From the NCBI GenBank assembly GCA_963665385.1, contig OY762213.1, positions 468,846 through 532,845 of the forward strand: a DNA stretch of 64,000 nt, written 5' to 3'. This DNA comes from Dehalococcoidia bacterium (GTDB lineage Bacteria > Chloroflexota > Dehalococcoidia > UBA6926). The notes under the pieces were generated by a model. It was not told the origin of the DNA. It worked only from the letters and a program-made list of their open reading frames with translations, and searched no databases. Each line of letters begins with the position of its first letter. Position 1 is the first letter of the stretch. A program made the translations under genes and the position numbers. Shown here one piece after another: positions 1-64,000 of this stretch.

Positions 1-2139
1 CGGCACCCCGACCTTCTGCAGCATGTGCAGAACCTGGTGCGACGTGAACGCCTTGGTCCACTCACTGATCTCATGGTCGATTTCGTCGCGGTTCGCCCGT
101 CGCCCCTCCCTGTCCGCGAATCGTGGGTCGTCCGCCCAGTGCGGCGCGCCCATCGCCTGTGCGAGAGCCCGCCACTGCTCGTCCGTCTCGCACGCAATGA
201 CGATCCACGTGTCCGGGTACAGGCACGAATACGCGCCGTAGGGCGCGTAATGGGCCGCCAGAGGCTCGTCATAGCCCACGCTGCCCCAGATGTTCCCGTT
301 GATCGTGTAGTCCAGGATGGCCGGGCCCATCATCGATCCCTGGCCGTCCACCTGCGCAATCTCGATGAACTGACCCCGCCCGGTTACGTCGCGGAACTCC
401 AGCGCCGCCGCAGTCGAAAGCGCCACAAACGCCGCTCCCACGTAGTCCGGTATCACGCCCTTCGCGTGGTTCTGCATCGGCGAGTCCGGGTGCCCCCACA
501 GCAGCGACAGCCCCGTCACCGCCTGCAGGTTGTTGCCATACGTTACCCAGTTGTTTAGTGGCCCGTCTGATCCCATACCCGGCATACCGATCTGGATGAT
601 GCCCGGGTTGATCTTCGTCAGATCGTCGTAGCCCAGCCCAAGCCGCTTCATGACCGTCGCACTGAAGTTATCGACGACAACGTCGCTGTCTTTAGCGAGC
701 CGACGGAACAACTCCTTGCCCTCATCCGAGCGCAGATCGACCGTGCAACTCAGCTTGTTGCGGTTCATGTCTGGGAACAGCGGACGTGTCGGCTCACGGT
801 TCGCCTCAAGGCTTGCAGACTCCACCTTGATAACCTCCGCGCCATAGAACCCAAGGAACATCGTCCCGATGGGCCCTGCAAACGCGCGCGTGATGTCCGC
901 CACGCGAATGCCGTCCAACAGCGCCGCATCCGGCGCTTTGCCGTTCGTCGGGGCAGAATACGTCTCGCGTCTCGGTGAAACCGTCTCGATCTCGGCCAGC
1001 ACCTCATCGCGATGCTGGTCCAGAAGAGGCGCAGGGCGCGTCTGGTTCCATGGCGTCGCCGACATGATGAACGGCTGACCCGGCGTCTCGTACTCGCCAA
1101 CGACAGGATGCGTCACTTTCTGGAACCAGCCCCGTGACCGCATATGGTCGTCTGTTACAAAATCCTCGAACGTATTGACCGGGCAGCAGGCGAGGCCGCG
1201 CTTCTGCGCCTCCTCCACGAACTCATCGCGGTCGAACTGCTCGACAAACGACTGAATCAGTATCTGCGCGAGGTCCTCGTTGTCCGTCCGGTACTGGGAC
1301 GAATCCCAGTCATCATCGGACAGCACCGCGTCCTCCATCCATTGCCGGGACAGAACGCGCCAATGGCCGGTCATAAAGATCGCAATCTGAACGTACTTGT
1401 CATCCTTGGTTCGATAGATATTCGCGGGACCGCCACGTGGGCCTTGCCGCGTCACGATCTCGCTCCGCTGGCTGTAACGCGCAATCGTGCCGACCGTCGC
1501 GAACGTCAGCGCCTCCTGCAGCGACAGGTCGATGCGCTGCCCGCGTCCCGTCGCCCGCCGGTGCCGTACCGCGTTGATCGCCAGGTACGCCCCGTGAACG
1601 GCCGCGAGCTGCGACCCAATCTGGCACGGTAGAACGACCGGTGAGCGCTCATCGTCGCCCTGGCTCATCATCACTCCGGACATGGCAGAGATGATCGCCT
1701 CATTGGCCGCAAAGTGGCTGAACGGCCCCGTCTGCCCGAACGGCGTCAGCGAGACGGTCACAAGCCCCGGATTCAACGCCTCCAGCCGCGCGTCATCAAT
1801 CCCCAACTCAGCCAACTGGCCGGGAGTTGTGCACTCCACAAAAACATCGGCGCGCTCGATGAGCTTCTCCAAAGTCTCTCGACCGCCCGAGTCATCAATA
1901 TCCAGCACGATGCTGCGACGGTTCAGATTGGCGTTCAGAAACTTGATGCCGCGCTCCGGGTCCGCGATGTCGCCGGCGAAGGGCCCATGCATCCGGTTTG
2001 GATCGCCCCCCGGCGGCTCCACCTTGATTACATCCGCGCCGAGCCCCGCGAGGAACCCCGCGCAATACGCCGCCGGAATCTCCCCAATCTCAACAACCCG
2101 CAGATGCCCCAGCGCCGAATCCCTATTCCCGTTAGTCAT
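1..2139 (-). CDS. Family III (CaiB/BaiF) CoA-transferase with two transferase modules fused in one ORF; C-terminus lies outside the window
   Basis: Absent from the ORF track because it has no stop inside the window. Manual reverse translation from ATG (2139) gives MTNGNRDSALGHLRVVEIGEIPAAYCAGFLAGLGADVIKVEPPGGDP. It stays open (checked 781-2139 and 1-60) through APLLDQHRDEVLAEIETVSPRRETYSAPTNGKAPDAALLDGIRVADITRAFAGPIGTMFLGFYGAEVIKVES, a second N-terminal-type CoA-transferase motif about 400 codons in. It ends at the window edge with WTKAFTSHQVLHMLQKVGVP. The + strand ORFs here are Arg/Pro-rich shadows. Confidence 0.8.
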   Translation of the reverse strand, partial: MTNGNRDSALGHLRVVEIGEIPAAYCAGFLAGLGADVIKVEPPGGDPNRMHGPFAGDIADPERGIKFLNANLNRRSIVLDIDDSGGRETLEKLIERADVFVECTTPGQLAELGIDDARLEALNPGLVTVSLTPFGQTGPFSHFAANEAIISAMSGVMMSQGDDERSPVVLPCQIGSQLAAVHGAYLAINAVRHRRATGRGQRIDLSLQEALTFATVGTIARYSQRSEIVTRQGPRGGPANIYRTKDDKYVQIAIFMTGHWRVLSRQWMEDAVLSDDDWDSSQYRTDNEDLAQILIQSFVEQFDRDEFVEEAQKRGLACCPVNTFEDFVTDDHMRSRGWFQKVTHPVVGEYETPGQPFIMSATPWNQTRPAPLLDQHRDEVLAEIETVSPRRETYSAPTNGKAPDAALLDGIRVADITRAFAGPIGTMFLGFYGAEVIKVESASLEANREPTRPLFPDMNRNKLSCTVDLRSDEGKELFRRLAKDSDVVVDNFSATVMKRLGLGYDDLTKINPGIIQIGMPGMGSDGPLNNWVTYGNNLQAVTGLSLLWGHPDSPMQNHAKGVIPDYVGAAFVALSTAAALEFRDVTGRGQFIEIAQVDGQGSMMGPAILDYTINGNIWGSVGYDEPLAAHYAPYGAYSCLYPDTWIVIACETDEQWRALAQAMGAPHWADDPRFADREGRRANRDEIDHEISEWTKAFTSHQVLHMLQKVGVP

Positions 2140-2213
2140 AACCATTCTCCCCACCGATTAGGCGCTCGCTTCTCCGCCACCTCGCTATATCCCCTCAAGC
2201 CCCGCTCATTCCC

Positions 2214-2237
2214 TCATTCCGGCGAAAGCCGGAATCC
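2214..2237. repeat. Family-A palindromic intergenic repeat (REP/MITE-like hairpin)
   Basis: TCATTCCGGCGAAAGCCGGAATCC has a perfect 8-bp stem ATTCCGGC/GCCGGAAT with a GAAA loop. A near-identical copy lies at 52687-52710 and variants at other sites. Confidence 0.8.
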
Positions 2238-2324
2238 ATCCTGAGCAATGTGAGCGCCCCAATCTGCGAGTACGATAGGCGTCCCACGTTGGCGGGTCAA
2301 GAAGCAGACCAGTCCCCTCCCCCC

Positions 2325-2354
2325 GTCATTCCCGCGCAGGCGGGAACCTGAATC
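2325..2354. repeat. Family-A palindromic repeat
   Basis: GTCATTCCCGCGCAGGCGGGAACCTGAATC, stem TTCCCGC/GCGGGAA. It shares the GTCATTCC head with the other copies. Confidence 0.75.
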
Positions 2355-2417
2355 ACAATGACGCAACCCAACCTCGTAACGCCGCTCATCCCCTTGCCCC
2401 CACCTCTCATAGTCAGT

Positions 2418-2447
2418 AGGGTAGACACAAAACAACACGTCTACCCT
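2418..2447 (+). promoter_or_regulatory. 9-bp inverted repeat just upstream of vapB (possible autoregulatory operator)
   Basis: AGGGTAGAC (2418-2426), 12 nt, GTCTACCCT (2439-2447), abutting the GAGGAA Shine-Dalgarno and the ATG at 2459. Confidence 0.35.
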
Positions 2448-2458
2448 GAGGAACGACA

Positions 2459-2722
2459 ATGAGCCTGAACATCAAGAACGAGGAAACCTGCCGCCTCGCC
2501 GAAGAACTGGCAGCCCTAACCAAAGAAAACAAGACGCAGGCAATCACCATCGCCCTCCAAGAGCGCCTCGAACGCCTGCGTCAAGACCGTGAGGCAAGAA
2601 TCGCGGCAGAAATCGCCGATATGGAGGCCATCGCCAAGCGCGCCGCTGCCCTCATGGGCCCCGGCCCGTCCGCCAAGGAAATCCGGGACTCTCTCTATGG
2701 CGAGTTCGGCGAGCCAAAATGA
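2459..2722 (+). CDS. vapB: Type II antitoxin, VapB-like
   Basis: An 87-aa ORF (MSLNIKNEETCRLAEELAALTKENKTQAITIALQERLERL). Its stop overlaps the start of the downstream PIN gene (ATGA at 2719-2722), the classic antitoxin-toxin arrangement. Confidence 0.7.
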   Translation: MSLNIKNEETCRLAEELAALTKENKTQAITIALQERLERLRQDREARIAAEIADMEAIAKRAAALMGPGPSAKEIRDSLYGEFGEPK

Positions 2723-3105
2723 TCATCGACACATCGGCGATCTGCGCCATTCTGTTCGAGGAACCGGATGCCAGATACTACACAGAAGCTATCGCGCAAG
2801 CGGATGAACGTCGGATGTCAGCAGGCAATCTTCTGGAAGCGTCAATGGTCATTGAAAGTCGCGGCGGTTCTGCGATGGGTGAACGGCTTGATGAACTCAT
2901 CGAGAGAAGGGGAATAGAAATCGTTCCCGTAACCGCTCAACACGTCGCCGTCGCCCGACGCGCCTGGCGAAGTTTTGGCAAAGGCAACCACCCCGCCGGC
3001 CTCAACCTGGGCGATTGCCTCGCCTACGCCCTCTCAGAAATGACCCAAGAACCCCTCCTCTTCAAAGGCCAAGACTTCACCCAGACGGATATCCACACCG
3101 CCTAA
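2719..3105 (+). CDS. vapC: PIN-domain ribonuclease toxin VapC
   Basis: 128 aa. MIIDTSAICAILFEE (N-terminal acidic PIN residue), EASMVIES, and LNLGDCLAYALS followed by LLFKGQDFTQTD. This is the typical VapC layout, translationally coupled to vapB. Confidence 0.85.
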   Translation: MIIDTSAICAILFEEPDARYYTEAIAQADERRMSAGNLLEASMVIESRGGSAMGERLDELIERRGIEIVPVTAQHVAVARRAWRSFGKGNHPAGLNLGDCLAYALSEMTQEPLLFKGQDFTQTDIHTA

Positions 3106-3120
3106 CCCAATAGGCTCCCC

Positions 3121-3258
3121 ACTCCGGCAACTCTATCCGTCATTCCAGCGAAGGCCGGAATTTATCCCGTGGCCCGTGGGGGCCACCACGTATCACCCAC
3201 ACTGCGGCAACTCCGTCCGTTCCCCGTCATTCCGAGCGCGAACGCGGAATCTGGAATC
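3121..3258. repeat. Two tandem roughly 80-bp units, each ending in a family-A palindrome
   Basis: ACTCCGGCAACTCTATCCGTCATTCCAGCGAAGGCCGGAATTT (3121-3163) and ACTGCGGCAACTCCGTCCGTTCCCCGTCATTCCGAGCGCGAACGCGGAATCTGGAATC (3201-3258). Confidence 0.7.
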
Positions 3259-3304
3259 TCACTTACCGGCGACATTTGTCTCCGAAGAGCTTGTTGCCTG
3301 AACG

Positions 3305-4813
3305 CTATTCAGGTGCTCCCATCAGGTAGCCGGTAGTCAGGCCCTGTTGCTTAATCCAGTCCTTCACTTCACGGTCAGTGTCCATTCTGATCCGGTCAAT
3401 CTCGGAATCTGCCGGCGCATCCCACATCTTCCAGTCGACCAACCGAGCTACACACTCCCGAATCTGTTTCAATTGATCTTCGCTCAGGGTTCGGTACAAA
3501 GGCTTGGTTTTATCATCAGAGTCGTACAATTCGAGCTTTGCGCAAATCGCATCCCTTAGAACCTCTGCCCAAGCTTTCATGAATCTGGCGCGAATCATTC
3601 GTGTCAGCCTTCTCTGAATGGGGTTATCCTTACTTGCCCTTGGATCCCACTGATCCAAGGCAAGGTTATAGATCATGTTCATTAGACTGACCATGTTCTC
3701 TGATTCGTCTTGCCTCTTGTAATCATCAGTGGTCATATTGTCATTGACGGGCTCCCGAAGCAGAAAGTAGGAGAAGAGGGAGTTGGTCAAACCATTCAAA
3801 GTGATTGGGCTGCTTTCGCTAGCACGATTCGTCACTGAGATAAGCTCGGAGAGGTGATTTTCCTCGTCCTTAAGTATGGAGTCGTATAGGAAATTGCGAA
3901 ACCTGTTCCTGCCTTCCGCGTGGGTTAGGCTGTCTTTCTTGCGAAGATGCTGAATGAAACCGGCCTCACTCTTGACTTCACCGTCTTCCAGATCCTTGTA
4001 TTCATCAAAATCGCCACGAAACTGAGCCCCCAGCTTCATTACCATAATCGAAGTATAGAATCGTGTTTGCGAATATTTGTCATGCGCATCAATGTTCGTA
4101 TCGCTCAGCAGGCGCATTTCTGGATCCAGATAGATCTTGCATTCCAATTCTCGGCGGTTGTTCCACAACAATGCAGCGGCTTTGTGTTGACCATCGAAGA
4201 GCTTGATGCGGCCGTTCGTAATCCTCCCTAAAGAAGGTTGCAATACCGGGTGTATCTGGAAGTGGCGGAATAGGTCGAACACCTTGCCGAAGATCAGATA
4301 ACGGGGCTGTAGACCGATGCCCTGGTCGCTGTCATCGTCACTGTCCAGCAATGCTACTGGCAATGTTGCGTAAAAGTAGTCCCAAGATGTGACTGGGCAT
4401 TTGTATAGCTGAAAGTCGCCAGAGAAGGATGCCGATTGGATTGCGACGCTATCTTGCGAAACCCGTGCGGATATCGGTTGACCATAGTCATTCAGCATGT
4501 CTGTTGCTTTGAAATGGTCGAGCAAGTTACCGAGTGTTAGTTTATCGCCCTTGGAGAAGAACTCTTCCAATTGCAGCCTTGCCCTGAAGTCGAAAAGCCG
4601 TAGTGTGCCCTTTTCTCGATTGTGTTGTGCACACATTGGAGCAATATTGTTGATTTCGGTCGCCCCGCCGGTGGCGTATGCGCGTATGTGGTCGAATTGA
4701 GGCGACTCGGCGTCGGGAATATCGTGTCCCGTTGCAAAGCAGACCCGCCCGTGCTGTTGAAGTACGCGCTCTTTCTCGTCGTCAGTGAGTTGGCGACCAA
4801 GTGTGACTGTCAT
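3305..4813 (-). CDS. HNH endonuclease fused to a DGQHR (DndB/ParB-like) domain, plus an uncharacterised C-terminal half
   Basis: 502 aa. The N-terminus CFATGHDIPDAESPQFDHIRAYATGGATEINNIAPMCAQHNREKG is a His-Me finger pattern. The mid-region RIKLFDGQHKAAALLW is a DGQHR-type motif. Sampled blocks are 40-52 % GC against about 57 % in thrS. Confidence 0.65.
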   Translation of the reverse strand: MTVTLGRQLTDDEKERVLQQHGRVCFATGHDIPDAESPQFDHIRAYATGGATEINNIAPMCAQHNREKGTLRLFDFRARLQLEEFFSKGDKLTLGNLLDHFKATDMLNDYGQPISARVSQDSVAIQSASFSGDFQLYKCPVTSWDYFYATLPVALLDSDDDSDQGIGLQPRYLIFGKVFDLFRHFQIHPVLQPSLGRITNGRIKLFDGQHKAAALLWNNRRELECKIYLDPEMRLLSDTNIDAHDKYSQTRFYTSIMVMKLGAQFRGDFDEYKDLEDGEVKSEAGFIQHLRKKDSLTHAEGRNRFRNFLYDSILKDEENHLSELISVTNRASESSPITLNGLTNSLFSYFLLREPVNDNMTTDDYKRQDESENMVSLMNMIYNLALDQWDPRASKDNPIQRRLTRMIRARFMKAWAEVLRDAICAKLELYDSDDKTKPLYRTLSEDQLKQIRECVARLVDWKMWDAPADSEIDRIRMDTDREVKDWIKQQGLTTGYLMGAPE

Positions 4814-4934
4814 TTCGAATCCCCTTGTAGCTTGGATGCACTCGTAGGACGTGCCGTCAAATAGTAAGGGACTGGTGTCTGCTACGCAAAATCACACGGC
4901 GATTCTACGCAGGGCTGAGAGTCACTACGCCTAC

Positions 4935-6719
4935 CTACCCCCTCCCCGCAGCCACCTCCCCCAGCACCCGCTCCGCAAATTCCGATATAGCCACCGCCCC
5001 CAGGTTCTCGCTGTTCTCCCGACGACGCACCGCCACGGTCTCCGACTCCGCCTCGCGGTCGCCGACAACCAGCATGTAGGGCACGTGCCGCGTCTGAGCC
5101 TCGCGGATCTTCGCGTTCATCCGCTCGTTGCGATCATCGATCTCACAACGAAGTCCTGCAGCGTGCAGCTGCTCCTGCACCTGCTGTGCGTACGGGATAT
5201 GCCGGTCAGCGATGGGGATGACCGTCGCCTGCACCGGCGCCAGCCACACCGGGAACGCCCCCGCGTTGTGCTCCAGCAGCACCCCGAAGAACCGCTCCAA
5301 GGACCCAAGAATCGCGCGGTGAATCATCACCGGCCGCTCGCGCGTGTTGTCCTCCGTCACGTATTCCAGATCGAACCGCTCCGGCAGGTTGAAGTCCAGC
5401 TGGAACGTGCTCAACTGCCACTCGCGACGTAGCGCGTCCTGTGAGAACAGATCGATCTTCGGCCCGTAGAATGCCCCCTCATTGGGTATCTCTTCGAAGT
5501 CCGCCCCCGCCAGCGTCAGCGCCTCACGCAGCGCCTCCTCCGCCTGGTCCCAAGTCTCATCGCTACCGACACGCTTCTCGGGCCGCAGCGACAGCGTGTA
5601 ACGAGGCTCATTCAGCCCGAACGCCTCATACACGTCGCGCATCATCCGTATTAAGGACGAAAACTCATCCTGTACCTGGTCCAAACGACAGAAGATGTGA
5701 GCATCATCCTGCGAAAAACTCCGAACACGCGTCAGCCCATGCGTCACGCCGGACCGCTCATTCCGATGCAGCCGCCCAAAGTCCGCCAAACGCAGCGGCA
5801 GCGCGCGATACGAATGCAGCTGCGACTGATACACCACGCAGTGCCCAGGGCAATTCATCGGCTTCACCCCGTACTCGATCTCATCTGACTGCGTCAGGTA
5901 CATGTTCTCCAGGTAATTGTCGTAATGCCCCGACTGCTTCCACAGGTCGGTCAAAAAGATTTGCGGCGTTATGACCTCTTGGTAGCCGTACCTGTCATAC
6001 AGCTCGCGGATGAAATCAACCATCAGGTTGTAGACCGTCGCCCCCTTTGGCAGGAAAAACGGGCTCGCCGGCGCGATCGGGTCGAAGAAGAACAGGTCTA
6101 AGTCGCGTCCCAGCCGCCGGTGATCCCGCCGCTCCGCCTCCGCCAACCGCTCCAGGTGCGCGTCCAGCTCCTCCTGCGTCTCGAACAGCGCCCCGTAGAT
6201 ACGCTGTAACTGCGGATTGCTCTCATTGCCGCGCCAATACGCCCCCGCCACGCGCGTCAGCGTGAATGCCCCCGTCTTATCAGTCGACTCCGCATGAGGC
6301 CCCTGGCACAGGTCCGTGAAATCCCGATGCGAATACGTCGAGACCGTCTCATCCGTCAGGCTCTCGATAATCTCCACCTTGAAAGGCTGATCCGCGAATC
6401 GTGTCAGCCCCTCCTCACGCGGCATCTCGCCCGCGACGAACGGAGCCGCCGATGCCGCGCTCTCCCGCATCCGCGCCTCGATCTCCGGCAGATCGTCCGT
6501 GGACAGCGTGCGCGGCAGCAGAAAATCGTAATAGAACCCGTCCTCGATGGGCGGCCCTATCCCAAGCTTCGCCTCTGGGAACATGGACAGCACGGCCTCC
6601 GCCATCATGTGCGCGGCGGAGTGCCGCATCCGGATGAGCGTGTCGTCCGCCCCCGCATAGCGCCCTTCAAGCGCGCCATCATGCCCGGTGTCTGATGCGT
6701 GACCTTCTTGATGGGACAT
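4935..6719 (-). CDS. thrS: Threonine--tRNA ligase (no N-terminal TGS domain)
   Basis: 594 aa. The HSAAHMMAEAVLSMFPEAKLGIGPPIEDGFYYDF editing-domain motif already appears at residue about 33. Class II core motifs (FSQDDAHIF, GAFYGPKID) and a C-terminal anticodon-binding domain are present. Confidence 0.9.
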   Translation of the reverse strand: MSHQEGHASDTGHDGALEGRYAGADDTLIRMRHSAAHMMAEAVLSMFPEAKLGIGPPIEDGFYYDFLLPRTLSTDDLPEIEARMRESAASAAPFVAGEMPREEGLTRFADQPFKVEIIESLTDETVSTYSHRDFTDLCQGPHAESTDKTGAFTLTRVAGAYWRGNESNPQLQRIYGALFETQEELDAHLERLAEAERRDHRRLGRDLDLFFFDPIAPASPFFLPKGATVYNLMVDFIRELYDRYGYQEVITPQIFLTDLWKQSGHYDNYLENMYLTQSDEIEYGVKPMNCPGHCVVYQSQLHSYRALPLRLADFGRLHRNERSGVTHGLTRVRSFSQDDAHIFCRLDQVQDEFSSLIRMMRDVYEAFGLNEPRYTLSLRPEKRVGSDETWDQAEEALREALTLAGADFEEIPNEGAFYGPKIDLFSQDALRREWQLSTFQLDFNLPERFDLEYVTEDNTRERPVMIHRAILGSLERFFGVLLEHNAGAFPVWLAPVQATVIPIADRHIPYAQQVQEQLHAAGLRCEIDDRNERMNAKIREAQTRHVPYMLVVGDREAESETVAVRRRENSENLGAVAISEFAERVLGEVAAGRG

Positions 6720-6755
6720 CGTCGTTCATTTCTCCTTGCGCTAGTCCTATCTATA

Positions 6756-7913
6756 ATGACGAATGAAACGCAAAGCTTGAAAGAGGCTGAACAAGTGCCC
6801 GATTCGATATCACCCGAAACCCACTCCCGCCAGCGCCAACTCCTCGAAGAGCTGTCCAACGCCTTCGGCCCCACCGGCCACGAGGGCCCCGTCCGCGCCA
6901 TCGTCCGACGCGAGATGGATTCCCTCGCAGACTTTGTCGAGACAGACGGCATCGGCTCTCTCATCGCTCGCATCGGAGAGGAATCAGATGACGTTCCCCG
7001 CATCATGCTCTCCGGCCATATGGATGAAGTGGGCCTCATGGTCCGCCAGATCACAGCCGAGGGCTACCTCACCATTCAGCCCCTCGGCGGCTGGCTTGAC
7101 CAGGCACTGATAAACCAGCGTTGGGTCGTCATGACACGCAACGGCCCCATCCCCGGCCTGACCGGCATCAAGACCCCACACGTCATGCAGCCGGACGCCC
7201 GCAACCAGGTATTCAAGAAAGAAAGTATGTTTATCGACGTCGGCGCGACCAACAAGGAGGACGCTGAGCAGCGACTCGGCATCCGCCCAGGCGATCCCAT
7301 CGCGCCAGACAGCCGCTTCCAAGAGATGGCCGGCGGCGAACTCTATATCGGCAAGGCGTGGGATGACAGGGCAGGGGTGGCCGGACTCATCGAAATAGCC
7401 CGAGCCCTGAGTGAATCCGCAGATCCACTCCCCGCCACCGTCTACCTTGTCGCCACCGTTCAGGAAGAAGTCGGCCTGCGCGGCGCGCACACAAGCAGCT
7501 TCCACGTCATGCCGGACATAGGCATCAACCTTGAGTCCGGCGTCGCGGGGGACTACCCCGGCATCACCAAAGACGAGGCCCAGGAGGAGCTCGGCAAAGG
7601 CCCGACCGTCTTCCTCCATGACAGCTCCATGCTGCCTAACCTGCGACTGCGCGATTTCTTTGTCGATACAGCCGCCGAACTCGAGATGCCGCTCCAATTC
7701 AACGTCCTCAGTGGCTATGGAGAAGACGGCGCGGAGATGCAGAAAGCAGGCTCCGGCGCCCCCTCTATCAACATCGCCGTCCCCACTCGCTACCTGCACA
7801 GCCATAACGGCGTCATCCACCGCGACGACTTCGCCAACGCCGTCCGCCTCGTTACAGAAGTCGTCCGCCGCCTCACCCCGGAAACCGTCTCAGCCCTGAC
7901 CACCTTCGACTAA
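6756..7913 (+). CDS. M42 family aminopeptidase (FrvX/PepA-like)
   Basis: LLEELSNAFGPTGHEGPVRAIV and IMLSGHMDEVGLMV motifs. The ORF-track start at 6699 would overlap thrS. The ATG at 6756 or the GTG at 6795 (after AAGAGG) is more likely. Confidence 0.8.
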   Translation: MTNETQSLKEAEQVPDSISPETHSRQRQLLEELSNAFGPTGHEGPVRAIVRREMDSLADFVETDGIGSLIARIGEESDDVPRIMLSGHMDEVGLMVRQITAEGYLTIQPLGGWLDQALINQRWVVMTRNGPIPGLTGIKTPHVMQPDARNQVFKKESMFIDVGATNKEDAEQRLGIRPGDPIAPDSRFQEMAGGELYIGKAWDDRAGVAGLIEIARALSESADPLPATVYLVATVQEEVGLRGAHTSSFHVMPDIGINLESGVAGDYPGITKDEAQEELGKGPTVFLHDSSMLPNLRLRDFFVDTAAELEMPLQFNVLSGYGEDGAEMQKAGSGAPSINIAVPTRYLHSHNGVIHRDDFANAVRLVTEVVRRLTPETVSALTTFD

Positions 7914-8001
7914 TCCCTTTCCCAACCCCCCGCGCAGGCAAGGGGAGGCAAGCGCGTCGTGGATGCAACCTTTATGATGAACGCAACTTGACTACAGGAG
8001 T

Positions 8002-9477
8002 TTGGCAGTGCCTCTCATTCCCAAGGTGATGAGCACCCAGCACCCGGACAACGCTGCGGCGCCTTCCTACGCAGTTGATGGAGTAATCAAGGGCGACGGC
8101 GAGATTATCGAGGCCGTCGATGCCTTCAGTCTCGGCTGCGATGAGCAGATGTGGGACTCGGAAGGCAAGGACACTGATACCCACGTCGTTCAGAAACTTC
8201 TTAGCAATTACTCCGACTACTTCCGCGAGGAGCGACGGTTGGGACGCGACACCGTCATCACCCTGCGCGTCCCCAACCCCGCCATCGAGGTTGAGATGCG
8301 GAAGCTGATGGTTGAGGCGCTGCAGGGCATCCCCACCGCCTTCGATGTGGCCCGCGAATTCTACGGCGGTGACCTGGAGCCGCCCATTCAGGAGATCATT
8401 CTCCCCTTCACCACCTCCGCCGACGAACTCTCTCGCATTGCGGCTTACTACGAGAACTTCATCGTCGGACAAGAATCACGCACCCTCCTGGGCGACGTAT
8501 CCGTTCGCGATTGGATAGGCGAGTTTCTCCCGAAACGCATTCGCGTTATCCCGCTCGTGGAATCGCGCGATCAGATGCTCCACGTCGATGACATCGTCCG
8601 CGAGTACCTGCGGGAGCGTGAGGAACCCTACCAGCGTGTCTTCTTGGCACGCAGCGACCCCGCCCTGAACTACGGTATGGTTGGCGCGGAAATCCTGCTC
8701 AAGACCGCCCTCTACCGTGTTGACCGGCTCGCGCAGGAGACCGGCATTCCTATGTACCCGATTATTGGCGCCGGCTCTGTCCCGTTCCGTGGACACTTGA
8801 AGCCCACCAACACCGCGCGGGCCTTCCGTGAGTACCCCAGCGTCCACACGCTCACCGTGCAGTCTGCATTCAAATTTGACTACCCTCGTGATGACGTGAC
8901 GTCGGGCATCGCCCAGATCCAGGCTCACGACCAGACTCCTGCGCCGCCGATCGATGAACAACGCGCCATCGCCATACTGGACAAGGCCGCCGCAGAGTAC
9001 CAGAAGCAAGTGCGCAACCTTGCTCCGACAATCGCCACAGTCTCGGCGCTCTCCCCGCGGAGGCGAGAGCGCAAACTGCACGTAGGACTATTCGGCTACG
9101 GACGCTCACTCTCCGGCTCAGACGACGTTACGCTGCCCCGCGCTATCGCTTTCGCCACTGCCCTCTATTCCATAGGCGTTCCGCCGGAATTGCTCGGACT
9201 CGCCGCCCTCGACCAGGAGGATTTCGCCTACCTGCGGGAGATATACCCAAGCTTTGTAGACGATCTCGCCACAGCGCTCCGCTACGCGAACGAGACTCGC
9301 GTAAACCAACTGCTCGGCGACAACTACCGGCGACTGCTCGTTCGCTTCACGGAAGAAATCGACCGCATTCACGAAGGACTCACCACGGCGGTGTGGGCGA
9401 GCATTGAGCAAGGCGCAACAACGCAAGTGTCGCACTACATCGCGGAAGCAGGAAAACTCCGGCGCTTCTTGGGTTAA
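8002..9477 (+). CDS. ppcA: Archaeal-type phosphoenolpyruvate carboxylase (PEPcase type 2)
   Basis: A roughly 490-aa protein with the IPKVMSTQHPDN signature near the N-terminus. The true start is probably the GTG at 8008, 7 nt after AGGAG (7996-8000). Confidence 0.8.
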   Translation: MAVPLIPKVMSTQHPDNAAAPSYAVDGVIKGDGEIIEAVDAFSLGCDEQMWDSEGKDTDTHVVQKLLSNYSDYFREERRLGRDTVITLRVPNPAIEVEMRKLMVEALQGIPTAFDVAREFYGGDLEPPIQEIILPFTTSADELSRIAAYYENFIVGQESRTLLGDVSVRDWIGEFLPKRIRVIPLVESRDQMLHVDDIVREYLREREEPYQRVFLARSDPALNYGMVGAEILLKTALYRVDRLAQETGIPMYPIIGAGSVPFRGHLKPTNTARAFREYPSVHTLTVQSAFKFDYPRDDVTSGIAQIQAHDQTPAPPIDEQRAIAILDKAAAEYQKQVRNLAPTIATVSALSPRRRERKLHVGLFGYGRSLSGSDDVTLPRAIAFATALYSIGVPPELLGLAALDQEDFAYLREIYPSFVDDLATALRYANETRVNQLLGDNYRRLLVRFTEEIDRIHEGLTTAVWASIEQGATTQVSHYIAEAGKLRRFLG

Positions 9478-9501
9478 AGGCAGGAAATACAATCTCCCTC
9501 C

Positions 9502-9533
9502 GTCATTTCGAGCGCAGACGAGGAATCTGAGAC
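9502..9533. repeat. Family-A repeat, degenerate variant
   Basis: GTCATTTCGAGCGCAGACGAGGAATCTGAGACC directly after the ppcA stop. Confidence 0.6.
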
Positions 9534-9612
9534 CCTGATTGACTAACGGCGCTGGAACGCGACCCCGCAACCTCACAGGGCACCCAACGACAGTCGCGAA
9601 CCGAGAAAAAAC

Positions 9613-9641
9613 TTGACACTTCGCCCTATTCGGCGCATAGT
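9613..9641 (+). promoter_or_regulatory. Candidate sigma-70-type promoter for pyrG
   Basis: TTGACA (9613-9618), 17 nt, CATAGT (9636-9641). This implies a leader of about 170 nt before the ATG at 9820. Confidence 0.3.
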
Positions 9642-9819
9642 GAGATTCGGTATCCGGTTCGGTGATTTTATCCCTGAACCATGCTGTACCAAACGTTCCC
9701 CATAGACCCGTTGCGACACTCCTTTAAGGGTGTGTGTATGCGTGGAATGACGGGTGGAGAACGAAGCAGGCGTGAATCGCCCCCCGAGATGATCCGGCGG
9801 GGCAGGCCATTGGGGATAC

Positions 9820-11577
9820 ATGGCAAAGTACGTCTTCGTGACCGGCGGGGTCGTTAGTTCAATCGGCAAGGGCATCACCGCCGCCGCAATCGGCCGTCTC
9901 TTTACGAGCCGTGGCATAAGGGTCGCAGTTCAAAAACTCGATCCGTACCTCAACGTCGACCCCGGCACCATGTCCCCCTATCAGCACGGCGAGGTCTTCG
10001 TCACCCGAGACGGTGCTGAAACAGACCTCGACCTTGGCCACTATGAGAGATTCGTCGATACCGAAATGACACGCTCATCCAGCGTCACCGCAGGACAGGT
10101 CTATTCCTCGGTCCTCTCGCGAGAGAGGCGCGGTGACTTCCTTGGCGGCACCATCCAGGTCGTTCCACACGTGACAAACTCCATCAAGAACCGCATGAGG
10201 CAGATCGCGGACGAGACCAACGCGGAGGTCATCATCATTGAAGTCGGCGGCACCGTCGGCGACATTGAGGGCCAGCCCTTCCTTGAAGCCATCCGCCAGG
10301 TCCGCAACGAGGTTGGCCGTGCTGACGCCATTTTCGTTCACGTCACCTATCTTCCGTACCTCCACGCCACCGGAGAACTCAAGACCAAGCCCACGCAGCA
10401 CTCCGTCCGTGAGCTGGGCCGGAGCGCCGGCATCGCGCCTGACGTCATCATCGCCCGCAGTGAAGTTGAGGCCACGCAGGAGACCATTGAGAAGATAGCC
10501 CTGTTCTGTGACGTTGAGCCGCAGGCCGTCATCCCCCTCTCCACCGTGGACACCATCTACCGTGTCCCCCTTCTTCTTGAAGAACGCGGCCTCGGCGACT
10601 ACCTCCTTAATAGGATGCAGTTCGCGGAGTATGCCGAGAAAGAACCGCAGCTCGATGACTGGCGCGATCTCGTCCGACGGTTCGACGAACCCAAGCCCCC
10701 TCTGACCGTCGCCATCGTCGGCAAGTACGTCGAACTGCGTGACGCCTACCTTTCCGTTAAGGAAGCCCTTACGCACTCGGGCCTTGAGATCGGTGTCGAC
10801 ATTGAAATTGACTGGGTCGCTGCCGAGGAGCTGGAAGAAGACGGCTGGGAGGCCCTGTTGCAGCGCGCGCACGGCATCGTCGTCCCCGGCGGCTTTGGCG
10901 AGCGCGGCATCGAGGGCATGATCCGCGCCGCCTCGTACGCCCGTGAACAGCGCGTCCCCTACCTTGGTCTCTGCCTTGGAATGCAGATAATGGTCATTGA
11001 ATTCGCGAGAAATGTTGTCGGCCTTGTAAACGCAAACTCCACCGAGTTCGATGTCGCCACCCGCCACCCCGTCATCCACATCATGGAAGACCAGGAGCGG
11101 GTCCGTGCCATGGGCGGCACCATGCGTCTCGGCTCATACCTCTGCCACCTCACCCCCGGCACCAACGCCGCCCGCGCCTATGGCAACCCGGAGACCATTG
11201 TTGAGCGGCACCGCCACCGCTTTGAATTCAACAACGCCTACCGTTCCTCCTTTAACGAATCCGGCTTAATCGTCAGCGGCGCCTATCGTGAACTCGATCT
11301 CGTTGAGATCTCTGAATTACGTGATCATCCCTTCATGGTTGGGACGCAATTCCACCCGGAATTCAGGTCACGCCCCACGCGCGCCCACCCTCTATTTCGT
11401 GAATTCGTCTCGGTGGCCGCAGGCATCTTGCGCGAAGGAGAGCAGCCGCCGCTCATCGTTGCCCAGGACGGGCTTGCGCATCCTGCCCAACGACTTGACC
11501 CATCTCCCTACGGCGCAGCGCCCGTCCGGCGTGATCAAACAGCCGAACAGACCCGCAGCGCGGGGACCGGATTCTGA
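9820..11577 (+). CDS. pyrG: CTP synthase
   Basis: MAKYVFVTGGVVSSIGKGITAAAIGRLF N-terminus and a C-terminal glutamine amidotransferase domain (GLCLGMQ, HRHRFEFN). It carries a roughly 40-aa C-terminal tail. Confidence 0.95.
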   Translation: MAKYVFVTGGVVSSIGKGITAAAIGRLFTSRGIRVAVQKLDPYLNVDPGTMSPYQHGEVFVTRDGAETDLDLGHYERFVDTEMTRSSSVTAGQVYSSVLSRERRGDFLGGTIQVVPHVTNSIKNRMRQIADETNAEVIIIEVGGTVGDIEGQPFLEAIRQVRNEVGRADAIFVHVTYLPYLHATGELKTKPTQHSVRELGRSAGIAPDVIIARSEVEATQETIEKIALFCDVEPQAVIPLSTVDTIYRVPLLLEERGLGDYLLNRMQFAEYAEKEPQLDDWRDLVRRFDEPKPPLTVAIVGKYVELRDAYLSVKEALTHSGLEIGVDIEIDWVAAEELEEDGWEALLQRAHGIVVPGGFGERGIEGMIRAASYAREQRVPYLGLCLGMQIMVIEFARNVVGLVNANSTEFDVATRHPVIHIMEDQERVRAMGGTMRLGSYLCHLTPGTNAARAYGNPETIVERHRHRFEFNNAYRSSFNESGLIVSGAYRELDLVEISELRDHPFMVGTQFHPEFRSRPTRAHPLFREFVSVAAGILREGEQPPLIVAQDGLAHPAQRLDPSPYGAAPVRRDQTAEQTRSAGTGF

Positions 11578-11697
11578 TACTCGCCCAACCAAATCTTTTC
11601 CTTTAAGTACTTAACAACCGACGACCAACACCGAACGAGCAAACAAAGTAACAAAAGCCCGGGCATTGTCACATCGCCCGCAGCAAAGGAGACTTAC
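11578..11697 (+). promoter_or_regulatory. C-rich, G-poor leader of rho (rut-like; possible autogenous attenuation site)
   Basis: By my count, 11581-11660 contains 26 C and 9 G. The surrounding genome has roughly balanced G and C. Confidence 0.25.
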
Positions 11698-13593
11698 GTG
11701 GACACCACAGACACCCCCAACCCCGACGAGCCGCAGCGCCCCGTTACACGGCGCGGCATCGCTCGACCGCCGCGCACCCGACGCGCCTCAGCCGCCGCAA
11801 CGACGGAAGCACCCCCGGAGGAAAACTCCGTCGAGGAAGCCGTTGCCGAAAACGGCGCGACACCCGCCGCTCAGCCTGAGCCTGTCGAAGGGACCACCGA
11901 AAACGGCGCAACTCCGGTCGAAACTGCGGAAAACGGCTCGGCCCCCTCCGCCCTCCTTGAGCCTGTCGAAGGGCCCACTGAAAACGGCGCAGCCGCTCCG
12001 GAGTCCCCCTCCCCATCACCGAGGAGGAGTCGAAGTGCGAGTGAAGCGCCCTCCATTACAGACGGCCTTCCACCTGCAACCATGACCACCACCACAGAAA
12101 CCATCGAAGACATCGAAGACGAAGCACCGCCCCGCCGCGCGCCACGCCCACGTCCCGCCAACGGTGCAGGGCAGCGGCGACGCGAACGGCCGGACCGCGG
12201 TGACCGCCCCAACCGGGCCCCCCGTGAAAGCGGAGGCCCACGCCCACCCGCCAACACTGACGACGCCGATTCTGACTCCCAACAGCGTGAGCCGCGTGTC
12301 GTTGATCTGCCGGAGGCGCTTCACCAGGTCACCATCCCGCAGCTTGAGTCTCTTGATCGTGACGAGGCCGGCCGCCTCGCTGAATTCCTCAACATGCCAC
12401 CCGGCGCCGCCGTCCGACGTGATGAGATGGTCCATCGCGCCATCCAGACCCTCGGCGAGCGCGGCGGAACAATCACCGCCAGCGGCATCCTTGAGATCAC
12501 CAATGACGGCTACGGCTTCATCCGGCACCGCACTCTCCGCCACAACATCAACGATGTCTACGTCGCCCAGTCGCAGATCCGCCGATTCAGCCTTCGCACC
12601 GGCGATTGGGTAACAGGGCAAGTCCGCTCACCCAAGAGCGGCGAGAAATACTACGGCCTCCTCCGCGTTGACACCGTCACCGGCCAGGAACCGGAGATCT
12701 CCCGCCGCCGCCCCGTCTTTGACCAGCTCACAGCCCTCTTCCCCGATCGACTCTATGACTTGGAGACGAATCAGAAGGCCATCGCCGCCCGCTTGCTCAA
12801 CCTCGTCGCCCCTATCGGCTTCGGACAGCGAGCGTTGATCGTCTCCCCCCCCAAGGCCGGAAAGACCATTCTTCTCCACCAGATCGCAGACGCCATCACC
12901 TCCCAATACCCCTCCACCCACATCATGGCCGCCCTCATCGGTGAGCGACCGGAAGAAGTCACAGACTGGGAGCGCACCGTTAAAGGTGCAGAAGTCATGG
13001 CCTCCACCTTTGACGAGCCCGTTGAAGAACACACCCGCGTCGCGGAGCTCGTCCTCGCCCGCGCCAAGAGACTCGTTGAAGCCGGCCAAGACGTCGTCAT
13101 CCTCCTTGACTCCATCACGCGACTCGCCCGCGCCTACAACATCGCCGCCCCCTCCAGTGGCCGCACACTCTCCGGCGGCATGGACCCCGTCGCCCTCTAC
13201 CCCCCCAAGCACTTCTTCGGCGCAGCGCGTAACACGGAGGAATCCGGCACCCTCACTATCGTCGCCACCTGCCTCGTTGACACCGGCTCCAGGCTTGACG
13301 ATGTCATCTACGAAGAATTCAAAGGCACCGGCAACATGGAAGTCCACCTCGATCGCAAACTCGCCGAGCGTCGCATCTACCCCGCCATTGACGTCCTCAA
13401 ATCCGGCACACGGCGTGACGAGCGACTCTACGACGAAAAGACCTACCGCGGCATCGTCACCCTCCGCCGCATGATGGCCATGCTCTCAAACTCCAACCTT
13501 GACGCATCCGACGCCACAGAGCGCATCCTTGACCGCATCTCAAAGACCAAGACCAACGCCGATTTCATCGCCACACTCTCCCGTGAAATCTAA
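11698..13593 (+). CDS. rho: Transcription termination factor Rho with a roughly 215-aa low-complexity N-terminal extension
   Basis: GTG start 6 nt after AAGGAG. C-terminal two-thirds: an RNA-binding cold-shock-like domain ([14 protein letters not shown]), Walker A (VSPPKAGKT) and [12 protein letters not shown]. The N-terminus is Pro/Glu/Ala-rich, then Arg-rich. Confidence 0.9.
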
Positions 13594-13708
13594 ATCTCGT
13601 CCCACCTCAAAAGAAACCCCTACATATGCCCATCACCAACTCAACACTAATCGAAACAATTCTCAAACCAGATTCGATAATTTCAACCTGAACATGCCTA
13701 ATCGACTA

Positions 13709-13738
13709 TTGACAACACTCGTAAAGCCCCCCCATAAT
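13709..13738 (+). promoter_or_regulatory. Candidate promoter of the surface-protein gene
   Basis: TTGACA (13709-13714), 18 nt, CATAAT (13733-13738), preceded by an unusually AT-rich stretch (13600-13708). This implies a leader of about 365 nt. Confidence 0.35.
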
Positions 13739-14109
13739 CACGTTCAAGTGACTACGCCTAGCGTTAGGCGTGGGGCTTTCCGTGTACTGCATGCACACGC
13801 GCGGGAAACCCCTGCATAGCGTGGTGCAGTCGGGATAAAGAGACAGGGAACAGGAGAGCGCGGGGCTCTCTAGGAACATGGAGACTGACCGGACAAGCAG
13901 GAAGCGCGGGAAAGTCAGCGCCTCCGGCCGTGTCAAGCGGCCAACAGGAGGGTCTCCTGACACCCACAGATGGGGAGGAGCACATGCACTCACAAGAACC
14001 CTGGCAATCGCGAAGCCCAACGGGTAGCGTGAATAAACCGTTGATTTCCTCTACACTTAAGAAGAAGGGCCACAGAGGCCCACATCACAGTTACGGAAGG
14101 GGGCTTCCT

Positions 14110-17100
14110 GTGAAGCGCAAAGCACTGATTATCCTGTCGATCGCGATCCTCGCGTTTGCCATGATCCCGGCTCTCGGGGTGGGCGCCGCTGCGGGCACGG
14201 TCAAAATCGTCACCCCTGACGAATTGGCCAATCCCTCGGGGTCGACCGGCTCGCTCTTTGATAAGCTGGACAGCGCCGACTTTGTCTCGAACTCAACCGG
14301 CGGCGATACCCTGGAAGACGCCGGAGGCACCCTCTACGTCGTCATTGAGGACAATGACTCTTCCTCAAACACTTTGACTGACTACTACGCGTACTTCACC
14401 GTCAGGCCAACCACTGCGGACGGCGGTGGTAACGCGTACGTGATTGATCCGGCCCAAAGCGGAACGACCCCCAACCCAGCGGTCGCTACCGCGGTCACTG
14501 AGAGTGACGGCACTGCTGTTGCGGATGCCGCCGACCTCCAGATCGGTGACCGCAACAGGAACGGCTCGATTGATGCCGGTGACCTTTTGATTGAAACTGG
14601 ATACTACGTAACCGCAACCGGTGCGTTTGAAGCTGTCCGACCAGTGAACGTGCAGAGCGCCTTCGTGATTTCGAGCACCAACGGTAAGGAAGCCTACCTC
14701 AGCTTGAACATCATCCCAACCTACCCGACTGGGCGCATGGCCGGTGAAGTCGGCGCTCTGCGAATCCGGTTCGCCTCTGCATCCATAGATAACCTCAACT
14801 ACGCTGCTGACCACGCAACGGAGAGGCTGCGCGGCCTGAGCCGTGTTCAGGTCAGCAGCACCTCCGGCGATCCGATTCGCGTGGAGGCGATGGAGAAGGA
14901 TCTGGGAGGTTTCAGTGGCGTTGCTGTTACTGAGAGTGATCTCACAGGAAACTCCTCGCGTGACTCCGGCGTCTTCGTCGGAATGTTCGGCGTCATCCGC
15001 AACGACTTCAAGGAAGCTCTTTCCGACTGGGAACCGGCTGCCACCGAAGATACAATTGGGGACCTGATCGACGACATTAATGCTGTTGATGTTGTTGACG
15101 GGGCGGTGACTGGCGCAACGGGGCCGAGCGAGGCCTTTGAGAGCTTCTGCGATCCTAATGCTAAGGCTGGAGAAGAGTGCGCCGAGCAGGGCAAGCTTGT
15201 TGCGGTCATCCAAGCCCACACGGATAACCTGGGCCTCGATCTTACCGATCCGGCCAGTGATCTGGTGGACATGCTCATTGGCGTCGAGCACGGTGACATG
15301 CTTGAGGTGAACTACAGCGACGCCAACCCTCGGTCCACCCGCAGCCGTGATGCTGAGGTTGACCTGGTCGCGCCGGCTATCGGCGATACCTCGCTTGCCA
15401 ACGGTGCCTACGTTAACGAGGATGACTTCTCGTTGTTCTTCACCGTCACGGACGCGGACTCTGGCATCCCGGAGGATGCGCATGACTTGGGCAACCAGGC
15501 GATACGGAGCGGTTTGCCGTACGTGAGCCAGTCATCCGGCGGCGCGCCCACTGGTGAGCCGTTTGAGCTTAATGCTAATGAAGGCACTGATCAGAACAAC
15601 TTCAGCGAGCCTAGCGATGATGCGACGCTCGACGTTGATGATGAGGTTGCCGATGGCGAGCGCTACGAGATAGAGTTTGATGTCACAAACACGGTCCAGG
15701 CCGCCGAGGGCGACGAGAACACGGATGCTAGGACGGTGACCGTCAGCGTCCGCATCCTCGCGTATGACATCGCCCGGAACGAGGCGAGTAAGACCCTCAC
15801 GTTCATCATTGATGACATTGATCCGGAGTTGCTGCGTGCCATCACGGGCGTCTCCGTCAAGGCTCCCAAGGACACCGCCGATCCTTACGAACTGAATGAC
15901 CAGAACCGCAAGAGCATCGTCCTCGTGTTTGACGATGCCATTGCCGGCAACGAGGTCAACGCGCAGGACATCAACGTCGTTGGCAATACTGTCGCCGGCG
16001 TCATGTGGCTTGACAACACAGGCACGAACAAGATCGGAACTGCAGGCTCCGCAGGCTCGGATATCCGCGGTGACCTCGGTGACATCAGTGGAGGTGACGC
16101 AAGGCACCTGCTGTTCCTCACTCTCGAGAATGACCTTCCCACGGACGCGCGTCCCGGCATTGCAATCGACAATGCCGATCTGCGTGACCTGGCCGGAAAC
16201 GAGAGCCGGGTGAACCACCGGGCCACGCCTGCGGACAAACTGGCGCCTGTCTTCACCGTGACCGTGGGGACCCCACTCAGCAACAATGACCTGAGCGTCA
16301 CCATCGAGTCCTCTGAGGACCTTGAGCGAGCGCCATCTGCTCGCCTGCAGCTCGGCACGGTAAATGAAGCGTTGCCCGTCCGCGGTGGATCCAGCAACAC
16401 TTGGACGGTGGATACCAACCGGCGCGCCGAGAACCTTAGTGGAACAAATCGTAGCGGCGTTTACACCATTCACGTGGAAGGCACGGACGACGACAATAAC
16501 GATGGATCCGGTAGCAAGGCCAAGTGGGAACTTGACACCCTCGCCAATAATGGTGTTGACCCCGCGCGTGTCTACGACCAGGATGCGGCCTCCGCAGCCG
16601 CCCAGCCCATTGAAGTGAGCGACGTTGTCTTCCTCAACTTCGACTTCTCGAGTGAGGCCGGAGAGTACGACGATGATTCCGCCAAGACCGTGAGTGTTAC
16701 GGACCTAGCCCTGCAGACCCTGTCTGCGGACTCGCTGGACTCTAACAAGAACCTCAAGGCTGCCTCTTCCGTGACCGTCACGGATACTACTCCGGTTGAT
16801 GAGACCGCGGCCCAGACCTCCAACAACATCCGCTACGTCGTGGCTCTGGCCGATCTGGCCATTGGCAACTACCGCCTCAACGTTGACTACGAGGATCAGG
16901 CCGGAAACACGGATACCTTTGGCTACGTCTTCACCATCACTGCTCCGGCGCCCGTCAAGATTGACGTGGTCCCGGGTTGGTCCCTCATGTCCATCCCTGG
17001 CACGCCGCAGGATAAGAGCATTGATGGTGTCTTCGCAGGCTCAGCGGTGACGGATGTTTGGAGCCTCAACAATGAGACCAAGCAGTGGGAGTACGCTAGC

Positions 17101-17508
17101 AAGGATGAGGCTGGCGCTTGGATGGGTACGTTGACCCAGATCGTGGATGGCCGCGGCTACTTCGTCCGCAGCACCACCTTCGACCCGATCAAGGTTCTCA
17201 CGGAGCGTTTCAGCCCGCAGCGCACACCGCCGCAGTACACCGTGACCAGCGGGTGGAACAGCATCGGCTACACCCCCGCAGGCAGTGAGAATTCCGTGAA
17301 CGTCGACGCCTACCTCAGCGCGCTTGGCGCCAGCGGATGGGGCATGATCCGCACGTGGAACGCGGACGCCACCCCGCCGCAGTACGAGACCTACTTCTCC
17401 AGCGGTACGGCGACTGATGGGTTCCCGGTGGATGACGGTGTGGCCATCGTCGAGACCGGCAAGGGCTACCTGCTCTTCGCCACCCGCAACGGAGTCATCG
17501 GAGGCTAA
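14110..17508 (+). CDS. Large acidic secreted cell-surface protein (S-layer-like)
   Basis: GTG at 14110 follows GGAAGGGGG. VKRKALIILSIAILAFAMIPALGVGAAAG is a signal peptide. The protein is 1132 aa, Asp/Thr/Ser/Gly-rich, with a Ca-binding-like DRNRNGSIDAGDLLI and C-terminal GWSLMSIPG and GWNSIGYTP motifs. Strong terminators lie downstream. Confidence 0.6.
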   Translation: MKRKALIILSIAILAFAMIPALGVGAAAGTVKIVTPDELANPSGSTGSLFDKLDSADFVSNSTGGDTLEDAGGTLYVVIEDNDSSSNTLTDYYAYFTVRPTTADGGGNAYVIDPAQSGTTPNPAVATAVTESDGTAVADAADLQIGDRNRNGSIDAGDLLIETGYYVTATGAFEAVRPVNVQSAFVISSTNGKEAYLSLNIIPTYPTGRMAGEVGALRIRFASASIDNLNYAADHATERLRGLSRVQVSSTSGDPIRVEAMEKDLGGFSGVAVTESDLTGNSSRDSGVFVGMFGVIRNDFKEALSDWEPAATEDTIGDLIDDINAVDVVDGAVTGATGPSEAFESFCDPNAKAGEECAEQGKLVAVIQAHTDNLGLDLTDPASDLVDMLIGVEHGDMLEVNYSDANPRSTRSRDAEVDLVAPAIGDTSLANGAYVNEDDFSLFFTVTDADSGIPEDAHDLGNQAIRSGLPYVSQSSGGAPTGEPFELNANEGTDQNNFSEPSDDATLDVDDEVADGERYEIEFDVTNTVQAAEGDENTDARTVTVSVRILAYDIARNEASKTLTFIIDDIDPELLRAITGVSVKAPKDTADPYELNDQNRKSIVLVFDDAIAGNEVNAQDINVVGNTVAGVMWLDNTGTNKIGTAGSAGSDIRGDLGDISGGDARHLLFLTLENDLPTDARPGIAIDNADLRDLAGNESRVNHRATPADKLAPVFTVTVGTPLSNNDLSVTIESSEDLERAPSARLQLGTVNEALPVRGGSSNTWTVDTNRRAENLSGTNRSGVYTIHVEGTDDDNNDGSGSKAKWELDTLANNGVDPARVYDQDAASAAAQPIEVSDVVFLNFDFSSEAGEYDDDSAKTVSVTDLALQTLSADSLDSNKNLKAASSVTVTDTTPVDETAAQTSNNIRYVVALADLAIGNYRLNVDYEDQAGNTDTFGYVFTITAPAPVKIDVVPGWSLMSIPGTPQDKSIDGVFAGSAVTDVWSLNNETKQWEYASKDEAGAWMGTLTQIVDGRGYFVRSTTFDPIKVLTERFSPQRTPPQYTVTSGWNSIGYTPAGSENSVNVDAYLSALGASGWGMIRTWNADATPPQYETYFSSGTATDGFPVDDGVAIVETGKGYLLFATRNGVIGG

Positions 17509-17521
17509 ACCCCGATACCAT

Positions 17522-17592
17522 GGAGGGGCCTGCCAACCGGCAGCCCCTCCCTAGCGGAAACAAAAGAGGCCCCGGCGTCCAGCCGGGGCCTC
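17522..17592 (+). terminator. Two consecutive GC-rich hairpins after the surface-protein gene
   Basis: GGAGGGGCCTGCC-AACC-GGCAGCCCCTCC (17522-17550) and a perfect 11-bp stem GAGGCCCCGGC-GTCCA-GCCGGGGCCTC (17566-17592). Confidence 0.6.
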
Positions 17593-17604
17593 TCCCGTTA
17601 ACAA

Positions 17605-17719
17605 GAACCTCCTCCCCCTTGATGGGGGAGGGCCGAAAGAATATTCCTCCCCCCTGGTGAGGGAGGGACCAAAGAGCATTCCTCCCCCTTGATGGGGGAG
17701 GGTTAGGGTGGGGGTGAAG
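17605..17719. repeat. Family-B hairpin repeat, three tandem roughly 35-bp units
   Basis: CCTCCCCCTTGATGGGGGAGG, CCTCCCCCCTGGTGAGGGAGGG and CCTCCCCCTTGATGGGGGAGGGTTAGGGTGGGGGTGAAG. Single related copies lie at 32538, 51084 and 59683. Confidence 0.8.
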
Positions 17720-17747
17720 AGCTCCCCCCCTCTGCTACCCTTAACCC

Positions 17748-18695
17748 ATGGAAGACCTCGTCACCCGCCTACTCGACGGCAACCTCAACGCCGCCCCGCG
17801 CATCCTCACCCTCCTCGAAAAGGGCGACCCCCAGGCCGATGACATCATGCAGCGCATCGCACCTAACACCACTGGCGCCCACCGCATCGGAATCACAGGC
17901 CCCCCCGGCGCAGGCAAAAGCACCCTCGTTGAAGCCATGACCGCCGAATTCCGCAAACGGGAACTCACCGTCGGCGTCCTCGTCGTCGATCCCTCAAGCC
18001 CCTTCACCGGCGGCGCGATCCTCGGAGACCGCGTCCGCATGAGAGACCACTTCCTGGACCCCGGCGTCTTCATCCGCAGCATGGCCACACGCGGCGCATC
18101 CGGCGGCCTCTCCGCCATCGCCCCCTCCGCAATGCGCGTCCTGGACGCCGCGGGCCTGGACGTCATCATCGTGGAGACTGCGGGCGTCGGCCAGACAGAG
18201 CTCGACATCATGCACACCGTCGACAGCGTCGTGGTTGTCGTGGTGCCGGGGGCGGGCGACGCGATTCAGACGATGAAGGCCGGGCTGCTGGAGATCGCCG
18301 ATGTCTTCGTCGTCAACAAAGCCGACCGCCCCGGCGCGAAGCGCATGGCCAACGACCTCGAGACCACCGTCCACCTGGGCAGCCGTGACATGGACTGGTG
18401 GACGATTCCCGTCCTCCAGACCGAGGGGATCCGCAACAAGGGCGTCACGGAGCTCGTAGAGGCCGTGGGACGGCATCACGAGACGCTGCGCGACGCAGGA
18501 CGCCTCGAAGCCCGCCGAGCCGACCAGAGACGCTCAGAATTTCACGCAGCCCTCAGAGAACGCCTCCTGGACCGCCTGACCCGCGCCGAACACTCGGACG
18601 CCCTCGCAGAGATCCTCCACCAGGTAGAAACCGGCCAACTCCCCCCAATAACCGCCGCCACTCAAGTCCTCCAAAACCCCAACCTACTCGCCTAA
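17748..18695 (+). CDS. meaB: Methylmalonyl-CoA mutase-associated G3E GTPase (MeaB/ArgK)
   Basis: GITGPPGAGKSTLVEAM P-loop, VLVVDPSSPFTGGAILGDRVRM and VVNKADR motifs. No mutase gene is adjacent. Confidence 0.85.
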   Translation: MEDLVTRLLDGNLNAAPRILTLLEKGDPQADDIMQRIAPNTTGAHRIGITGPPGAGKSTLVEAMTAEFRKRELTVGVLVVDPSSPFTGGAILGDRVRMRDHFLDPGVFIRSMATRGASGGLSAIAPSAMRVLDAAGLDVIIVETAGVGQTELDIMHTVDSVVVVVVPGAGDAIQTMKAGLLEIADVFVVNKADRPGAKRMANDLETTVHLGSRDMDWWTIPVLQTEGIRNKGVTELVEAVGRHHETLRDAGRLEARRADQRRSEFHAALRERLLDRLTRAEHSDALAEILHQVETGQLPPITAATQVLQNPNLLA

Positions 18696-19904
18696 CCCCG
18701 CCTCAACCCCCAAGAACCGCCCAATATCCCCAACCTCACCCCGCACCTCATCCCAAATAGACCCCAGCGCCCCCTCCATCCCCGGAAACGCCTCAACCGA
18801 GATCTCAAGCCGTTCGTCATTCCCGCGAAGGCGGGAACCTCTCAGCCGCGTCCACGACCACGTCGCCACCGCAAGCCCATCGATAGTCACGACGGGCCGG
18901 ATCATCCCCCCGCCCGCATTCACCCGGGACATATACTCCGGCGCAACCGCCAACCCCCGCCCCCGATACCCAAGCAAATAAGTATCAAAAAACCCCAACA
19001 ACCTCACAAGAGGCCCGTCATTCCCGCGCCCCTCGCTGTCATTCTGAGCGGAGCGCAGCGCAGTCGAAGAATCTAAAGCCTCATTGACCCAACCAACCCC
19101 CGTAACGCCGTCCACCACCCACATCCCCTCCCCCTCAACATCAACCTCCACCAACTCACCCGAGATCGCCCCAAACCCCGCCCGTGCGTCCCTGAGAGGC
19201 AGCCCCGACCACACAGCGAAGTCACGCTCCGTCGAGGGCCCAAACGCCCTGATATACCGACTCGCCAGCCGAGCGAGTGCCTCATCGCGCGAGAGCTCCG
19301 GCCGCTCGATCCCCGCCAGCCATGAATCCGCCGCCACAAAAGTCTCCGTCTTGCCGTCCAGCAGCGGCCCGTGCGCGATCACGCCCAAAAACCCCCCAGC
19401 CCGCACAACATGATGCAGAGCCTGGTTTGCAACAGGGATATCGTAAGTAGCCAGACGCTCCGCTAACTGCTGCCGTGGCAGCGGCCCCTCAGTACTAAGG
19501 ACATCGACCGAGTGCTTAAGCGCCTCGTCCAATGTCCTGTCATCAAGACCGAGTTGGTGTCGCCTTCCGCGTCCGGCTGAAAAGGAGGATGCTCCTAGCA
19601 GAGCAGTCATCCATCTGTGATCTTCTGCAGGAATCAAATGCAGCGTCCCACGCATCGCCCACGTCCGGACGATGGAGCGATCCTGTGAGAGTGCCCTATG
19701 AACATCGGACGCGAAGAGCCCGGAACTGCGAGCACGAACTTGCAACGGCGCAGTATTCATATCCTGCGCTTGTATACCGCCTGTGCCCCGCACGATGTCC
19801 AATACCGGATCCGCGCTAGTCTGTGGACTTATCGCCCCATCCAACCCCTGAGAGAGAACACGAATCCGCCGCGCCTCATCGGGAGTGAGGGTAAAGGCAG
19901 GCAT
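18684..19904 (-). CDS. Winged-helix DNA-binding protein, YcaQ/DUF1006-like, carrying in-frame repeat insertions
   Basis: MPAFTLTPDEARRIRVLSQGL, IVRTWAMRGTLHLIPAEDHRWM and VRLLGFFDTYLLGY. The ORF-track start at 20012 would overlap the upstream gene, so the internal ATG at 19904 is preferred. Confidence 0.6.
   Translation of the reverse strand: MPAFTLTPDEARRIRVLSQGLDGAISPQTSADPVLDIVRGTGGIQAQDMNTAPLQVRARSSGLFASDVHRALSQDRSIVRTWAMRGTLHLIPAEDHRWMTALLGASSFSAGRGRRHQLGLDDRTLDEALKHSVDVLSTEGPLPRQQLAERLATYDIPVANQALHHVVRAGGFLGVIAHGPLLDGKTETFVAADSWLAGIERPELSRDEALARLASRYIRAFGPSTERDFAVWSGLPLRDARAGFGAISGELVEVDVEGEGMWVVDGVTGVGWVNEALDSSTALRSAQNDSEGRGNDGPLVRLLGFFDTYLLGYRGRGLAVAPEYMSRVNAGGGMIRPVVTIDGLAVATWSWTRLRGSRLRGNDERLEISVEAFPGMEGALGSIWDEVRGEVGDIGRFLGVEAGLGE
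18816..18845. repeat. Family-A repeat inside the ycaQ-like CDS
   Basis: GTCATTCCCGCGAAGGCGGGAACCTCTCAG. On the coding strand it reads LRGSRLRGNDE. Confidence 0.75.
19018..19075. repeat. Family-A half copy plus a full variant copy inside the ycaQ-like CDS
   Basis: GTCATTCCCGCG then CCCCTCGCT then GTCATTCTGAGCGGAGCGCAGCGCAGTCGAAGAATC. It is translated as ALRSAQNDSEGRGNDG. Confidence 0.7.
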
Positions 19905-19951
19905 AACAACGGGGCTTTCAGTTGGCTTGTCAGGGAATGGGGCAATACCAC

Positions 19952-21178
19952 TCAGTCTGAAGACACAGGCGACAGCCCGAATTCCGCACGGATAGCATTC
20001 ACGAGTGGCCAAAAATCGTTTTCGTAGAATTCGCTGATGGCTTGTTCCACCTGGGAGATTACCTTGCCAAGATCGAACGTCGGTCCGAACACATGCTTGC
20101 TATAGATTGCATGCCAGCCTGACCCAAGGCGGTTGCCTCTATGGAAAGGCGCCCCCTGTTTCTCTGCCAATGTGAACAGACGCTCACGTGTTTCCTGAGG
20201 CCCGGGGCCTATCCAGAGATGGAATGTCATCCTGTCAGTGAATTTGAGCTCAAAGCGAACAATCCGATTCGATTCCGAGCCGGGCCAACTGCTACCTAAA
20301 TTGAGCTCGGAAATGTCATCCAGATATGGAGTGAAGAACCTGCGCTCCCGTCCAGTGTTTGATTTCGATTCCCATTGTAAGTCGAGCGCGTACAACTGCA
20401 TCACCGATTCAATGCTGTCCCAGTCAATGGGCGGCGACTTTCTCGCGTCAAGGATGAGATCCATCGCTTCTCGATGGTTGTTGTATATCTGATAGGCCAG
20501 TTCTTGAATGTTGTCGGTTGTGTCCAAGACATGCCTCCTCAGTGCGCTCACATACTGCTTCAGGAAACTGGCTACCTCTTGGCTAAGGGTTGAGCCGCGA
20601 GTATCCAACACCCTCTGAATAAGTTCGGCAACTTTCTGGTACCCGACCGGTACGTAGTGCGACTGATCCTTCTCCTCCTGCGGCTCAATCCCCTGCGGTG
20701 TTAAGAAAATTGGGAACGGCCGAAGCTCACGATACTCCTCTTCAACGGTCGCCAGATAGCGGCTGAGTTGTCCGGAACTCTCGCCACTAAGAATCTTGTT
20801 TTCGATGAGGCAGGCGAACCCATCCGCCGAGCCAAGAACGAGTACATCTATATTGTGGAGTTCTCGTTCAACGACCACATCCGTCAGTGCCCAGCTATCA
20901 ACGTCGAATGGTGTGGGGCAATCTATCCTGCTGGCCTGCGCCTCCCTCGCCGCCTCTGAGAGGAAGCGCCGGAGGAAGTAGTCTCCTAGCCTGTGGGAGC
21001 CGCGGGGATTGAGAAGCCACGCGAGGAAGTCTGAATGCTGGAGTTCCCGATGCGAAATGCCGAGCACATCAAAGAGGTTGAATTCGGCAAGTAGGTCTTC
21101 TAGCCGTTCCAAGTCGTCGTCGAGGATGAGGGCTTGCAGCGCCCCCTTCTCCCCGCCTCTGCCCTGCCTATTACTCAC
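19952..21178 (-). CDS. PD-(D/E)XK nuclease superfamily protein (PDDEXK_4-like)
   Basis: 408 aa. ELQHSDFLAWLLNPRGSHRLGDYFLRRFL, then ERELHNIDVLVL, then ACLIENKILSGESSGQLSRY, which is a D...E-x-K core layout. A sampled block is about 48 % GC. GTG start. Confidence 0.6.
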   Translation of the reverse strand: MSNRQGRGGEKGALQALILDDDLERLEDLLAEFNLFDVLGISHRELQHSDFLAWLLNPRGSHRLGDYFLRRFLSEAAREAQASRIDCPTPFDVDSWALTDVVVERELHNIDVLVLGSADGFACLIENKILSGESSGQLSRYLATVEEEYRELRPFPIFLTPQGIEPQEEKDQSHYVPVGYQKVAELIQRVLDTRGSTLSQEVASFLKQYVSALRRHVLDTTDNIQELAYQIYNNHREAMDLILDARKSPPIDWDSIESVMQLYALDLQWESKSNTGRERRFFTPYLDDISELNLGSSWPGSESNRIVRFELKFTDRMTFHLWIGPGPQETRERLFTLAEKQGAPFHRGNRLGSGWHAIYSKHVFGPTFDLGKVISQVEQAISEFYENDFWPLVNAIRAEFGLSPVSSD

Positions 21179-21209
21179 AGCTCGGGAGGGCCAAATTGCC
21201 TACGAACTC

Positions 21210-22643
21210 TTACCCGGCAGCCAGCTCCCCTTGGGTGACGTAGTAGTCCCGCAGGCGCCGGATGGCACGCGCCGCGTCCTGGAACGATGGGAACACCGCG
21301 ATACCGCGGTCCGCAACCTTGCCCCGGAAGTCCGCAAGCGCCGCCTCGTCCTGGTTCCACGTCGCAATGACGCCGAACGGCTTGTCAGTGGCCTCCTGAA
21401 AATCCTTGAACATGTCGATCAGGTCGTCCATGCCCTTGCCTTGCCGTTCCAGGCGCCGCGCGATAAAGCCGATACTCGCTTCAATGACGACGATGTCCGT
21501 ATTCGGATCCGCCGCCAACGTGTCCAACATTTCCCGCCCGCGCTCAATGCTTGTCAGCGAGCCGGAAACGTCCAGCGGATTTTTGTAGCTGCCACCAACG
21601 ACGGTGACGATGGGTTCCAGAATGTCGTAACTCTCCTGCGTCAGGTCCGGCACCGTCAGGCCTTCTCGCCCGAATGCGTCGGACACCAGCACGGATTGCC
21701 CGCCCGTCTGGGCCACAATCCCCATCCTGCTGCCTGTGAACGGCTTCATGAAGTGCAGAGCCTTGAAGGCATCCATCAGCTCGTCTTGCGTGTCAACGCG
21801 AATCGCGCCCGTCTGCCGTATCATTGCGTCCCACAACGCCATATCGGAGGCCAGGTGTCCTGTGTGAGACGCGGCGGCCCGAGCTCCCTCAGTCGTCTGC
21901 CCGCCCTTCCAGATAATCACCGGCTTGCGTGCCGCAACGTCCCGTAGCGCTTCGAAGAACTTGCGGCCGTCCCGGGTCCCCTCGACGTACATGCCGATGG
22001 ACTTGACCTCGGGGTCTTCGCCGAGGTACTCAAGCCAATCGCCCTGATCGACGGCGATGCTGTTGCCCATGCTGATGGACTTCAGCGGATACAAGCCGTT
22101 GATGCGCGCTCTCATTACGAAGCTTGTGGCGTGCGTGCCGGAGTTGGACATAAATCCGATGTCCCCCTCTTCGCCGATCCACTGATCCGCTGAGTTTCGA
22201 ATGCCCGCCTTGGAGTGATACAGGCACATGCAGTTCGGCCCGACGAGGTTGAAATTCGCCTCTCGCGTCATGTTTGTCAACGCTTCCTGCAGCTGGACGC
22301 CCTGCTCTTCGCCCGTCTCCGCGAAGCCGGACGTGAACAACGCCGCCGCTCCTGCCCCCGACTTGATTGCGTCCGCCACGATTCGTGGCGCCACAGGGCG
22401 CGGCACTGCGACAATCACATAGTCAACCTGGCCCGGCACGGCCTCAAGGCTCGGGTAATTCTCAAAGCCCATCTCGAGGATGCCCGGGATCTCGTTTTCA
22501 TCAATCTGAACGGATACAACCTTGGCCTTCGCGTCACGAACGCTCTTCAGCCACATATAGTCCGTGATCTTCTTGTCGCCGACAACGGCGATCAGCTCAG
22601 GGTTGAATGCCCTGTCCAGGTTGGCCTTGCGTGTTGCGTCCAT
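21210..22643 (-). CDS. ADP-forming acyl-CoA synthetase, alpha (CoA-binding/ligase-CoA) subunit
   Basis: NPELIAVVGDKK CoA-binding N-terminus, LVGPNCMC, FMSNSGTH, and AAASHTGHLAS (phosphohistidine loop). Confidence 0.75.
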   Translation of the reverse strand: MDATRKANLDRAFNPELIAVVGDKKITDYMWLKSVRDAKAKVVSVQIDENEIPGILEMGFENYPSLEAVPGQVDYVIVAVPRPVAPRIVADAIKSGAGAAALFTSGFAETGEEQGVQLQEALTNMTREANFNLVGPNCMCLYHSKAGIRNSADQWIGEEGDIGFMSNSGTHATSFVMRARINGLYPLKSISMGNSIAVDQGDWLEYLGEDPEVKSIGMYVEGTRDGRKFFEALRDVAARKPVIIWKGGQTTEGARAAASHTGHLASDMALWDAMIRQTGAIRVDTQDELMDAFKALHFMKPFTGSRMGIVAQTGGQSVLVSDAFGREGLTVPDLTQESYDILEPIVTVVGGSYKNPLDVSGSLTSIERGREMLDTLAADPNTDIVVIEASIGFIARRLERQGKGMDDLIDMFKDFQEATDKPFGVIATWNQDEAALADFRGKVADRGIAVFPSFQDAARAIRRLRDYYVTQGELAAG

Positions 22644-22684
22644 GGAGAATGCTCCTCAGTTTCTCTGCTCCGTTTATCGAAGCC

Positions 22685-23413
22685 TTAGCCGTCGTCCTCA
22701 GCAGTCAGCACAATGCGCGCATCAACTGCGATTGACCCGTCTGCATACGCCAGCACCGGATTGAGGTCCATCTCGGCAATATCCGGCGTCTCGCTCACGA
22801 ATGAGGACACCGTCTCGATCACTCCCTCCAGCGCGTTCAGATCGACAGCTCGAGTGGCCCGATAGCCCGTCAGCAGGGGATACCCCTTGATGTCGCGGAT
22901 GATGCCACTGGCGTCACGTTTCGTAAGGGGCGCGATGCGGAATGCCACGTCCTGCAGCACCTCAACCGCGATGCCACCCAGACCGAACATGATGACGGGC
23001 CCGAATTGGTGATCCCGTGTCATTCCGACGATGACTTCAACGCCTCCGCCGGGCGCCTGCGACTGCACGGTCACGCCGTCTATTGCCGCGTTCGGCTCCG
23101 CCGATTTGGCGCTCGCCACGATCTCCTCGAACGCGGCCCGCGCGGCGTCTGCATTTGCTATGCCAAGACGCACGCCGCCAACGTCGCTCTTGTGCGTGAT
23201 CTCACGCGAGGAAACCTTCATGACGACTGGAAATCCAACACCCTCAGCTGCTGAGGCGGCCTCAGCAGCGGATGAAGCCAGAGTTGGCATCGTTACGCCG
23301 ATGCCTTGCTCTTGGAGAATCGCCTTCGATTCCTCCTCCGTCAGGATGAGCCGTCCCTCGGCCCGCGCGCGAGCCGCCGTCTCACTGAAAAGTGCGGACG
23401 CTGACACTGTCAC
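22685..23413 (-). CDS. ADP-forming acyl-CoA synthetase, beta (ATP-grasp) subunit
   Basis: LTEEESKAILQEQGIGV, FPVVMKVSSREITHKSDVGGVRLGI. The ORF is open to 23491, but the GTG at 23413 after GGTGGGGG is the more plausible start. Confidence 0.7.
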   Translation of the reverse strand: MTVSASALFSETAARARAEGRLILTEEESKAILQEQGIGVTMPTLASSAAEAASAAEGVGFPVVMKVSSREITHKSDVGGVRLGIANADAARAAFEEIVASAKSAEPNAAIDGVTVQSQAPGGGVEVIVGMTRDHQFGPVIMFGLGGIAVEVLQDVAFRIAPLTKRDASGIIRDIKGYPLLTGYRATRAVDLNALEGVIETVSSFVSETPDIAEMDLNPVLAYADGSIAVDARIVLTAEDDG

Positions 23414-23547
23414 AAACACACCCCCACCAGGTACTCCCCTATTGCGCTTTAATGCGCCAAACGCCCCACGGCCATACAGGCCGCAACGCACTTGCTAGTG
23501 TATACGAATCGACGCCTAAACGCGCCAATTTCCGTGTCACAGGCGCC

Positions 23548-24498
23548 CTACAACCGCGACACACCCACCAGCGTCGCGTTTACAATGAAACGGTGTGAAT
23601 ACGTCGTTGCCGGCGCGCACGTTACCAACGACAATGTTGGCTTGTCCGAGTAATCGAAGACATCTACGTCCTCTGGCAAAACGACCGTCGTATCCGTGGC
23701 ACGGTACAGGAATACGTCCCCGCCCGCCGTGACATAAATGTCCACAATCTCGCCGCGCCGCAGAAGGGGCGCAATTTCATCCAGCCGCGCGAATATTGAT
23801 CCCTCACCAGCGAATGGTGAATTCACGTGACCGGACATGACCGAATTGCCGATCTCGCCCGGGGTTGCCGAACCGACGTGGAAACCCACAGCGCGGTCGG
23901 CAGTCTCCCACGCAGTTGTCTCACCATCCCAGACGATGTTGAGGTCCACAACATTCGATTCCAATTCGATAGCGGGAATGCGGATGTGCGCCGGCCGTGG
24001 CTGCTCGCCATACGTCTGAACGAGATCGTCTTCCGTGACTAACTTGTAATTGTCCCTAATCGGTCCCACGTACGCGCCATCGTCTGCCCTGGACACATAG
24101 TGACTGAAATCGCGGAGGATACCGTACTCGTCATAGAGTCCGCTTTCGTCCGCCTCGCCTGTCAGGGGGTTATCGCCGTCGGTACGTGACTCTGGTGTTT
24201 CCGTCGCCGGCGCCCTGCCGGTTCCGGAGACGGTTGCCGCCACCATTGGAGTTGACGTGGGTAGAGGAGCAACAGTGGGCTTCGGCGTTGGCAGACCGCG
24301 AGACAGATCCTCCTGAGTGATGCCAGTCTCGGCCTGCGTCACCCTCAATTCATCGAGATCTGCCTCTGAATACGCTCCCACGGAGAAATATCCGACCGAA
24401 AACAATACCAACAAGACTCCAATGGCTGCCACCAGGACACCCAGCACAAATAGAGGTCGAACGAAGATGAGCGCCCAGAGTCCGATGAATCGATCCAT
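23548..24498 (-). CDS. Sortase-family transpeptidase with an N-terminal membrane anchor
   Basis: TM helix LFVLGVLVAAIGVLLVLF, NSVMSGHVNSP, and the catalytic TLSLVTCAP (TLxTC) motif. Start at the ATG at 24498; a TTG at 24534 is the alternative. Confidence 0.7.
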   Translation of the reverse strand: MDRFIGLWALIFVRPLFVLGVLVAAIGVLLVLFSVGYFSVGAYSEADLDELRVTQAETGITQEDLSRGLPTPKPTVAPLPTSTPMVAATVSGTGRAPATETPESRTDGDNPLTGEADESGLYDEYGILRDFSHYVSRADDGAYVGPIRDNYKLVTEDDLVQTYGEQPRPAHIRIPAIELESNVVDLNIVWDGETTAWETADRAVGFHVGSATPGEIGNSVMSGHVNSPFAGEGSIFARLDEIAPLLRRGEIVDIYVTAGGDVFLYRATDTTVVLPEDVDVFDYSDKPTLSLVTCAPATTYSHRFIVNATLVGVSRL

Positions 24499-24514
24499 TG
24501 TGTGCTCTCTGCCT

Positions 24515-25174
24515 CTAGCCGAGTATTTCCGCAATCCTCTCGTCGAGGACCGCGCCGTTCACCACGCCCGCCCATCGTGTATGCACCGTGCCGTCCGGCT
24601 CGATGAAGAACGTCACCGGCAACCCGCCAACGCCATAGTCGATCGTTGCCTGCCCGTCCGGATCCGTCACCATCACGTAGCCGTCGCCGACAGGCACGTT
24701 GAACTCCTCGATGAAGGCGAGCGCATCTTCATTCGTATCCTGGATCGCCACCCCGATGAAGACGACTCCATCATCCGTGTATTGCTCATGGGCCTCCACA
24801 AGATGTGGCATCTCAACGCGACACGGTGCGCACCATGACGCCCAGAAATTTACGACAATCGGCGACCCCTCGAAATCGGAGAGGCTCACATCACCCGCGC
24901 CGTTCAGCTGCGACAGCGTGAACGATGGCGCTGCAATGCTCGTTCGCGTCGTCGTATCCATCGGCATCGTTTCACGCGTCAGCAGGCTGTACGCCAACAG
25001 CCCGATGAATGCCGCCATCACAATCACCGCCACGCTGACAACTACAATCCCTGGCCGCCGTTGCTCGAGCGCGACGTGGTCGAATCCCGGGACAGATGCC
25101 GCAGCATCCCCTTCACCGTCGGCTACAAAATCAGCGTCGTCTCGTGGGTCAAGATCATCATCGACCATAAGCAA
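24515..25174 (-). CDS. Membrane-anchored TlpA/ResA-like thiol-disulfide oxidoreductase
   Basis: TM segment followed by a thioredoxin fold with VVNFWASWCAPCRVEMPHL. Confidence 0.8.
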   Translation of the reverse strand: MLMVDDDLDPRDDADFVADGEGDAAASVPGFDHVALEQRRPGIVVVSVAVIVMAAFIGLLAYSLLTRETMPMDTTTRTSIAAPSFTLSQLNGAGDVSLSDFEGSPIVVNFWASWCAPCRVEMPHLVEAHEQYTDDGVVFIGVAIQDTNEDALAFIEEFNVPVGDGYVMVTDPDGQATIDYGVGGLPVTFFIEPDGTVHTRWAGVVNGAVLDERIAEILG

Positions 25175-25391
25175 TCCCCGCTCCTACAAGTATAACCTGC
25201 CCAATCTAGGCGGCTTCGTTGTTACTCCCAACACCCAAGCTGGAACGCGGAATGCCAACCAAAATCACAGCCTAAGGTAATCGCGAGCCTAAAAATCCTT
25301 TACCCCACTCCTGCGTGGTGCCACAATATGGCATCAATCGGGATAGTTAGGTTCTTCGCCTTACGCCCGACAAGGGAGGGGGCCGTTAGAG

Positions 25392-26609
25392 ATGTTCATG
25401 CCGCTTGAGGGTGTCCGCGTCATTGACCTGACACACTACACCTCCGGGCCGTACGGCACGCGCATACTTGCCGACTACGGAGCAGACGTCATCAAGATCG
25501 AAAGGCCGGGCGGAGGAGACCCCGCACGCCGTATCGGCCCTTTCTACCATGATGAGCCGGACCTTGAGAAGAGCGGTTTATTCCTGTTCCTCAACACTAA
25601 CAAGCGTTCAATTACCCTCGACTTCAAGACTGAGAAGGGCAAGCAGATAGTCAAGGAATTGGTCAAGGACGCCGATATCCTCATCGAGAACTTTCCGCCG
25701 GACGTTATGCCCTCCGCCGGCCTCGGCTACGAAGAGCTGAGCCAGATTAATCCCCGCCTTGTCATGACCTCCATCAGCAACTTCGGCAAGTCCGGCCCCT
25801 ACAAGGACTGGGTCGGGCTTGATCTCACTCTTTACGCCATGGGCGGCAACATGTGGGGCTCCGGTGATCCTGAACTGGAGCCGCTCAAGACTGCCGGACG
25901 CATGGCCAGCTTCCACGTCGGCTATGCAGCAGCTCTCGCCAGCGCCCTCGGCCTCACCAACGCCGAACTGAGGGGGCAGGGAGAGAACATCGACGTCAGC
26001 TACTTTGAGGTCACGCTCCAGTCCATCGACGGTCGCATGCAGAAACTGCTCGGCTATCAGTACAACAACCAGGTTCCGATGCGTGTGTCACCCGGAGCCA
26101 GCCTTGGCTTGGGCAGCGGCATCTATCCGTGTCTGGACGGCATGTTCATGACGACCGCCGGCGCTGCCCAGTTTCCCAACATGGCGCGGATGGTCGGCGC
26201 GGAGGACATCCTGACCCAGCCCGGCTGGGACACCGTCGCCGGCCGCTCCCGCCCGGAGGCCGCCGAAGAGTGGGAAGCAACCCTCATCCCGTGGATGCTG
26301 GAGCGCACCACCAAGGAAGTGCAGCGCGCCTGCATGGAGTACGGAGTGCTCGGCGGCCCTGTTAATACCATCGAAAACCTTATGAACGACGAAGACTTTG
26401 ACGCGCGCGGCTTCTGGCAGACCATCGACCACCCGGCCACCGGCCCGCTCACGTACCCGGGCTTCAACTCACGAATTCACTTCGAGGATGGTGAGCGGCC
26501 CGCCCGCCGGCGCGCCCCGTTGCTTGGCGAACACACCGTCGAGATTCTCAAGGAGATCGGAATCGAGGGCGAGGAGGTATCTCTCCTCCGCTCCGAAGGC
26601 GTCATCTAG
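25392..26609 (+). CDS. Family III CoA-transferase (CaiB/BaiF)
   Basis: LEGVRVIDLTHYTSGPYGTRILADYGADVIKIERPGGGDPAR; 405 aa; C-terminal LGEHTVEIL. Confidence 0.85.
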   Translation: MFMPLEGVRVIDLTHYTSGPYGTRILADYGADVIKIERPGGGDPARRIGPFYHDEPDLEKSGLFLFLNTNKRSITLDFKTEKGKQIVKELVKDADILIENFPPDVMPSAGLGYEELSQINPRLVMTSISNFGKSGPYKDWVGLDLTLYAMGGNMWGSGDPELEPLKTAGRMASFHVGYAAALASALGLTNAELRGQGENIDVSYFEVTLQSIDGRMQKLLGYQYNNQVPMRVSPGASLGLGSGIYPCLDGMFMTTAGAAQFPNMARMVGAEDILTQPGWDTVAGRSRPEAAEEWEATLIPWMLERTTKEVQRACMEYGVLGGPVNTIENLMNDEDFDARGFWQTIDHPATGPLTYPGFNSRIHFEDGERPARRRAPLLGEHTVEILKEIGIEGEEVSLLRSEGVI

Positions 26610-26653
26610 GCACATCTCCGTGCAATGACGCTGAGAGCTAAAGGAGCATCGCA

Positions 26654-28006
26654 ATGACAGCGACACAGAACGACCGCCGAGACATGACCGGTACGCCTGT
26701 TCCCGGCACGGGCAAGCTGCCCCTTGAGGGTCTGCGCATCCTTGACATCACCGTCGTGTGGGCCGGTCCGTACGGCACCATGCACCTGGCCGACTGGGGC
26801 GCGGAGGTCATCCGCATCGAGTCCATCAAGCACTTTGCCACCAGCACGCGCGGCCAGATGGCCCGGCCGCCCCTGGAATTCGTGCGTCTCCGCAACACCG
26901 GCATGGGCTATGTCGATGATGATCCGGGCGAACGCCCCTGGAACCGCCAGGCCATCTTCAACACGCACTCCCGTAACAAGCTCTCTGTCACCATGGATCT
27001 CTCGAGCCCGGAAGGGCAGGAGGCACTGGAGCGACTCGTTGCGCAGGCGGATGGCTTCCTGGAGAACAACGTCGCTATCTCCATGGAGCGATTTGGCATC
27101 ACATGGGAGCGCCTCTCCGCCATCAACCCGCGTCTCATCATGGTGCGGATGCCCGCCTTTGGCATCGAAGGGCCGTACAAGAATTACCGCACGTGGGGTA
27201 ACCATATGGAGGCCCTCGCGGGCCATCCGCTGCTCCGCTCCTACCCGGATGAGGACCCGTCCCGCGGCCCCAGCGGTGTCCCCAGCGACGCGGCGGGAGG
27301 AGTTGGCGGCGCGCTCGCTTTCATCATGGGCCTGCGCCACCGCAACAAGACCGGCAAGGGCATCCTCATCGAGGCCCCCACTGCAGAGAACTTCGTCCCC
27401 TTCCTCGGCGATTTCGTCATGGACTACTCCATGAACGGCCGCGTCTACACCCAGCTTGGCAACGGCCACCTCTTCCTCGCACCCCACAACGTCTACAGGT
27501 GCGCCGGTGACGAGCGATGGCTCACCATCGCCTGCCGGTCTGACGCCGAGTTCAAAACCCTGTGCCAGATCATGGGCGAGCCCGGCCTTGCCGATGATCC
27601 ACGCTTTGCCGATTCCCTCAGCCGCTATCAGAATCGCCGTGCACTAGATGAGGCGATCTCCCGGTGGACGGCGGAACAGGACGCCCGCGAGACCATGCAT
27701 CGGCTCCAGGCCGCCGGCGTCCCTGCCGGAATGGTCATGGACGAGAGCGATGTTCATGCGGACCCCCACGTCGCTGAGCGCAACTTCTTCCAGGAGGTCA
27801 CGCACCCTGAAGCGGGCACCCACAAGAACCCGACCACAGGCTTCAAGCTCCAGAACACACCCTATGAGATCCGCCGCCACGCCGTCATGCTCGGCCAGGA
27901 CAACGAATACGTCTACAAGAACGTCATGGGCTACTCAGAAGAGGAATACCAGAAATTCATCGAGATGGGCCACGTCGGAATGGATTACGACCCGGACGTG
28001 CAGTAG
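26654..28006 (+). CDS. Family III CoA-transferase (CaiB/BaiF)
   Basis: LEGLRILDITVVWAGPYGTMHLADWGAEVIRIES; 450 aa; C-terminal LGQDNEYV. Confidence 0.85.
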   Translation: MTATQNDRRDMTGTPVPGTGKLPLEGLRILDITVVWAGPYGTMHLADWGAEVIRIESIKHFATSTRGQMARPPLEFVRLRNTGMGYVDDDPGERPWNRQAIFNTHSRNKLSVTMDLSSPEGQEALERLVAQADGFLENNVAISMERFGITWERLSAINPRLIMVRMPAFGIEGPYKNYRTWGNHMEALAGHPLLRSYPDEDPSRGPSGVPSDAAGGVGGALAFIMGLRHRNKTGKGILIEAPTAENFVPFLGDFVMDYSMNGRVYTQLGNGHLFLAPHNVYRCAGDERWLTIACRSDAEFKTLCQIMGEPGLADDPRFADSLSRYQNRRALDEAISRWTAEQDARETMHRLQAAGVPAGMVMDESDVHADPHVAERNFFQEVTHPEAGTHKNPTTGFKLQNTPYEIRRHAVMLGQDNEYVYKNVMGYSEEEYQKFIEMGHVGMDYDPDVQ

Positions 28007-28016
28007 GGCACCCTCC

Positions 28017-28041
28017 GTCATTTCCGCGAAAGCGGGAATCC
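28017..28041. repeat. Family-A palindromic repeat between convergent genes
   Basis: GTCATTTCCGCGAAAGCGGGAATCC. It sits where a bidirectional terminator would be expected. Confidence 0.7.
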
Positions 28042-28077
28042 AGAAGCTGAAGAGCGGCTTATAGCTACCCACGCCCC

Positions 28078-28758
28078 CTACAACTTGCTGGCCAGTTCCT
28101 CCATGTGTCCGGTGACGAGGAAAACGACGCGCTCTGCGATGTTGGTCGTCCGGTCGGCGATCCGCTCAAAATTATGCGTCGCCCAGACCAGGTATGTCGC
28201 CTCCTGTACCAGCGACGGATTATCAATCATGGTCTGAATCAAGGCGTGGTAGGACGAGTCCTGCATTGCGTCAACTTCATCATCCTCCTCGCAGATCCTG
28301 CGGGCGGCGTCGGCATCGCGCTCCACCAACGCAGTCAATGCGCGCCGCAGCATGTCCCGGCACTTGTCCGCCATCTGCGGCAGCGTATCCAGGGGCCGCA
28401 CCGTGCTGTCCGCCCCAATCATCTCCGCAATGCGAGCATTACCTTCCGCGTGATCTGCCATCCGCTCTAGATCGACAATGATGTTCAGAACGGCCACGAC
28501 GACGCGCAGGTCGCCGGCCATCGGCTGCTGAGTTGCTATGACGCGGATGGCCTTTTCTTCAGTGTCAAAGCGCGCCTTGTCGATGCGTTCATCCTCTGCA
28601 ACCACCTGGTGCGCAAGATTTGCGTCCCGATTCAGCAGCGCTTCCAGAGAGCGTTCGATGGACTTGTCCACCATGGAGCCCATGGCCAACACATCATCCT
28701 GCAACTCCCGCAGTAGCCGATCAAAGTCGGTGCGCGTCGCGTGCGGTTCCATTGCCAT
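28078..28758 (-). CDS. phoU: Phosphate signalling complex protein PhoU
   Basis: 226 aa, two PhoU repeats (DLERMADHAEGNA and FERIADRTTNIAE), last gene of the pst locus. Confidence 0.9.
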   Translation of the reverse strand: MAMEPHATRTDFDRLLRELQDDVLAMGSMVDKSIERSLEALLNRDANLAHQVVAEDERIDKARFDTEEKAIRVIATQQPMAGDLRVVVAVLNIIVDLERMADHAEGNARIAEMIGADSTVRPLDTLPQMADKCRDMLRRALTALVERDADAARRICEEDDEVDAMQDSSYHALIQTMIDNPSLVQEATYLVWATHNFERIADRTTNIAERVVFLVTGHMEELASKL

Positions 28759-28812
28759 CGTCCGTCACCTCTCCCCGATTACCGGTTCGTCTTGACAGGT
28801 TATCCAGTCTAC

Positions 28813-29742
28813 CTAACTGAAACGGCCAGTGATATAGTCCTCCGTCGTTTTCTTCCTGGGATTCGTAAAAATCTCTGATGTCGGCCCGTACTCCACCAGC
28901 ATCCCGGCCCTATCGTCCCCCATGTGCATGAATGCCGTCATCTCGGATACCCGCGCCGCCTGCTGCATGTTGTGCGTGACAACAAGAATGGTGTACTCGT
29001 GACCCAACTCCTGCATCAGTTCCTCGATGCGAAGCGTCGACGCCGGATCCAGCGCGGAGCACGGCTCATCCATGAGAATCACGTCCGGTTCCACGGCCAG
29101 CGTCCGCGCGATGCAGAGTCGTTGCTGCTGCCCGCCTGAAAGCTCATTCCCCTGCTGCTTAAGCTTGTCCTTCACCTCGTCCCACAACGCCGCCTGCGTC
29201 AGGCATCTCTCGACGATTTCATCAAGTTCCGCGCGCTTCTTGATGCCGTGGCGTCGTGGGCCGTATGTGATGTTGTCATAGATCGACATCGGCAGCGGGT
29301 TCGGCCGTTGGAACACCATCCCGACGGCGCGGCGCAGTTCAGTCACGTCCACGCGACGGTCATATATCGGAACGCCGCTCATTTCGACGGCACCCTCTAT
29401 TCGCGAGGCCGGGATCAGATCGTTCATGCGGTTGAAGCTGCGCAGGAATGAACTCTTGCCACAGCCGGACGCGCCGATAATTGCCGTCACCGTGCGTTCA
29501 GGAATCTCCAGCGAGATGTCCTTCAGCGCCCGAAACTCCCCGTAATAGAGCGACACCTTCTCCATGCGCAGCGAGACTGGCCGTTCCGATACCGCTATCC
29601 GCTCCGTTGCCTGTTGGACCGTCATCGCGTAGTTCGGACTGTCCGCGCTGTCTCGGCTCGAATTCGTATTCGCTACGGTCGTCATGATGGTCGCCTGTTG
29701 CGGCTCGGCGCTATCTGGACTCTCGGTCATGTTGTTCGTCAT
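28813..29742 (-). CDS. pstB: Phosphate ABC transporter ATP-binding protein, copy 2 (possible N-terminal extension)
   Basis: [12 protein letters not shown] Walker [17 protein letters not shown] signature, [12 protein letters not shown] Walker B. The start may instead be the internal ATG at 29625. Confidence 0.9.
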
Positions 29743-29748
29743 TTCCAG

Positions 29749-30549
29749 TTACCCAAACCGTCCTGTGATGTAGTCCTCCGTCGCGCGCTCCTTCGGCATG
29801 GAGAACATCTGCCCTGTCTCTCCGGTTTCCACGACGTAACCGGTCTGCTGATCATCGACCGTCAGGAACGTCGTGTAGTCGGACACGCGCGCCGCCTGCT
29901 GCATGTTATGCGTGACCAGGACGATGGTGTAATTCGGCGCAAGCTCCCGCATCAAGTCCTCAATGGCCAGAGTCGCGATTGGATCAAGCGCCGAACACGG
30001 CTCGTCCATCAGGATGACCTCCGGGTCAAGCGCCAGCGTGCGGGCGATGCAGAGACGTTGCTGCTGACCGCCGGACAACGTGTATGCCGAATCCTTCAGC
30101 CTGTCCTTCACCTCGTCCCACAGGGCCGCCTGCCGAAGGCACCGCTCCACAAGCGCGTCCATATCCCCCTTGAACCTCGCGATGCGTGGCCCAAACGCCA
30201 CGTTGTCATAGATCGACTTCGGGAATGGGTTGGGCTTCTGGAATACCATCCCGATGCGGAACCGAATCTCAGTGGGATCCGCCTCCTGTCCGTACATATT
30301 TTCTCCATGGAAAAGGACTTGACCCTCCACACGCGCGGTGCGGATCAGGTCGTTCATCCGATTCATGCAGCGTAGGAGCGAACTCTTGCCGCAGCCGGAT
30401 GGACCAATGAATGCTGTGATCTTGCGCGGCGAAATATCCAGGTTCACGTCCTTCAACGCCTGAAATCCACCGTAGAAGAGATTCAATCCGCGCACTGACA
30501 GGGCAGGTGGCGCGGAAATTGCTGTCGCGGTTGTCATTCTGTCTCTCAC
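29749..30549 (-). CDS. pstB: Phosphate ABC transporter ATP-binding protein, copy 1
   Basis: [40 protein letters not shown]; 266 aa. Confidence 0.9.
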
Positions 30550-31454
30550 TCCTCGGATCTCCGCTGGAACCTGTCCCGCAGCAGGATCGCCCCTGAATTC
30601 ATGGTCAACAGCACCAGCAGCAGGATGATGATCGCCGCCGCTGTCACATGTTGCCAGTCCGCCTGTGGACGTGACACCCAGTTGAATATCTGGATGGGCA
30701 GCACTGTGAACCGTTCAAATGGGTGCCCCGGCGTGAACGTCACGAACACGAGCCCGGAGATGGCGAGCAGTGGCGCAGCCTCGCCAATTGCACGCGACAT
30801 CGCAAGGATTGTGCCCGTTAGAATGCCCGGCAGAGCGGACGGCAGAATCACGTGCCTCACCGTCTGCCACCGCGTTGCTCCAAGCGCCAGCGAACCCTGG
30901 CGATAACTGTCCGGCACGGCCCGGATCGCCTCCCGCCCCGCCACGATCAGCAGCGGCAGCACCAGTAGCGTCAGCGTCAGCGCGCCGGCTACGATGACCC
31001 GGTCCAGGTTCAGTAGGAACACGAATACTGCCAGGCCCAGCAGCCCGTACACGATGGACGGAACGCCAGCCAGGTTGGAGATATTCACTTCAATGAACTG
31101 CGTCAGCCGGTTCTGCGGCGCATATTCCTCAAGATAGATTGCAGTCGCCGTTCCGATGGGGAATGTGAAGAGCGCTGTCAGGCCCCCGACCCACAGCGTC
31201 CCGAATAAGGCGGAGCGCAATCCGGCGTCTGGCGGTCGGCGTGAAGGATACGTCGACAGGAAATCCCAGTCGATCCATGGAAGCCCGTCGATGAGAACAT
31301 CGATGATGAGCGCTGCCAACGTCGCTAGGCCCACGAGCGTCGATCCGAAGAACAACACGACCGCCGCGTTTCCGATGATTCGCCGTCCGCGCAGGCTTCG
31401 GTGAAACTGTTCAGCGCTGACGCTGCGAACGCCGTTGGGAGTCGTTGATTCCAT
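30546..31454 (-). CDS. pstA: Phosphate ABC transporter permease PstA
   Basis: Six-helix permease with the EAAxxLGA-type loop ([22 protein letters not shown]). Overlaps the pstB start by 4 nt. Confidence 0.8.
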
Positions 31455-31466
31455 GATCCTGCGCCC

Positions 31467-32420
31467 CTAGTACGCCTGCCGCCAGCGGCGTACTACCCAC
31501 TGACCGAGGATGTTCATTGCGAGCGTCATCACGAATAGCAGCAAGGCCACCGCGAATATCGTGTAGTAGATCGTCGTCCCCTGCGGCGTCTCGCCGAAGC
31601 CCACCTGCACGATGTAGGCCGTCATTGTCTGGATACTCTCTCGGGGATCAATCGTGAGACGAGGAGTCGCGCCCGCCGCGATGGTCACCAGCATCGTCTC
31701 GCCGATGGCGCGTGACAGCCCGAGGATGATTGCCGCCACGATGCCAGAGAGCGCCGCCGGCGTCACCACTCGTGTTGCCACCTCAAACCGCGTCGCTCCC
31801 AGTGCGTATGCTGCTTCTCGCAGTGATCGCGGCACGGCCAGCATCGCGTCCTCTGTCAAGGAAGACACAATAGGGATGATCATCACTCCCATCACGAGCC
31901 CTGCGCTGAGCGCGTTGAAGATGATCATGTCCGGGAATAGGTACTCCTGCAGCAGGGGCGTCACGAACGTCAACGCGAAATAGCCGTAAACCACGGTTGG
32001 GATGCCTGCAAGGACCTCAAGCATCGGCTTGACGATGCGCCGAAGGCGGTTCGGCGCGTACTCACTCAGGAAGATTGCTGTGAATAGACCCACCGGTCCC
32101 GCCACCATAATCGCGATGGCTGCCACGAGGACTGTACCGGCGACGAGTGGGAGCACGCCGAACAACGAGGGCTGGAACCGGGGAGTCCAGACGGTTCCAG
32201 TCAGGAATTCGATAATTGAGACGTCCTGGAAGAATCGAAAACTTTCATTGACCAGGACGAAGACGATTCCTATGGTCGTGGCAACTGAGACAACCGTGGC
32301 CCCGAGAAGCAGCAAGTGGATAAGGGTCTCGGTCCCGCGCTCTGCCCGTTTGCCGGACAGTAGGCGTTTCTCCAGGTTCTCCTTTGAAACGCGCGGCGCG
32401 GTGTACGACGCTCCAGCCAA
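31467..32420 (-). CDS. pstC: Phosphate ABC transporter permease PstC
   Basis: Permease with LREAAYALGATRFEVATRVV, in the pstC position of the canonical order. Confidence 0.8.
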   Translation of the reverse strand: MAGASYTAPRVSKENLEKRLLSGKRAERGTETLIHLLLLGATVVSVATTIGIVFVLVNESFRFFQDVSIIEFLTGTVWTPRFQPSLFGVLPLVAGTVLVAAIAIMVAGPVGLFTAIFLSEYAPNRLRRIVKPMLEVLAGIPTVVYGYFALTFVTPLLQEYLFPDMIIFNALSAGLVMGVMIIPIVSSLTEDAMLAVPRSLREAAYALGATRFEVATRVVTPAALSGIVAAIILGLSRAIGETMLVTIAAGATPRLTIDPRESIQTMTAYIVQVGFGETPQGTTIYYTIFAVALLLFVMTLAMNILGQWVVRRWRQAY

Positions 32421-32537
32421 GAATGTAGTCCTTCCCCAATTGGCCCCAACGGCCCCCGCGCATAAGGATGCGCCACGCAGATTAAATGCGGGTTAAGAAG
32501 CCTCGTAATTCCCGCTAAGGATGGTATCCATCGTGTA

Positions 32538-32567
32538 CCCCCTCTTTCTGTGGGAAAGGGTGGGTGC
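32538..32567. repeat. Family-B-like hairpin between arsC and pstC
   Basis: CCCCCTCTTTCTGTGGGAAAGGGTGGGTGC. Confidence 0.5.
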
Positions 32568-32619
32568 TTGCCCAGTACTTAATTCGGGGGTGAGGGCAGC
32601 TCGTCAAAGGCTACTCTGG

Positions 32620-33069
32620 CTAGACCGCCGCCCCCTCGGACACCGGTATCCCCAACTCCTCCAACAGTGCAAGCACCCGCGTCCGTATCGTGTCACGGAT
32701 TTCACGAACCTCATGCGCCGGCCGTCCCTTGGGATCCGGCAGCCCCCAATCCTCCGCGTCGAATATCGCGGCGGGGCAGGCGTCATCAACGTTGCATCCC
32801 ATCGTGATGACACGGTCGGCCCCCTCCAGCATCTCCTCAGTCACGACTTGCGGAGTGGCGTCTCCCAGGTCCAGCCCAATCTCTCGCATCGCATCTACCA
32901 CTTCCGGATGCACGTGCTCTGCAGGCATTGTCCCGGCTGACATAGCGATGGCCTTCCCGTCGGAGAGGGTATTCAGCAGGGATGCCGCTATCTGGCTGCG
33001 GCCGGCATTGTGAACACATACAAACAGGACTTCCGGCCTCTCGACGCTGTTGCTGTTCGATTCAGTCAT
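32620..33069 (-). CDS. arsC: Arsenate reductase, LMW-PTPase type (thioredoxin-coupled)
   Basis: The ATG at 33069 gives MTESNSNSVERPEVLFVCVHNAGRSQIAASLL (CX5R P-loop) and a downstream Cys pair, GCNVDDACP. Confidence 0.8.
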   Translation of the reverse strand: MTESNSNSVERPEVLFVCVHNAGRSQIAASLLNTLSDGKAIAMSAGTMPAEHVHPEVVDAMREIGLDLGDATPQVVTEEMLEGADRVITMGCNVDDACPAAIFDAEDWGLPDPKGRPAHEVREIRDTIRTRVLALLEELGIPVSEGAAV

Positions 33070-33115
33070 CTCGTCTGTCCTTCCGCACTCCCGCGCTCTA
33101 CCCCTCATATTCCGC

Positions 33116-33152
33116 TGTTGTGGGAGGGGCAGTCGCTGTCCCTCCCACAACA
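33116..33152 (-). terminator. 13-bp-stem hairpin between pstS and arsC (attenuator or terminator)
   Basis: TGTTGTGGGAGGG (33116-33128), 11-nt loop, CCCTCCCACAACA (33140-33152). Confidence 0.4.
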
Positions 33153-33178
33153 AGAGCGTTGTTTGTTCGATGTCTTTG

Positions 33179-34201
33179 CTATCCCCCGGCGTACACCTCA
33201 GCCACCTTTCCCTTCTCCTCGCTGTAGCTGGAGAGGGGTGTGTAGCCTACTTCTGCGACCAGTTGAGGCGCCTGGTCAAGGTAGAAGTTCACAAATGCCT
33301 GCAACTCCGGGCGAGCCGCCAGGTTATCCGCGTCCACGTAGATGAAGATCGGGCGGGCCAGAGGCGCATAGCTACCGTCCGCGACCGTCTCATCGCTTGG
33401 CTCGACACAACCGTTGCCGCCGTCAACCGCCACCAGCTTCAACTGGCTCGCGTTCTCAGCGTAGTAGGCGTACCCGAAGTAACCCAGGGAATTCCGGTCG
33501 CCGGAGATACCGCGTACCAGCACGTTGTCGTCAGAGGACGCGACGTAATTGGAACGAGAAACCCCCTCATCGCCATTCACCACGTCCGTGAAGTAGTCAA
33601 ACGTGCCGGACTCCGTGTCCGGACCGTATAGGTTGATTGGCTCATTCGGGAACCCGGCGCGGACATCGTCCCATGAATCCACCGTGCTGTCCGGCTTCCA
33701 GATTTCATTGAGCTCGGCCACCGTCAGGCAGTTTACGAAGTCGTTCTGCGTGCTGACCATCACCGCCAGGCCGTCCAGCGCGACCGTCAACTCTACCCAC
33801 TGGATGCCGTTCTCCGCTGCTGCAGCCGCCTCCGAGTCCTTGATAGGACGTGACGCATCGGAAATCTCGGTCTCACCAACCGTGAAGCGCTTGAAACCGC
33901 CTCCCGTGCCGGAGATGCCAACGTTGACTCGAACGTCTGGGTACAGTGCAAGGAACTCCTCGGCGACTGCCTCGGAGATCGGCGCAACCGTGCTGGATCC
34001 ATCTATCTCGATGGTGCCTGTGAGGTCCATCGTACCGTCCGCTGTTGTTGGTGTTGAAACCTGTGATCCGCTCGATGTTGTCCCAGATGTTGACGGCGTC
34101 GCCGTCGGGTCATCCTCGCCGCATGCCGCGCCCCCAAGCACGACAACCAGTCCAAGGACGCCGGCAAATACCAGCCGACGCCACGTCTTGCCCAACTGCA
34201 T
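33179..34201 (-). CDS. pstS: Phosphate-binding lipoprotein PstS
   Basis: The ATG at 34201 follows AGGAGG. MQLGKTWRRLVFAGVLGLVVVLGGAAC is a lipobox. GSSTVAPI, SGTGGG and SDASRPI are phosphate-binding motifs. Confidence 0.9.
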   Translation of the reverse strand: MQLGKTWRRLVFAGVLGLVVVLGGAACGEDDPTATPSTSGTTSSGSQVSTPTTADGTMDLTGTIEIDGSSTVAPISEAVAEEFLALYPDVRVNVGISGTGGGFKRFTVGETEISDASRPIKDSEAAAAAENGIQWVELTVALDGLAVMVSTQNDFVNCLTVAELNEIWKPDSTVDSWDDVRAGFPNEPINLYGPDTESGTFDYFTDVVNGDEGVSRSNYVASSDDNVLVRGISGDRNSLGYFGYAYYAENASQLKLVAVDGGNGCVEPSDETVADGSYAPLARPIFIYVDADNLAARPELQAFVNFYLDQAPQLVAEVGYTPLSSYSEEKGKVAEVYAGG

Positions 34202-34261
34202 TGTTCCTCCTTGTCGTCCTGCACTTAGCTTTCGTCCAGTCTTCTCAAACGAGAGTAGGCA

Positions 34262-34305
34262 AGACGGATTAAGGAGTCGCCAACGGACGGTTAACATGGC
34301 ATTAA
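34262..34305 (-). promoter_or_regulatory. Pho-box-like array: four 11-bp phased direct repeats upstream of pstS
   Basis: The minus strand reads TTAATGCCATG TTAACCGTCCG TTGGCGACTCC TTAATCCGTCT. It ends 60 nt before the pstS ATG, with TACTCT as a possible -10 just downstream. Confidence 0.35.
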
Positions 34306-34337
34306 GGTATCCTCGCCTACCTGCCGATGCCCCCGTC

Positions 34338-37148
34338 TTAAGACATCTGCCCCCAGGACGGCCCGGCCTTAACGTCCACCACTAGCGGTACGTCAAGCTC
34401 CGGCATAACCACTGGCATTACCTCATCAACGATAGCCGTTAGCGCATCCTGCTCATCTTCTGGCGCCTCGAACAGCAGCTCATCATGAATCTGCAGCAGC
34501 ATCTGCGTCCGCATCCCTGTGTCGTCAAGCCGTTCCTGCATTCGCAGCATCGCCAGCTTGATAATCTCAGCTGCCGTCCCTTGAACGGGCATATTGATTG
34601 CCATCCGCTCCGCAGCTGCCCGAGCCTGTTGATTCGACGCTGTCACTTCGGGCAGGTATCGCCTTCGCCCCATCAAAGTCCGCACATAACCGTTCTCTCG
34701 AGCCCCCGCGATGGTGTCATCCATGTATTTCCGTACCTTGGGGAACCGCTCGAAATACGCGTCGATAAAGGCGTCCGCCTCTTTCCGCTCGATCTCAAGA
34801 CGCGTCGACAGGCCAAACCCGCCCATTCCATAGACAATGCCGAAATTAACTGCCTTAGCTATCCGCCGATGCTCGGACGTCACCTCGTCCGGCGCAATTC
34901 CGAGCACCTGCGACGCCGTAGACGAGTGAATATCCTCGCCCGCGTGAAACGCATCCTTCAATCCCGTGTCATCCGAAAGGTGTGCCAGCACGCGCAGCTC
35001 CACCTGCGAGTAATCCGCCGAAACCAGCAGCGCGCCGTCCCCCGCGATAAATGCCTCACGGATCCGCCGTCCCGACTCCGTCCGCACGGGGATATTCTGC
35101 AGATTCGGGTCCTGTGACGCGATCCGACCTGTCGCGGAGCCCGTCTGATTGAAGCTTGTGTGAATCCGGCCCGTCCCCGTGTAGACCTCTTTGGGGAGCG
35201 AATCTACATACGTGGAAACCAGCTTGGAGAGCTCGCGGTACTCGAGGATGCGCTGCACGATGTGGCCATGCTCGTCCGCGTTCTTGGCCAGCCATTCGAG
35301 CACGGCCGCGTCCGTCGAATAGCCCGTCTGCGTCCGCCGTCGAGCAGGCAGCCCCAGTTTCTCGAAAAGTACCTCCCCCAGCTGCTTGGGAGAATTAAGG
35401 TTAAAGACAAGAGGCTCGTCCATCCCGGCCGCCGCCCCGGACTCGTCGTAGGTCTCCTGCGTCATCTGATCGAGATGCCGGTGCATCTCCTCGGACATGC
35501 GCCCCAACAAACCTGTGTCCAAACGCACGCCATTCCGCTCCATGGTTGAGAGCACCGGTGCGAGTGGCATCTCTAGACCCTCAAAGAGCGCCTCTGCCCC
35601 CTGTTCCTTGAGGATTTGCGCCCACGACTCCATCATCCGAAGCGCATAATCGGCCACTGAGCACGCATACCGCATGGCCGTCTCGCCGTCCAGCGCGTGG
35701 AATTGGATCGCCTTGGCACCGCGTCCCAGCAACTCCTCGCGCGTCGGCAACTCCTGACCGTACTCTGACAACACAAGCGTCGGGAGGGCAGTGGACGGTT
35801 TGCCCAGCATGTGCGCAGCCACGGACGTATCCCAGATCGGGATGGTAACGTCAACTCCGGCATTCTCCAGTGGCGGCAGTACCTCACGTGCTACGTGCAT
35901 TACGAGTGTTCGCGGCGCGCCCCCCGGTCCGTCCTCATTTAGAAAATGGCCAAGCCGCTGCATAAGTTCGCCGCCGGCCGCCAACGGCATACCCAGACCC
36001 TCTTGCATCAGGGGCATGTAGGCAGCCTGCCCCGCGGCCCATGACAGCCCAATCCCCGCCGGCGTCCCCTCCAACACCCGTGGCGACGTAGCAGGCGCGA
36101 CAATCGAAATGTGGGTCGCATCTGTAATCTCGGTAAGCAACGTATCCAGTTCATCCGCAGCAAAAATAGTCCGATAAGACACGTCGGACTCGACCGCAGC
36201 AACCGCCGGAGTCTCGGCCTCAGCGCTTTGTTCGCCAATATCGGGGATCCGATTCAACAGCGACGTGAACTCCATCTCACGGAAGAACTCCACCAGACGC
36301 GACCGGTCGAAATTCTCCGTCCACTGCAGGTCATCCACTGTGACCGGCAGATCGAGGTTCGTGACGATCCGCGTTAGCTCCAGTCCCTGCATTGCGGCAC
36401 CGCGTCCGTCGATCAGGCGTTGCCGCACTCGCTCCGGCGTCACGTCGTCGATATGCTCATATACTTCGCCGACGGTTCCGTATTCTTGCAGCAGCGTCGT
36501 GGCTGTCTTGGCGCCTACTCCCGCCACACCTGGAATGTTGTCAGAGGGATCACCTTGCAGCGCCTTCAAGTCGGGTATCTGCTCGGGCGTAAGCCCATAC
36601 CGCTCTCGCACAGCGTCGGGATTGAAGAGAGACTCGTTCCGCGCGCCGCGCTGATAGAGGACACTGACTGTCGGCGAGACTAGCTGCATCGTGTCCTGGT
36701 CGCCAGTCACGATGATTGTCCTCAAGCCTTGTTCTGTCGCCCGCCGCGAGAAATGCCCGAGCACATCATCCGCCTCAAAACCCGGAAGCTCGACGATGGG
36801 CAGCCCGATTGTCTCCACCGCCTCCCGCACCCGTCCGTATTGGGAGCGCATCTCATCCGGCATATGTGGTCGCTGAGCCTTGTATTCCTCGAACATCTCG
36901 TGGCGAAACGTCGGGCCGGACATATCGAACGCGACCGCGGCATACGCCGGCCGCATCTGCCCCAGCACCTTAAGTAAGGAAGCGGACACACCGAAAACGG
37001 CGTTGACAGCTTCTCCCGTCTGCGAAACGGACAAGTGTTGAATGGCGTGAAATGCCCGGTGGAACATCGCGTGGCCATCGAACAGCACAACCAGGCCGTC
37101 ATCGATTCCGCGCCCTCGGCCGCCCCTGTTTCCCGCCGGCTGTGTCAT
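34338..37148 (-). CDS. polA: DNA polymerase I
   Basis: 936 aa. A 5'-3' exonuclease N-terminus (LFDGHAMFHRAFHA), a 3'-5' exo-like middle region, and polymerase motifs (ADYSQVELRVLAH, QIHDELLFE). Confidence 0.95.
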   Translation of the reverse strand: MTQPAGNRGGRGRGIDDGLVVLFDGHAMFHRAFHAIQHLSVSQTGEAVNAVFGVSASLLKVLGQMRPAYAAVAFDMSGPTFRHEMFEEYKAQRPHMPDEMRSQYGRVREAVETIGLPIVELPGFEADDVLGHFSRRATEQGLRTIIVTGDQDTMQLVSPTVSVLYQRGARNESLFNPDAVRERYGLTPEQIPDLKALQGDPSDNIPGVAGVGAKTATTLLQEYGTVGEVYEHIDDVTPERVRQRLIDGRGAAMQGLELTRIVTNLDLPVTVDDLQWTENFDRSRLVEFFREMEFTSLLNRIPDIGEQSAEAETPAVAAVESDVSYRTIFAADELDTLLTEITDATHISIVAPATSPRVLEGTPAGIGLSWAAGQAAYMPLMQEGLGMPLAAGGELMQRLGHFLNEDGPGGAPRTLVMHVAREVLPPLENAGVDVTIPIWDTSVAAHMLGKPSTALPTLVLSEYGQELPTREELLGRGAKAIQFHALDGETAMRYACSVADYALRMMESWAQILKEQGAEALFEGLEMPLAPVLSTMERNGVRLDTGLLGRMSEEMHRHLDQMTQETYDESGAAAGMDEPLVFNLNSPKQLGEVLFEKLGLPARRRTQTGYSTDAAVLEWLAKNADEHGHIVQRILEYRELSKLVSTYVDSLPKEVYTGTGRIHTSFNQTGSATGRIASQDPNLQNIPVRTESGRRIREAFIAGDGALLVSADYSQVELRVLAHLSDDTGLKDAFHAGEDIHSSTASQVLGIAPDEVTSEHRRIAKAVNFGIVYGMGGFGLSTRLEIERKEADAFIDAYFERFPKVRKYMDDTIAGARENGYVRTLMGRRRYLPEVTASNQQARAAAERMAINMPVQGTAAEIIKLAMLRMQERLDDTGMRTQMLLQIHDELLFEAPEDEQDALTAIVDEVMPVVMPELDVPLVVDVKAGPSWGQMS

Positions 37149-37184
37149 CTAATTGAGCCTGACTCTACATGGAGTGAAATAAAC

Positions 37185-37580
37185 CTACGGCGCCGGTGCA
37201 GCGTCACGATCCTCAGGAAGCATCCATGATCTTAGCGCAAGCGCCCGCGACCGCGCCCGATGAAGCTGTCCCAACGCCTCGATGATTGACCGGGCTTCCG
37301 GCCAATCCCCCATGTTCACCTGTGTCCGGAATGGATGGGTCGTGATGTGAAGCGGCAGCGACTCACCCGACGCCTCATGCACAGGAGCAACCGTTAGAGG
37401 ATTCTCCGTTAGTGCCCGCCCCAAGCCGCTGAGGCTCCCTGCGAGGGCTTGCACCCGAGATTCAGCCTCCCTGTGCGCTGCCAGTGCCTCCTCATAGCGT
37501 TCGTGCGGTGTCTTGGCTTCTTCGCCGCCCAGCGCAATGCGGCTCGTGCCAAATCTTTCTGGTTCGCGTCGTTGCATCAT
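37185..37580 (-). CDS. Hypothetical protein upstream of polA
   Basis: Codon-plausible ORF from ATGATG at 37580 (MMQRREPERFGTSRIALGGEEAKTPHERYEEAL). No motif recognised. Confidence 0.3.
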   Translation of the reverse strand: MMQRREPERFGTSRIALGGEEAKTPHERYEEALAAHREAESRVQALAGSLSGLGRALTENPLTVAPVHEASGESLPLHITTHPFRTQVNMGDWPEARSIIEALGQLHRARSRALALRSWMLPEDRDAAPAP

Positions 37581-37641
37581 GGTTCCGTCACCAGAGTAAC
37601 GCACAGGTGGTGTCTGCGCCCGCGATCCAACGGGTAGGCAG

Positions 37642-37669
37642 TTGACGATGCACCCACTTGCCCCATAAT
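37642..37669 (+). promoter_or_regulatory. Candidate promoter of the first SBP gene
   Basis: TTGACG, 16 nt, CATAAT. The geometry matches the four promoters downstream. Confidence 0.4.
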
Positions 37670-37726
37670 CGATAGGTAAGCGCGGAAAAGGCATTCCTGG
37701 GTATCAGGCAGCGAAGGCGGAAGCAA

Positions 37727-39547
37727 ATGACAAGATTGGGTAGGCCAGGGCTTTTGCTCGCCATCTGCCTTGCACTGCTCATCGCTGCGGCGGCCTGTAC
37801 CAATGACGACTCGACATCTACGTCCACTGCTGAGCCAACTGCAACTGGAGACGACGCAAGCGGCCAAAACGGAGACGGAGCTCGACCAACACCGACGGTG
37901 AATCCGCCGGTTCCCACCGTTCAGCCCATTGGGACCGGTACTGTCGACACAATGTCAGTCAGCGGCAAGCCTGTTCCCGCCGCCGCCATGCGCGGAGGAA
38001 CGCTTATCGCATCTGTCTGGCATTCAGACCAGACTTTCAGCACGTGGGAGGATCATGGAGGCGCGTCATTCGTCATGATGCACCCCTTGCATAATCTCCT
38101 CCTGCAGCCTCGAACCTGGGGTGACACCGATGATTTTCAGCAACACCGCTTTCTTGAGGTCCATCCGGACCTGGCTCTGGGGTGGGAAATCTCCAGTGAC
38201 GGATTCAACGTCACCGTCAACTTAAGGAGTGACGTTGTCTGGACAGATGGAACGCCATTAACGTGTGATGACATTGCCTGGACATATAATTCCATCCGAA
38301 CGGGCAGAGGCCTGATTCGCAGCCCGAGGTCTGTTTACCTCGCCTCCGTTAGTCAGGTGCTCTGTGAGGACGATTACACAGTCAGATTTATTCTCCGTGA
38401 ACCTCAGGCATCAATCATCGATGCGCTTGCACTCCCACACAACATCATTCGGCCCCAGCATATCTACGCAAATGACACGGCGGCCATGCGGAATCGGCTC
38501 CCAACTGTCACTACGGGGCCGTTTGTCGTTTCAGAGCACGTGCCGGGCGAAAGTATCACCTATCGGCGTAATGACACCTATTGGGATCAACCCTTTCCAT
38601 TCTTGTCCGGTCTACAATTCGTGATCCTGGCCGAGTCTGCCTTGGCGACCGGACTCCGTTCAGGAACCATCGACGTAGGGAAGCCGTCGGGCTACGCCTA
38701 TGAGGAAGCGGAAACCCTGGAAAGTGAATGTGATAACTGCCAGGTATGGCCCCGGGCATTGGCCATGTGGAACACACACCACATTATCCTCAACCACTCC
38801 AGGGAACCCTGGAATACTAGTGGCCTAAAAGAGGTAATTGCCCTCGCAATCGACAACACAAAGAACATCCGGAATGTGCATAACGGCTGGCATTTCCCGC
38901 CTACCGGTTGCGGCACGTATCCCTTCTCAACCTGGGCAATGCCGATTGATCGTTGCACGGATATTCCCGGCTTTGGCGATTTCTCCACCAAATCCTCGCC
39001 GGCTGCGGACAAGGCCCAGGCCAGAGAAATCCTCACTGACCTTGGCTACTCGCCGGGTGAGTTGTCCATCTCCATCTTATTTAGCGAAACAACTGAGCAG
39101 GACATCCCTGCCGTCATATCCGATTTTCAGGAAATCGGCATAAACGCTGCTGCTGTCGTCCTCAACCAGCGAGACTTCCTTGCGCGTATCTCCGAAGGAG
39201 ACTTCGAAGCGGCCGTTCATTCTGAATGGGCCATCAGCGATGCTCTGGACATCCTGCTTCTGGGACACTTTTATACAGGTGGTCATGACAACTTTGGGCA
39301 ATTCAGCAGTCCGGAACTCGATGACCTCATCGACGAAATGGGAGCCACCACGGATCTCACCACCCGACGGGAACTTGCGTGGGACGCACTGGAACTGGCG
39401 CTCGAACAACAGGCAAAGATTGTTGTCTCCCACGGCGTCCTTGTGCCCATCTACAGTGAGCGGTTGCGCGGAGTAATGCCCGGACTTGACTTCCAGGCTG
39501 AACATGGCCCTCAACTTCGTTACGATCACGCCTGGTTGGCACCCTGA
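37727..39547 (+). CDS. ABC transporter substrate-binding lipoprotein, family 5 (peptide/nickel type), divergent paralogue
   Basis: Lipobox LLIAAAAC, then HPDLALGWEISSDGFNVTVNLRSDVVWTDGTPLTCDDIAWTYNSIR (SBP_bac_5 signature region). 606 aa. Confidence 0.8.
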   Translation: MTRLGRPGLLLAICLALLIAAAACTNDDSTSTSTAEPTATGDDASGQNGDGARPTPTVNPPVPTVQPIGTGTVDTMSVSGKPVPAAAMRGGTLIASVWHSDQTFSTWEDHGGASFVMMHPLHNLLLQPRTWGDTDDFQQHRFLEVHPDLALGWEISSDGFNVTVNLRSDVVWTDGTPLTCDDIAWTYNSIRTGRGLIRSPRSVYLASVSQVLCEDDYTVRFILREPQASIIDALALPHNIIRPQHIYANDTAAMRNRLPTVTTGPFVVSEHVPGESITYRRNDTYWDQPFPFLSGLQFVILAESALATGLRSGTIDVGKPSGYAYEEAETLESECDNCQVWPRALAMWNTHHIILNHSREPWNTSGLKEVIALAIDNTKNIRNVHNGWHFPPTGCGTYPFSTWAMPIDRCTDIPGFGDFSTKSSPAADKAQAREILTDLGYSPGELSISILFSETTEQDIPAVISDFQEIGINAAAVVLNQRDFLARISEGDFEAAVHSEWAISDALDILLLGHFYTGGHDNFGQFSSPELDDLIDEMGATTDLTTRRELAWDALELALEQQAKIVVSHGVLVPIYSERLRGVMPGLDFQAEHGPQLRYDHAWLAP

Positions 39548-39605
39548 TCAACCGCCGAGCCCCGTCGACGACCGTCCTCTTTCCCCCACCCTCGTACTAC
39601 TAGGA

Positions 39606-39633
39606 TTGACATACCTATAGCGGCTGTCATAAT
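39606..39633 (+). promoter_or_regulatory. Candidate promoter of the pseudogenised SBP unit
   Basis: TTGACA, 16 nt, CATAAT, preceded by CCTCGTACTACTAGG. Confidence 0.4.
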
Positions 39634-39674
39634 CGATAAATCTAACTAGGTTCTTAGGGAGGAAGGGAGACCTC

Positions 39675-41524
39675 ATGAGCAGATAGACACTGCTCCTTGT
39701 CGGGCTTATCGCCACGCTCGCGCTGCTTGCCGCAGCGTGTGGTACGGCCGAGGAAGACGACGAGGAGACACCCGGGCCGGCGGAGCCCACCGCGACGCCG
39801 CTCTTGATTACAGGGAGCTCGCCAACGGCGGTTCCCGATGATATGGACGACAGCACGGACGACATGGATGACGACATGACGGACGAAAACGTTTCCGTCA
39901 GCGGTATCCCGCTTGACCCGGATGCAGTCTATGGCGGCACTCTCAAGCTCGCCTATAGGTCCAACAACCCCTTGAACCCGTGGGAAGAGGCGGCCGGGCC
40001 GGCATTCGATGTTGGGCACCTGCTCAACAACATGCTGATCAAGCCCCGAACGTGGGGAACAGAAGACGATTTTAGGGACAACGCGTTCTTTGAGCTGCAT
40101 CCTGATATGGCCAGCAGCTGGGAACAGTCTGAAGATGGCCTCGCATGGTCATTCAACCTCCGCGATGGAATTCAATGGTCGGACGGTGTGCCTATGACGT
40201 GAAATGGTCGTTCGACACAATCCGGCTTGCAAATGATGCCGGACTCCTCCGCAGCCCGCGGAAGACCCACTACCTGGCCATCGATAGCATCGTTTGCGCA
40301 GACGATCTGACCGTGGTCTTCAATCTTCGGTGGGCGAAGCCTGCCGTCCTGGAAGTCATTGGGCAGCCGTACAACATCATCTTCCCGTCTCACATTTACC
40401 AGACCGAATTCCTGGAGACCGGCAGGTTGAACTCCATGCGGGAAGAGCCCTCCAAGGCCACCACGGGAGCGTTCAGGGTGGTTGAGTACATCCCGGGCGA
40501 GGGATATACGTTTGAGAAGAACGAAGATTACTGGGATGCGCCGCTCCCCTACGTTGACAACGTGGAAATGATCTTCCTCTCCCGCTCCAACATTCCGCCC
40601 GCCCTCCGCACAGGAGCCGTCCACGTTGGTGATTCACACGGCTACACCGGTGGACAGGCGCTCACGCTGATCCAGGAGGCAGATGAAGAGGTCTTCAAGA
40701 TCTACGATCGTGTCATTGCATCCTCATTCAGCCCCGCGCTCTTCCTCAACAAGAACCGCGAGCCATGGAATGACCCGGCTGTGAACACTGCGTTCGCGTT
40801 GGCAATTGGCAACCAGAACTACGTCACCACCGTCCAGAACGACCTCTTCGTTCTGCCGACGGGCTGCGGCTTTTACCCCACCAGTGAGTGGGCCATGCCC
40901 GCAGACCGCTGCGCGGCCATCCCTGGCTACGCGGATGTCTTCGGCGACACACCTGAAGAGCGTCTCGCTCAGTCTGACAGGGACAAGGAGCGCGCCAAGC
41001 AGATCCTTGTAGAAGCCGGCTACACTGGCGAGAACGCGCTCAACCTGAAGATGGTCGTGTGGGGCGTGATTCGGGCGGACGGCCCAGCCATCCAGCTGGA
41101 CTTGCAGGAAGTCGGCGTGAACGTGGAAATCATCGAGTTCGACTCCACGACCACGTACACCAAATGGTCCAATGCGGACTTCGACGTGGGAGTCCACAGC
41201 TTCTGGATCGCCGGAATCGACCCGGACGTGACCCTGTACGAGCACTTCTACACAGGTTCGGATCGCAACTACAACCGCTACAGCAATCCTGAGTTTGATA
41301 ACCTCGTCAATACGATGAGTCGAACCCTGGACAAGGAAGAGCGGAAGGAGCTTGCGTGGCAGGCCATGGAACTCGCGTTGAATGACGTTGGTAAGGTCGT
41401 CATCTCGCACGGATCCTACTACCCCATGGTCAGCGCCAACCTCCGCGGCTACATGCCTGCACCTAACTACCTCGCAGGATACGGTCCGCAGAAGCGCTAC
41501 TCCCACGTCTGGATTAACGAGTAA
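39675..41524 (+). pseudogene. Family-5 SBP paralogue inactivated by an amber codon and a 10-bp deletion
   Basis: ATGAGCAGATAGACA here against ATGAGCAGATGGACA in its paralogues, so W4 TGG has become TAG at 39684-39686. ACGTGAAATGGTCG (about 40198-40210) against ACGTGCAACGACATCAAGTGGTCG in the paralogues shows a 10-nt deletion. This splits the reading frame between ORFs 39804-40202 and 40145-41524. Confidence 0.85.
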
Positions 41525-41577
41525 TCCAAAGGACGCCTGACACTTCTGAAAACGGCCAAGAGCCGAATCCGAAGAGC

Positions 41578-41612
41578 AATAATGCCCCTGCCGCATCGGC
41601 AGGGGCATTATT
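41578..41612 (+). terminator. Intrinsic terminator
   Basis: AATAATGCCCCTGCCG-CATC-GGCAGGGGCATTATT followed by CCTTTTTG. Confidence 0.75.
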
Positions 41613-41641
41613 CCTTTTTGCAATACCTAGTATTCCAAGGG

Positions 41642-41669
41642 TTGACACTAGCTAAGCGCGCGTCATAAT
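41642..41669 (+). promoter_or_regulatory. Candidate promoter of SBP unit 2
   Basis: TTGACA, 16 nt, CATAAT. The dyad CCTAGTATTCCAAGG starts 16 nt upstream of the -35. Confidence 0.45.
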
Positions 41670-41706
41670 GACACAATCGCCCGATTAGAAAAGGGAGGGA
41701 GAGACT

Positions 41707-43569
41707 ATGAGCAGATGGACATTGCTCCTTGTTGGCTTAATTGCCACGCTTGCGTTGCTCGCAGCGGCGTGTGGTACGGCCGAAGAAGACGAGGAAGACA
41801 CATCCGAACCAGCGGAACCTACCGCGACCGCGATTGTCATCACGGGGAGTTCGCCAACGGCGGTACCCGACGATGAGGATGACATGAGCGAAGATGACAT
41901 GATGGATGAAAACGTTTCCGTCAGCGGCATCCCACTTGACCCGGATGCCAGGCATGGCGGCGTTCTCCAGACGTCATATACATCACACAGCCCGAGCTTC
42001 GTTCCGTGGGAGTCAGCAGCGGGACATTCATTCCCTGTTGCTCACTTGCTGAATAACATGCTCATCAAGCCACGAACATGGGGCGACCGGGACGACTTTA
42101 GGAACCAGGTCTACTTCGAGTTGCATCCTGACCTCGCCGAGAGTTGGGAACAGTCAGAAGATGGAAGGGCCTACACCTTTGTTCTGCGTGACGGTGTGAA
42201 TTGGTCAGATGGCGTCCCGGTCACGTGCAACGACATCAAGTGGTCGTTTGACACCATCAGGCTTCAGCAGGACGCCGGACTGCCGACCAGCCCGCGCAAG
42301 ACCCACTACCTGGCCATCGACTCCATCACATGCCCGGATGACGCGACCGTGGTGTTCAACCTCAGGTGGGCGAAGCCGGCCATGATTGAAGTCATCGGCC
42401 AGCCCTACAACGTCATCTTCCCTGCGCACATCTACCAGACTGAATTCCTGGAGACAGGCGCGTTGCGGTCCTTCCGGGAGGAGCCTTCCAAGGCAACTTC
42501 CGGCGCGTACACGCTCGCCAGGTACATTGCAGGTGAGATATTCGTCTTCGAGCGTAACGATGACTACTGGGACGAGCCGCTTCCGTACCTCGATGGCGTG
42601 GAGATGCGATTCCTTGGCCCAGGCTCCTCCCAACTCCCACCGGCGCTGCGCGCAGGCCGACTGGACATTGGCAGCACCACTGGCTACACGGGTGGTCAGG
42701 CAGACACGCTTCTTGCAGAGTGCACGGAAATGTGCCAATTCTGGAACGACCGCGTCATCGCATCCTCGTTCAGCCCCGCTCTCTTCATTAACAAGGAGCG
42801 TGAAGGCTGGATGTCGGATCAACGGGTTCATGAGGCCTTTGCCCTCGCCGTTGACAACCAGAAGTACATCACGACGGTTCGAAACGACTGGTACGAGCTC
42901 CCGGTAGGCTGCGGATTCTATCCGACATCCCCGTGGGCCATGCCCAAGGATCGCTGCGGTCAGATCATCGGATTCGCGGATGTTGTTGGCGATACGACTG
43001 AAGAGCGTGCCGCTGCCGCCGCGGCTGACAAGGAGAAGGCCCGGGCATTGCTGGCCGACGCCGGCTACACCGCCGAGAATCCTCTTGAGGTAACGTGGAC
43101 GGTGTGGTCGCCCATCCAGGGTGACATCCCGGCATTCCAGAGCGACCTTGAAGAGGTTGGTGTGCAGGTGACCACGGATGTCCAAGAGTCGGCTACAGCC
43201 TACGGCAACTGGGCAACAGCCAACTTTGACTTCGGCCTCCACAGCTTCTGGATCGCGGGAATTGACCCGGACGTGACCCTGTACGAGCACTTCTACACGG
43301 GTTCAGACCGCAACTACAACCGCTACAGCAACCCTGAGTTCGACAATCTGGTCAACCAGATGAGTCGAACGCTGGACACGCAGGAGCGGAAGGAGCTTGC
43401 CTGGGACGCGATGGAGATGGCGTTGACTGACGTCGCCAAGATCGTTGTCTCCCACAGTTCCTACGTTGCGGCGGTCAACAAGGACGTTCGCGGCTACATG
43501 CCGGCCCTCAACTACCTCGCCGGCTATGGCCCGACGTACCGCTACGCCCACGTCTGGCTAGATCGGTAA
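41707..43569 (+). CDS. ABC transporter substrate-binding lipoprotein, family 5
   Basis: MSRWTLLLVGLIATLALLAAAC lipobox, an acidic linker, then ESWEQSEDGRAYTFVLRDGVNWSDGVPVTCNDIKWSFDTIR. 620 aa. Confidence 0.85.
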   Translation: MSRWTLLLVGLIATLALLAAACGTAEEDEEDTSEPAEPTATAIVITGSSPTAVPDDEDDMSEDDMMDENVSVSGIPLDPDARHGGVLQTSYTSHSPSFVPWESAAGHSFPVAHLLNNMLIKPRTWGDRDDFRNQVYFELHPDLAESWEQSEDGRAYTFVLRDGVNWSDGVPVTCNDIKWSFDTIRLQQDAGLPTSPRKTHYLAIDSITCPDDATVVFNLRWAKPAMIEVIGQPYNVIFPAHIYQTEFLETGALRSFREEPSKATSGAYTLARYIAGEIFVFERNDDYWDEPLPYLDGVEMRFLGPGSSQLPPALRAGRLDIGSTTGYTGGQADTLLAECTEMCQFWNDRVIASSFSPALFINKEREGWMSDQRVHEAFALAVDNQKYITTVRNDWYELPVGCGFYPTSPWAMPKDRCGQIIGFADVVGDTTEERAAAAAADKEKARALLADAGYTAENPLEVTWTVWSPIQGDIPAFQSDLEEVGVQVTTDVQESATAYGNWATANFDFGLHSFWIAGIDPDVTLYEHFYTGSDRNYNRYSNPEFDNLVNQMSRTLDTQERKELAWDAMEMALTDVAKIVVSHSSYVAAVNKDVRGYMPALNYLAGYGPTYRYAHVWLDR

Positions 43570-43616
43570 GCCATACCGCTGAGCCGCGTGGCGCGGACGA
43601 CAAGTCCGAGACCACA

Positions 43617-43650
43617 AGAGGGCCCCGATGCACCAGCATCGGGGCCCTCT
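43617..43650 (+). terminator. Terminator hairpin
   Basis: AGAGGGCCCCGATGC-ACCA-GCATCGGGGCCCTCT, identical to the hairpin at 47716. Confidence 0.65.
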
Positions 43651-43719
43651 GCTCTTAAATCCCCGCCTCACGCCACTTTTCACATGCCATCCTCTTTGTA
43701 GTACCTAGTATTACAAGGG

Positions 43720-43747
43720 TTGACACTAGCTAGGCGCACGTCATAAT
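43720..43747 (+). promoter_or_regulatory. Candidate promoter of SBP unit 3
   Basis: TTGACA, 16 nt, CATAAT, with CCTAGTATTACAAGG 16 nt upstream. Confidence 0.45.
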
Positions 43748-43784
43748 TGCCTAATCGCGTCTTATCTTTGGAAGGAGAATAACT

Positions 43785-45647
43785 ATGAGCAGATGGACTT
43801 TGCTCCTTGTTGGCTTAGTGGCCACGCTTGCGCTGCTTGCGGCTGCGTGTGGTACGGCCGAAGAGGACGAAGACACACCCGAACCGGAAGAACCTACCGC
43901 GACGGCCATCGTCATCACAGGGAGTGCGGCAGACACTCCGGAGCCCGAGACGGGCGATGACATGGAAGACGATATGACGATGGATGAAAACGCCTCCGTC
44001 AGCGGCATCCCGCTCGATCCGGATGCCCAATACGGCGGCACCCTTCAAATCTCGTACACAAGCCACAGCCCGAGCTTCGTGCCGTGGGAATCGGCAGCCG
44101 GCCACTCATTTGAAGTGGCGCAAATGTTGAACAACATGCTAATCAAGTCGCGCACGTGGGGCACAGAGGAAGATTTCAATAACTTTGCCTACTTCGAGTT
44201 GCACCCTGACCTCGCCACGGATTGGGAACAGTCCGCCGACGGATTGGCATACACCTTCAACCTGCGGGACGGCGTGGATTGGTCAGATGGAGTGCCGGTC
44301 ACGTGTAACGACATCAAGTGGTCGTTTGACACGATCAGGCTTGCGCAGGACGCAGGTTTGAGCACGAGCCCACGAAAGACCCACTACCTGGCAGTCGACT
44401 CAATAGTTTGCCCGGATGATTTGACAGTGGTCTTCAACCTCCGATGGGCGAAGCCGGCCATGATTGAAGTCATCGGCCAGCCATACAACGTCATCTTCCC
44501 GGCGCACATCTACCAGGCAGAGTTCCTGGAGACTGGCGCACTGCGCTCATTCCAGGACGAACCCTCCCAGGTAACGACCGGCGCCTACAGGCTGGCTAAC
44601 TACATTCCGGGTGAAATATTCACCTTCGAGCGGAACCCTGACTACTGGGATCAGCCGCTCCCCTACCTTGATGGCGTTGAAATGCGATTCCTTGGCCCCG
44701 GCTCGTCCCAGATTCCACCGGCGCTGCGTGCAGGCCGTCTGCACATCGGCAGCCCCAACGGATACACCGGGGGACAGGCGGACACTCTCCTCCAGGAGTG
44801 CACAGAAACGTGCCAGTTCTGGCAGAACCGCATCATCGCCTCCTCCTTCAGCCCCGCCCTCTTCATCAACAAGGAGCGGGAAGGCTGGATGCAGGATCAA
44901 AGGATTCACGAGGCCTTTGCACTGGCGGTCGACAACCAGGCATACATCACCACTGTTCGTAACGACTGGTACGAGCTCCCGGTAGGCTGCGGATTCTATC
45001 CGACATCCCCGTGGGCTATGCCGAAGGATCGCTGCGGTCAGATCACCGGATTCGCGGATGTTGTTGGCGAGACGACTGAAGAGCGAGCCGCCGCCGCCGC
45101 CGCCGATAAGGAGCGCGCACGGGAACTGCTGAAGGAAGCCGGCTACGACGAGATGAATCCTCTCACGGTTGACTTCACAGTGTGGTCCCCAATCCAGGGC
45201 GACGCTCCGCAGTTCATCAATGACCTCGCGGCCATTGGTGTCACTGCCGAGGCGGATGTGCAGGAGTCTGCTACCGCTTACGGTAACTGGGCAACGGCCA
45301 ACTTCGACTTCGGTGTCCACAGCTTCTGGATCGCGGGAATTGACCCGGACGTGACCCTGTACGAGCACTTCTACACGGGTTCAGACCGCAACTACAACCG
45401 CTATAGCAATCCTGAGTTCGACAATCTGGTCAACCAGATGAGCCGAACGCTGGACACGCAGGAGCGGAAGGAGCTTGCCTGGGACGCGATGGAGATGGCG
45501 TTGAATGACGTCGCCAAGATCGTCGTATCGCACAGCTCCTACGTGATGGCCATCAATAAGGATGTTCGCGGCTTCATGCCGGCCATCAACTACCTCTCCG
45601 CGTACGGACCGCTGAAGCGCTATGCCCACGTCTGGCTTGATGAGTAA
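43785..45647 (+). CDS. ABC transporter substrate-binding lipoprotein, family 5
   Basis: Same architecture as 41707-43569. 620 aa. Confidence 0.85.
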   Translation: MSRWTLLLVGLVATLALLAAACGTAEEDEDTPEPEEPTATAIVITGSAADTPEPETGDDMEDDMTMDENASVSGIPLDPDAQYGGTLQISYTSHSPSFVPWESAAGHSFEVAQMLNNMLIKSRTWGTEEDFNNFAYFELHPDLATDWEQSADGLAYTFNLRDGVDWSDGVPVTCNDIKWSFDTIRLAQDAGLSTSPRKTHYLAVDSIVCPDDLTVVFNLRWAKPAMIEVIGQPYNVIFPAHIYQAEFLETGALRSFQDEPSQVTTGAYRLANYIPGEIFTFERNPDYWDQPLPYLDGVEMRFLGPGSSQIPPALRAGRLHIGSPNGYTGGQADTLLQECTETCQFWQNRIIASSFSPALFINKEREGWMQDQRIHEAFALAVDNQAYITTVRNDWYELPVGCGFYPTSPWAMPKDRCGQITGFADVVGETTEERAAAAAADKERARELLKEAGYDEMNPLTVDFTVWSPIQGDAPQFINDLAAIGVTAEADVQESATAYGNWATANFDFGVHSFWIAGIDPDVTLYEHFYTGSDRNYNRYSNPEFDNLVNQMSRTLDTQERKELAWDAMEMALNDVAKIVVSHSSYVMAINKDVRGFMPAINYLSAYGPLKRYAHVWLDE

Positions 45648-45696
45648 TCCAGACCGCTGAGGTGATGTGGCGCGGATAGCAAATCCAAAGACCACA

Positions 45697-45730
45697 AGAG
45701 AGCCCCGGTGCAACTGCACCGGGGCTCTCT
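45697..45730 (+). terminator. Intrinsic terminator
   Basis: AGAGAGCCCCGGTGCA-ACT-GCACCGGGGCTCTCT followed by ACTTTTTTAC. Confidence 0.75.
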
Positions 45731-45755
45731 ACTTTTTTACCTAGCACTACTAGGG

Positions 45756-45783
45756 TTGACACCCGTTACGGTCAAGTCATAAT
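45756..45783 (+). promoter_or_regulatory. Candidate promoter of SBP unit 4
   Basis: TTGACA, 16 nt, CATAAT, with the dyad CCTAGCACTACTAGG 16 nt upstream. Confidence 0.45.
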
Positions 45784-45821
45784 GTCATAATCGTGTTTCA
45801 TTCTTGGGGAGGAGGGGAATC

Positions 45822-47666
45822 ATGAGTAGATGGACTTTGCTCCTTGTAGGTTTGGTGGCCACGCTTGCGCTGCTTGCAGCCGCGTGTGGTACGGCCGAAG
45901 AAGATGAGGAGGAAACAACACAACCGCCGGAGCCCACCGCTACGGCGATCGTCATTACGGGAAGCGCTGCAGATCCTACGGCAACACCCGAGATGGCTGA
46001 ACCGATGGATGATCCTGATACCTCCGTTAGCGGCATCCCGCTTGATCCGGATGCCAAGTACGGAGGCGTTCTGCAAACGTCGTACACGTCCAACAGTCCG
46101 AGCTTTGTTCCGTGGGAGTCGGCGGCAGGGCATGCCTTCCCCGTCGGCCACCTGATTAACAACATGCTCATCAAGCCGAGGACGTGGGGAACCAGGGAAG
46201 ACTACAACAACCTGGCCTACTTCGAGTTGCATCCTGACCTCGCCACAAGTTGGGAACAGTCCGAGGATGGACAGGCATACACGTTCCAACTGCGTGACGG
46301 CGTGAACTGGTCGGATGGCGTCCCGGTCACGTGCAACGATATCAAGTGGTCGTTTGACACAATCAGACTCCAGCAGGACGCAGGGTTGCCTACCAGCCCA
46401 CGCAAGACTCACTACCTGGCTGTCGATTCAATCGTCTGCCCGGATGACCTAACCGTGGTCTTTAACCTCAGGTGGGCGAAGCCGGCCATGCTCGAAGTCA
46501 TCGGGCAGCCATACAACGTCATTTTCCCCGCGCACGTCTACCAGACGGAATTCCTGGAGACCGGCGCGCTGAGGTCCTTCCGGGAAGAACCCTCCAAGGC
46601 AACCTCCGGCGCCTACACCCTGGCCGAGTGGATTCCCGGCGAGTCCTTCACGTTTGAACGCAACGCTGATTATTGGGATGAGCCGCTTCCATACCTTGAT
46701 GGCGTTGTGATGCAATTCCTTGCAAGCTCAGCCGTCCCCACTGCACTGCGCGGTGGCCGGCTGGACATTGGAAGTGGCAGCGGCTACACAGGCGGGCAGG
46801 CGGATACGCTCATCCAGGAGTGCCAGGAAACCTGCCAGTTCTGGGATCGCATCATTGCATCCTCATTCAGCCCGGCCCTCTTCATCAACAAGGAGAGAGA
46901 AGGCTGGATGCAGGATCAGAGGATCCATGAGGCTTTTGCCTTGGCCGTTGACAACCAGAAGTACATCACGACGGTTCGCAACGACTGGTATGAGCTCCCG
47001 GTGGGCTGCGGATTCTATCCCACCTCCCCGTGGGCCATGCCGAGAGAGCGCTGCGGTCAGATCATCGGCTTTGCCGACGTGGTTCCTGAGACCCGCGAGG
47101 AGCGCGCGGCCGCGTCTGCGGCAGACAAGGAGAAGGCCCGGGCGTTGCTGGCCGAAGCCGGGTACACAGCCGAGAATCCGCTTGAGGTGAATTGGACGGT
47201 GTGGTCGCCCATCCAGGGTGACGTCCCCGCCTTCCAAAGTGACCTTGAGGAGGTCGGCGTGAAGGTCAACGCCGATGTCCAGGAGTCGGCCACCGCATAT
47301 GGGAACTGGGCGACAGCCAACTTCGACTTCGGAGTCCATAGTTTCTGGATCGCGGGAATCGACCCGGACGTAACCCTGTACGAGCACTTCTACACGGGTT
47401 CCGACCGCAACTACAACCGCTACAGCAATCCGGAGTTCGACAACCTCGTCAACCAGATGAGCCGAACCCTCGATCAGCAAGAGCGCAAAGAGTTGGCGTG
47501 GGACGCGATGGAGTTGGCGTTGAGTGAAGTCGCCAAGATCGTCGTCTCTCACAGCTCCTACATCCCGGCGGTCAACAAGGACGTTCGCGGCTTCATGCCG
47601 GCCCTCAATTACCTCGCGTTCTACGGGCCACAGGGTCGCTATTCGCACGTCTGGCTTGATCGGTAA
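45822..47666 (+). CDS. ABC transporter substrate-binding lipoprotein, family 5
   Basis: The ATG at 45822 gives the same MSRWTLLLVGLVATLALLAAAC start as its paralogues. The ORF-track start at 45804 is 6 codons upstream. Confidence 0.85.
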   Translation: MSRWTLLLVGLVATLALLAAACGTAEEDEEETTQPPEPTATAIVITGSAADPTATPEMAEPMDDPDTSVSGIPLDPDAKYGGVLQTSYTSNSPSFVPWESAAGHAFPVGHLINNMLIKPRTWGTREDYNNLAYFELHPDLATSWEQSEDGQAYTFQLRDGVNWSDGVPVTCNDIKWSFDTIRLQQDAGLPTSPRKTHYLAVDSIVCPDDLTVVFNLRWAKPAMLEVIGQPYNVIFPAHVYQTEFLETGALRSFREEPSKATSGAYTLAEWIPGESFTFERNADYWDEPLPYLDGVVMQFLASSAVPTALRGGRLDIGSGSGYTGGQADTLIQECQETCQFWDRIIASSFSPALFINKEREGWMQDQRIHEAFALAVDNQKYITTVRNDWYELPVGCGFYPTSPWAMPRERCGQIIGFADVVPETREERAAASAADKEKARALLAEAGYTAENPLEVNWTVWSPIQGDVPAFQSDLEEVGVKVNADVQESATAYGNWATANFDFGVHSFWIAGIDPDVTLYEHFYTGSDRNYNRYSNPEFDNLVNQMSRTLDQQERKELAWDAMELALSEVAKIVVSHSSYIPAVNKDVRGFMPALNYLAFYGPQGRYSHVWLDR

Positions 47667-47715
47667 GCCATACCGCTGAGCCGATGTGGCGCGGATAGCA
47701 AGTCCGAAGACCACA

Positions 47716-47749
47716 AGAGGGCCCCGATGCACCAGCATCGGGGCCCTCT
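47716..47749. terminator. Bidirectional terminator hairpin (SBP gene on +, selC on -)
   Basis: AGAGGGCCCCGATGC-ACCA-GCATCGGGGCCCTCT, flanked by CTTTTTG on + and by TTTTTT on -. Confidence 0.7.
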
Positions 47750-47768
47750 ACTTTTTGTAACCAAAAAA

Positions 47769-47866
47769 TGGCGGGAGTAGGAGGGAGTCGAACCCACCGG
47801 AGACGGCGCAGGCCGCCCCCCATCGGGGTTGAAGCCCGTGAGCCCCACCGGGAACTATCTACTCCC
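47769..47866 (-). tRNA. selC: Selenocysteine tRNA (anticodon UCA)
   Basis: The minus strand reads GGGAGTAG AT AGTTCC CGGT GGGGCT C ACGGG CTTCAAC CCCGA ... GGCGGC CTGC GCCGTC ... GTGGG TTCGACT CCCTC CTACTCCC G CCA. Hallmarks: an 8-bp acceptor stem, a 6-bp D stem with a 4-nt loop, TCA in a 7-nt anticodon loop, a long variable arm with a 6-bp stem, a TTCGA T-loop, G73 and an encoded CCA. Weak points are one A-A mismatch in the anticodon stem and one U-U in the T stem. Confidence 0.7.
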
Positions 47867-47975
47867 GCGCTAAGCGGAAAACCTACCAGAACCCCTCTCT
47901 GACGACGGAGGGGGGCGTCGCTATTCAGTGGAACAATATCCCAAGGGAATAGTAACCTCAAGCGCCATGCGGCCA

Positions 47976-48893
47976 CTAAGAATTTTCGGCGATGTACTTC
48001 TCAGCGAAGATCGCGGCTGTCGCGCCATCGCCAACCGCAGACGCGACCTGTCGCGCAGACTGCTGCCGAACGTCACCCGCCGCGAACACACCGGGGAACT
48101 TCGTCTCCATCTTCAGGTTCACGTGCAGATGCCCCTGCTCATCCGCAGGTAGCTTCCCCTTCAGGAACTGCGTATTCGGAGTCAGGCCTACATAAATGAA
48201 TACCCCGTCGACGTTCCTTTCGGAAAGCGAGTCCTGCGTCACGTCCTTGAGCACGAGCTTATCGACCAGGCCGTTGCCCTTGATCTCCTGAACTGTAGTA
48301 TTCCACAGGAAATCCATCTTCTCGTTGGCGAACGCTCGCTCCTGCAGGATCTTCTGCGCCCGCAGCTCATCCCGCCGATGGATGATCGTCACCTTGGACG
48401 CAAAACGCGTCAGGTACGCACCCTCCTCAACGGCCGCGTCGCCGCCGCCGACAACCACAAGCTCCTTGTCGCGGAAGAATGCGCCGTCGCACACCGCGCA
48501 GTATGAGACGCCGCGGCCGGAGAACTCGTCCTCGCCCGGCACCTCAAGCTTGTTGTGCATGGAGCCCGTCGCAATGATTAGCGTCTTTGCCCGGATTTCA
48601 CCGTCATCCGTCGTGACGACCTTGTAGTCGCCCTCAAGCTCGACGTCCTCCACCTCGGCGTACTCCACGTTCAGTCCGAACTTCTCAGCGTGGTCCATCA
48701 ACTTTTGACCGAGCTCCGGCCCAAGAATGTGCTCAAAGCCCGGATAATTCTCCACGTCCTCTGTCACAGCAAGCTGCCCACCAACGAGGCCGCGTTCGAT
48801 CAGCAGGGTATTCAATCGAGAGCGCGTGCCGTACAGTCCGGCCGCCGCCCCTGTCGGGCCCCCACCTAGAATGATCAGATCATAGGTATCCAA
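47976..48893 (-). CDS. trxB: Thioredoxin-disulfide reductase
   Basis: YDLIILGGGPTGAAAGLY FAD motif, redox-active CAVCDG, VVGGGDAAVEE NADPH motif. 305 aa. Confidence 0.9.
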   Translation of the reverse strand: MDTYDLIILGGGPTGAAAGLYGTRSRLNTLLIERGLVGGQLAVTEDVENYPGFEHILGPELGQKLMDHAEKFGLNVEYAEVEDVELEGDYKVVTTDDGEIRAKTLIIATGSMHNKLEVPGEDEFSGRGVSYCAVCDGAFFRDKELVVVGGGDAAVEEGAYLTRFASKVTIIHRRDELRAQKILQERAFANEKMDFLWNTTVQEIKGNGLVDKLVLKDVTQDSLSERNVDGVFIYVGLTPNTQFLKGKLPADEQGHLHVNLKMETKFPGVFAAGDVRQQSARQVASAVGDGATAAIFAEKYIAENS

Positions 48894-49029
48894 CTCTCAC
48901 CTCACAGTGCCACTCATGTGAGAAGACGCCGTCCAGACTGGTGTCCGAAACGGCGTCCGCCCGAGTTCCTCGAAATAAGCAACCTTTGGCCGATCCCGCC
49001 CATTTGCGGGAACCAATCAGGGCCGATTG

Positions 49030-49362
49030 CTAAACGGTGACTACCTTGGAGAGGAGGCGATCCTTGATCGCCTTCTTCGGCATCGCGCCCACAACCTGCG
49101 CCACGGGCTCGCCGCCTTGGAAGACCATCAACGTCGGGATGCTCATCACCTGGTACTTCAGCGCAATGTTTGGCGCCTCGTCCACGTTCAGCTTCGTGAA
49201 GCCCATGTCGGTGGAATACTCCTCCGCGAGCTCCTCGACGATTGGCGAGACGATCTTGCACGGGCCGCACCAGGGCGCCCAGAAGTCCACAAGCACTGGC
49301 TTCTCCGCGCCTAGAACCTCACTCTGAAAGTCGTTCTCGGTTACATCCTGCAGCTTTGCCAT
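49030..49362 (-). CDS. trxA: Thioredoxin
   Basis: The ATG at 49362 follows AGGAAGGAAGG. MAKLQDVTENDFQSEVLGAEKPVLVDFWAPWCGPCK. 110 aa. Confidence 0.9.
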   Translation of the reverse strand: MAKLQDVTENDFQSEVLGAEKPVLVDFWAPWCGPCKIVSPIVEELAEEYSTDMGFTKLNVDEAPNIALKYQVMSIPTLMVFQGGEPVAQVVGAMPKKAIKDRLLSKVVTV

Positions 49363-49672
49363 CCCGGACCTTCCTTCCTGGTTCGTTACCCCACTATGGG
49401 TATAGTCTATCCCCCCACGCAACAACTCGTTCTTACCGTGCGGGCATATCAGTATACGAAATCTACCCAAAGCTGTCATTCAATCCCATACCCCTCCCAT
49501 TCAAGAGGCCGCCCACGCAGGAACGCGTCCTACCAGCCCAACAGGCTCACTCAGCGCACAAGGCGAACCGAGAAAAACCCCTCGCGCGGGTGTATCATTG
49601 CGGTACAGGAAGGCGTGACCGTGCTCTTCAAGGTGGGCGCGGCGCTGGCCTTCAAGGGGAGGTGGGGAAGAA

Positions 49673-50551
49673 GTGCGTAATTTTGACTATGTAGCGCCCA
49701 CGTCGCTCGCTGAGGCGGTTCAGGCCTTTGGACAAGCTGGCGATAAGGCGCGTGCCCTCGCAGGCGGCACTGACATCATCGACCAGATCCGTATCGGTCG
49801 CAGGACCCCGGAGCTGCTCATTGATACCAAGCGTGTGCCTGAAATGATGGTCTTTGAAGGTGATGGCGCCGGCGGAATTCGCATTGGCGCAGCGCTCCCA
49901 CTGTCGCGTGTGCGGGACGATGCAATGGTGCAATCAACCTTTCCCGCTCTTGCGACTGCGTCCGGCCTCGTGGGTGCCGTCCAGATACAGAATCGGGCGA
50001 CGCTCGGGGGCAACGTCGGTAACGCCGCCCCTTCAGGTGACACGATCCCACCGCTGGTAGTTCTCGGCGGCACGGTCGTAATCGCTGGCCCACGCGGCAC
50101 GCGTGAAGAACCTGTTGGAGACATCTTTGCCGGGCCCGGGCAGATGACACTCGCCCCGGATGAGTGCCTCGTCGAGTTTCGCGTCCCGGCGCCAAAAGCC
50201 AACAGTTCCAGCTACTATGTGCGCTTCATCCCGCGCGCAGAGATGGACATTGCGGTTGTTGGTGTTGGTGTCTCACTGACACTTAACGGAGGTGGGCAGA
50301 TTGAGGATGTGAACATCTCGCTCGCATCCGTCGCCCCAACACCTGTCCGCGCGACCGATGCCGAGGACGTGCTGCGAGGAGAGACGCTAACTGCGGCGCT
50401 GGCGAGAGAAGCCGGTGAGCAGGCGGAGCATCACGCGTCGCCCATCTCCGACGTGCGCGGCTCGGCTGACTATCGGCGCGAACTCACGAAAGTCCTGACA
50501 CGCCGAGCTGTCGCCGCATGCGCCGCCCAACTCGGCGTCAACGTCAGTTAG
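49673..50551 (+). CDS. Molybdenum hydroxylase FAD-binding (medium, CoxM/XdhB-like) subunit
   Basis: FDYVAPTSLAEAVQAFGQAGDKARALAGGTDIIDQIR. 292 aa. Confidence 0.8.
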   Translation: MRNFDYVAPTSLAEAVQAFGQAGDKARALAGGTDIIDQIRIGRRTPELLIDTKRVPEMMVFEGDGAGGIRIGAALPLSRVRDDAMVQSTFPALATASGLVGAVQIQNRATLGGNVGNAAPSGDTIPPLVVLGGTVVIAGPRGTREEPVGDIFAGPGQMTLAPDECLVEFRVPAPKANSSSYYVRFIPRAEMDIAVVGVGVSLTLNGGGQIEDVNISLASVAPTPVRATDAEDVLRGETLTAALAREAGEQAEHHASPISDVRGSADYRRELTKVLTRRAVAACAAQLGVNVS

Positions 50552-50561
50552 GAGGACAGAC

Positions 50562-51044
50562 ATGACAACTACAAATCGACGCATCGTCCAATTCACGGTC
50601 AATGGCAACTCGGTGGAAGTCGCCATAACCCCTAGGCAGACACTACTTGAGGTGGTCAGAGACGATCTCGGCCTCACCGGAGCGAAGGAAGGATGCAGCA
50701 ACGGCAACTGCGGCTCCTGCACAATTGAGGTTGACGGCGCCACCATCAACTCCTGCTGCGCTCTTGGCGTTGAAATGGACGGCAGGGAAGTCAACACCAT
50801 TGAAGGCCTGGCGCCAGGCAATGACCTGCACCCCATCCAGAAGGCCTACATGGAGAACGGCGGTTTTCAATGCGGCATCTGCACGCCGGGATTCATCCTG
50901 TCTACCGACCATCTCCTCAAGATGATTCCGAATCCTACGGAAGAGGAAATCAGGCTCCACCTCGCGGGCAACCTCTGCCGCTGTACCGGCTACGACAAGA
51001 TTGTCCGATCCGTGCAGGCCGCCGCCGAAGACATGAATTCCTGA
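50562..51044 (+). CDS. Molybdenum hydroxylase 2Fe-2S (small, CoxS-like) subunit
   Basis: GCSNGNCGSCTIEVDG and QCGICTPGFIL / CRCTGY cysteine clusters. 160 aa. Confidence 0.9.
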   Translation: MTTTNRRIVQFTVNGNSVEVAITPRQTLLEVVRDDLGLTGAKEGCSNGNCGSCTIEVDGATINSCCALGVEMDGREVNTIEGLAPGNDLHPIQKAYMENGGFQCGICTPGFILSTDHLLKMIPNPTEEEIRLHLAGNLCRCTGYDKIVRSVQAAAEDMNS

Positions 51045-51056
51045 ATCCACCCTCCC

Positions 51057-51118
51057 CTCTTTCCGGCGAAAGTCTGAATCCATCCCCTCTCTCGATGGGA
51101 GAGGGGTAGGGAGAGGGG
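51057..51118. repeat. Degenerate family-A copy followed by a family-B hairpin
   Basis: CTCTTTCCGGCGAAAGTCTGAATCC then CCCCTCTCTCGATGGGAGAGGGGTAGGGAGAGGGG. Confidence 0.6.
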
Positions 51119-51125
51119 CAATGCC

Positions 51126-52667
51126 ATGACCCAGACCCAATCTGCCGCCACCCTCGTTCGTGGGCGCTATGTTCTCACACGAGCGGAGCACAATGGCGCC
51201 GCCGCCTTGCTCAATGACGCCGCCGTCGCAATAGCGGCAGACGGCTCCATCATCGAGACCGGCAGATTCGACGAACTCCGTCCCCGCCACCCCGCCGCAG
51301 ACGTCATCGGCGACGGCTCCCATTTCGTTCTCCCGGGCCTCGTCAACGCTCATCACCACGGTCGCGGCGTTTCCTACATGCAGTTGGGACAGCCCGACGG
51401 CGCGCTCGAGACGTGGCTGAATCTGGCGTGGGGTCGCAAGCCCATGGACTCCTATCTCATGGGCCTCTACACCCTTATGCAGCAGCTCCGATCCGGCACC
51501 ACCGCCGTCATGTTCAATCAGGCCGGCCCACTTGCAGAGGCTGAGGGCACGCTGACCGCATTCCGCGAAGTGGGTATGCGCACCGCGTTTTCCATCGGCT
51601 TCCGCTCCCAGTGCTTCCTTGTCTATGGCGACGACGATGAGTTCCTCACCGGCCTCCCGGATGATCTCTCGCAGACTGCCCGAGCCGTCGTTGAAGGCTC
51701 CCGCGTCGCCTTTGAGGACAACCTCAACCTCGTTCTTGACCTCCATGAGCGATACGAGAAACCGGATCCGCAGGCCGTCCGCATTCTCCTCAGCCCGTCC
51801 GGCTACCACTGGGCGGATGAAGACACCCTCCGCCGCATCGTCGACACCGCGCGTGCCAACAACATGGGCATCCACACGCACGTCCTCGAAACCGTCTACC
51901 AGCGTCTCTATGCCAACCGCACCACCGGCCAGTCCCCCGTGAAACGACTCGCGGACATAGGCATGGTCGGCCCCGGCGTCTCCTACGCCCACTGCGTCTG
52001 GGTTACGGAGGACGACATTCGTATCCTCGCCGACACTGGAACGTCCGTTTCCCACAACGCCAGTTCCAACCTACGACTCCACAGCGGCGTCGCCCCCGTG
52101 CGTGCAATGCTGGACGCCGGCGTCAACGTCGGCATAGGCACCGACAGCGTCGGCCTAAACGACGACGATGACCTACTCCAGGAGATCGGCCTCAGCCAGC
52201 GCCTCCACCGCGTGCCCGGTCTCGATAACCGTCACGTCACTCCCGGCGAACTGCTCCACATGGCCACGCTCGGCGGCGCGAAAGCCCTCACCCTTGACGA
52301 ACACATCGGCAGCCTTGAGCCTGGTAAACGCGCCGATATCGTCATGCTCAACAGGGACCGCGTCTCCTACCCCTATCTCGATAGCGAACTTGATCCCCTT
52401 GAAGTTCTGGTCTCGCGAGCCCGCGGGCGCGATGTGCGAACCGTTCTGATCGATGGCCGCGTCGTCTACAACAACGGCGAATTTCCCACACTCCACGTCC
52501 CCGCCATCACCATGCGCATCCAGGAAGCTCTCCAGGGTGGGCCCCCGCCGGAAGTCCTCACCCGCCGACAGGCCGCGAAAGAACTGGATCCCTATATCCG
52601 CGCCTACTACCGAGACTGGCAACTCCCTGAAGGCCCCCAGCACGCCCTCCGCAACGCGAGAGTGTAA
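51126..52667 (+). CDS. Metal-dependent amidohydrolase (cytosine/guanine deaminase-chlorohydrolase superfamily)
   Basis: FVLPGLVNAHHHG metal-binding motif, HTHVLET, and GIGTDSVGLNDDDD. 513 aa. Confidence 0.75.
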   Translation: MTQTQSAATLVRGRYVLTRAEHNGAAALLNDAAVAIAADGSIIETGRFDELRPRHPAADVIGDGSHFVLPGLVNAHHHGRGVSYMQLGQPDGALETWLNLAWGRKPMDSYLMGLYTLMQQLRSGTTAVMFNQAGPLAEAEGTLTAFREVGMRTAFSIGFRSQCFLVYGDDDEFLTGLPDDLSQTARAVVEGSRVAFEDNLNLVLDLHERYEKPDPQAVRILLSPSGYHWADEDTLRRIVDTARANNMGIHTHVLETVYQRLYANRTTGQSPVKRLADIGMVGPGVSYAHCVWVTEDDIRILADTGTSVSHNASSNLRLHSGVAPVRAMLDAGVNVGIGTDSVGLNDDDDLLQEIGLSQRLHRVPGLDNRHVTPGELLHMATLGGAKALTLDEHIGSLEPGKRADIVMLNRDRVSYPYLDSELDPLEVLVSRARGRDVRTVLIDGRVVYNNGEFPTLHVPAITMRIQEALQGGPPPEVLTRRQAAKELDPYIRAYYRDWQLPEGPQHALRNARV

Positions 52668-52686
52668 CCCGCCAACGAGTCTCCCC

Positions 52687-52710
52687 TCATTCCGGCGAAA
52701 GCCGGAATTC
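52687..52710. repeat. Family-A palindromic repeat
   Basis: TCATTCCGGCGAAAGCCGGAATTC, essentially identical to 2214-2237. Confidence 0.8.
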
Positions 52711-52768
52711 AACCCCCCCCAATGCAGTACTATCCCCTCAAAGGGGCAACAGGGGAGGGGAACACACC

Positions 52769-54010
52769 ATGACTACCAACGACATCGGCGCGCTGATTGA
52801 CGCCCATATCGACGAAGCAGAGATTGTGGACCTCATGCGAAGGCTCCACCAACATCAGAGCTTCCCGCCATATGAGGCAAGCGCCATGGCTGAACTCCAG
52901 GCATGGCTCGCAGAACGCGGCATCAATGCCGACCTCATCGACGTAGCAGATGAACCCGGCCGCCCTAACCTCTACTACAAGATGGAGGGCACCGGCGGCG
53001 GGAAGACCGTCATGTTCAACGGCCACATGGACATTGATCCTATTCCTCTCAACTTTGAGGGCGATCCGTGGGAGTTCAGGATCGAAGACGGCATGATTTA
53101 TGCCCACGGCCTCATCAACATGAAAGCTGGCGTCGCCGCCACTGCGGCCGCCTTTATTGCGCTCCACCGCGCCGGCATCCCTATGCGCGGCGATCTCCTC
53201 ATGACTGCCGTTGTTGGCGAGCTGCAGGGCGGCGTAGGGGCGGTAGACCTCATTCAGCGCGGCCTGATTGGCGATGTCTGCATCATCCCCGAACCGACCG
53301 GCATGGAACTCCTGCCACTCCACGCCGGTGCGATTCAATTCCTGGTCCACACGATCGGCGAGGCCGCGTGGATCGGCGCAATGCACACTATGAGTTACGT
53401 AAACGCCGCCGAGAAGTTGGCCCGCATCATCACCGCTCTCGAGGGCTTTGAATTCGATTCGCCTCGCCGCGACGAGTTCCCCAGCCTTCCGCGCCTTATT
53501 GTCGGCGGCATCAACGGCGGCATCGGCCGACAGTACGCCCACTGGCGCGCATCCTACGTACCGGATTTTGCATCCGCCATCCTCGAAGTCCGCGGCCTCC
53601 CGGGGCAGGACTACGACGACATCCAGCGTCAGATCGAGGACGTCATCAAGAGCGTCGCCGAGGGTGATTCCGATTTCAAGTGGGAGATTGAGCGCCCCCC
53701 CGCAACCTACCGTCCAGAATGGCAAAGCATGAAAGTCGAGGCATACGGCATCGACCTGCCCCCGGAGCACTTGCTCAACCAGACTATTGCCAAGTATCAC
53801 CGAGAGGTCAGGAACGAAGAGCCCGGCTGGATATCCTCAAACTCCTGGAACGATTCCGGCCACTTCACCAACGCCGGCTGTGACTCCCTTTGTTACGGCC
53901 CCGGCGGGCACGCAATCGTCCGAGAATTCGGCGTAGAAATCAGAAGAGTCATAGACTGCACCAAGACAATAGCCCGCGCCGCGGCAGACATGGCCAACAT
54001 GGCCAAATAA
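52769..54010 (+). CDS. M20-family peptidase/amidohydrolase homologue (ArgE/DapE-like), tandem copy 1
   Basis: NGHMDIDP (H-x-D), AHGLINMKAG and VVGELQGG. 413 aa. Confidence 0.7.
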   Translation: MTTNDIGALIDAHIDEAEIVDLMRRLHQHQSFPPYEASAMAELQAWLAERGINADLIDVADEPGRPNLYYKMEGTGGGKTVMFNGHMDIDPIPLNFEGDPWEFRIEDGMIYAHGLINMKAGVAATAAAFIALHRAGIPMRGDLLMTAVVGELQGGVGAVDLIQRGLIGDVCIIPEPTGMELLPLHAGAIQFLVHTIGEAAWIGAMHTMSYVNAAEKLARIITALEGFEFDSPRRDEFPSLPRLIVGGINGGIGRQYAHWRASYVPDFASAILEVRGLPGQDYDDIQRQIEDVIKSVAEGDSDFKWEIERPPATYRPEWQSMKVEAYGIDLPPEHLLNQTIAKYHREVRNEEPGWISSNSWNDSGHFTNAGCDSLCYGPGGHAIVREFGVEIRRVIDCTKTIARAAADMANMAK

Positions 54011-54075
54011 GAGGAATCCCCCACCCCCATGCTGTACTATCCCCCCAATGGGGTGGCAGGAGAGGAGAACATACC

Positions 54076-55314
54076 ATGACAACGGATATCGGCGCGCAGA
54101 TTGACGCCCACATCGATGAAGCAGAAATCGTGGAGTTGATGCGACGGCTCCACCAGCACCAGAGCTTCCCACCGTATGAGGCCAGCGCCATGGCTGAACT
54201 CCAGACGTGGCTCGCAGAACGCGGCATCAATGCCGATCTCATCGACGTCGCGGACGAACCCGGCCGCCCCAACCTCTACTACAAGATGGAAGGTACGGGC
54301 GGCGGCAAGACCGTAATGTACAACGGCCACATGGACATTGATCCCGTCCCCATGTACTTCGAGGGCGACCCCTGGGAGTTCAAGATCGAAGACGGCATGA
54401 TCTACGCTCACGGCCTCATCAATATGAAGGCCGGCGTCGCCGCAGCCGCCGCAGCCTTCATCGCGCTCCACCGCGCGGGCATCCAGTTGCGAGGCGATCT
54501 CCTCATGACCGCCGTCGTCGGCGAACTGCAGGGTGGGGTAGGGGCGGTAGACCTGGTCCAGCGCGGCCTGATTGGGGATGTCTGCATCATCCCGGAACCC
54601 ACAGGCATGGAACTACTGCCACTCCACGCCGGCGCAATCCAATTCCTCGTCCACACCATCGGCGAGGCAGCGTGGATCGGTGCGATGCACAACATGAGCT
54701 ACGTCAACGCCGCCGAGAAGCTTGCCCGCATCATCACCGCTCTCGAGGGCTTTGAATTCGATTCGCCTCGCCGTGACGAGTTCCCTGGCCTCCCGCGCCT
54801 TATCGTTGGCGGCATCAACGGCGGCATCGGCCGGCAATACGCCCACTGGCGCGCCTCCTACGTCCCGGATTTTGCGTCTGCCATCCTGGAGGTCCGCGGC
54901 CTCCCGGGACAGGACTACGATGACATCCAGCGACAGATCGAAGACGTAATCAGGAGCGTCGCCGACGGCGATCCCGATTTCAAGTGGGAGATTGAGCGCC
55001 CTCCGGCCACCAACCGCCCCGAATGGCAGAGCCTGAAAACCGAGGCCTACGGAATCGATCTGCCTCCGGAGCACTTCCTCAATCAGACCATCGTCAAGTA
55101 TCACAGAGAAGTTAGGAACGAAGAGCCAGGCTGGATTTCCTCAAACGCATTCAACGATTCCGGTCACTACACCAACGCCGGCTGTGACTCCCTTTGCTAC
55201 GGCCCCGGCGGGCACACCATCATCCGCGAGTACGGCACCGAGATAAAACGCGTCGTAGACTGCGCCAAAATCATCGCCCGCGCCGCCGTAGACATGGCCA
55301 ACATGGACAAGTAG
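54076..55314 (+). CDS. M20-family peptidase/amidohydrolase homologue, tandem copy 2
   Basis: The ATG at 54076 gives MTTDIGAQIDAHIDEAEIVELMRR, colinear with copy 1 and identical at roughly nine residues in ten by eye. The upstream 40 nt are also duplicated. Confidence 0.7.
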   Translation: MTTDIGAQIDAHIDEAEIVELMRRLHQHQSFPPYEASAMAELQTWLAERGINADLIDVADEPGRPNLYYKMEGTGGGKTVMYNGHMDIDPVPMYFEGDPWEFKIEDGMIYAHGLINMKAGVAAAAAAFIALHRAGIQLRGDLLMTAVVGELQGGVGAVDLVQRGLIGDVCIIPEPTGMELLPLHAGAIQFLVHTIGEAAWIGAMHNMSYVNAAEKLARIITALEGFEFDSPRRDEFPGLPRLIVGGINGGIGRQYAHWRASYVPDFASAILEVRGLPGQDYDDIQRQIEDVIRSVADGDPDFKWEIERPPATNRPEWQSLKTEAYGIDLPPEHFLNQTIVKYHREVRNEEPGWISSNAFNDSGHYTNAGCDSLCYGPGGHTIIREYGTEIKRVVDCAKIIARAAVDMANMDK

Positions 55315-55443
55315 CAAATCTACTCGACGCCCGCGCCTGTGCAAGCTACACTAATCCTGTCGCCGAATAGCCTCGTCTCAGACAGCCGGCGGCAATAGGG
55401 GAAGCGGGCCAACAACAGAAGCCCGCAATGGAGGAAGTTGAAA

Positions 55444-57720
55444 ATGGTTGCAACACCTGAAAGGGCTATCGGACAGCCTATCGTGCGTGTCGACGCTGTC
55501 GAGCGCGTCAAGGGACGAGCCGTCTACGCGCCGGATCTCACACTGCCGGGCACGCTGCATTGCAAGATCCTGCGTAGCCCGTTCGCCCACGCCCGCATCA
55601 AGAGCATGGACACATCCGCCGCAGAGGCGTATCCCGGCGTCCAGGCCGTGGTCACTCACAAGGACCTGCCAACACTCGAGTCGGACGAGCAGGTCGGTGG
55701 TGAGGTCACATTGGACGCAGTCTATCTGCGCCAGTTCCTGATGGCATCGGATCGCGTCCTCTTCCACGGCCACCCCGTCGCCGCCGTCGCAGCAACCTCC
55801 CCGCATATCGCGGAAGAGGCGCTTGAACTCATCAAGGTCGACTATGAGCCGCTCCCGGCCGTCGTCGGCATTGAGGACGCCATCAAGGACGATGCCCCTG
55901 TTATCCATGAGGAAGTCCGCACGCGCGGCCTTGAGGGTCGCAGTGACAAACCCACCAACATCTCTGTTCACATGGAACTCGCTCGCGGCGATGTGGCCAA
56001 GGGTTACGAAGAGGCAGAAGTCGTCCGCGAAGCCGAATATCGCGTGGGCATGGTGCATCAGGGCTACATCGAGCCCCAGGCCTGCACCGTTGACGTCGAC
56101 GCCACCGGCCACATCACCATCTACACAACCACGCAGGCATCCTTCGCCAACAAGAGTCAGAACGCCGCCCTGCTTCAGCTCCCCCTCAACAAGGTCACCG
56201 TCGTACCCCTGGAGATCGGCGGCGGCTTCGGCGGCAAGGGATTCACAGTCCCTGAGCTCCCGACGGCACTGCTCGCGCTCAAGACCGGATCACCCGTCAA
56301 GACAGTTCTCAGCCGGGACGAGGTCTTCCGCGCCACCGGCCCCGCGCCGGACGCATACGTCTGGGTCAAGGCAGGCGCCAACAAGAAGGGTGAGGTCACC
56401 GCATTTGAGGCCAAATTCTACCTCGATGCCGGGTGCCTCCCGGGCTCCGCGCTCTACGTCAACAACATCCTCGTTGCCGGCCTCTCACCCTACAAGCTCC
56501 CGAACTTCCAGGCTGATGGCTACGACGTGCTCACCAACAAGTCTCGCTCGCAGGCCTACCGCGCCCCGGGTCTCCCGGAGGGCGCATTCGCCATCGAGAC
56601 CATGATGGACGAGCTCGCGCAGGCCCTGGACATGGATCCAATCGATCTCCGTATCGTCAATATGACGGACGACGGCGAGCCGATGAGCGATGGCATGGCA
56701 CTGCCAGTCACGCGATTCAAGGAAATCCTTGAGACCGTCAAGAAGCATGACTCGTGGTCATCGCCCGTGCCTGAGGGCCGCGGACGCGGTGTTGCTATTG
56801 GCATGCGCCGAGAGGGCTCCGGAACCTCCACCGCAACCATCCAGCTCAACAAGGACGCGACGTTCAGTCTGATTGTGGGGTCCGTTGATCTCACCGGCAC
56901 GCGCACATCCATGGCGCAGATCGCCGCCGAAGAGCTTGGCGTCACCGTCGAGGAGGTTCGCTCCACCGTCGGTGATACCGATTCCGTCGGCTACAGCGAT
57001 GGCTCTTGGGGCAGCCGCATAACCTACGTCACCGGCATGGCCGTTAAGAATGCGTCCGAAGACGTGATCAGCCAGCTCAAGGAGCTGGCTGCCGAGGGAT
57101 TCCAGGCGAACTCTGAGGACGTAGAGTACTCGGATCGCACATTCACTCTGCGTGACAACCCAGAGCAGTCAATCACGCTCTCAGAGCTTGCATTCAAGAG
57201 CGTGGGGATGGGCTTGGGAGCAGTCATTGGCAATGGCCTCGCCACTGGGGTCCGACCCGTCACGAGCTCCGGCGTCCAAATCGCCGAGGTTGAGATCGAC
57301 GACGACACGGGCCGTGCAACCATCGCCCGCTACACCGCATTCCAGGACCCCGGCCGCGCCATTAACCCGATGGCCGTTGAAGGCCAGGTTCAGGGCGCGG
57401 TCGCGCAGGGTGTCGGCTGGGCGCTCTGGGAGAACTACGAGTGGGGCGAGGACGGCATCCTCAAGAACGCCAACTTCCTCGACTACCGTATGCCCACCGC
57501 GCTTGACCTGCCGATGATTGAGACCATCTTCGTCGGTGGCCCGGCCCCGGAGAACCCGCTTGGTGTCAGGGGTGTCGGTGAAGTGCCAATCATCCCGCCG
57601 CTCCCGGCCGTCGGCAACGCCGTCAGCCGCGCGTCGGGCATCCGCCACCGCGAGATTCCCCTCAACCCAGAGCGCGTCTTCTGGACCACCCACAACGGCG
57701 GCTCCAACGGTGCCAAGTAA
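55444..57720 (+). CDS. Molybdopterin-binding large subunit of a xanthine-dehydrogenase-family hydroxylase
   Basis: IGQPIVRVDAVERVKGRAVYAPD hammerhead N-terminus, and SQAYRAPG, which is not the CO-dehydrogenase AYRCSFR motif. The ATG at 55444 lies 9 nt after GGAGG. Confidence 0.85.
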   Translation: MVATPERAIGQPIVRVDAVERVKGRAVYAPDLTLPGTLHCKILRSPFAHARIKSMDTSAAEAYPGVQAVVTHKDLPTLESDEQVGGEVTLDAVYLRQFLMASDRVLFHGHPVAAVAATSPHIAEEALELIKVDYEPLPAVVGIEDAIKDDAPVIHEEVRTRGLEGRSDKPTNISVHMELARGDVAKGYEEAEVVREAEYRVGMVHQGYIEPQACTVDVDATGHITIYTTTQASFANKSQNAALLQLPLNKVTVVPLEIGGGFGGKGFTVPELPTALLALKTGSPVKTVLSRDEVFRATGPAPDAYVWVKAGANKKGEVTAFEAKFYLDAGCLPGSALYVNNILVAGLSPYKLPNFQADGYDVLTNKSRSQAYRAPGLPEGAFAIETMMDELAQALDMDPIDLRIVNMTDDGEPMSDGMALPVTRFKEILETVKKHDSWSSPVPEGRGRGVAIGMRREGSGTSTATIQLNKDATFSLIVGSVDLTGTRTSMAQIAAEELGVTVEEVRSTVGDTDSVGYSDGSWGSRITYVTGMAVKNASEDVISQLKELAAEGFQANSEDVEYSDRTFTLRDNPEQSITLSELAFKSVGMGLGAVIGNGLATGVRPVTSSGVQIAEVEIDDDTGRATIARYTAFQDPGRAINPMAVEGQVQGAVAQGVGWALWENYEWGEDGILKNANFLDYRMPTALDLPMIETIFVGGPAPENPLGVRGVGEVPIIPPLPAVGNAVSRASGIRHREIPLNPERVFWTTHNGGSNGAK

Positions 57721-57730
57721 GACTAAGACC

Positions 57731-57776
57731 AAAGAGAAAGCCCCCTCCCGGGTACCCGGGAGGGGGCTTTCTCTTT
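57731..57776. terminator. 46-bp perfect palindrome, bidirectional terminator between convergent genes
   Basis: AAAGAGAAAGCCCCCTCCCGGGTACCCGGGAGGGGGCTTTCTCTTT. Confidence 0.7.
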
Positions 57777-57786
57777 TAATTCCCCC

Positions 57787-58539
57787 CTAGAAAGGCACGA
57801 ACCCCGTGCCCAACGAAATATCAGACATCAAAGCCGCCCCGAACAGCACGCTGGCTGACCCCGCGACGGCCGAAATTGCGCGGTTGGCCGCTCCCCTGTT
57901 TCCCACAAGAGCGAACGGCACGCCCATCAGGATTGTGATTGCCGCCATCGAGAGAACTGTCCCAACACCGAACAGGATCAAGTAACCCACACCTGCCCAG
58001 AACGATGGCAGTCCCTGCAACAAGATGAGCATGACCGCTGCGCTGCCGGCCAACCCGTGGACTACGCCGATTGAGTAAGACTTCACCCGGAAGAACGGCC
58101 TCCCAAGGTGGAAGAAACCGTGCCCGGATTCCACCGCTGCATCCTCCCCAGCTTCGTGCGTCCCGTGGATATGTACGTGGCGCACAGCGTCGTGACTATG
58201 CTCATGGACGTGCAGGCGACCTCGGGCCAGGTTCCAAAATACCTGCACCCCCAGCAGAACCATCATCACCCCAACCCCGAACTCAAATACGTGCGCCACC
58301 GACTCATAGCCGTCCAGCAGCCCACGGAACGCCAGGATGACGACCCCGAGGATCATCAAGGGAGTCGTATGGCCAAGTCCCCATGCGCCGCCCACCCACA
58401 AGCCGCGCCACACATTGCGATCCTCACCTACAATCGTCGACACCGCGACTACATGGTCAGCATCCGTCGCATGCTTCAGCCCAAGCAAAAAACCCAAGGC
58501 CAGTGCCGCCAGAAAACCCGCTTCAGCATCCATTCCCAA
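57787..58539 (-). CDS. Nickel/cobalt transporter, NicO/RcnA-like
   Basis: LGLKHATDADHVVAVSTIV (H-x-x-DADH motif), a His-rich loop HVHEHSHDAVRHVHIHGTHE, and six predicted TM helices. Confidence 0.6.
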   Translation of the reverse strand: MGMDAEAGFLAALALGFLLGLKHATDADHVVAVSTIVGEDRNVWRGLWVGGAWGLGHTTPLMILGVVILAFRGLLDGYESVAHVFEFGVGVMMVLLGVQVFWNLARGRLHVHEHSHDAVRHVHIHGTHEAGEDAAVESGHGFFHLGRPFFRVKSYSIGVVHGLAGSAAVMLILLQGLPSFWAGVGYLILFGVGTVLSMAAITILMGVPFALVGNRGAANRAISAVAGSASVLFGAALMSDISLGTGFVPF

Positions 58540-58640
58540 TTAACCCTCCAAATCCTGTAACTCCATAGTAGCGCCCCCGACACTACCCTCAACTTGCCGT
58601 CCTCCGTGTCGAATCCGAACTCCGCTCAGCCAGCGGCAAC

Positions 58641-58708
58641 TAGCCGGCACAGCCGGAACGCGGAGTTCCAGATCCACATGCCGTCTATCGGAGATCGCGA
58701 ACTCTAAG
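58641..58708. repeat. Single copy of the family-C unit
   Basis: AGCCGGAACGCGGA, about 33 nt, GATCGCGAACTCTAAGAA. This has the same ends as the tandem units at 62201-62350. Confidence 0.5.
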
Positions 58709-59678
58709 AATCACCAGCCAAAAACCGCCGCGGATTCTCCACAGTCATCAAGTGGATCGCCTCGTCCCCCACGCCCATCTCCCGCAGATACGGCACGAAT
58801 CGACGCCCGACAAACGCATACCCGTCTGGGTTTACTTGCCGATGCTTCTCCTCAGGAGCCCCCCAGGAATCATCCGGGTGCCTCTTCACCGACCAGTCAT
58901 GCGACAGCATCAACTGTCGCTCAAAACCCGCGTCCAGAAGCCGCTTCACCATGTCCGCCTTGTCCCGCCACGGCTCATTCAGCTGGTGTCCCGGCAACTC
59001 ATCCATCCCCAGGAAGACTCCCTCCCGCGCCAGGTTTGCCAGATACTCAAAGTCCGTCGCGTCTGAAGAATGGCCGATGCACACTCGCGCCGGGTCTACT
59101 CCCTCCTCCGCGAAGATGCGCCACTGCGACTCCCCAACCTTGTTCAGCGGTTGCGTATGCGTCGTGATCGGAATTTCTGTCTCATTCGATGCCCGCGACG
59201 CTGCTCGCAGAACCATCGCCTCCGCGTCTGAAAGCTCATAATTGTTATCTGCGACCTTTATCATCCCCGCTTTGATCCCCGTCCCTTCGATCCCCTCCAC
59301 AATCTCACGCACATAAACCGCCGCCATTCGGTCGGGGTGTGTGAACCAAATGAGACGAGGAATATCCACGTACGTTCCCGTCGACGCGATGATATTCACG
59401 CCGGAGCCCTCGGACACACGCTTCAACATAAGGACGTCACGACCCAGCTCGAAAGGCGTGGCGTCCATGATCGAATTCAGACCCTCAGCCCGCGCCTCGG
59501 ACAGCATCGCAATGCCCCCCGACTCAATCCCTTCCCAGTCCATCAGCTCCGGGTACGTCGCCTTGATGCCCGGGAAGCCGACAATCACATGCTCATGCGA
59601 CAGGGTGAACCCCAACTCAGAAGCCGCCACCGGCCCTCTAACTGTCTCCACCATCTCCCGCGCCATCACAACCTCCAT
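58704..59678 (-). CDS. Phosphotriesterase-family (PTE/Php) metal-dependent hydrolase
   Basis: ELGFTLSHEHVIVGF (HxH metal motif), ITTHTQ, IGHSSD. The start may instead be the ATG at 59666. Confidence 0.75.
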   Translation of the reverse strand: MEVVMAREMVETVRGPVAASELGFTLSHEHVIVGFPGIKATYPELMDWEGIESGGIAMLSEARAEGLNSIMDATPFELGRDVLMLKRVSEGSGVNIIASTGTYVDIPRLIWFTHPDRMAAVYVREIVEGIEGTGIKAGMIKVADNNYELSDAEAMVLRAASRASNETEIPITTHTQPLNKVGESQWRIFAEEGVDPARVCIGHSSDATDFEYLANLAREGVFLGMDELPGHQLNEPWRDKADMVKRLLDAGFERQLMLSHDWSVKRHPDDSWGAPEEKHRQVNPDGYAFVGRRFVPYLREMGVGDEAIHLMTVENPRRFLAGDS

Positions 59679-59682
59679 TGAT

Positions 59683-59720
59683 CCCCTCCCCCTCAGGGAG
59701 AGGGCTAAGGTGAGGGGTGC
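59683..59720. repeat. Family-B hairpin repeat
   Basis: CCCCTCCCCCTCAGGGAGAGGGCTAAGGTGAGGGGTGC. Confidence 0.65.
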
Positions 59721-59749
59721 TCCCCTGCCACTCGCGCTATCCTACCCCT

Positions 59750-60019
59750 ATGACACCCAACGACGACAATACTGGTGCCGCCCGCGTCATCCTCACTGCG
59801 ATCGCCGCCGATCTTCCCGGCATAGTGGACGATATCCTTGGCGCTATTGAACGCGCCGGCGCCACGATTGAAACGACCTCCGTCGCTTCCCTTGATACCG
59901 CTGTCAACGTCACCCTCCTCCTCCACGTCCCCAAAGATGGCACAACCCGACTCCGTGCCGCTCTCGTCGGCCTCACCGTCGAGAGGGACATTAAGTTCCA
60001 CGTTGACGACATGCCCTGA
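59750..60019 (+). CDS. Small ACT-domain-like protein
   Basis: The ATG at 59750. VILTAIAADLPGIVDDILGAIERAGATIETTSV resembles an ACT beta-alpha-beta unit. 89 aa. Confidence 0.4.
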   Translation: MTPNDDNTGAARVILTAIAADLPGIVDDILGAIERAGATIETTSVASLDTAVNVTLLLHVPKDGTTRLRAALVGLTVERDIKFHVDDMP

Positions 60020-60047
60020 CCCACACTCCCCCGCGTACAATGCTCCT

Positions 60048-60572
60048 ATGGACTCATCAACCCGGATCCTTGTCGGAATTGTCGCCGCAGTCATTGTCCT
60101 TGTCGTCCTGGCAATCGCCCTCCCCCGTCTCATTCAGGAGGAGGAGGCCGACTATCCGCCCAATACGCCGGAGGGCACCGTACAGCGATACATCCGCGCC
60201 ATGATCGATGAAGACGTCGATACCGCCCTCGCCCTCATGACCGACGAGATCGCTACCGCCTGCGTCGAAGACGAAATCCGGAATCGCTTGCGCTACTCCT
60301 CCTACGATGATCGTCGTGTCCGGCTTGGCGATGTCGAAGAGTCGGGTAGTGACACAGTCAGCATCACCGTCGGCGTCACGCATCGTCGCGAGCCTGGCCT
60401 CTTCCAGCTCCCCGAAGAGGGCAACACTGCCGAGTATGCGTTCGACCTCCAACGCTCAGCCGATGGCTTTTGGCTCATCTCAGATTCGGAATGGCCCATT
60501 GAGCTTGGATACATCCGCGAAGACTTCTGCGAACGCGAACCGCCCCCCACACCATCAGTATCCTCATCATGA
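60048..60572 (+). CDS. Membrane-anchored hypothetical protein (possibly an NTF2/SnoaL-like ectodomain)
   Basis: MDSSTRILVGIVAAVIVLVVLAIAL anchor, then GTVQRYIRAMIDEDVDTALALMTDE. Confidence 0.45.
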   Translation: MDSSTRILVGIVAAVIVLVVLAIALPRLIQEEEADYPPNTPEGTVQRYIRAMIDEDVDTALALMTDEIATACVEDEIRNRLRYSSYDDRRVRLGDVEESGSDTVSITVGVTHRREPGLFQLPEEGNTAEYAFDLQRSADGFWLISDSEWPIELGYIREDFCEREPPPTPSVSSS

Positions 60573-62119
60573 GCATTCCCCAGCGTTCATACGTCTATCT
60601 CGCCGCCTTTGCCGCATTCTGGCTCCTTCTGCAGGGCGCCTACGGCCTTGCCACTGATCTAACCGGCTCATTGGGTGGTCTCCTCAGCGGCGACACACCG
60701 GACGCCACGTGGATCGCTATGGTCATCGTCGCCCTTCCTGTCTGGCTCGCACATGAATTCCTGCTCCGTCGCGCCTCAACCGGCCACCCCGACGAAGTCG
60801 CCTCCGCGCTCCGCAAGCTATACGTCCACGCCGCCCTATTCCTCGCCGCCCTCTACATCTTCTTTGGCGCGTTGGAGTTCGTTCGAGGCATTCTCGGCGA
60901 AACGTCGGGTCTCGATCACATCGGGGGAGTCGCCGCCGCTTCTGCCCTCTGGTACTACCTGTGGCGACGCGAGAATCTCGAAGGCCAGCCCGGCAGCCGC
61001 GCCCAAACAGTCCAACGCTGGCGAATCTACGGCCTCAGCGTCCTCTTCCTCGCCACCGCCGTCACGGGGGCCTTCTGGATCATTGCTGCTCTCGCCTACG
61101 TCGCCTCAGGCGTCGCTCTGGCGGATTCAGACCTACTAATCACCGGGGAAACAGGGCTGGACGCAGTGAGAACAACCGCCTCATGGGCGCTCGCTGGAAC
61201 CATTGCCTGGGCCATACAATGGCGTGCTATCGCCGAGCGGGACGAAGAATCGGTCCTGCGTCAGGTCTACCTATATGGCTTCGCATTCATCGGCGGCGCA
61301 TCCCTGGCACTCTGGGGAGCGGCAGCAGCAATCTACTTCGTCATTGCCAAACTTGTCGGCGCAGACGACACCACAACTACTATCGCCTACATCAGGCAAT
61401 TCATCCTGCCCGCCGTCGCCCTTCTGATTGGCCTCGCCCTCCTCGCCTACCACTGGTCAATCATTCGCCGGGACGCCACCCGCAAAGCCATCACTGTTAT
61501 TCACGCGCAGGCCGGAATCCATCCCTCGTCCCTCACCGAATCCCCCCACCTCTCGGTCACATTCAAATACATCATGTCCGCCGTCGGCCTAATAGCCCTC
61601 GTACCGGGCGTCATGGTTCTTATCATGACCATCCTCTTCCTGCTGACCGAAGGCGACCTCCTCTCTCCGGGGAACGACGACGCCGAAGCACTTGCCGTCG
61701 CCCTAACCATGATCATCGTTGGCGCGCCCCTCTGGTTTACGTTCTGGTGGCGCGTCGTCCGCGCCGATCCGAATAGTCTTATCCGACGCATCTATCTCTA
61801 TGTCGCCCTCATTGCCCTCGGCGGTACAACCCTCATCACCCTAATAACCCTCCTCGCCGCCGTCCTCACAGAGATCCTTGGACAGGGCTCAGGTTTCCTT
61901 GATGATGCCCTCATCCCCGGCCTCTCAATCGTCCTTCCGGCCGCCGCATTTTTTGCCTACCACGTCCTCACCCTCCGCGAAGACTCCCAACGCACCCCAT
62001 CCGTCATGCCGAGCACAGTCGAGGAATCTGAAGACCAGATTGCCCAACCAACAACCTCCGTTTCGCCGATTCCCGGCCCCCCATACATCCTCCCCGACTG
62101 GAAACCCCCACGCCCCTAA
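60569..62119 (+). CDS. Polytopic integral membrane protein, unknown function
   Basis: 516 aa with many hydrophobic segments. Its start overlaps the previous stop (ATGA). Confidence 0.55.
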   Translation: MSIPQRSYVYLAAFAAFWLLLQGAYGLATDLTGSLGGLLSGDTPDATWIAMVIVALPVWLAHEFLLRRASTGHPDEVASALRKLYVHAALFLAALYIFFGALEFVRGILGETSGLDHIGGVAAASALWYYLWRRENLEGQPGSRAQTVQRWRIYGLSVLFLATAVTGAFWIIAALAYVASGVALADSDLLITGETGLDAVRTTASWALAGTIAWAIQWRAIAERDEESVLRQVYLYGFAFIGGASLALWGAAAAIYFVIAKLVGADDTTTTIAYIRQFILPAVALLIGLALLAYHWSIIRRDATRKAITVIHAQAGIHPSSLTESPHLSVTFKYIMSAVGLIALVPGVMVLIMTILFLLTEGDLLSPGNDDAEALAVALTMIIVGAPLWFTFWWRVVRADPNSLIRRIYLYVALIALGGTTLITLITLLAAVLTEILGQGSGFLDDALIPGLSIVLPAAAFFAYHVLTLREDSQRTPSVMPSTVEESEDQIAQPTTSVSPIPGPPYILPDWKPPRP

Positions 62120-62200
62120 CACCACCGCCCACCGAGAAAAGTCCGGAATACACTGCCAAGCCGGAACGCGGCGGGCCATCTACACTGACCAACCAAAGCC

Positions 62201-62350
62201 CGATCGCGAACTAGGAAAAGACCTTCGAAGCCGGAACGCGGAACACGAACTGAACTGGCCCAACAACAACGATCACGAACTAGAAAAAGACCTTCGAAGC
62301 CGGAACGCGGAACACTAACTAAACTGGCCCAACAACAACGATCGCGAACT
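62201..62350. repeat. Family-C tandem repeat, 69-70-bp period, about 2.2 copies
   Basis: CGATCGCGAACTAGGAAAAGACCTTCGAAGCCGGAACGCGGAACACGAACTGAACTGGCCCAACAACAA (from 62201). It restarts at 62270 (CGATCACGAACTAGAAAAAGACC...) and at 62340 (CGATCGCGAACTTCAAAAC). Confidence 0.85.
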
Positions 62351-62359
62351 TCAAAACAT

Positions 62360-62388
62360 TTGACACCCTCGGTATGCATGGGTATCGT
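62360..62388 (+). promoter_or_regulatory. Candidate promoter of dgt-dnaG
   Basis: TTGACA (62360-62365), 17 nt, TATCGT (62383-62388). Confidence 0.3.
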
Positions 62389-62496
62389 TGTTCCTGAACC
62401 CTTGACAGGGGCTATTTTTATTTGTGCCGAAAGCTGTTCACGCGGGTTGGTCAGGAACAGCAAAGCACAGGAGAGGCCGGGAAAACGACGCTGTCG

Positions 62497-63582
62497 ATGA
62501 ACGATCATCGTATCCGTCTGCGCCTTGAGCGGCTGGAGCAGGACACCCTCTCCCCGTTTGCTCAACTTAGCCATAAATCGCAGGGCCGGCGCGTTCCCGA
62601 AGAGCCTTCCTTTATGCGGACCGAGTACCAACGCGACCGTGACCGTGTCATCCATTCGAAGGCATTCCGACGCCTCAAGCACAAGACGCAGGTATTCATC
62701 GCCCCGGTCAGTGACCACTTCTCCACTCGTCTCTCGCACACAATCGAGGTAGCACAGATTGCGCGCTCCATAGCCCGTGCACTCCGCCTCAATGAAGACC
62801 TAACGGAAGCCATCGCGCTGGCACATGACCTCGGCCACACCCCGTTTGGCCACTTAGGTGAAGAGTTCATTGACGCGCGAATACCAGGCGGCTACCGTCA
62901 TGCGGAACAGAGCCTGCGGGTGGTCGATATGCTCGAAAAAGAGGGCAGGGGCCTCAACCTCACGTGGGAGGTTCGGCAGGGCGTCCTCAACCACTCCAAG
63001 GGCCGCGGCAGCCTGCGCCCCATCCGCCGTGCCGAAGCTGAAGTCACCCTTGAGGCCGAAATCTGCCGCCTCAGCGACGCCATCGCCTACGTCAACCATG
63101 ACATTGGCGACGCCATCCGCGCCGGCGTTATCGATCCTGATGACATCCCCGTTCACGTCCGCCGGACACTCGGCAGCCGTCATGCCGAGCGCCTGAACAC
63201 AATCATCGCGGACCTCGTTGAAACCTCGTGGGCCGTCACCGGTGAAGGCGAATCCGTCGGCACAGATCGCCCTTCAATCGAAATGAGCCAATCCGTTCTC
63301 CAGGCCGTGATCGATCTGCGAGAGTTCCTCTTTGACAACGTCTATCTCGTCGCCGCGCGTGAACAGAGTGAAGACCCACTCAACATCCTCGAGACACTCT
63401 GGGATGCCCTCGTCAACAACCCGGAGCTGATACCGGAAGGCTACGCCCGTCCCGGAGACGAGCCGAACCGACGGGCCGTCGACTACATCTCCGGCATGAC
63501 CGACCAATTCGCCGCGCGGGCAGCTCAGGATCTAAGGGCAGGCCGCGTCCCTGAGATGCCGTTGGCTGAGGTGGCGCTATGA
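62497..63582 (+). CDS. dgt: dGTP triphosphohydrolase-like HD-domain protein
   Basis: The ATG at 62497. RDRDRVIHSKAFRRLKHKTQVF, THTIEVAQIARSIA and LAHDLGHTPFGH. Confidence 0.85.
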   Translation: MNDHRIRLRLERLEQDTLSPFAQLSHKSQGRRVPEEPSFMRTEYQRDRDRVIHSKAFRRLKHKTQVFIAPVSDHFSTRLSHTIEVAQIARSIARALRLNEDLTEAIALAHDLGHTPFGHLGEEFIDARIPGGYRHAEQSLRVVDMLEKEGRGLNLTWEVRQGVLNHSKGRGSLRPIRRAEAEVTLEAEICRLSDAIAYVNHDIGDAIRAGVIDPDDIPVHVRRTLGSRHAERLNTIIADLVETSWAVTGEGESVGTDRPSIEMSQSVLQAVIDLREFLFDNVYLVAAREQSEDPLNILETLWDALVNNPELIPEGYARPGDEPNRRAVDYISGMTDQFAARAAQDLRAGRVPEMPLAEVAL

Positions 63583-64000
63583 CCGTCGTTGATGACGTCA
63601 AGGCCCGCACCGACATCGTCGACCTTATCCAGTCGCGGGTGCCGCTGAAGAAGGCCGGGCGCAACTTCAAGGCCAACTGCCCGTTCCACAATGAGAACAC
63701 GCCCTCATTCATCGTTTTCCCGGAGCGCGGCTCATGGCACTGCTTCGGAGCGTGCGGCACCGGCGGGGACGCCTTCTCATTCATCCAGCGCGCGGATAAC
63801 CTCACCTTCTCGGAAGCACTGTCACGGCTCGCCGAGCGCGCCGGTGTCACCATCCCCGACAATCGTCGTCAGGATGAAGCCCAGCGCAAACAGAACGATG
63901 TTCTCTATACCGCCCTCCAGAACGCCGCCGACTACTTCCATCGCATTCTCACTTTTTCGCCTGCCGGCGAGCAGGCGCTTCGTTATCTGACGGAGCGCGG
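63579..64000 (+). CDS. dnaG: DNA primase (5' part; continues beyond the window)
   Basis: The ATG at 63579 overlaps the dgt stop. MTVVDDVKARTDIVDLIQSRVPLKKAGRNFKANCPFHNENTPSFIVFPERGSWHCFGCG-type CHC2 zinc finger. Confidence 0.9.
   Translation, partial: MTVVDDVKARTDIVDLIQSRVPLKKAGRNFKANCPFHNENTPSFIVFPERGSWHCFGACGTGGDAFSFIQRADNLTFSEALSRLAERAGVTIPDNRRQDEAQRKQNDVLYTALQNAADYFHRILTFSPAGEQALRYLTER

Follow-up and report, generated by a model that had tools for sequence, protein, structure and literature searches.

The window analysed here, a 64,000-nucleotide stretch of a Dehalococcoidia bacterium genome, carries next to thrS an accessory block in which a gene for a 502-residue protein adjoins a toxin-antitoxin pair. 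The features of the locus, in window coordinates and with their basis in parentheses, are as follows.

2459..2722, plus strand: VapB-type antitoxin (Pfam PSK_trans_fac, 2.2e-21)
2719..3105, plus strand: VapC PIN toxin (Pfam PIN, 1.1e-15)
3305..4813, minus strand: whole gene, encoding an HNH / ParB-like / helical-domain protein of 502 aa (ORF list; homologues)
3308..4057, minus strand: predicted all-alpha, family-specific domain, residues 253-502 (AF2 model)
4058..4339, minus strand: acidic SDDD loop, then predicted ParB/sulfiredoxin-fold core, residues 159-252 (Foldseek, conservation, hhalign)
4340..4543, minus strand: predicted helix and five-stranded beta linker, residues 91-158 (AF2 secondary structure)
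4544..4813, minus strand: HNH (beta-beta-alpha-metal) nuclease domain, residues 1-90 (PF01844, Foldseek, conservation)
4821..4826, minus strand: Shine-Dalgarno-like AAGGGG, 7 nt 5' of the ATG (read from the sequence)
4935..6719, minus strand: thrS, directly 5' of the gene, a conserved gene that bounds the accessory block on the left (ORF, translation; synteny with loci L085 and L052)

The 502-aa reading frame proposed in an earlier note is real; it lies on the minus strand and starts with ATG, and its stop codon lies at 3305-3307. The gene has a dN/dS of 0.061 against a syntenic orthologue, equal to the value for thrS, and is functional as judged by this strong purifying selection. Scans for promoters and terminators around the gene yielded nothing exceeding chance, and because the 121-nt gap between thrS and the gene contains no sigma-70-like promoter, co-transcription with thrS is possible.

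The adjacency of vapBC (antitoxin at 2459-2722, PIN toxin at 2719-3105) was confirmed; the pair is convergent with the gene and is a member of the same replaced cassette. In the close relative L052 the gene and vapBC have been swapped as one cassette, with DNA identity of 63% over the gene and 71.5% over the vapBC segment, against 84-88% in the flanks. Synonymous sites of the L052 gene copy are saturated, with pN (0.28) far below pS (0.86); mere decay of this copy was considered and rejected, as its reading frame is intact over 1.5 kb. Toxin-antitoxin genes adjoin the gene in this window, in L085 and in L052. The GC dip reported earlier is also real (gene 49.7%, thrS 62.5%; GC3 0.58 versus 0.80), although thrS had then been put at ∼57%, and 71 of 72 loci show a gene of lower GC content than the flanking DNA. 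Low GC together with allele replacement marks the gene as accessory. In 46 of 56 informative loci infC comes straight after thrS, a canonical operon that the accessory block interrupts, and the position 3' of thrS is stable within one lineage. Metagenomic thrS loci, sought for an empty site in close relatives, carried thrS of at most 59% identity.

A palindromic repeat, GTCATTCCNGCGNANGCNGGAAT, is present in seven copies in the window where 0.02 would be expected. The copies bracket vapBC, 3' of the gene, and no copy is located 5' of it, so that the gene does not sit between palindromic repeats as had been thought. No terminal or target-site repeats were found around the gene; the palindromes form a dispersed REP-like family. 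A limited search of the 64-kb window, directed at restriction-modification (R-M) homologues and amino-methyltransferase motifs, detected neither, and the previous statement that no methyltransferase partner is present holds to that extent.

The N-terminal His-Me-finger pattern was borne out by profile searches. Residues 25-69 of the window protein match Pfam HNH (PF01844) with 22.5 bits against a cut-off of 21.4, and of 58 divergent relatives 50 match the same family, the best with E 1.3e-11. The catalytic centre comprises D41-H42, encoded at nt 4688-4693, as well as N56 and N65, and the metal site C25, C61 and H64; over the superfamily, conservation is at least 90% at C25, D41, H42, N56 and N65, while C61 and H64 are invariant within the core family. 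Searched against PDB chains, the HNH profile recovered a group II intron maturase HNH (1.3e-13) and also recognised Cas9, Gme HNH, McrA (EcoKMcrA) and T4 endonuclease VII, and a Foldseek search with the AF2 model found that the HNH part resembles NmeCas9 HNH, Gme HNH, McrA and Cap5. HNH chains were the sole matches of the full profiles in the PDB sequence search, and NCBIfam returned HNH-type cross-matches (IscB, Cas9d, retron HNH) and a sub-threshold DGQHR match, and nothing else. The HNH assignment is solid, the domain being canonical and its catalytic centre intact.

Residues 159-252 are the most conserved segment of the protein (conservation 0.84). The core elements are Q169-P-R171, R197 and F206-D-G-Q-H-K211 (nt 4181-4198), the last within RIKLFDGQHKAAALLW, which occupies residues 201-216; this motif does not vary within the core family, and its conservation is still at least 90% among relatives just ∼20% identical. 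With the AF2 model, Foldseek matched Noc, ParB, PadC, KorB, sulfiredoxin (Srx) and SbnI at a probability of 0.99-1.0 and at weak E-values of 3e-3 to 5e-2 (target-normalised TM 0.5-0.73 for Srx), and viral ParB/Srx proteins were matched in BFVD. Neither the window protein nor the 58 relatives matched ParB_N (PF02195)/ParBc, GmrSD_N/DUF262 (PF03235) or PF14072 (DndB), and DUF6551 was matched by 2 of the 58 at 8e-5. The curated DGQHR/DndB model TIGR03187, whose cut-off is 58.85 bits, scored 16.4, with weak matches in only 6/32 and 2/58 members, and its positions 152-274 were weakly collinear with residues 292-421. Alignment by hhalign to five clusters of DGQHR-motif proteins gave probabilities of 9-76% over 58-81 columns, covering the ParB core alone, of which ∼60-80 residues aligned at 34-76%; because these targets, taken from viral contigs, were chosen by the motif, the test is partly circular. 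A non-HNH profile retrieved nothing real among PDB chains, the solved DUF262 chains and BrxU, SspE and DndI included, and these three were absent from the top 50 Foldseek matches. When the profile was used in a second homologue search intended to extend as far as DndB-annotated proteins, the 120 matches listed were all family members.

DndB/DGQHR proteins are defined by a nearly invariant DGQHR pentapeptide, the paired residues QR and the motif FxxxN (PMC4619093). In the family described here DGQH is invariant with lysine as the fifth residue, QPR is found at 169-171, and no clear conserved FxxxN was seen; the phosphate-binding GxxR position corresponds to G208-Q-H-K211, at least 90% of members having lysine where GxxR has arginine. 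The likeness to DndB/DGQHR (TIGR03187, PF14072) consists of the DGQH core, the upstream Q..R (QPR) and the ParB/Srx fold, whereas the motif ends in K, a nuclease is fused, and a dnd operon context is absent. The DGQHR variant pointed out in the earlier note is present, and Foldseek places it in a ParB/Srx fold, but membership of DndB is unproven at the TIGR03187 score given above. Predicted fold and motif together support a central ParB/Srx-fold domain around DGQHK, and by analogy residues 159-252 are presumed to be a nucleotide-binding switch. In DndI and SspE, which are HNH nickases gated by an NTPase, the DGQQR arginine is essential (PMC11662687, PMC13251355); as lysine takes its place here, NTP hydrolysis may be missing or altered.

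The remaining parts of the protein resemble nothing in the databases searched. The linker (residues 91-158) returned no fold or family match and contains the most variable stretch, residues 101-140, where conservation is 0.47-0.49 against 0.75-0.85 elsewhere. The C-terminal part, in which no motif had been recognised, forms in a confident AF2 model (pLDDT 90.2, pTM 0.88) a helical domain of about 250 residues with E283, R367, E370 and W464 invariant. This domain had no match in Pfam, NCBIfam, PADLOC or PHROGs and no PDB chain by sequence, and when submitted alone to Foldseek against the PDB it gave nothing meaningful (best E 2.0, probability ≤0.11).

The closest comparison is with GmrSD, BrxU, SspE and DndI (DUF262 + DUF1524), which likewise join a ParB/Srx module bearing D-G-Q-x-(R/K) to a His-Me-finger nuclease in one polypeptide, lack a methyltransferase of their own and are sited in defence islands and beside R-M genes; their logic of recognition, NTP hydrolysis and nickase activation would be expected here as well (PMC11662687, PMC13251355, PMC4619093). 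The earlier proposal that GmrSD/SspE parts occur here in reverse survives as regards the reversed order, the nuclease coming first, and the additional domain of 250 residues, a helical one absent from the GmrSD type; it fails as regards the parts. The GmrSD-type nuclease is a C-terminal DUF1524, whereas that of the window protein is an N-terminal PF01844 HNH of the Cas9/IscB/group II intron type; the GmrSD-type DGQQR lies in an N-terminal DUF262 (PF03235), whereas DGQHK is central and no PF03235 match was obtained. Furthermore, the arginine essential in DndI/SspE is lysine in this family, which also varies far less in sequence and length than the GmrSD-type enzymes do. By their profile matches, the parts are analogous to those of GmrSD and not the same families reshuffled.

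Two other groups bear comparison. Viral and giant-virus DGQHR-HNH proteins (L097, L115, L120, L135, L151, L156, L165) contain both modules, and their C-terminal HNH is recognised by the family HNH profile (E 7e-6 to 5e-14); in these, however, the ParB-like module precedes the HNH, the motif is a true DGQHR, the length is 345-480 aa and there is no helical domain, and they are virus-encoded whereas our family is almost wholly chromosomal. Type IV enzymes of the McrA/ScoMcrA kind are similarly stand-alone HNH proteins that carry a fused part for DNA recognition and lack a methyltransferase, but their reader (5mC reader, SRA or SBD) is N-terminal, their HNH C-terminal, and they have no ParB-like NTP module. 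Fusions of a ParB-CTPase fold to HNH have been noted (PMC12704722).

The gene had been called an orphan, which is wrong in the ORFan sense: clustering at 90% identity leaves more than 889 clusters of homologues, full-length and mostly ∼502 aa, and the wider superfamily comprises 369 clusters at 50% identity whose representatives have the same architecture. The gene was present in 410 of 185,579 species genomes (∼0.2%), scattered over more than 15 phyla and one archaeon (Thermoplasmata), with protein identity across phyla of 47-66%, and of 50-65% from Bacteroidota to the Thermoplasmata archaeon. Cultured hosts among them include Rubrivivax gelatinosus IM 151, Winogradskyella jejuensis DSM 25330 and Bradyrhizobium sp. 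CSS354. This patchy distribution is accompanied by horizontal spread. The family is nearly confined to chromosomes and virtually absent from plasmids and phages: tblastn against 50,697 phage genomes and 72,556 plasmids gave no matches, and 2.9 million viral contigs (IMG/VR) gave three, all distant.

Genomic neighbourhoods of the relatives were surveyed for defence genes, as had been proposed earlier. Type I/III R-M or DISARM-like (DrmD-like) genes were found beside or around the family gene in 18 of 81 loci, an enrichment gauged against general knowledge of R-M gene frequency; the other ∼78%, this window included, have no recognisable adjacent defence gene. The commonest immediate-neighbour families were ResIII, DEAD, N6_Mtase, EcoEI_R_C and SWI2/SNF2, along with the PADLOC type I REase/MTase. 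No conserved partner gene emerged from 82 loci, and dnd was not a recurrent partner in them, the neighbour census being led by R-M genes. The order hsdR-gene-hsdM(-hsdS) is kept in five phyla with spacing from overlap to 60 nt, and its parts co-diverge (identities of 58-65% for HsdR, 70-76% for HsdM and 59-67% for the family gene). Other type I families have been paired with the gene independently (L030, L032, L077), and so have type III or DrmD clusters (L037, L056, L070); in L037 the order is integrase, DrmD-like helicase, gene, type III Mod and type III Res, an arrangement resembled by L056, L013, L044 and L045. HsdM identity between the partner groups is just 26-37%, and in a crude, star-like NJ tree the R-M-embedded copies do not group as a clade. 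No PADLOC-DB 2.0.0 family matched the protein at E up to 1, and that database has no model for it.

Because relatives often lie within R-M operons, the protein is probably an untried kind of single-protein anti-phage nuclease. We put at roughly one in two the probability that the gene product is a defence nuclease acting alone as a single polypeptide, for which the best reading, by analogy, is an NTP-gated enzyme that would work like GmrSD, SspE and DndI yet stands outside that family. As proposed, the ParB-like module would bind and perhaps hydrolyse NTP, as in GmrSD, BrxU, SspE and DndI, and this switch, probably through dimerisation, would permit nicking or cutting of DNA by the HNH domains, with the helical domain and variable linker providing DNA or target recognition. 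Host DNA must be a non-substrate, because most copies, this one included, lack a cognate methyltransferase. Most likely the enzyme would attack chemically modified phage DNA in a type IV-like manner, or fire on an infection cue alone. Where it belongs to the hsdR-gene-hsdM-hsdS module of five phyla, its role would be to complement the type I enzyme, much as mcrBC and mrr do for hsdRMS in E. coli K-12.

Several observations count against parts of this reading. Conservation is unusual for a defence gene (47-66% identity, dN/dS 0.06), and the ∼78% of loci without a defence neighbour and the failure of the NJ tree to group R-M-embedded copies also argue against a defence role. The motif lysine, in place of the DndI/SspE arginine, speaks against NTP hydrolysis of the DndI/SspE kind, and the weak Foldseek E-values and unreached DndB/DUF262/ParB_N profiles against the predicted ParB assignment.

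Of the alternatives, the best placed, though still unlikely, is that the protein is an accessory subunit or guard of R-M systems rather than an autonomous enzyme. It might, for example, contribute a further cleavage module or, in the way that PrrC guards EcoprrI, come into action once the R-M enzyme has been inhibited. Solitary copies would in that case be remnants or draw on R-M genes at other sites of the genome. The co-diverging five-phylum module, with frames that overlap or nearly do, and the independent type I and type III/DrmD pairings suit this view; the ∼78% of loci, and the 64-kb window, without adjacent R-M genes do not, and purifying selection on solitary copies is as strong as on thrS. 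Moreover, the partner R-M families are mutually unrelated, and a specific protein-protein partnership is disfavoured because HsdM is so divergent between groups.

An abortive-infection or toxin effector ranks next and is also improbable. Here, on sensing a nucleotide signal or the collapse of the NTP pool during infection, the ParB-like module would free an HNH domain that cuts any DNA, the host's too, so that the cell dies; modification sensing would not be involved. ParB-fold domains do bind varied NTPs (PMC12704722), no cognate methyltransferase or immunity gene was found, and the toxin-antitoxin genes adjoining the gene in three loci fit, whereas a signal-generating partner such as a cyclase is absent, and the high whole-surface conservation would equally fit recognition of an invariant chemical feature. 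This account is moreover a variant of the defence-nuclease explanation.

Quite unlikely, in our view, is a selfish, free-standing homing-type HNH endonuclease, with the ParB-like and helical parts as a sequence-specific DNA-binding module, that spreads by cutting empty alleles and then being copied in. Such an element could explain the single-gene insertions in conserved operons (thrS/infC, hsdR/hsdM and, in L025 and L028, coxL-like/coxM-like), the consistently low GC, rampant cross-phylum transfer, the cassette replaced along with adjacent DNA, and a few split copies and the one distant homologue among phage tail genes. Against it stand the near absence from phages, plasmids and viral contigs, the lack of any intron or intein context, and insertion sites that are unrelated and so share no common homing target; nor would homing be workable between phyla without homologous flanks. 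Homing endonuclease genes typically cycle through gain, decay and loss, whereas this gene shows long vertical retention at a fixed site with a dN/dS of 0.06.

A housekeeping or regulatory DndB-like DNA-binding protein (for example a repressor or DNA-repair factor), its HNH serving some cellular function, is very improbable: selection that matches thrS, the stable place 3' of it in one lineage and the many neighbourhoods made up of metabolic genes would agree with it, but the gene occurs in ∼0.2% of species genomes scattered over phyla, the DndB and DGQHR models failed, conserved partners, of the dnd type or otherwise, were not found, and low GC and allele replacement are accessory marks.

Returning to the defence nuclease, a bolder form of that reading is tentative and somewhat doubtful: the gene may be the founding example of an unrecognised single-protein restriction class, with HNH first, a ParB-like part bearing a DGQHK (lysine) nucleotide switch second and a helical target-recognition domain. 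It would act both autonomously and, in a type I R-M subfamily that crosses phyla, as an integral fourth gene, and the extreme conservation would come from recognising an invariant chemical feature in foreign DNA. If the defence-nuclease reading holds, a compact (1.5 kb) and widespread class of restriction enzymes has been missed by current defence-finding tools, and the pairing of a ParB-like NTP switch with a His-Me nuclease arose more than once, from different families and in opposite order. The family would then also offer a natural R-to-K variant for probing the ParB-fold switch and a 250-residue domain, lacking any structural counterpart so far known, that perhaps reads some feature of DNA, and if it proves modification-specific, the protein could be used as a reagent for mapping DNA modifications. 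The hsdR-gene-hsdM-hsdS module provides a direct test of a second nuclease cooperating with a type I enzyme; one hsdR-gene-hsdM operon also holds a PD-T4-6-like kinase and a NERD gene. Lastly, most of the lineages in which the family occurs are uncultured ones from soil, sediment and aquatic settings.

The 502-aa ORF that the earlier note placed at 3305–4813 is real; it is on the minus strand, has an ATG start codon (window ORF list), and lies among the following features.

Features of the gene and its surroundings in the window
2459–2722, strand opposite to the gene: VapB-type antitoxin gene (Pfam)
2719–3105, strand opposite to the gene: PIN toxin gene (Pfam)
7 nt 5' of the gene's ATG, minus strand: Shine-Dalgarno-like AAGGGG (read from the sequence)
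4935–6719, minus strand, same strand as and directly upstream of the gene: thrS (ORF list)
2213–2235, 2325–2347, 3139–3161, ~3226–3250, 18816–18838, 28017–28039, 52686–52708, 61496–61518: REP-like palindrome sites

The low GC content reported for the gene was confirmed (0.497, GC3 0.58, versus 0.625, GC3 0.80, for thrS), with values along the window falling to 0.475–0.52 inside the gene and standing at 0.60–0.65 on both sides. Its position beside vapBC (2459–3105) was likewise confirmed. The dispersed REP-like palindrome GTCATTCCNGCGNANGCNGGAAT had 7 matches in the window, all on the plus strand, versus 0.02 expected by chance; however, the 3–4 copies grouped around vapBC bracket that pair and sit 3' of the gene, which is not flanked by them on both sides as had been thought. 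Neither an R-M homologue nor an amino-methyltransferase motif was found in the 64-kb window, in agreement with the lack of a methyltransferase partner noted earlier.

The N-terminal His-Me/HNH pattern was upheld by Pfam, barely over threshold in the window protein (22.5 vs 21.4 bits, residues 25–69) and in 50 of 58 divergent family members for PF01844 (best E 1.3e-11). A family profile also picks up a group II intron maturase (1.3e-13), along with several Cas9 and IscB proteins, Gme HNH, McrA and T4 endonuclease VII, in each case through the HNH domain. Based on the matches in relatives and on the conservation of C25, D41-H42, N56 and N65 (≥90%, even at ~20% overall identity), the catalytic center looks intact.

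The full-length AlphaFold2 model (mean pLDDT 83.9) served as a Foldseek query against the PDB and BFVD. One set of matches comprised ParB/sulfiredoxin-fold proteins (Noc, PadC, ParB, KorB, Srx and SbnI; probability ~1.0, E only 3e-3 to 5e-2) and a second comprised HNH domains, while no full-length structural analogue was found in either database. The ParB-like core (~residues 159–252), which bears Q169-P-R171, R197 and F206-D-G-Q-H-K211, is the most conserved segment of the protein (mean column conservation 0.84). The earlier reading of this part as a DGQHR (DndB-type) module survived with respect to the fold and the DGQH residues but not, by curated models, the family: TIGR03187 reached 16.4 of the 58.85 bits required, collinear over model positions 152–274 only; PF14072, PF03235 and PF02195 never matched the window protein or its relatives; and the fifth motif residue is lysine (DGQHK) in ≥90% of superfamily members (relatives down to ~20% overall identity, gathered with a profile of the non-HNH part). 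Both DndI (R87A, PMC11662687) and SspE (R133A, PMC13251355) require the matching arginine to hydrolyse NTP and to confer defence. By sequence, the non-HNH profile found no ParB, DUF262, BrxU, SspE or DndI among solved chains, and hhalign against IDGQHRL-motif proteins picked from viral contigs (a mix of DndB, GmrSD_N, DUF6551 and ParB_N) aligned the ParB core only (58–81 columns, 9–76% probability). The central domain is therefore not assigned to DndB or DUF262; as modeled, we refer to it as a module of ParB/Srx fold that bears a DGQHR-like signature.

In the model, the linker (residues 91–158) consists of a helix and a five-stranded beta unit, and includes the most variable stretch of the protein by column conservation (residues 101–140). 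Residues 253–502, when modeled alone, gave a confident all-alpha domain (pLDDT 90.2, pTM 0.88) in which E283, R367, E370 and W464 are invariant across the superfamily. The C-terminal ~270 residues had been described as lacking any recognized motif, and indeed this domain matched nothing in Pfam, NCBIfam, PADLOC or PHROGs, and nothing meaningful in the PDB by Foldseek (best E 2.0, probability ≤0.11).

The proposed likeness to GmrSD/SspE with the parts reversed and a domain added thus holds for the reversed order and the extra helical domain, which has no structural relatives; yet the nuclease is PF01844 rather than the DUF1524 of the GmrSD class, the ParB-like part, unlike theirs, belongs to no curated family, and lysine replaces their key arginine. 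The family protein would share the working logic of that class while falling outside it. Seven IMG/VR contigs (L097, L115, L120, L135, L151, L156 and L165), several from giant-virus MAGs, encode 345–480-aa proteins that begin with an IDGQHRL ParB-like domain and end in an HNH recognized by the family's HNH profile (E 7e-6 to 5e-14); these contain both modules, but in the opposite order and with a true DGQHR. Bacterial ParB-HNH fusions receive no more than a passing mention in a 2025 survey of the ParB-CTPase fold (PMC12704722), and our literature search found no description of the family or of the DGQHK motif.

The gene is not the orphan it was taken for. A first search found at least 889 homologous proteins, the best 120 of which are nearly all 500–505 aa, 55–82% identical and mostly unnamed; a one-genome-per-species scan yielded 410 loci among 185,579 species, and an exhaustive HMMER search that used the protein outside its HNH returned 369 representatives at 50% clustering. 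Most of the latter are 480–560 aa with the match beginning at residues 135–190, which indicates that the whole architecture is kept in distant relatives. Loci were found in Chloroflexota, Planctomycetota, Verrucomicrobiota, Acidobacteriota, Bacteroidota, Spirochaetota, Proteobacteria, Ignavibacteriota and Omnitrophota, in Thermotogota-, Firmicutes- and Actinobacteria-affiliated MAGs, and in one Thermoplasmata archaeon, with identity to the window protein of 41–64% across the entire range of the species scan. By tblastn, neither 72,556 plasmids nor 50,697 phage genomes gave a match, and 2.9 million IMG/VR contigs contained three distant matches only. The sole reasonably close viral-contig homologue (34% identity; IMGVR_UViG_3300037160_000193, L086 557–11844) looks like a moron-type insertion among tail genes, flanked by two large tail-associated genes, of which one encodes a TIM-barrel domain of non-contractile tail sheath type and the other collagen repeats. 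Four loci (L008, L078, L082 and L083, near 10000) carry the family gene as two separate ORFs, by frameshift or assembly error.

Clustering of all neighbors of 82 loci revealed no conserved partner gene. The recurrent neighbors are defence genes: HsdM at 9 loci, HsdS at 8, HsdR at 7, and SNF2/DrmD-like helicase, type III Res and integrases at 4 each. Among 138 immediate neighbors, the top Pfam families were ResIII, DEAD, N6_Mtase, EcoEI_R_C, SWI2/SNF2 and Eco57I, and the top PADLOC families were type I REase and MTase. The most telling arrangement, hsdR-gene-hsdM(-hsdS), was seen in five phyla.

Family loci with defence neighbors
L012 (Verrucomicrobiota): PD-T4-6-like kinase gene inserted between family gene and hsdM
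L024 (Acidobacteriota): hsdR-gene-hsdM(-hsdS)
L047 (Obscuribacterales): hsdR-gene-hsdM(-hsdS)
L060 (Chloroflexota): hsdR-gene-hsdM(-hsdS)
L076 (Planctomycetota): hsdR-gene only, family gene truncated, no hsdM after it
L037: integrase, DrmD-like helicase (8.7e-200), family gene, type III Mod, type III Res
L056: type III Res directly upstream of family gene
L013: DrmD- and DrmMI-like genes near family gene
L045: type I HsdR near family gene

Spacing in the hsdR-gene-hsdM operons ranges from overlapping to 60 nt, the L012 kinase insertion excepted, and their parts have diverged in parallel (HsdR 58–65%, HsdM 70–76%, gene 59–67% identical); the unit therefore moves as an operon. At other loci the family gene accompanies unrelated type I families (HsdM 26–37% identical to the first group), and in a crude NJ tree the R-M-embedded copies do not form an exclusive clade; single and repeated capture are therefore not separable. 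L012 (7460–18273, a Limisphaerales MAG) is a composite defence operon: hsdR and the family gene are followed by the gene for a PD-T4-6/mad6-like Ser/Thr kinase, which has a zinc ribbon and TPR, and then by hsdM, hsdS and two small ORFs, with a NERD-domain gene next on the opposite strand and a Mu-like portal gene upstream.

The placement of homologues in defence islands, suggested as a check in the earlier note, was found in part: 18 of 81 non-redundant loci adjoin R-M or DISARM-like genes, but ~78% of loci, the window included, are solitary insertions amid metabolic or housekeeping genes. One kind of neighborhood, a CO/xanthine-dehydrogenase-type operon (~6500–12600 in each locus), is common to two phyla: in two Acidobacteriota (L025, L028) the family gene separates the genes for the large and medium subunits, and in two Chloroflexota (L007, L009) it comes directly after the medium subunit gene. 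In 71 of 72 loci the family gene had a lower GC content than its flanks (mean −8.2 points, r = 0.91).

At the thrS site, the closest relative by gene product (L085, 82% aa) has the order thrS, gene, vapCB, CoA-transferase, infC-rpmI-rplT, as in the window. In other bacteria, infC directly follows thrS in 46 of 56 informative loci and the family gene occurs in 0 of 80 thrS loci examined; the block between thrS and infC is therefore an accessory insertion that interrupts a canonical operon. The break in thrS-infC-rpmI-rplT spans ~5.5 kb in this lineage (L085 8092–16690; window 1–6719); it is occupied by the HNH gene, vapBC and a gene for an 800-aa CoA-transferase, with an additional retropepsin-like ORF in L085. 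Between window and L085 the divergence of the gene parallels that of thrS (dN/dS 0.061 and 0.056), and the gene is functional and under strong constraint.

A second locus, L052, is judged the closer relative because its thrS is 93% identical to that of the window, yet the gene product encoded at this position shares just 55% identity and has an altered, extended C-terminus (524 aa). DNA identity (window 2300–4950 vs L052 10019–12546) is 84–88% in the flanks, 63% in the gene and 71.5% in vapBC; synonymous sites in the gene are saturated (pS 0.86, thrS 0.44) with pN 0.28. Decay of the L052 copy is rejected on this low pN against saturated pS. Gene and vapBC in L052 form a cassette of other ancestry between conserved flanks, and the thrS/CoA-transferase interval acts as a replaceable cassette site. 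Gene GC3 is ~0.58 throughout the syntenic trio (window 3305–4813, L085 10001–11509, L052 10001–11575; thrS 0.78–0.84), and composition has not drifted to the host's despite dS ~1.6 between window and L085.

The protein is best read as a putative defence nuclease that would act alone and follow the logic of GmrSD, BrxU, SspE and DndI, given the intact HNH, presumed ParB-fold nucleotide switch, helical domain, variable linker and lack of a cognate methyltransferase, together with recurrent operonic R-M linkage, horizontal spread and allele turnover. The ParB-like module would bind or hydrolyse nucleotide, probably via dimerisation, and this step would free the HNH domain to nick foreign DNA, with a recognition-type role for the helical domain; host DNA would be spared by a requirement for a phage-type DNA modification or infection cue. 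The unusually uniform conservation may suit an invariant chemical feature as target somewhat better than a fast-evolving phage protein. Less probably, the protein may be an accessory or guard subunit of R-M systems, the product of a selfish homing-type endonuclease gene, or an abortive-infection effector triggered by nucleotide. A housekeeping, DndB-like role is unlikely.

Elsewhere in the window, a Rho-like ORF (11698–13593, plus strand, 631 aa) carries a ~200-residue repetitive Pro/Ala/Glu-rich N-terminal extension before its conserved part.
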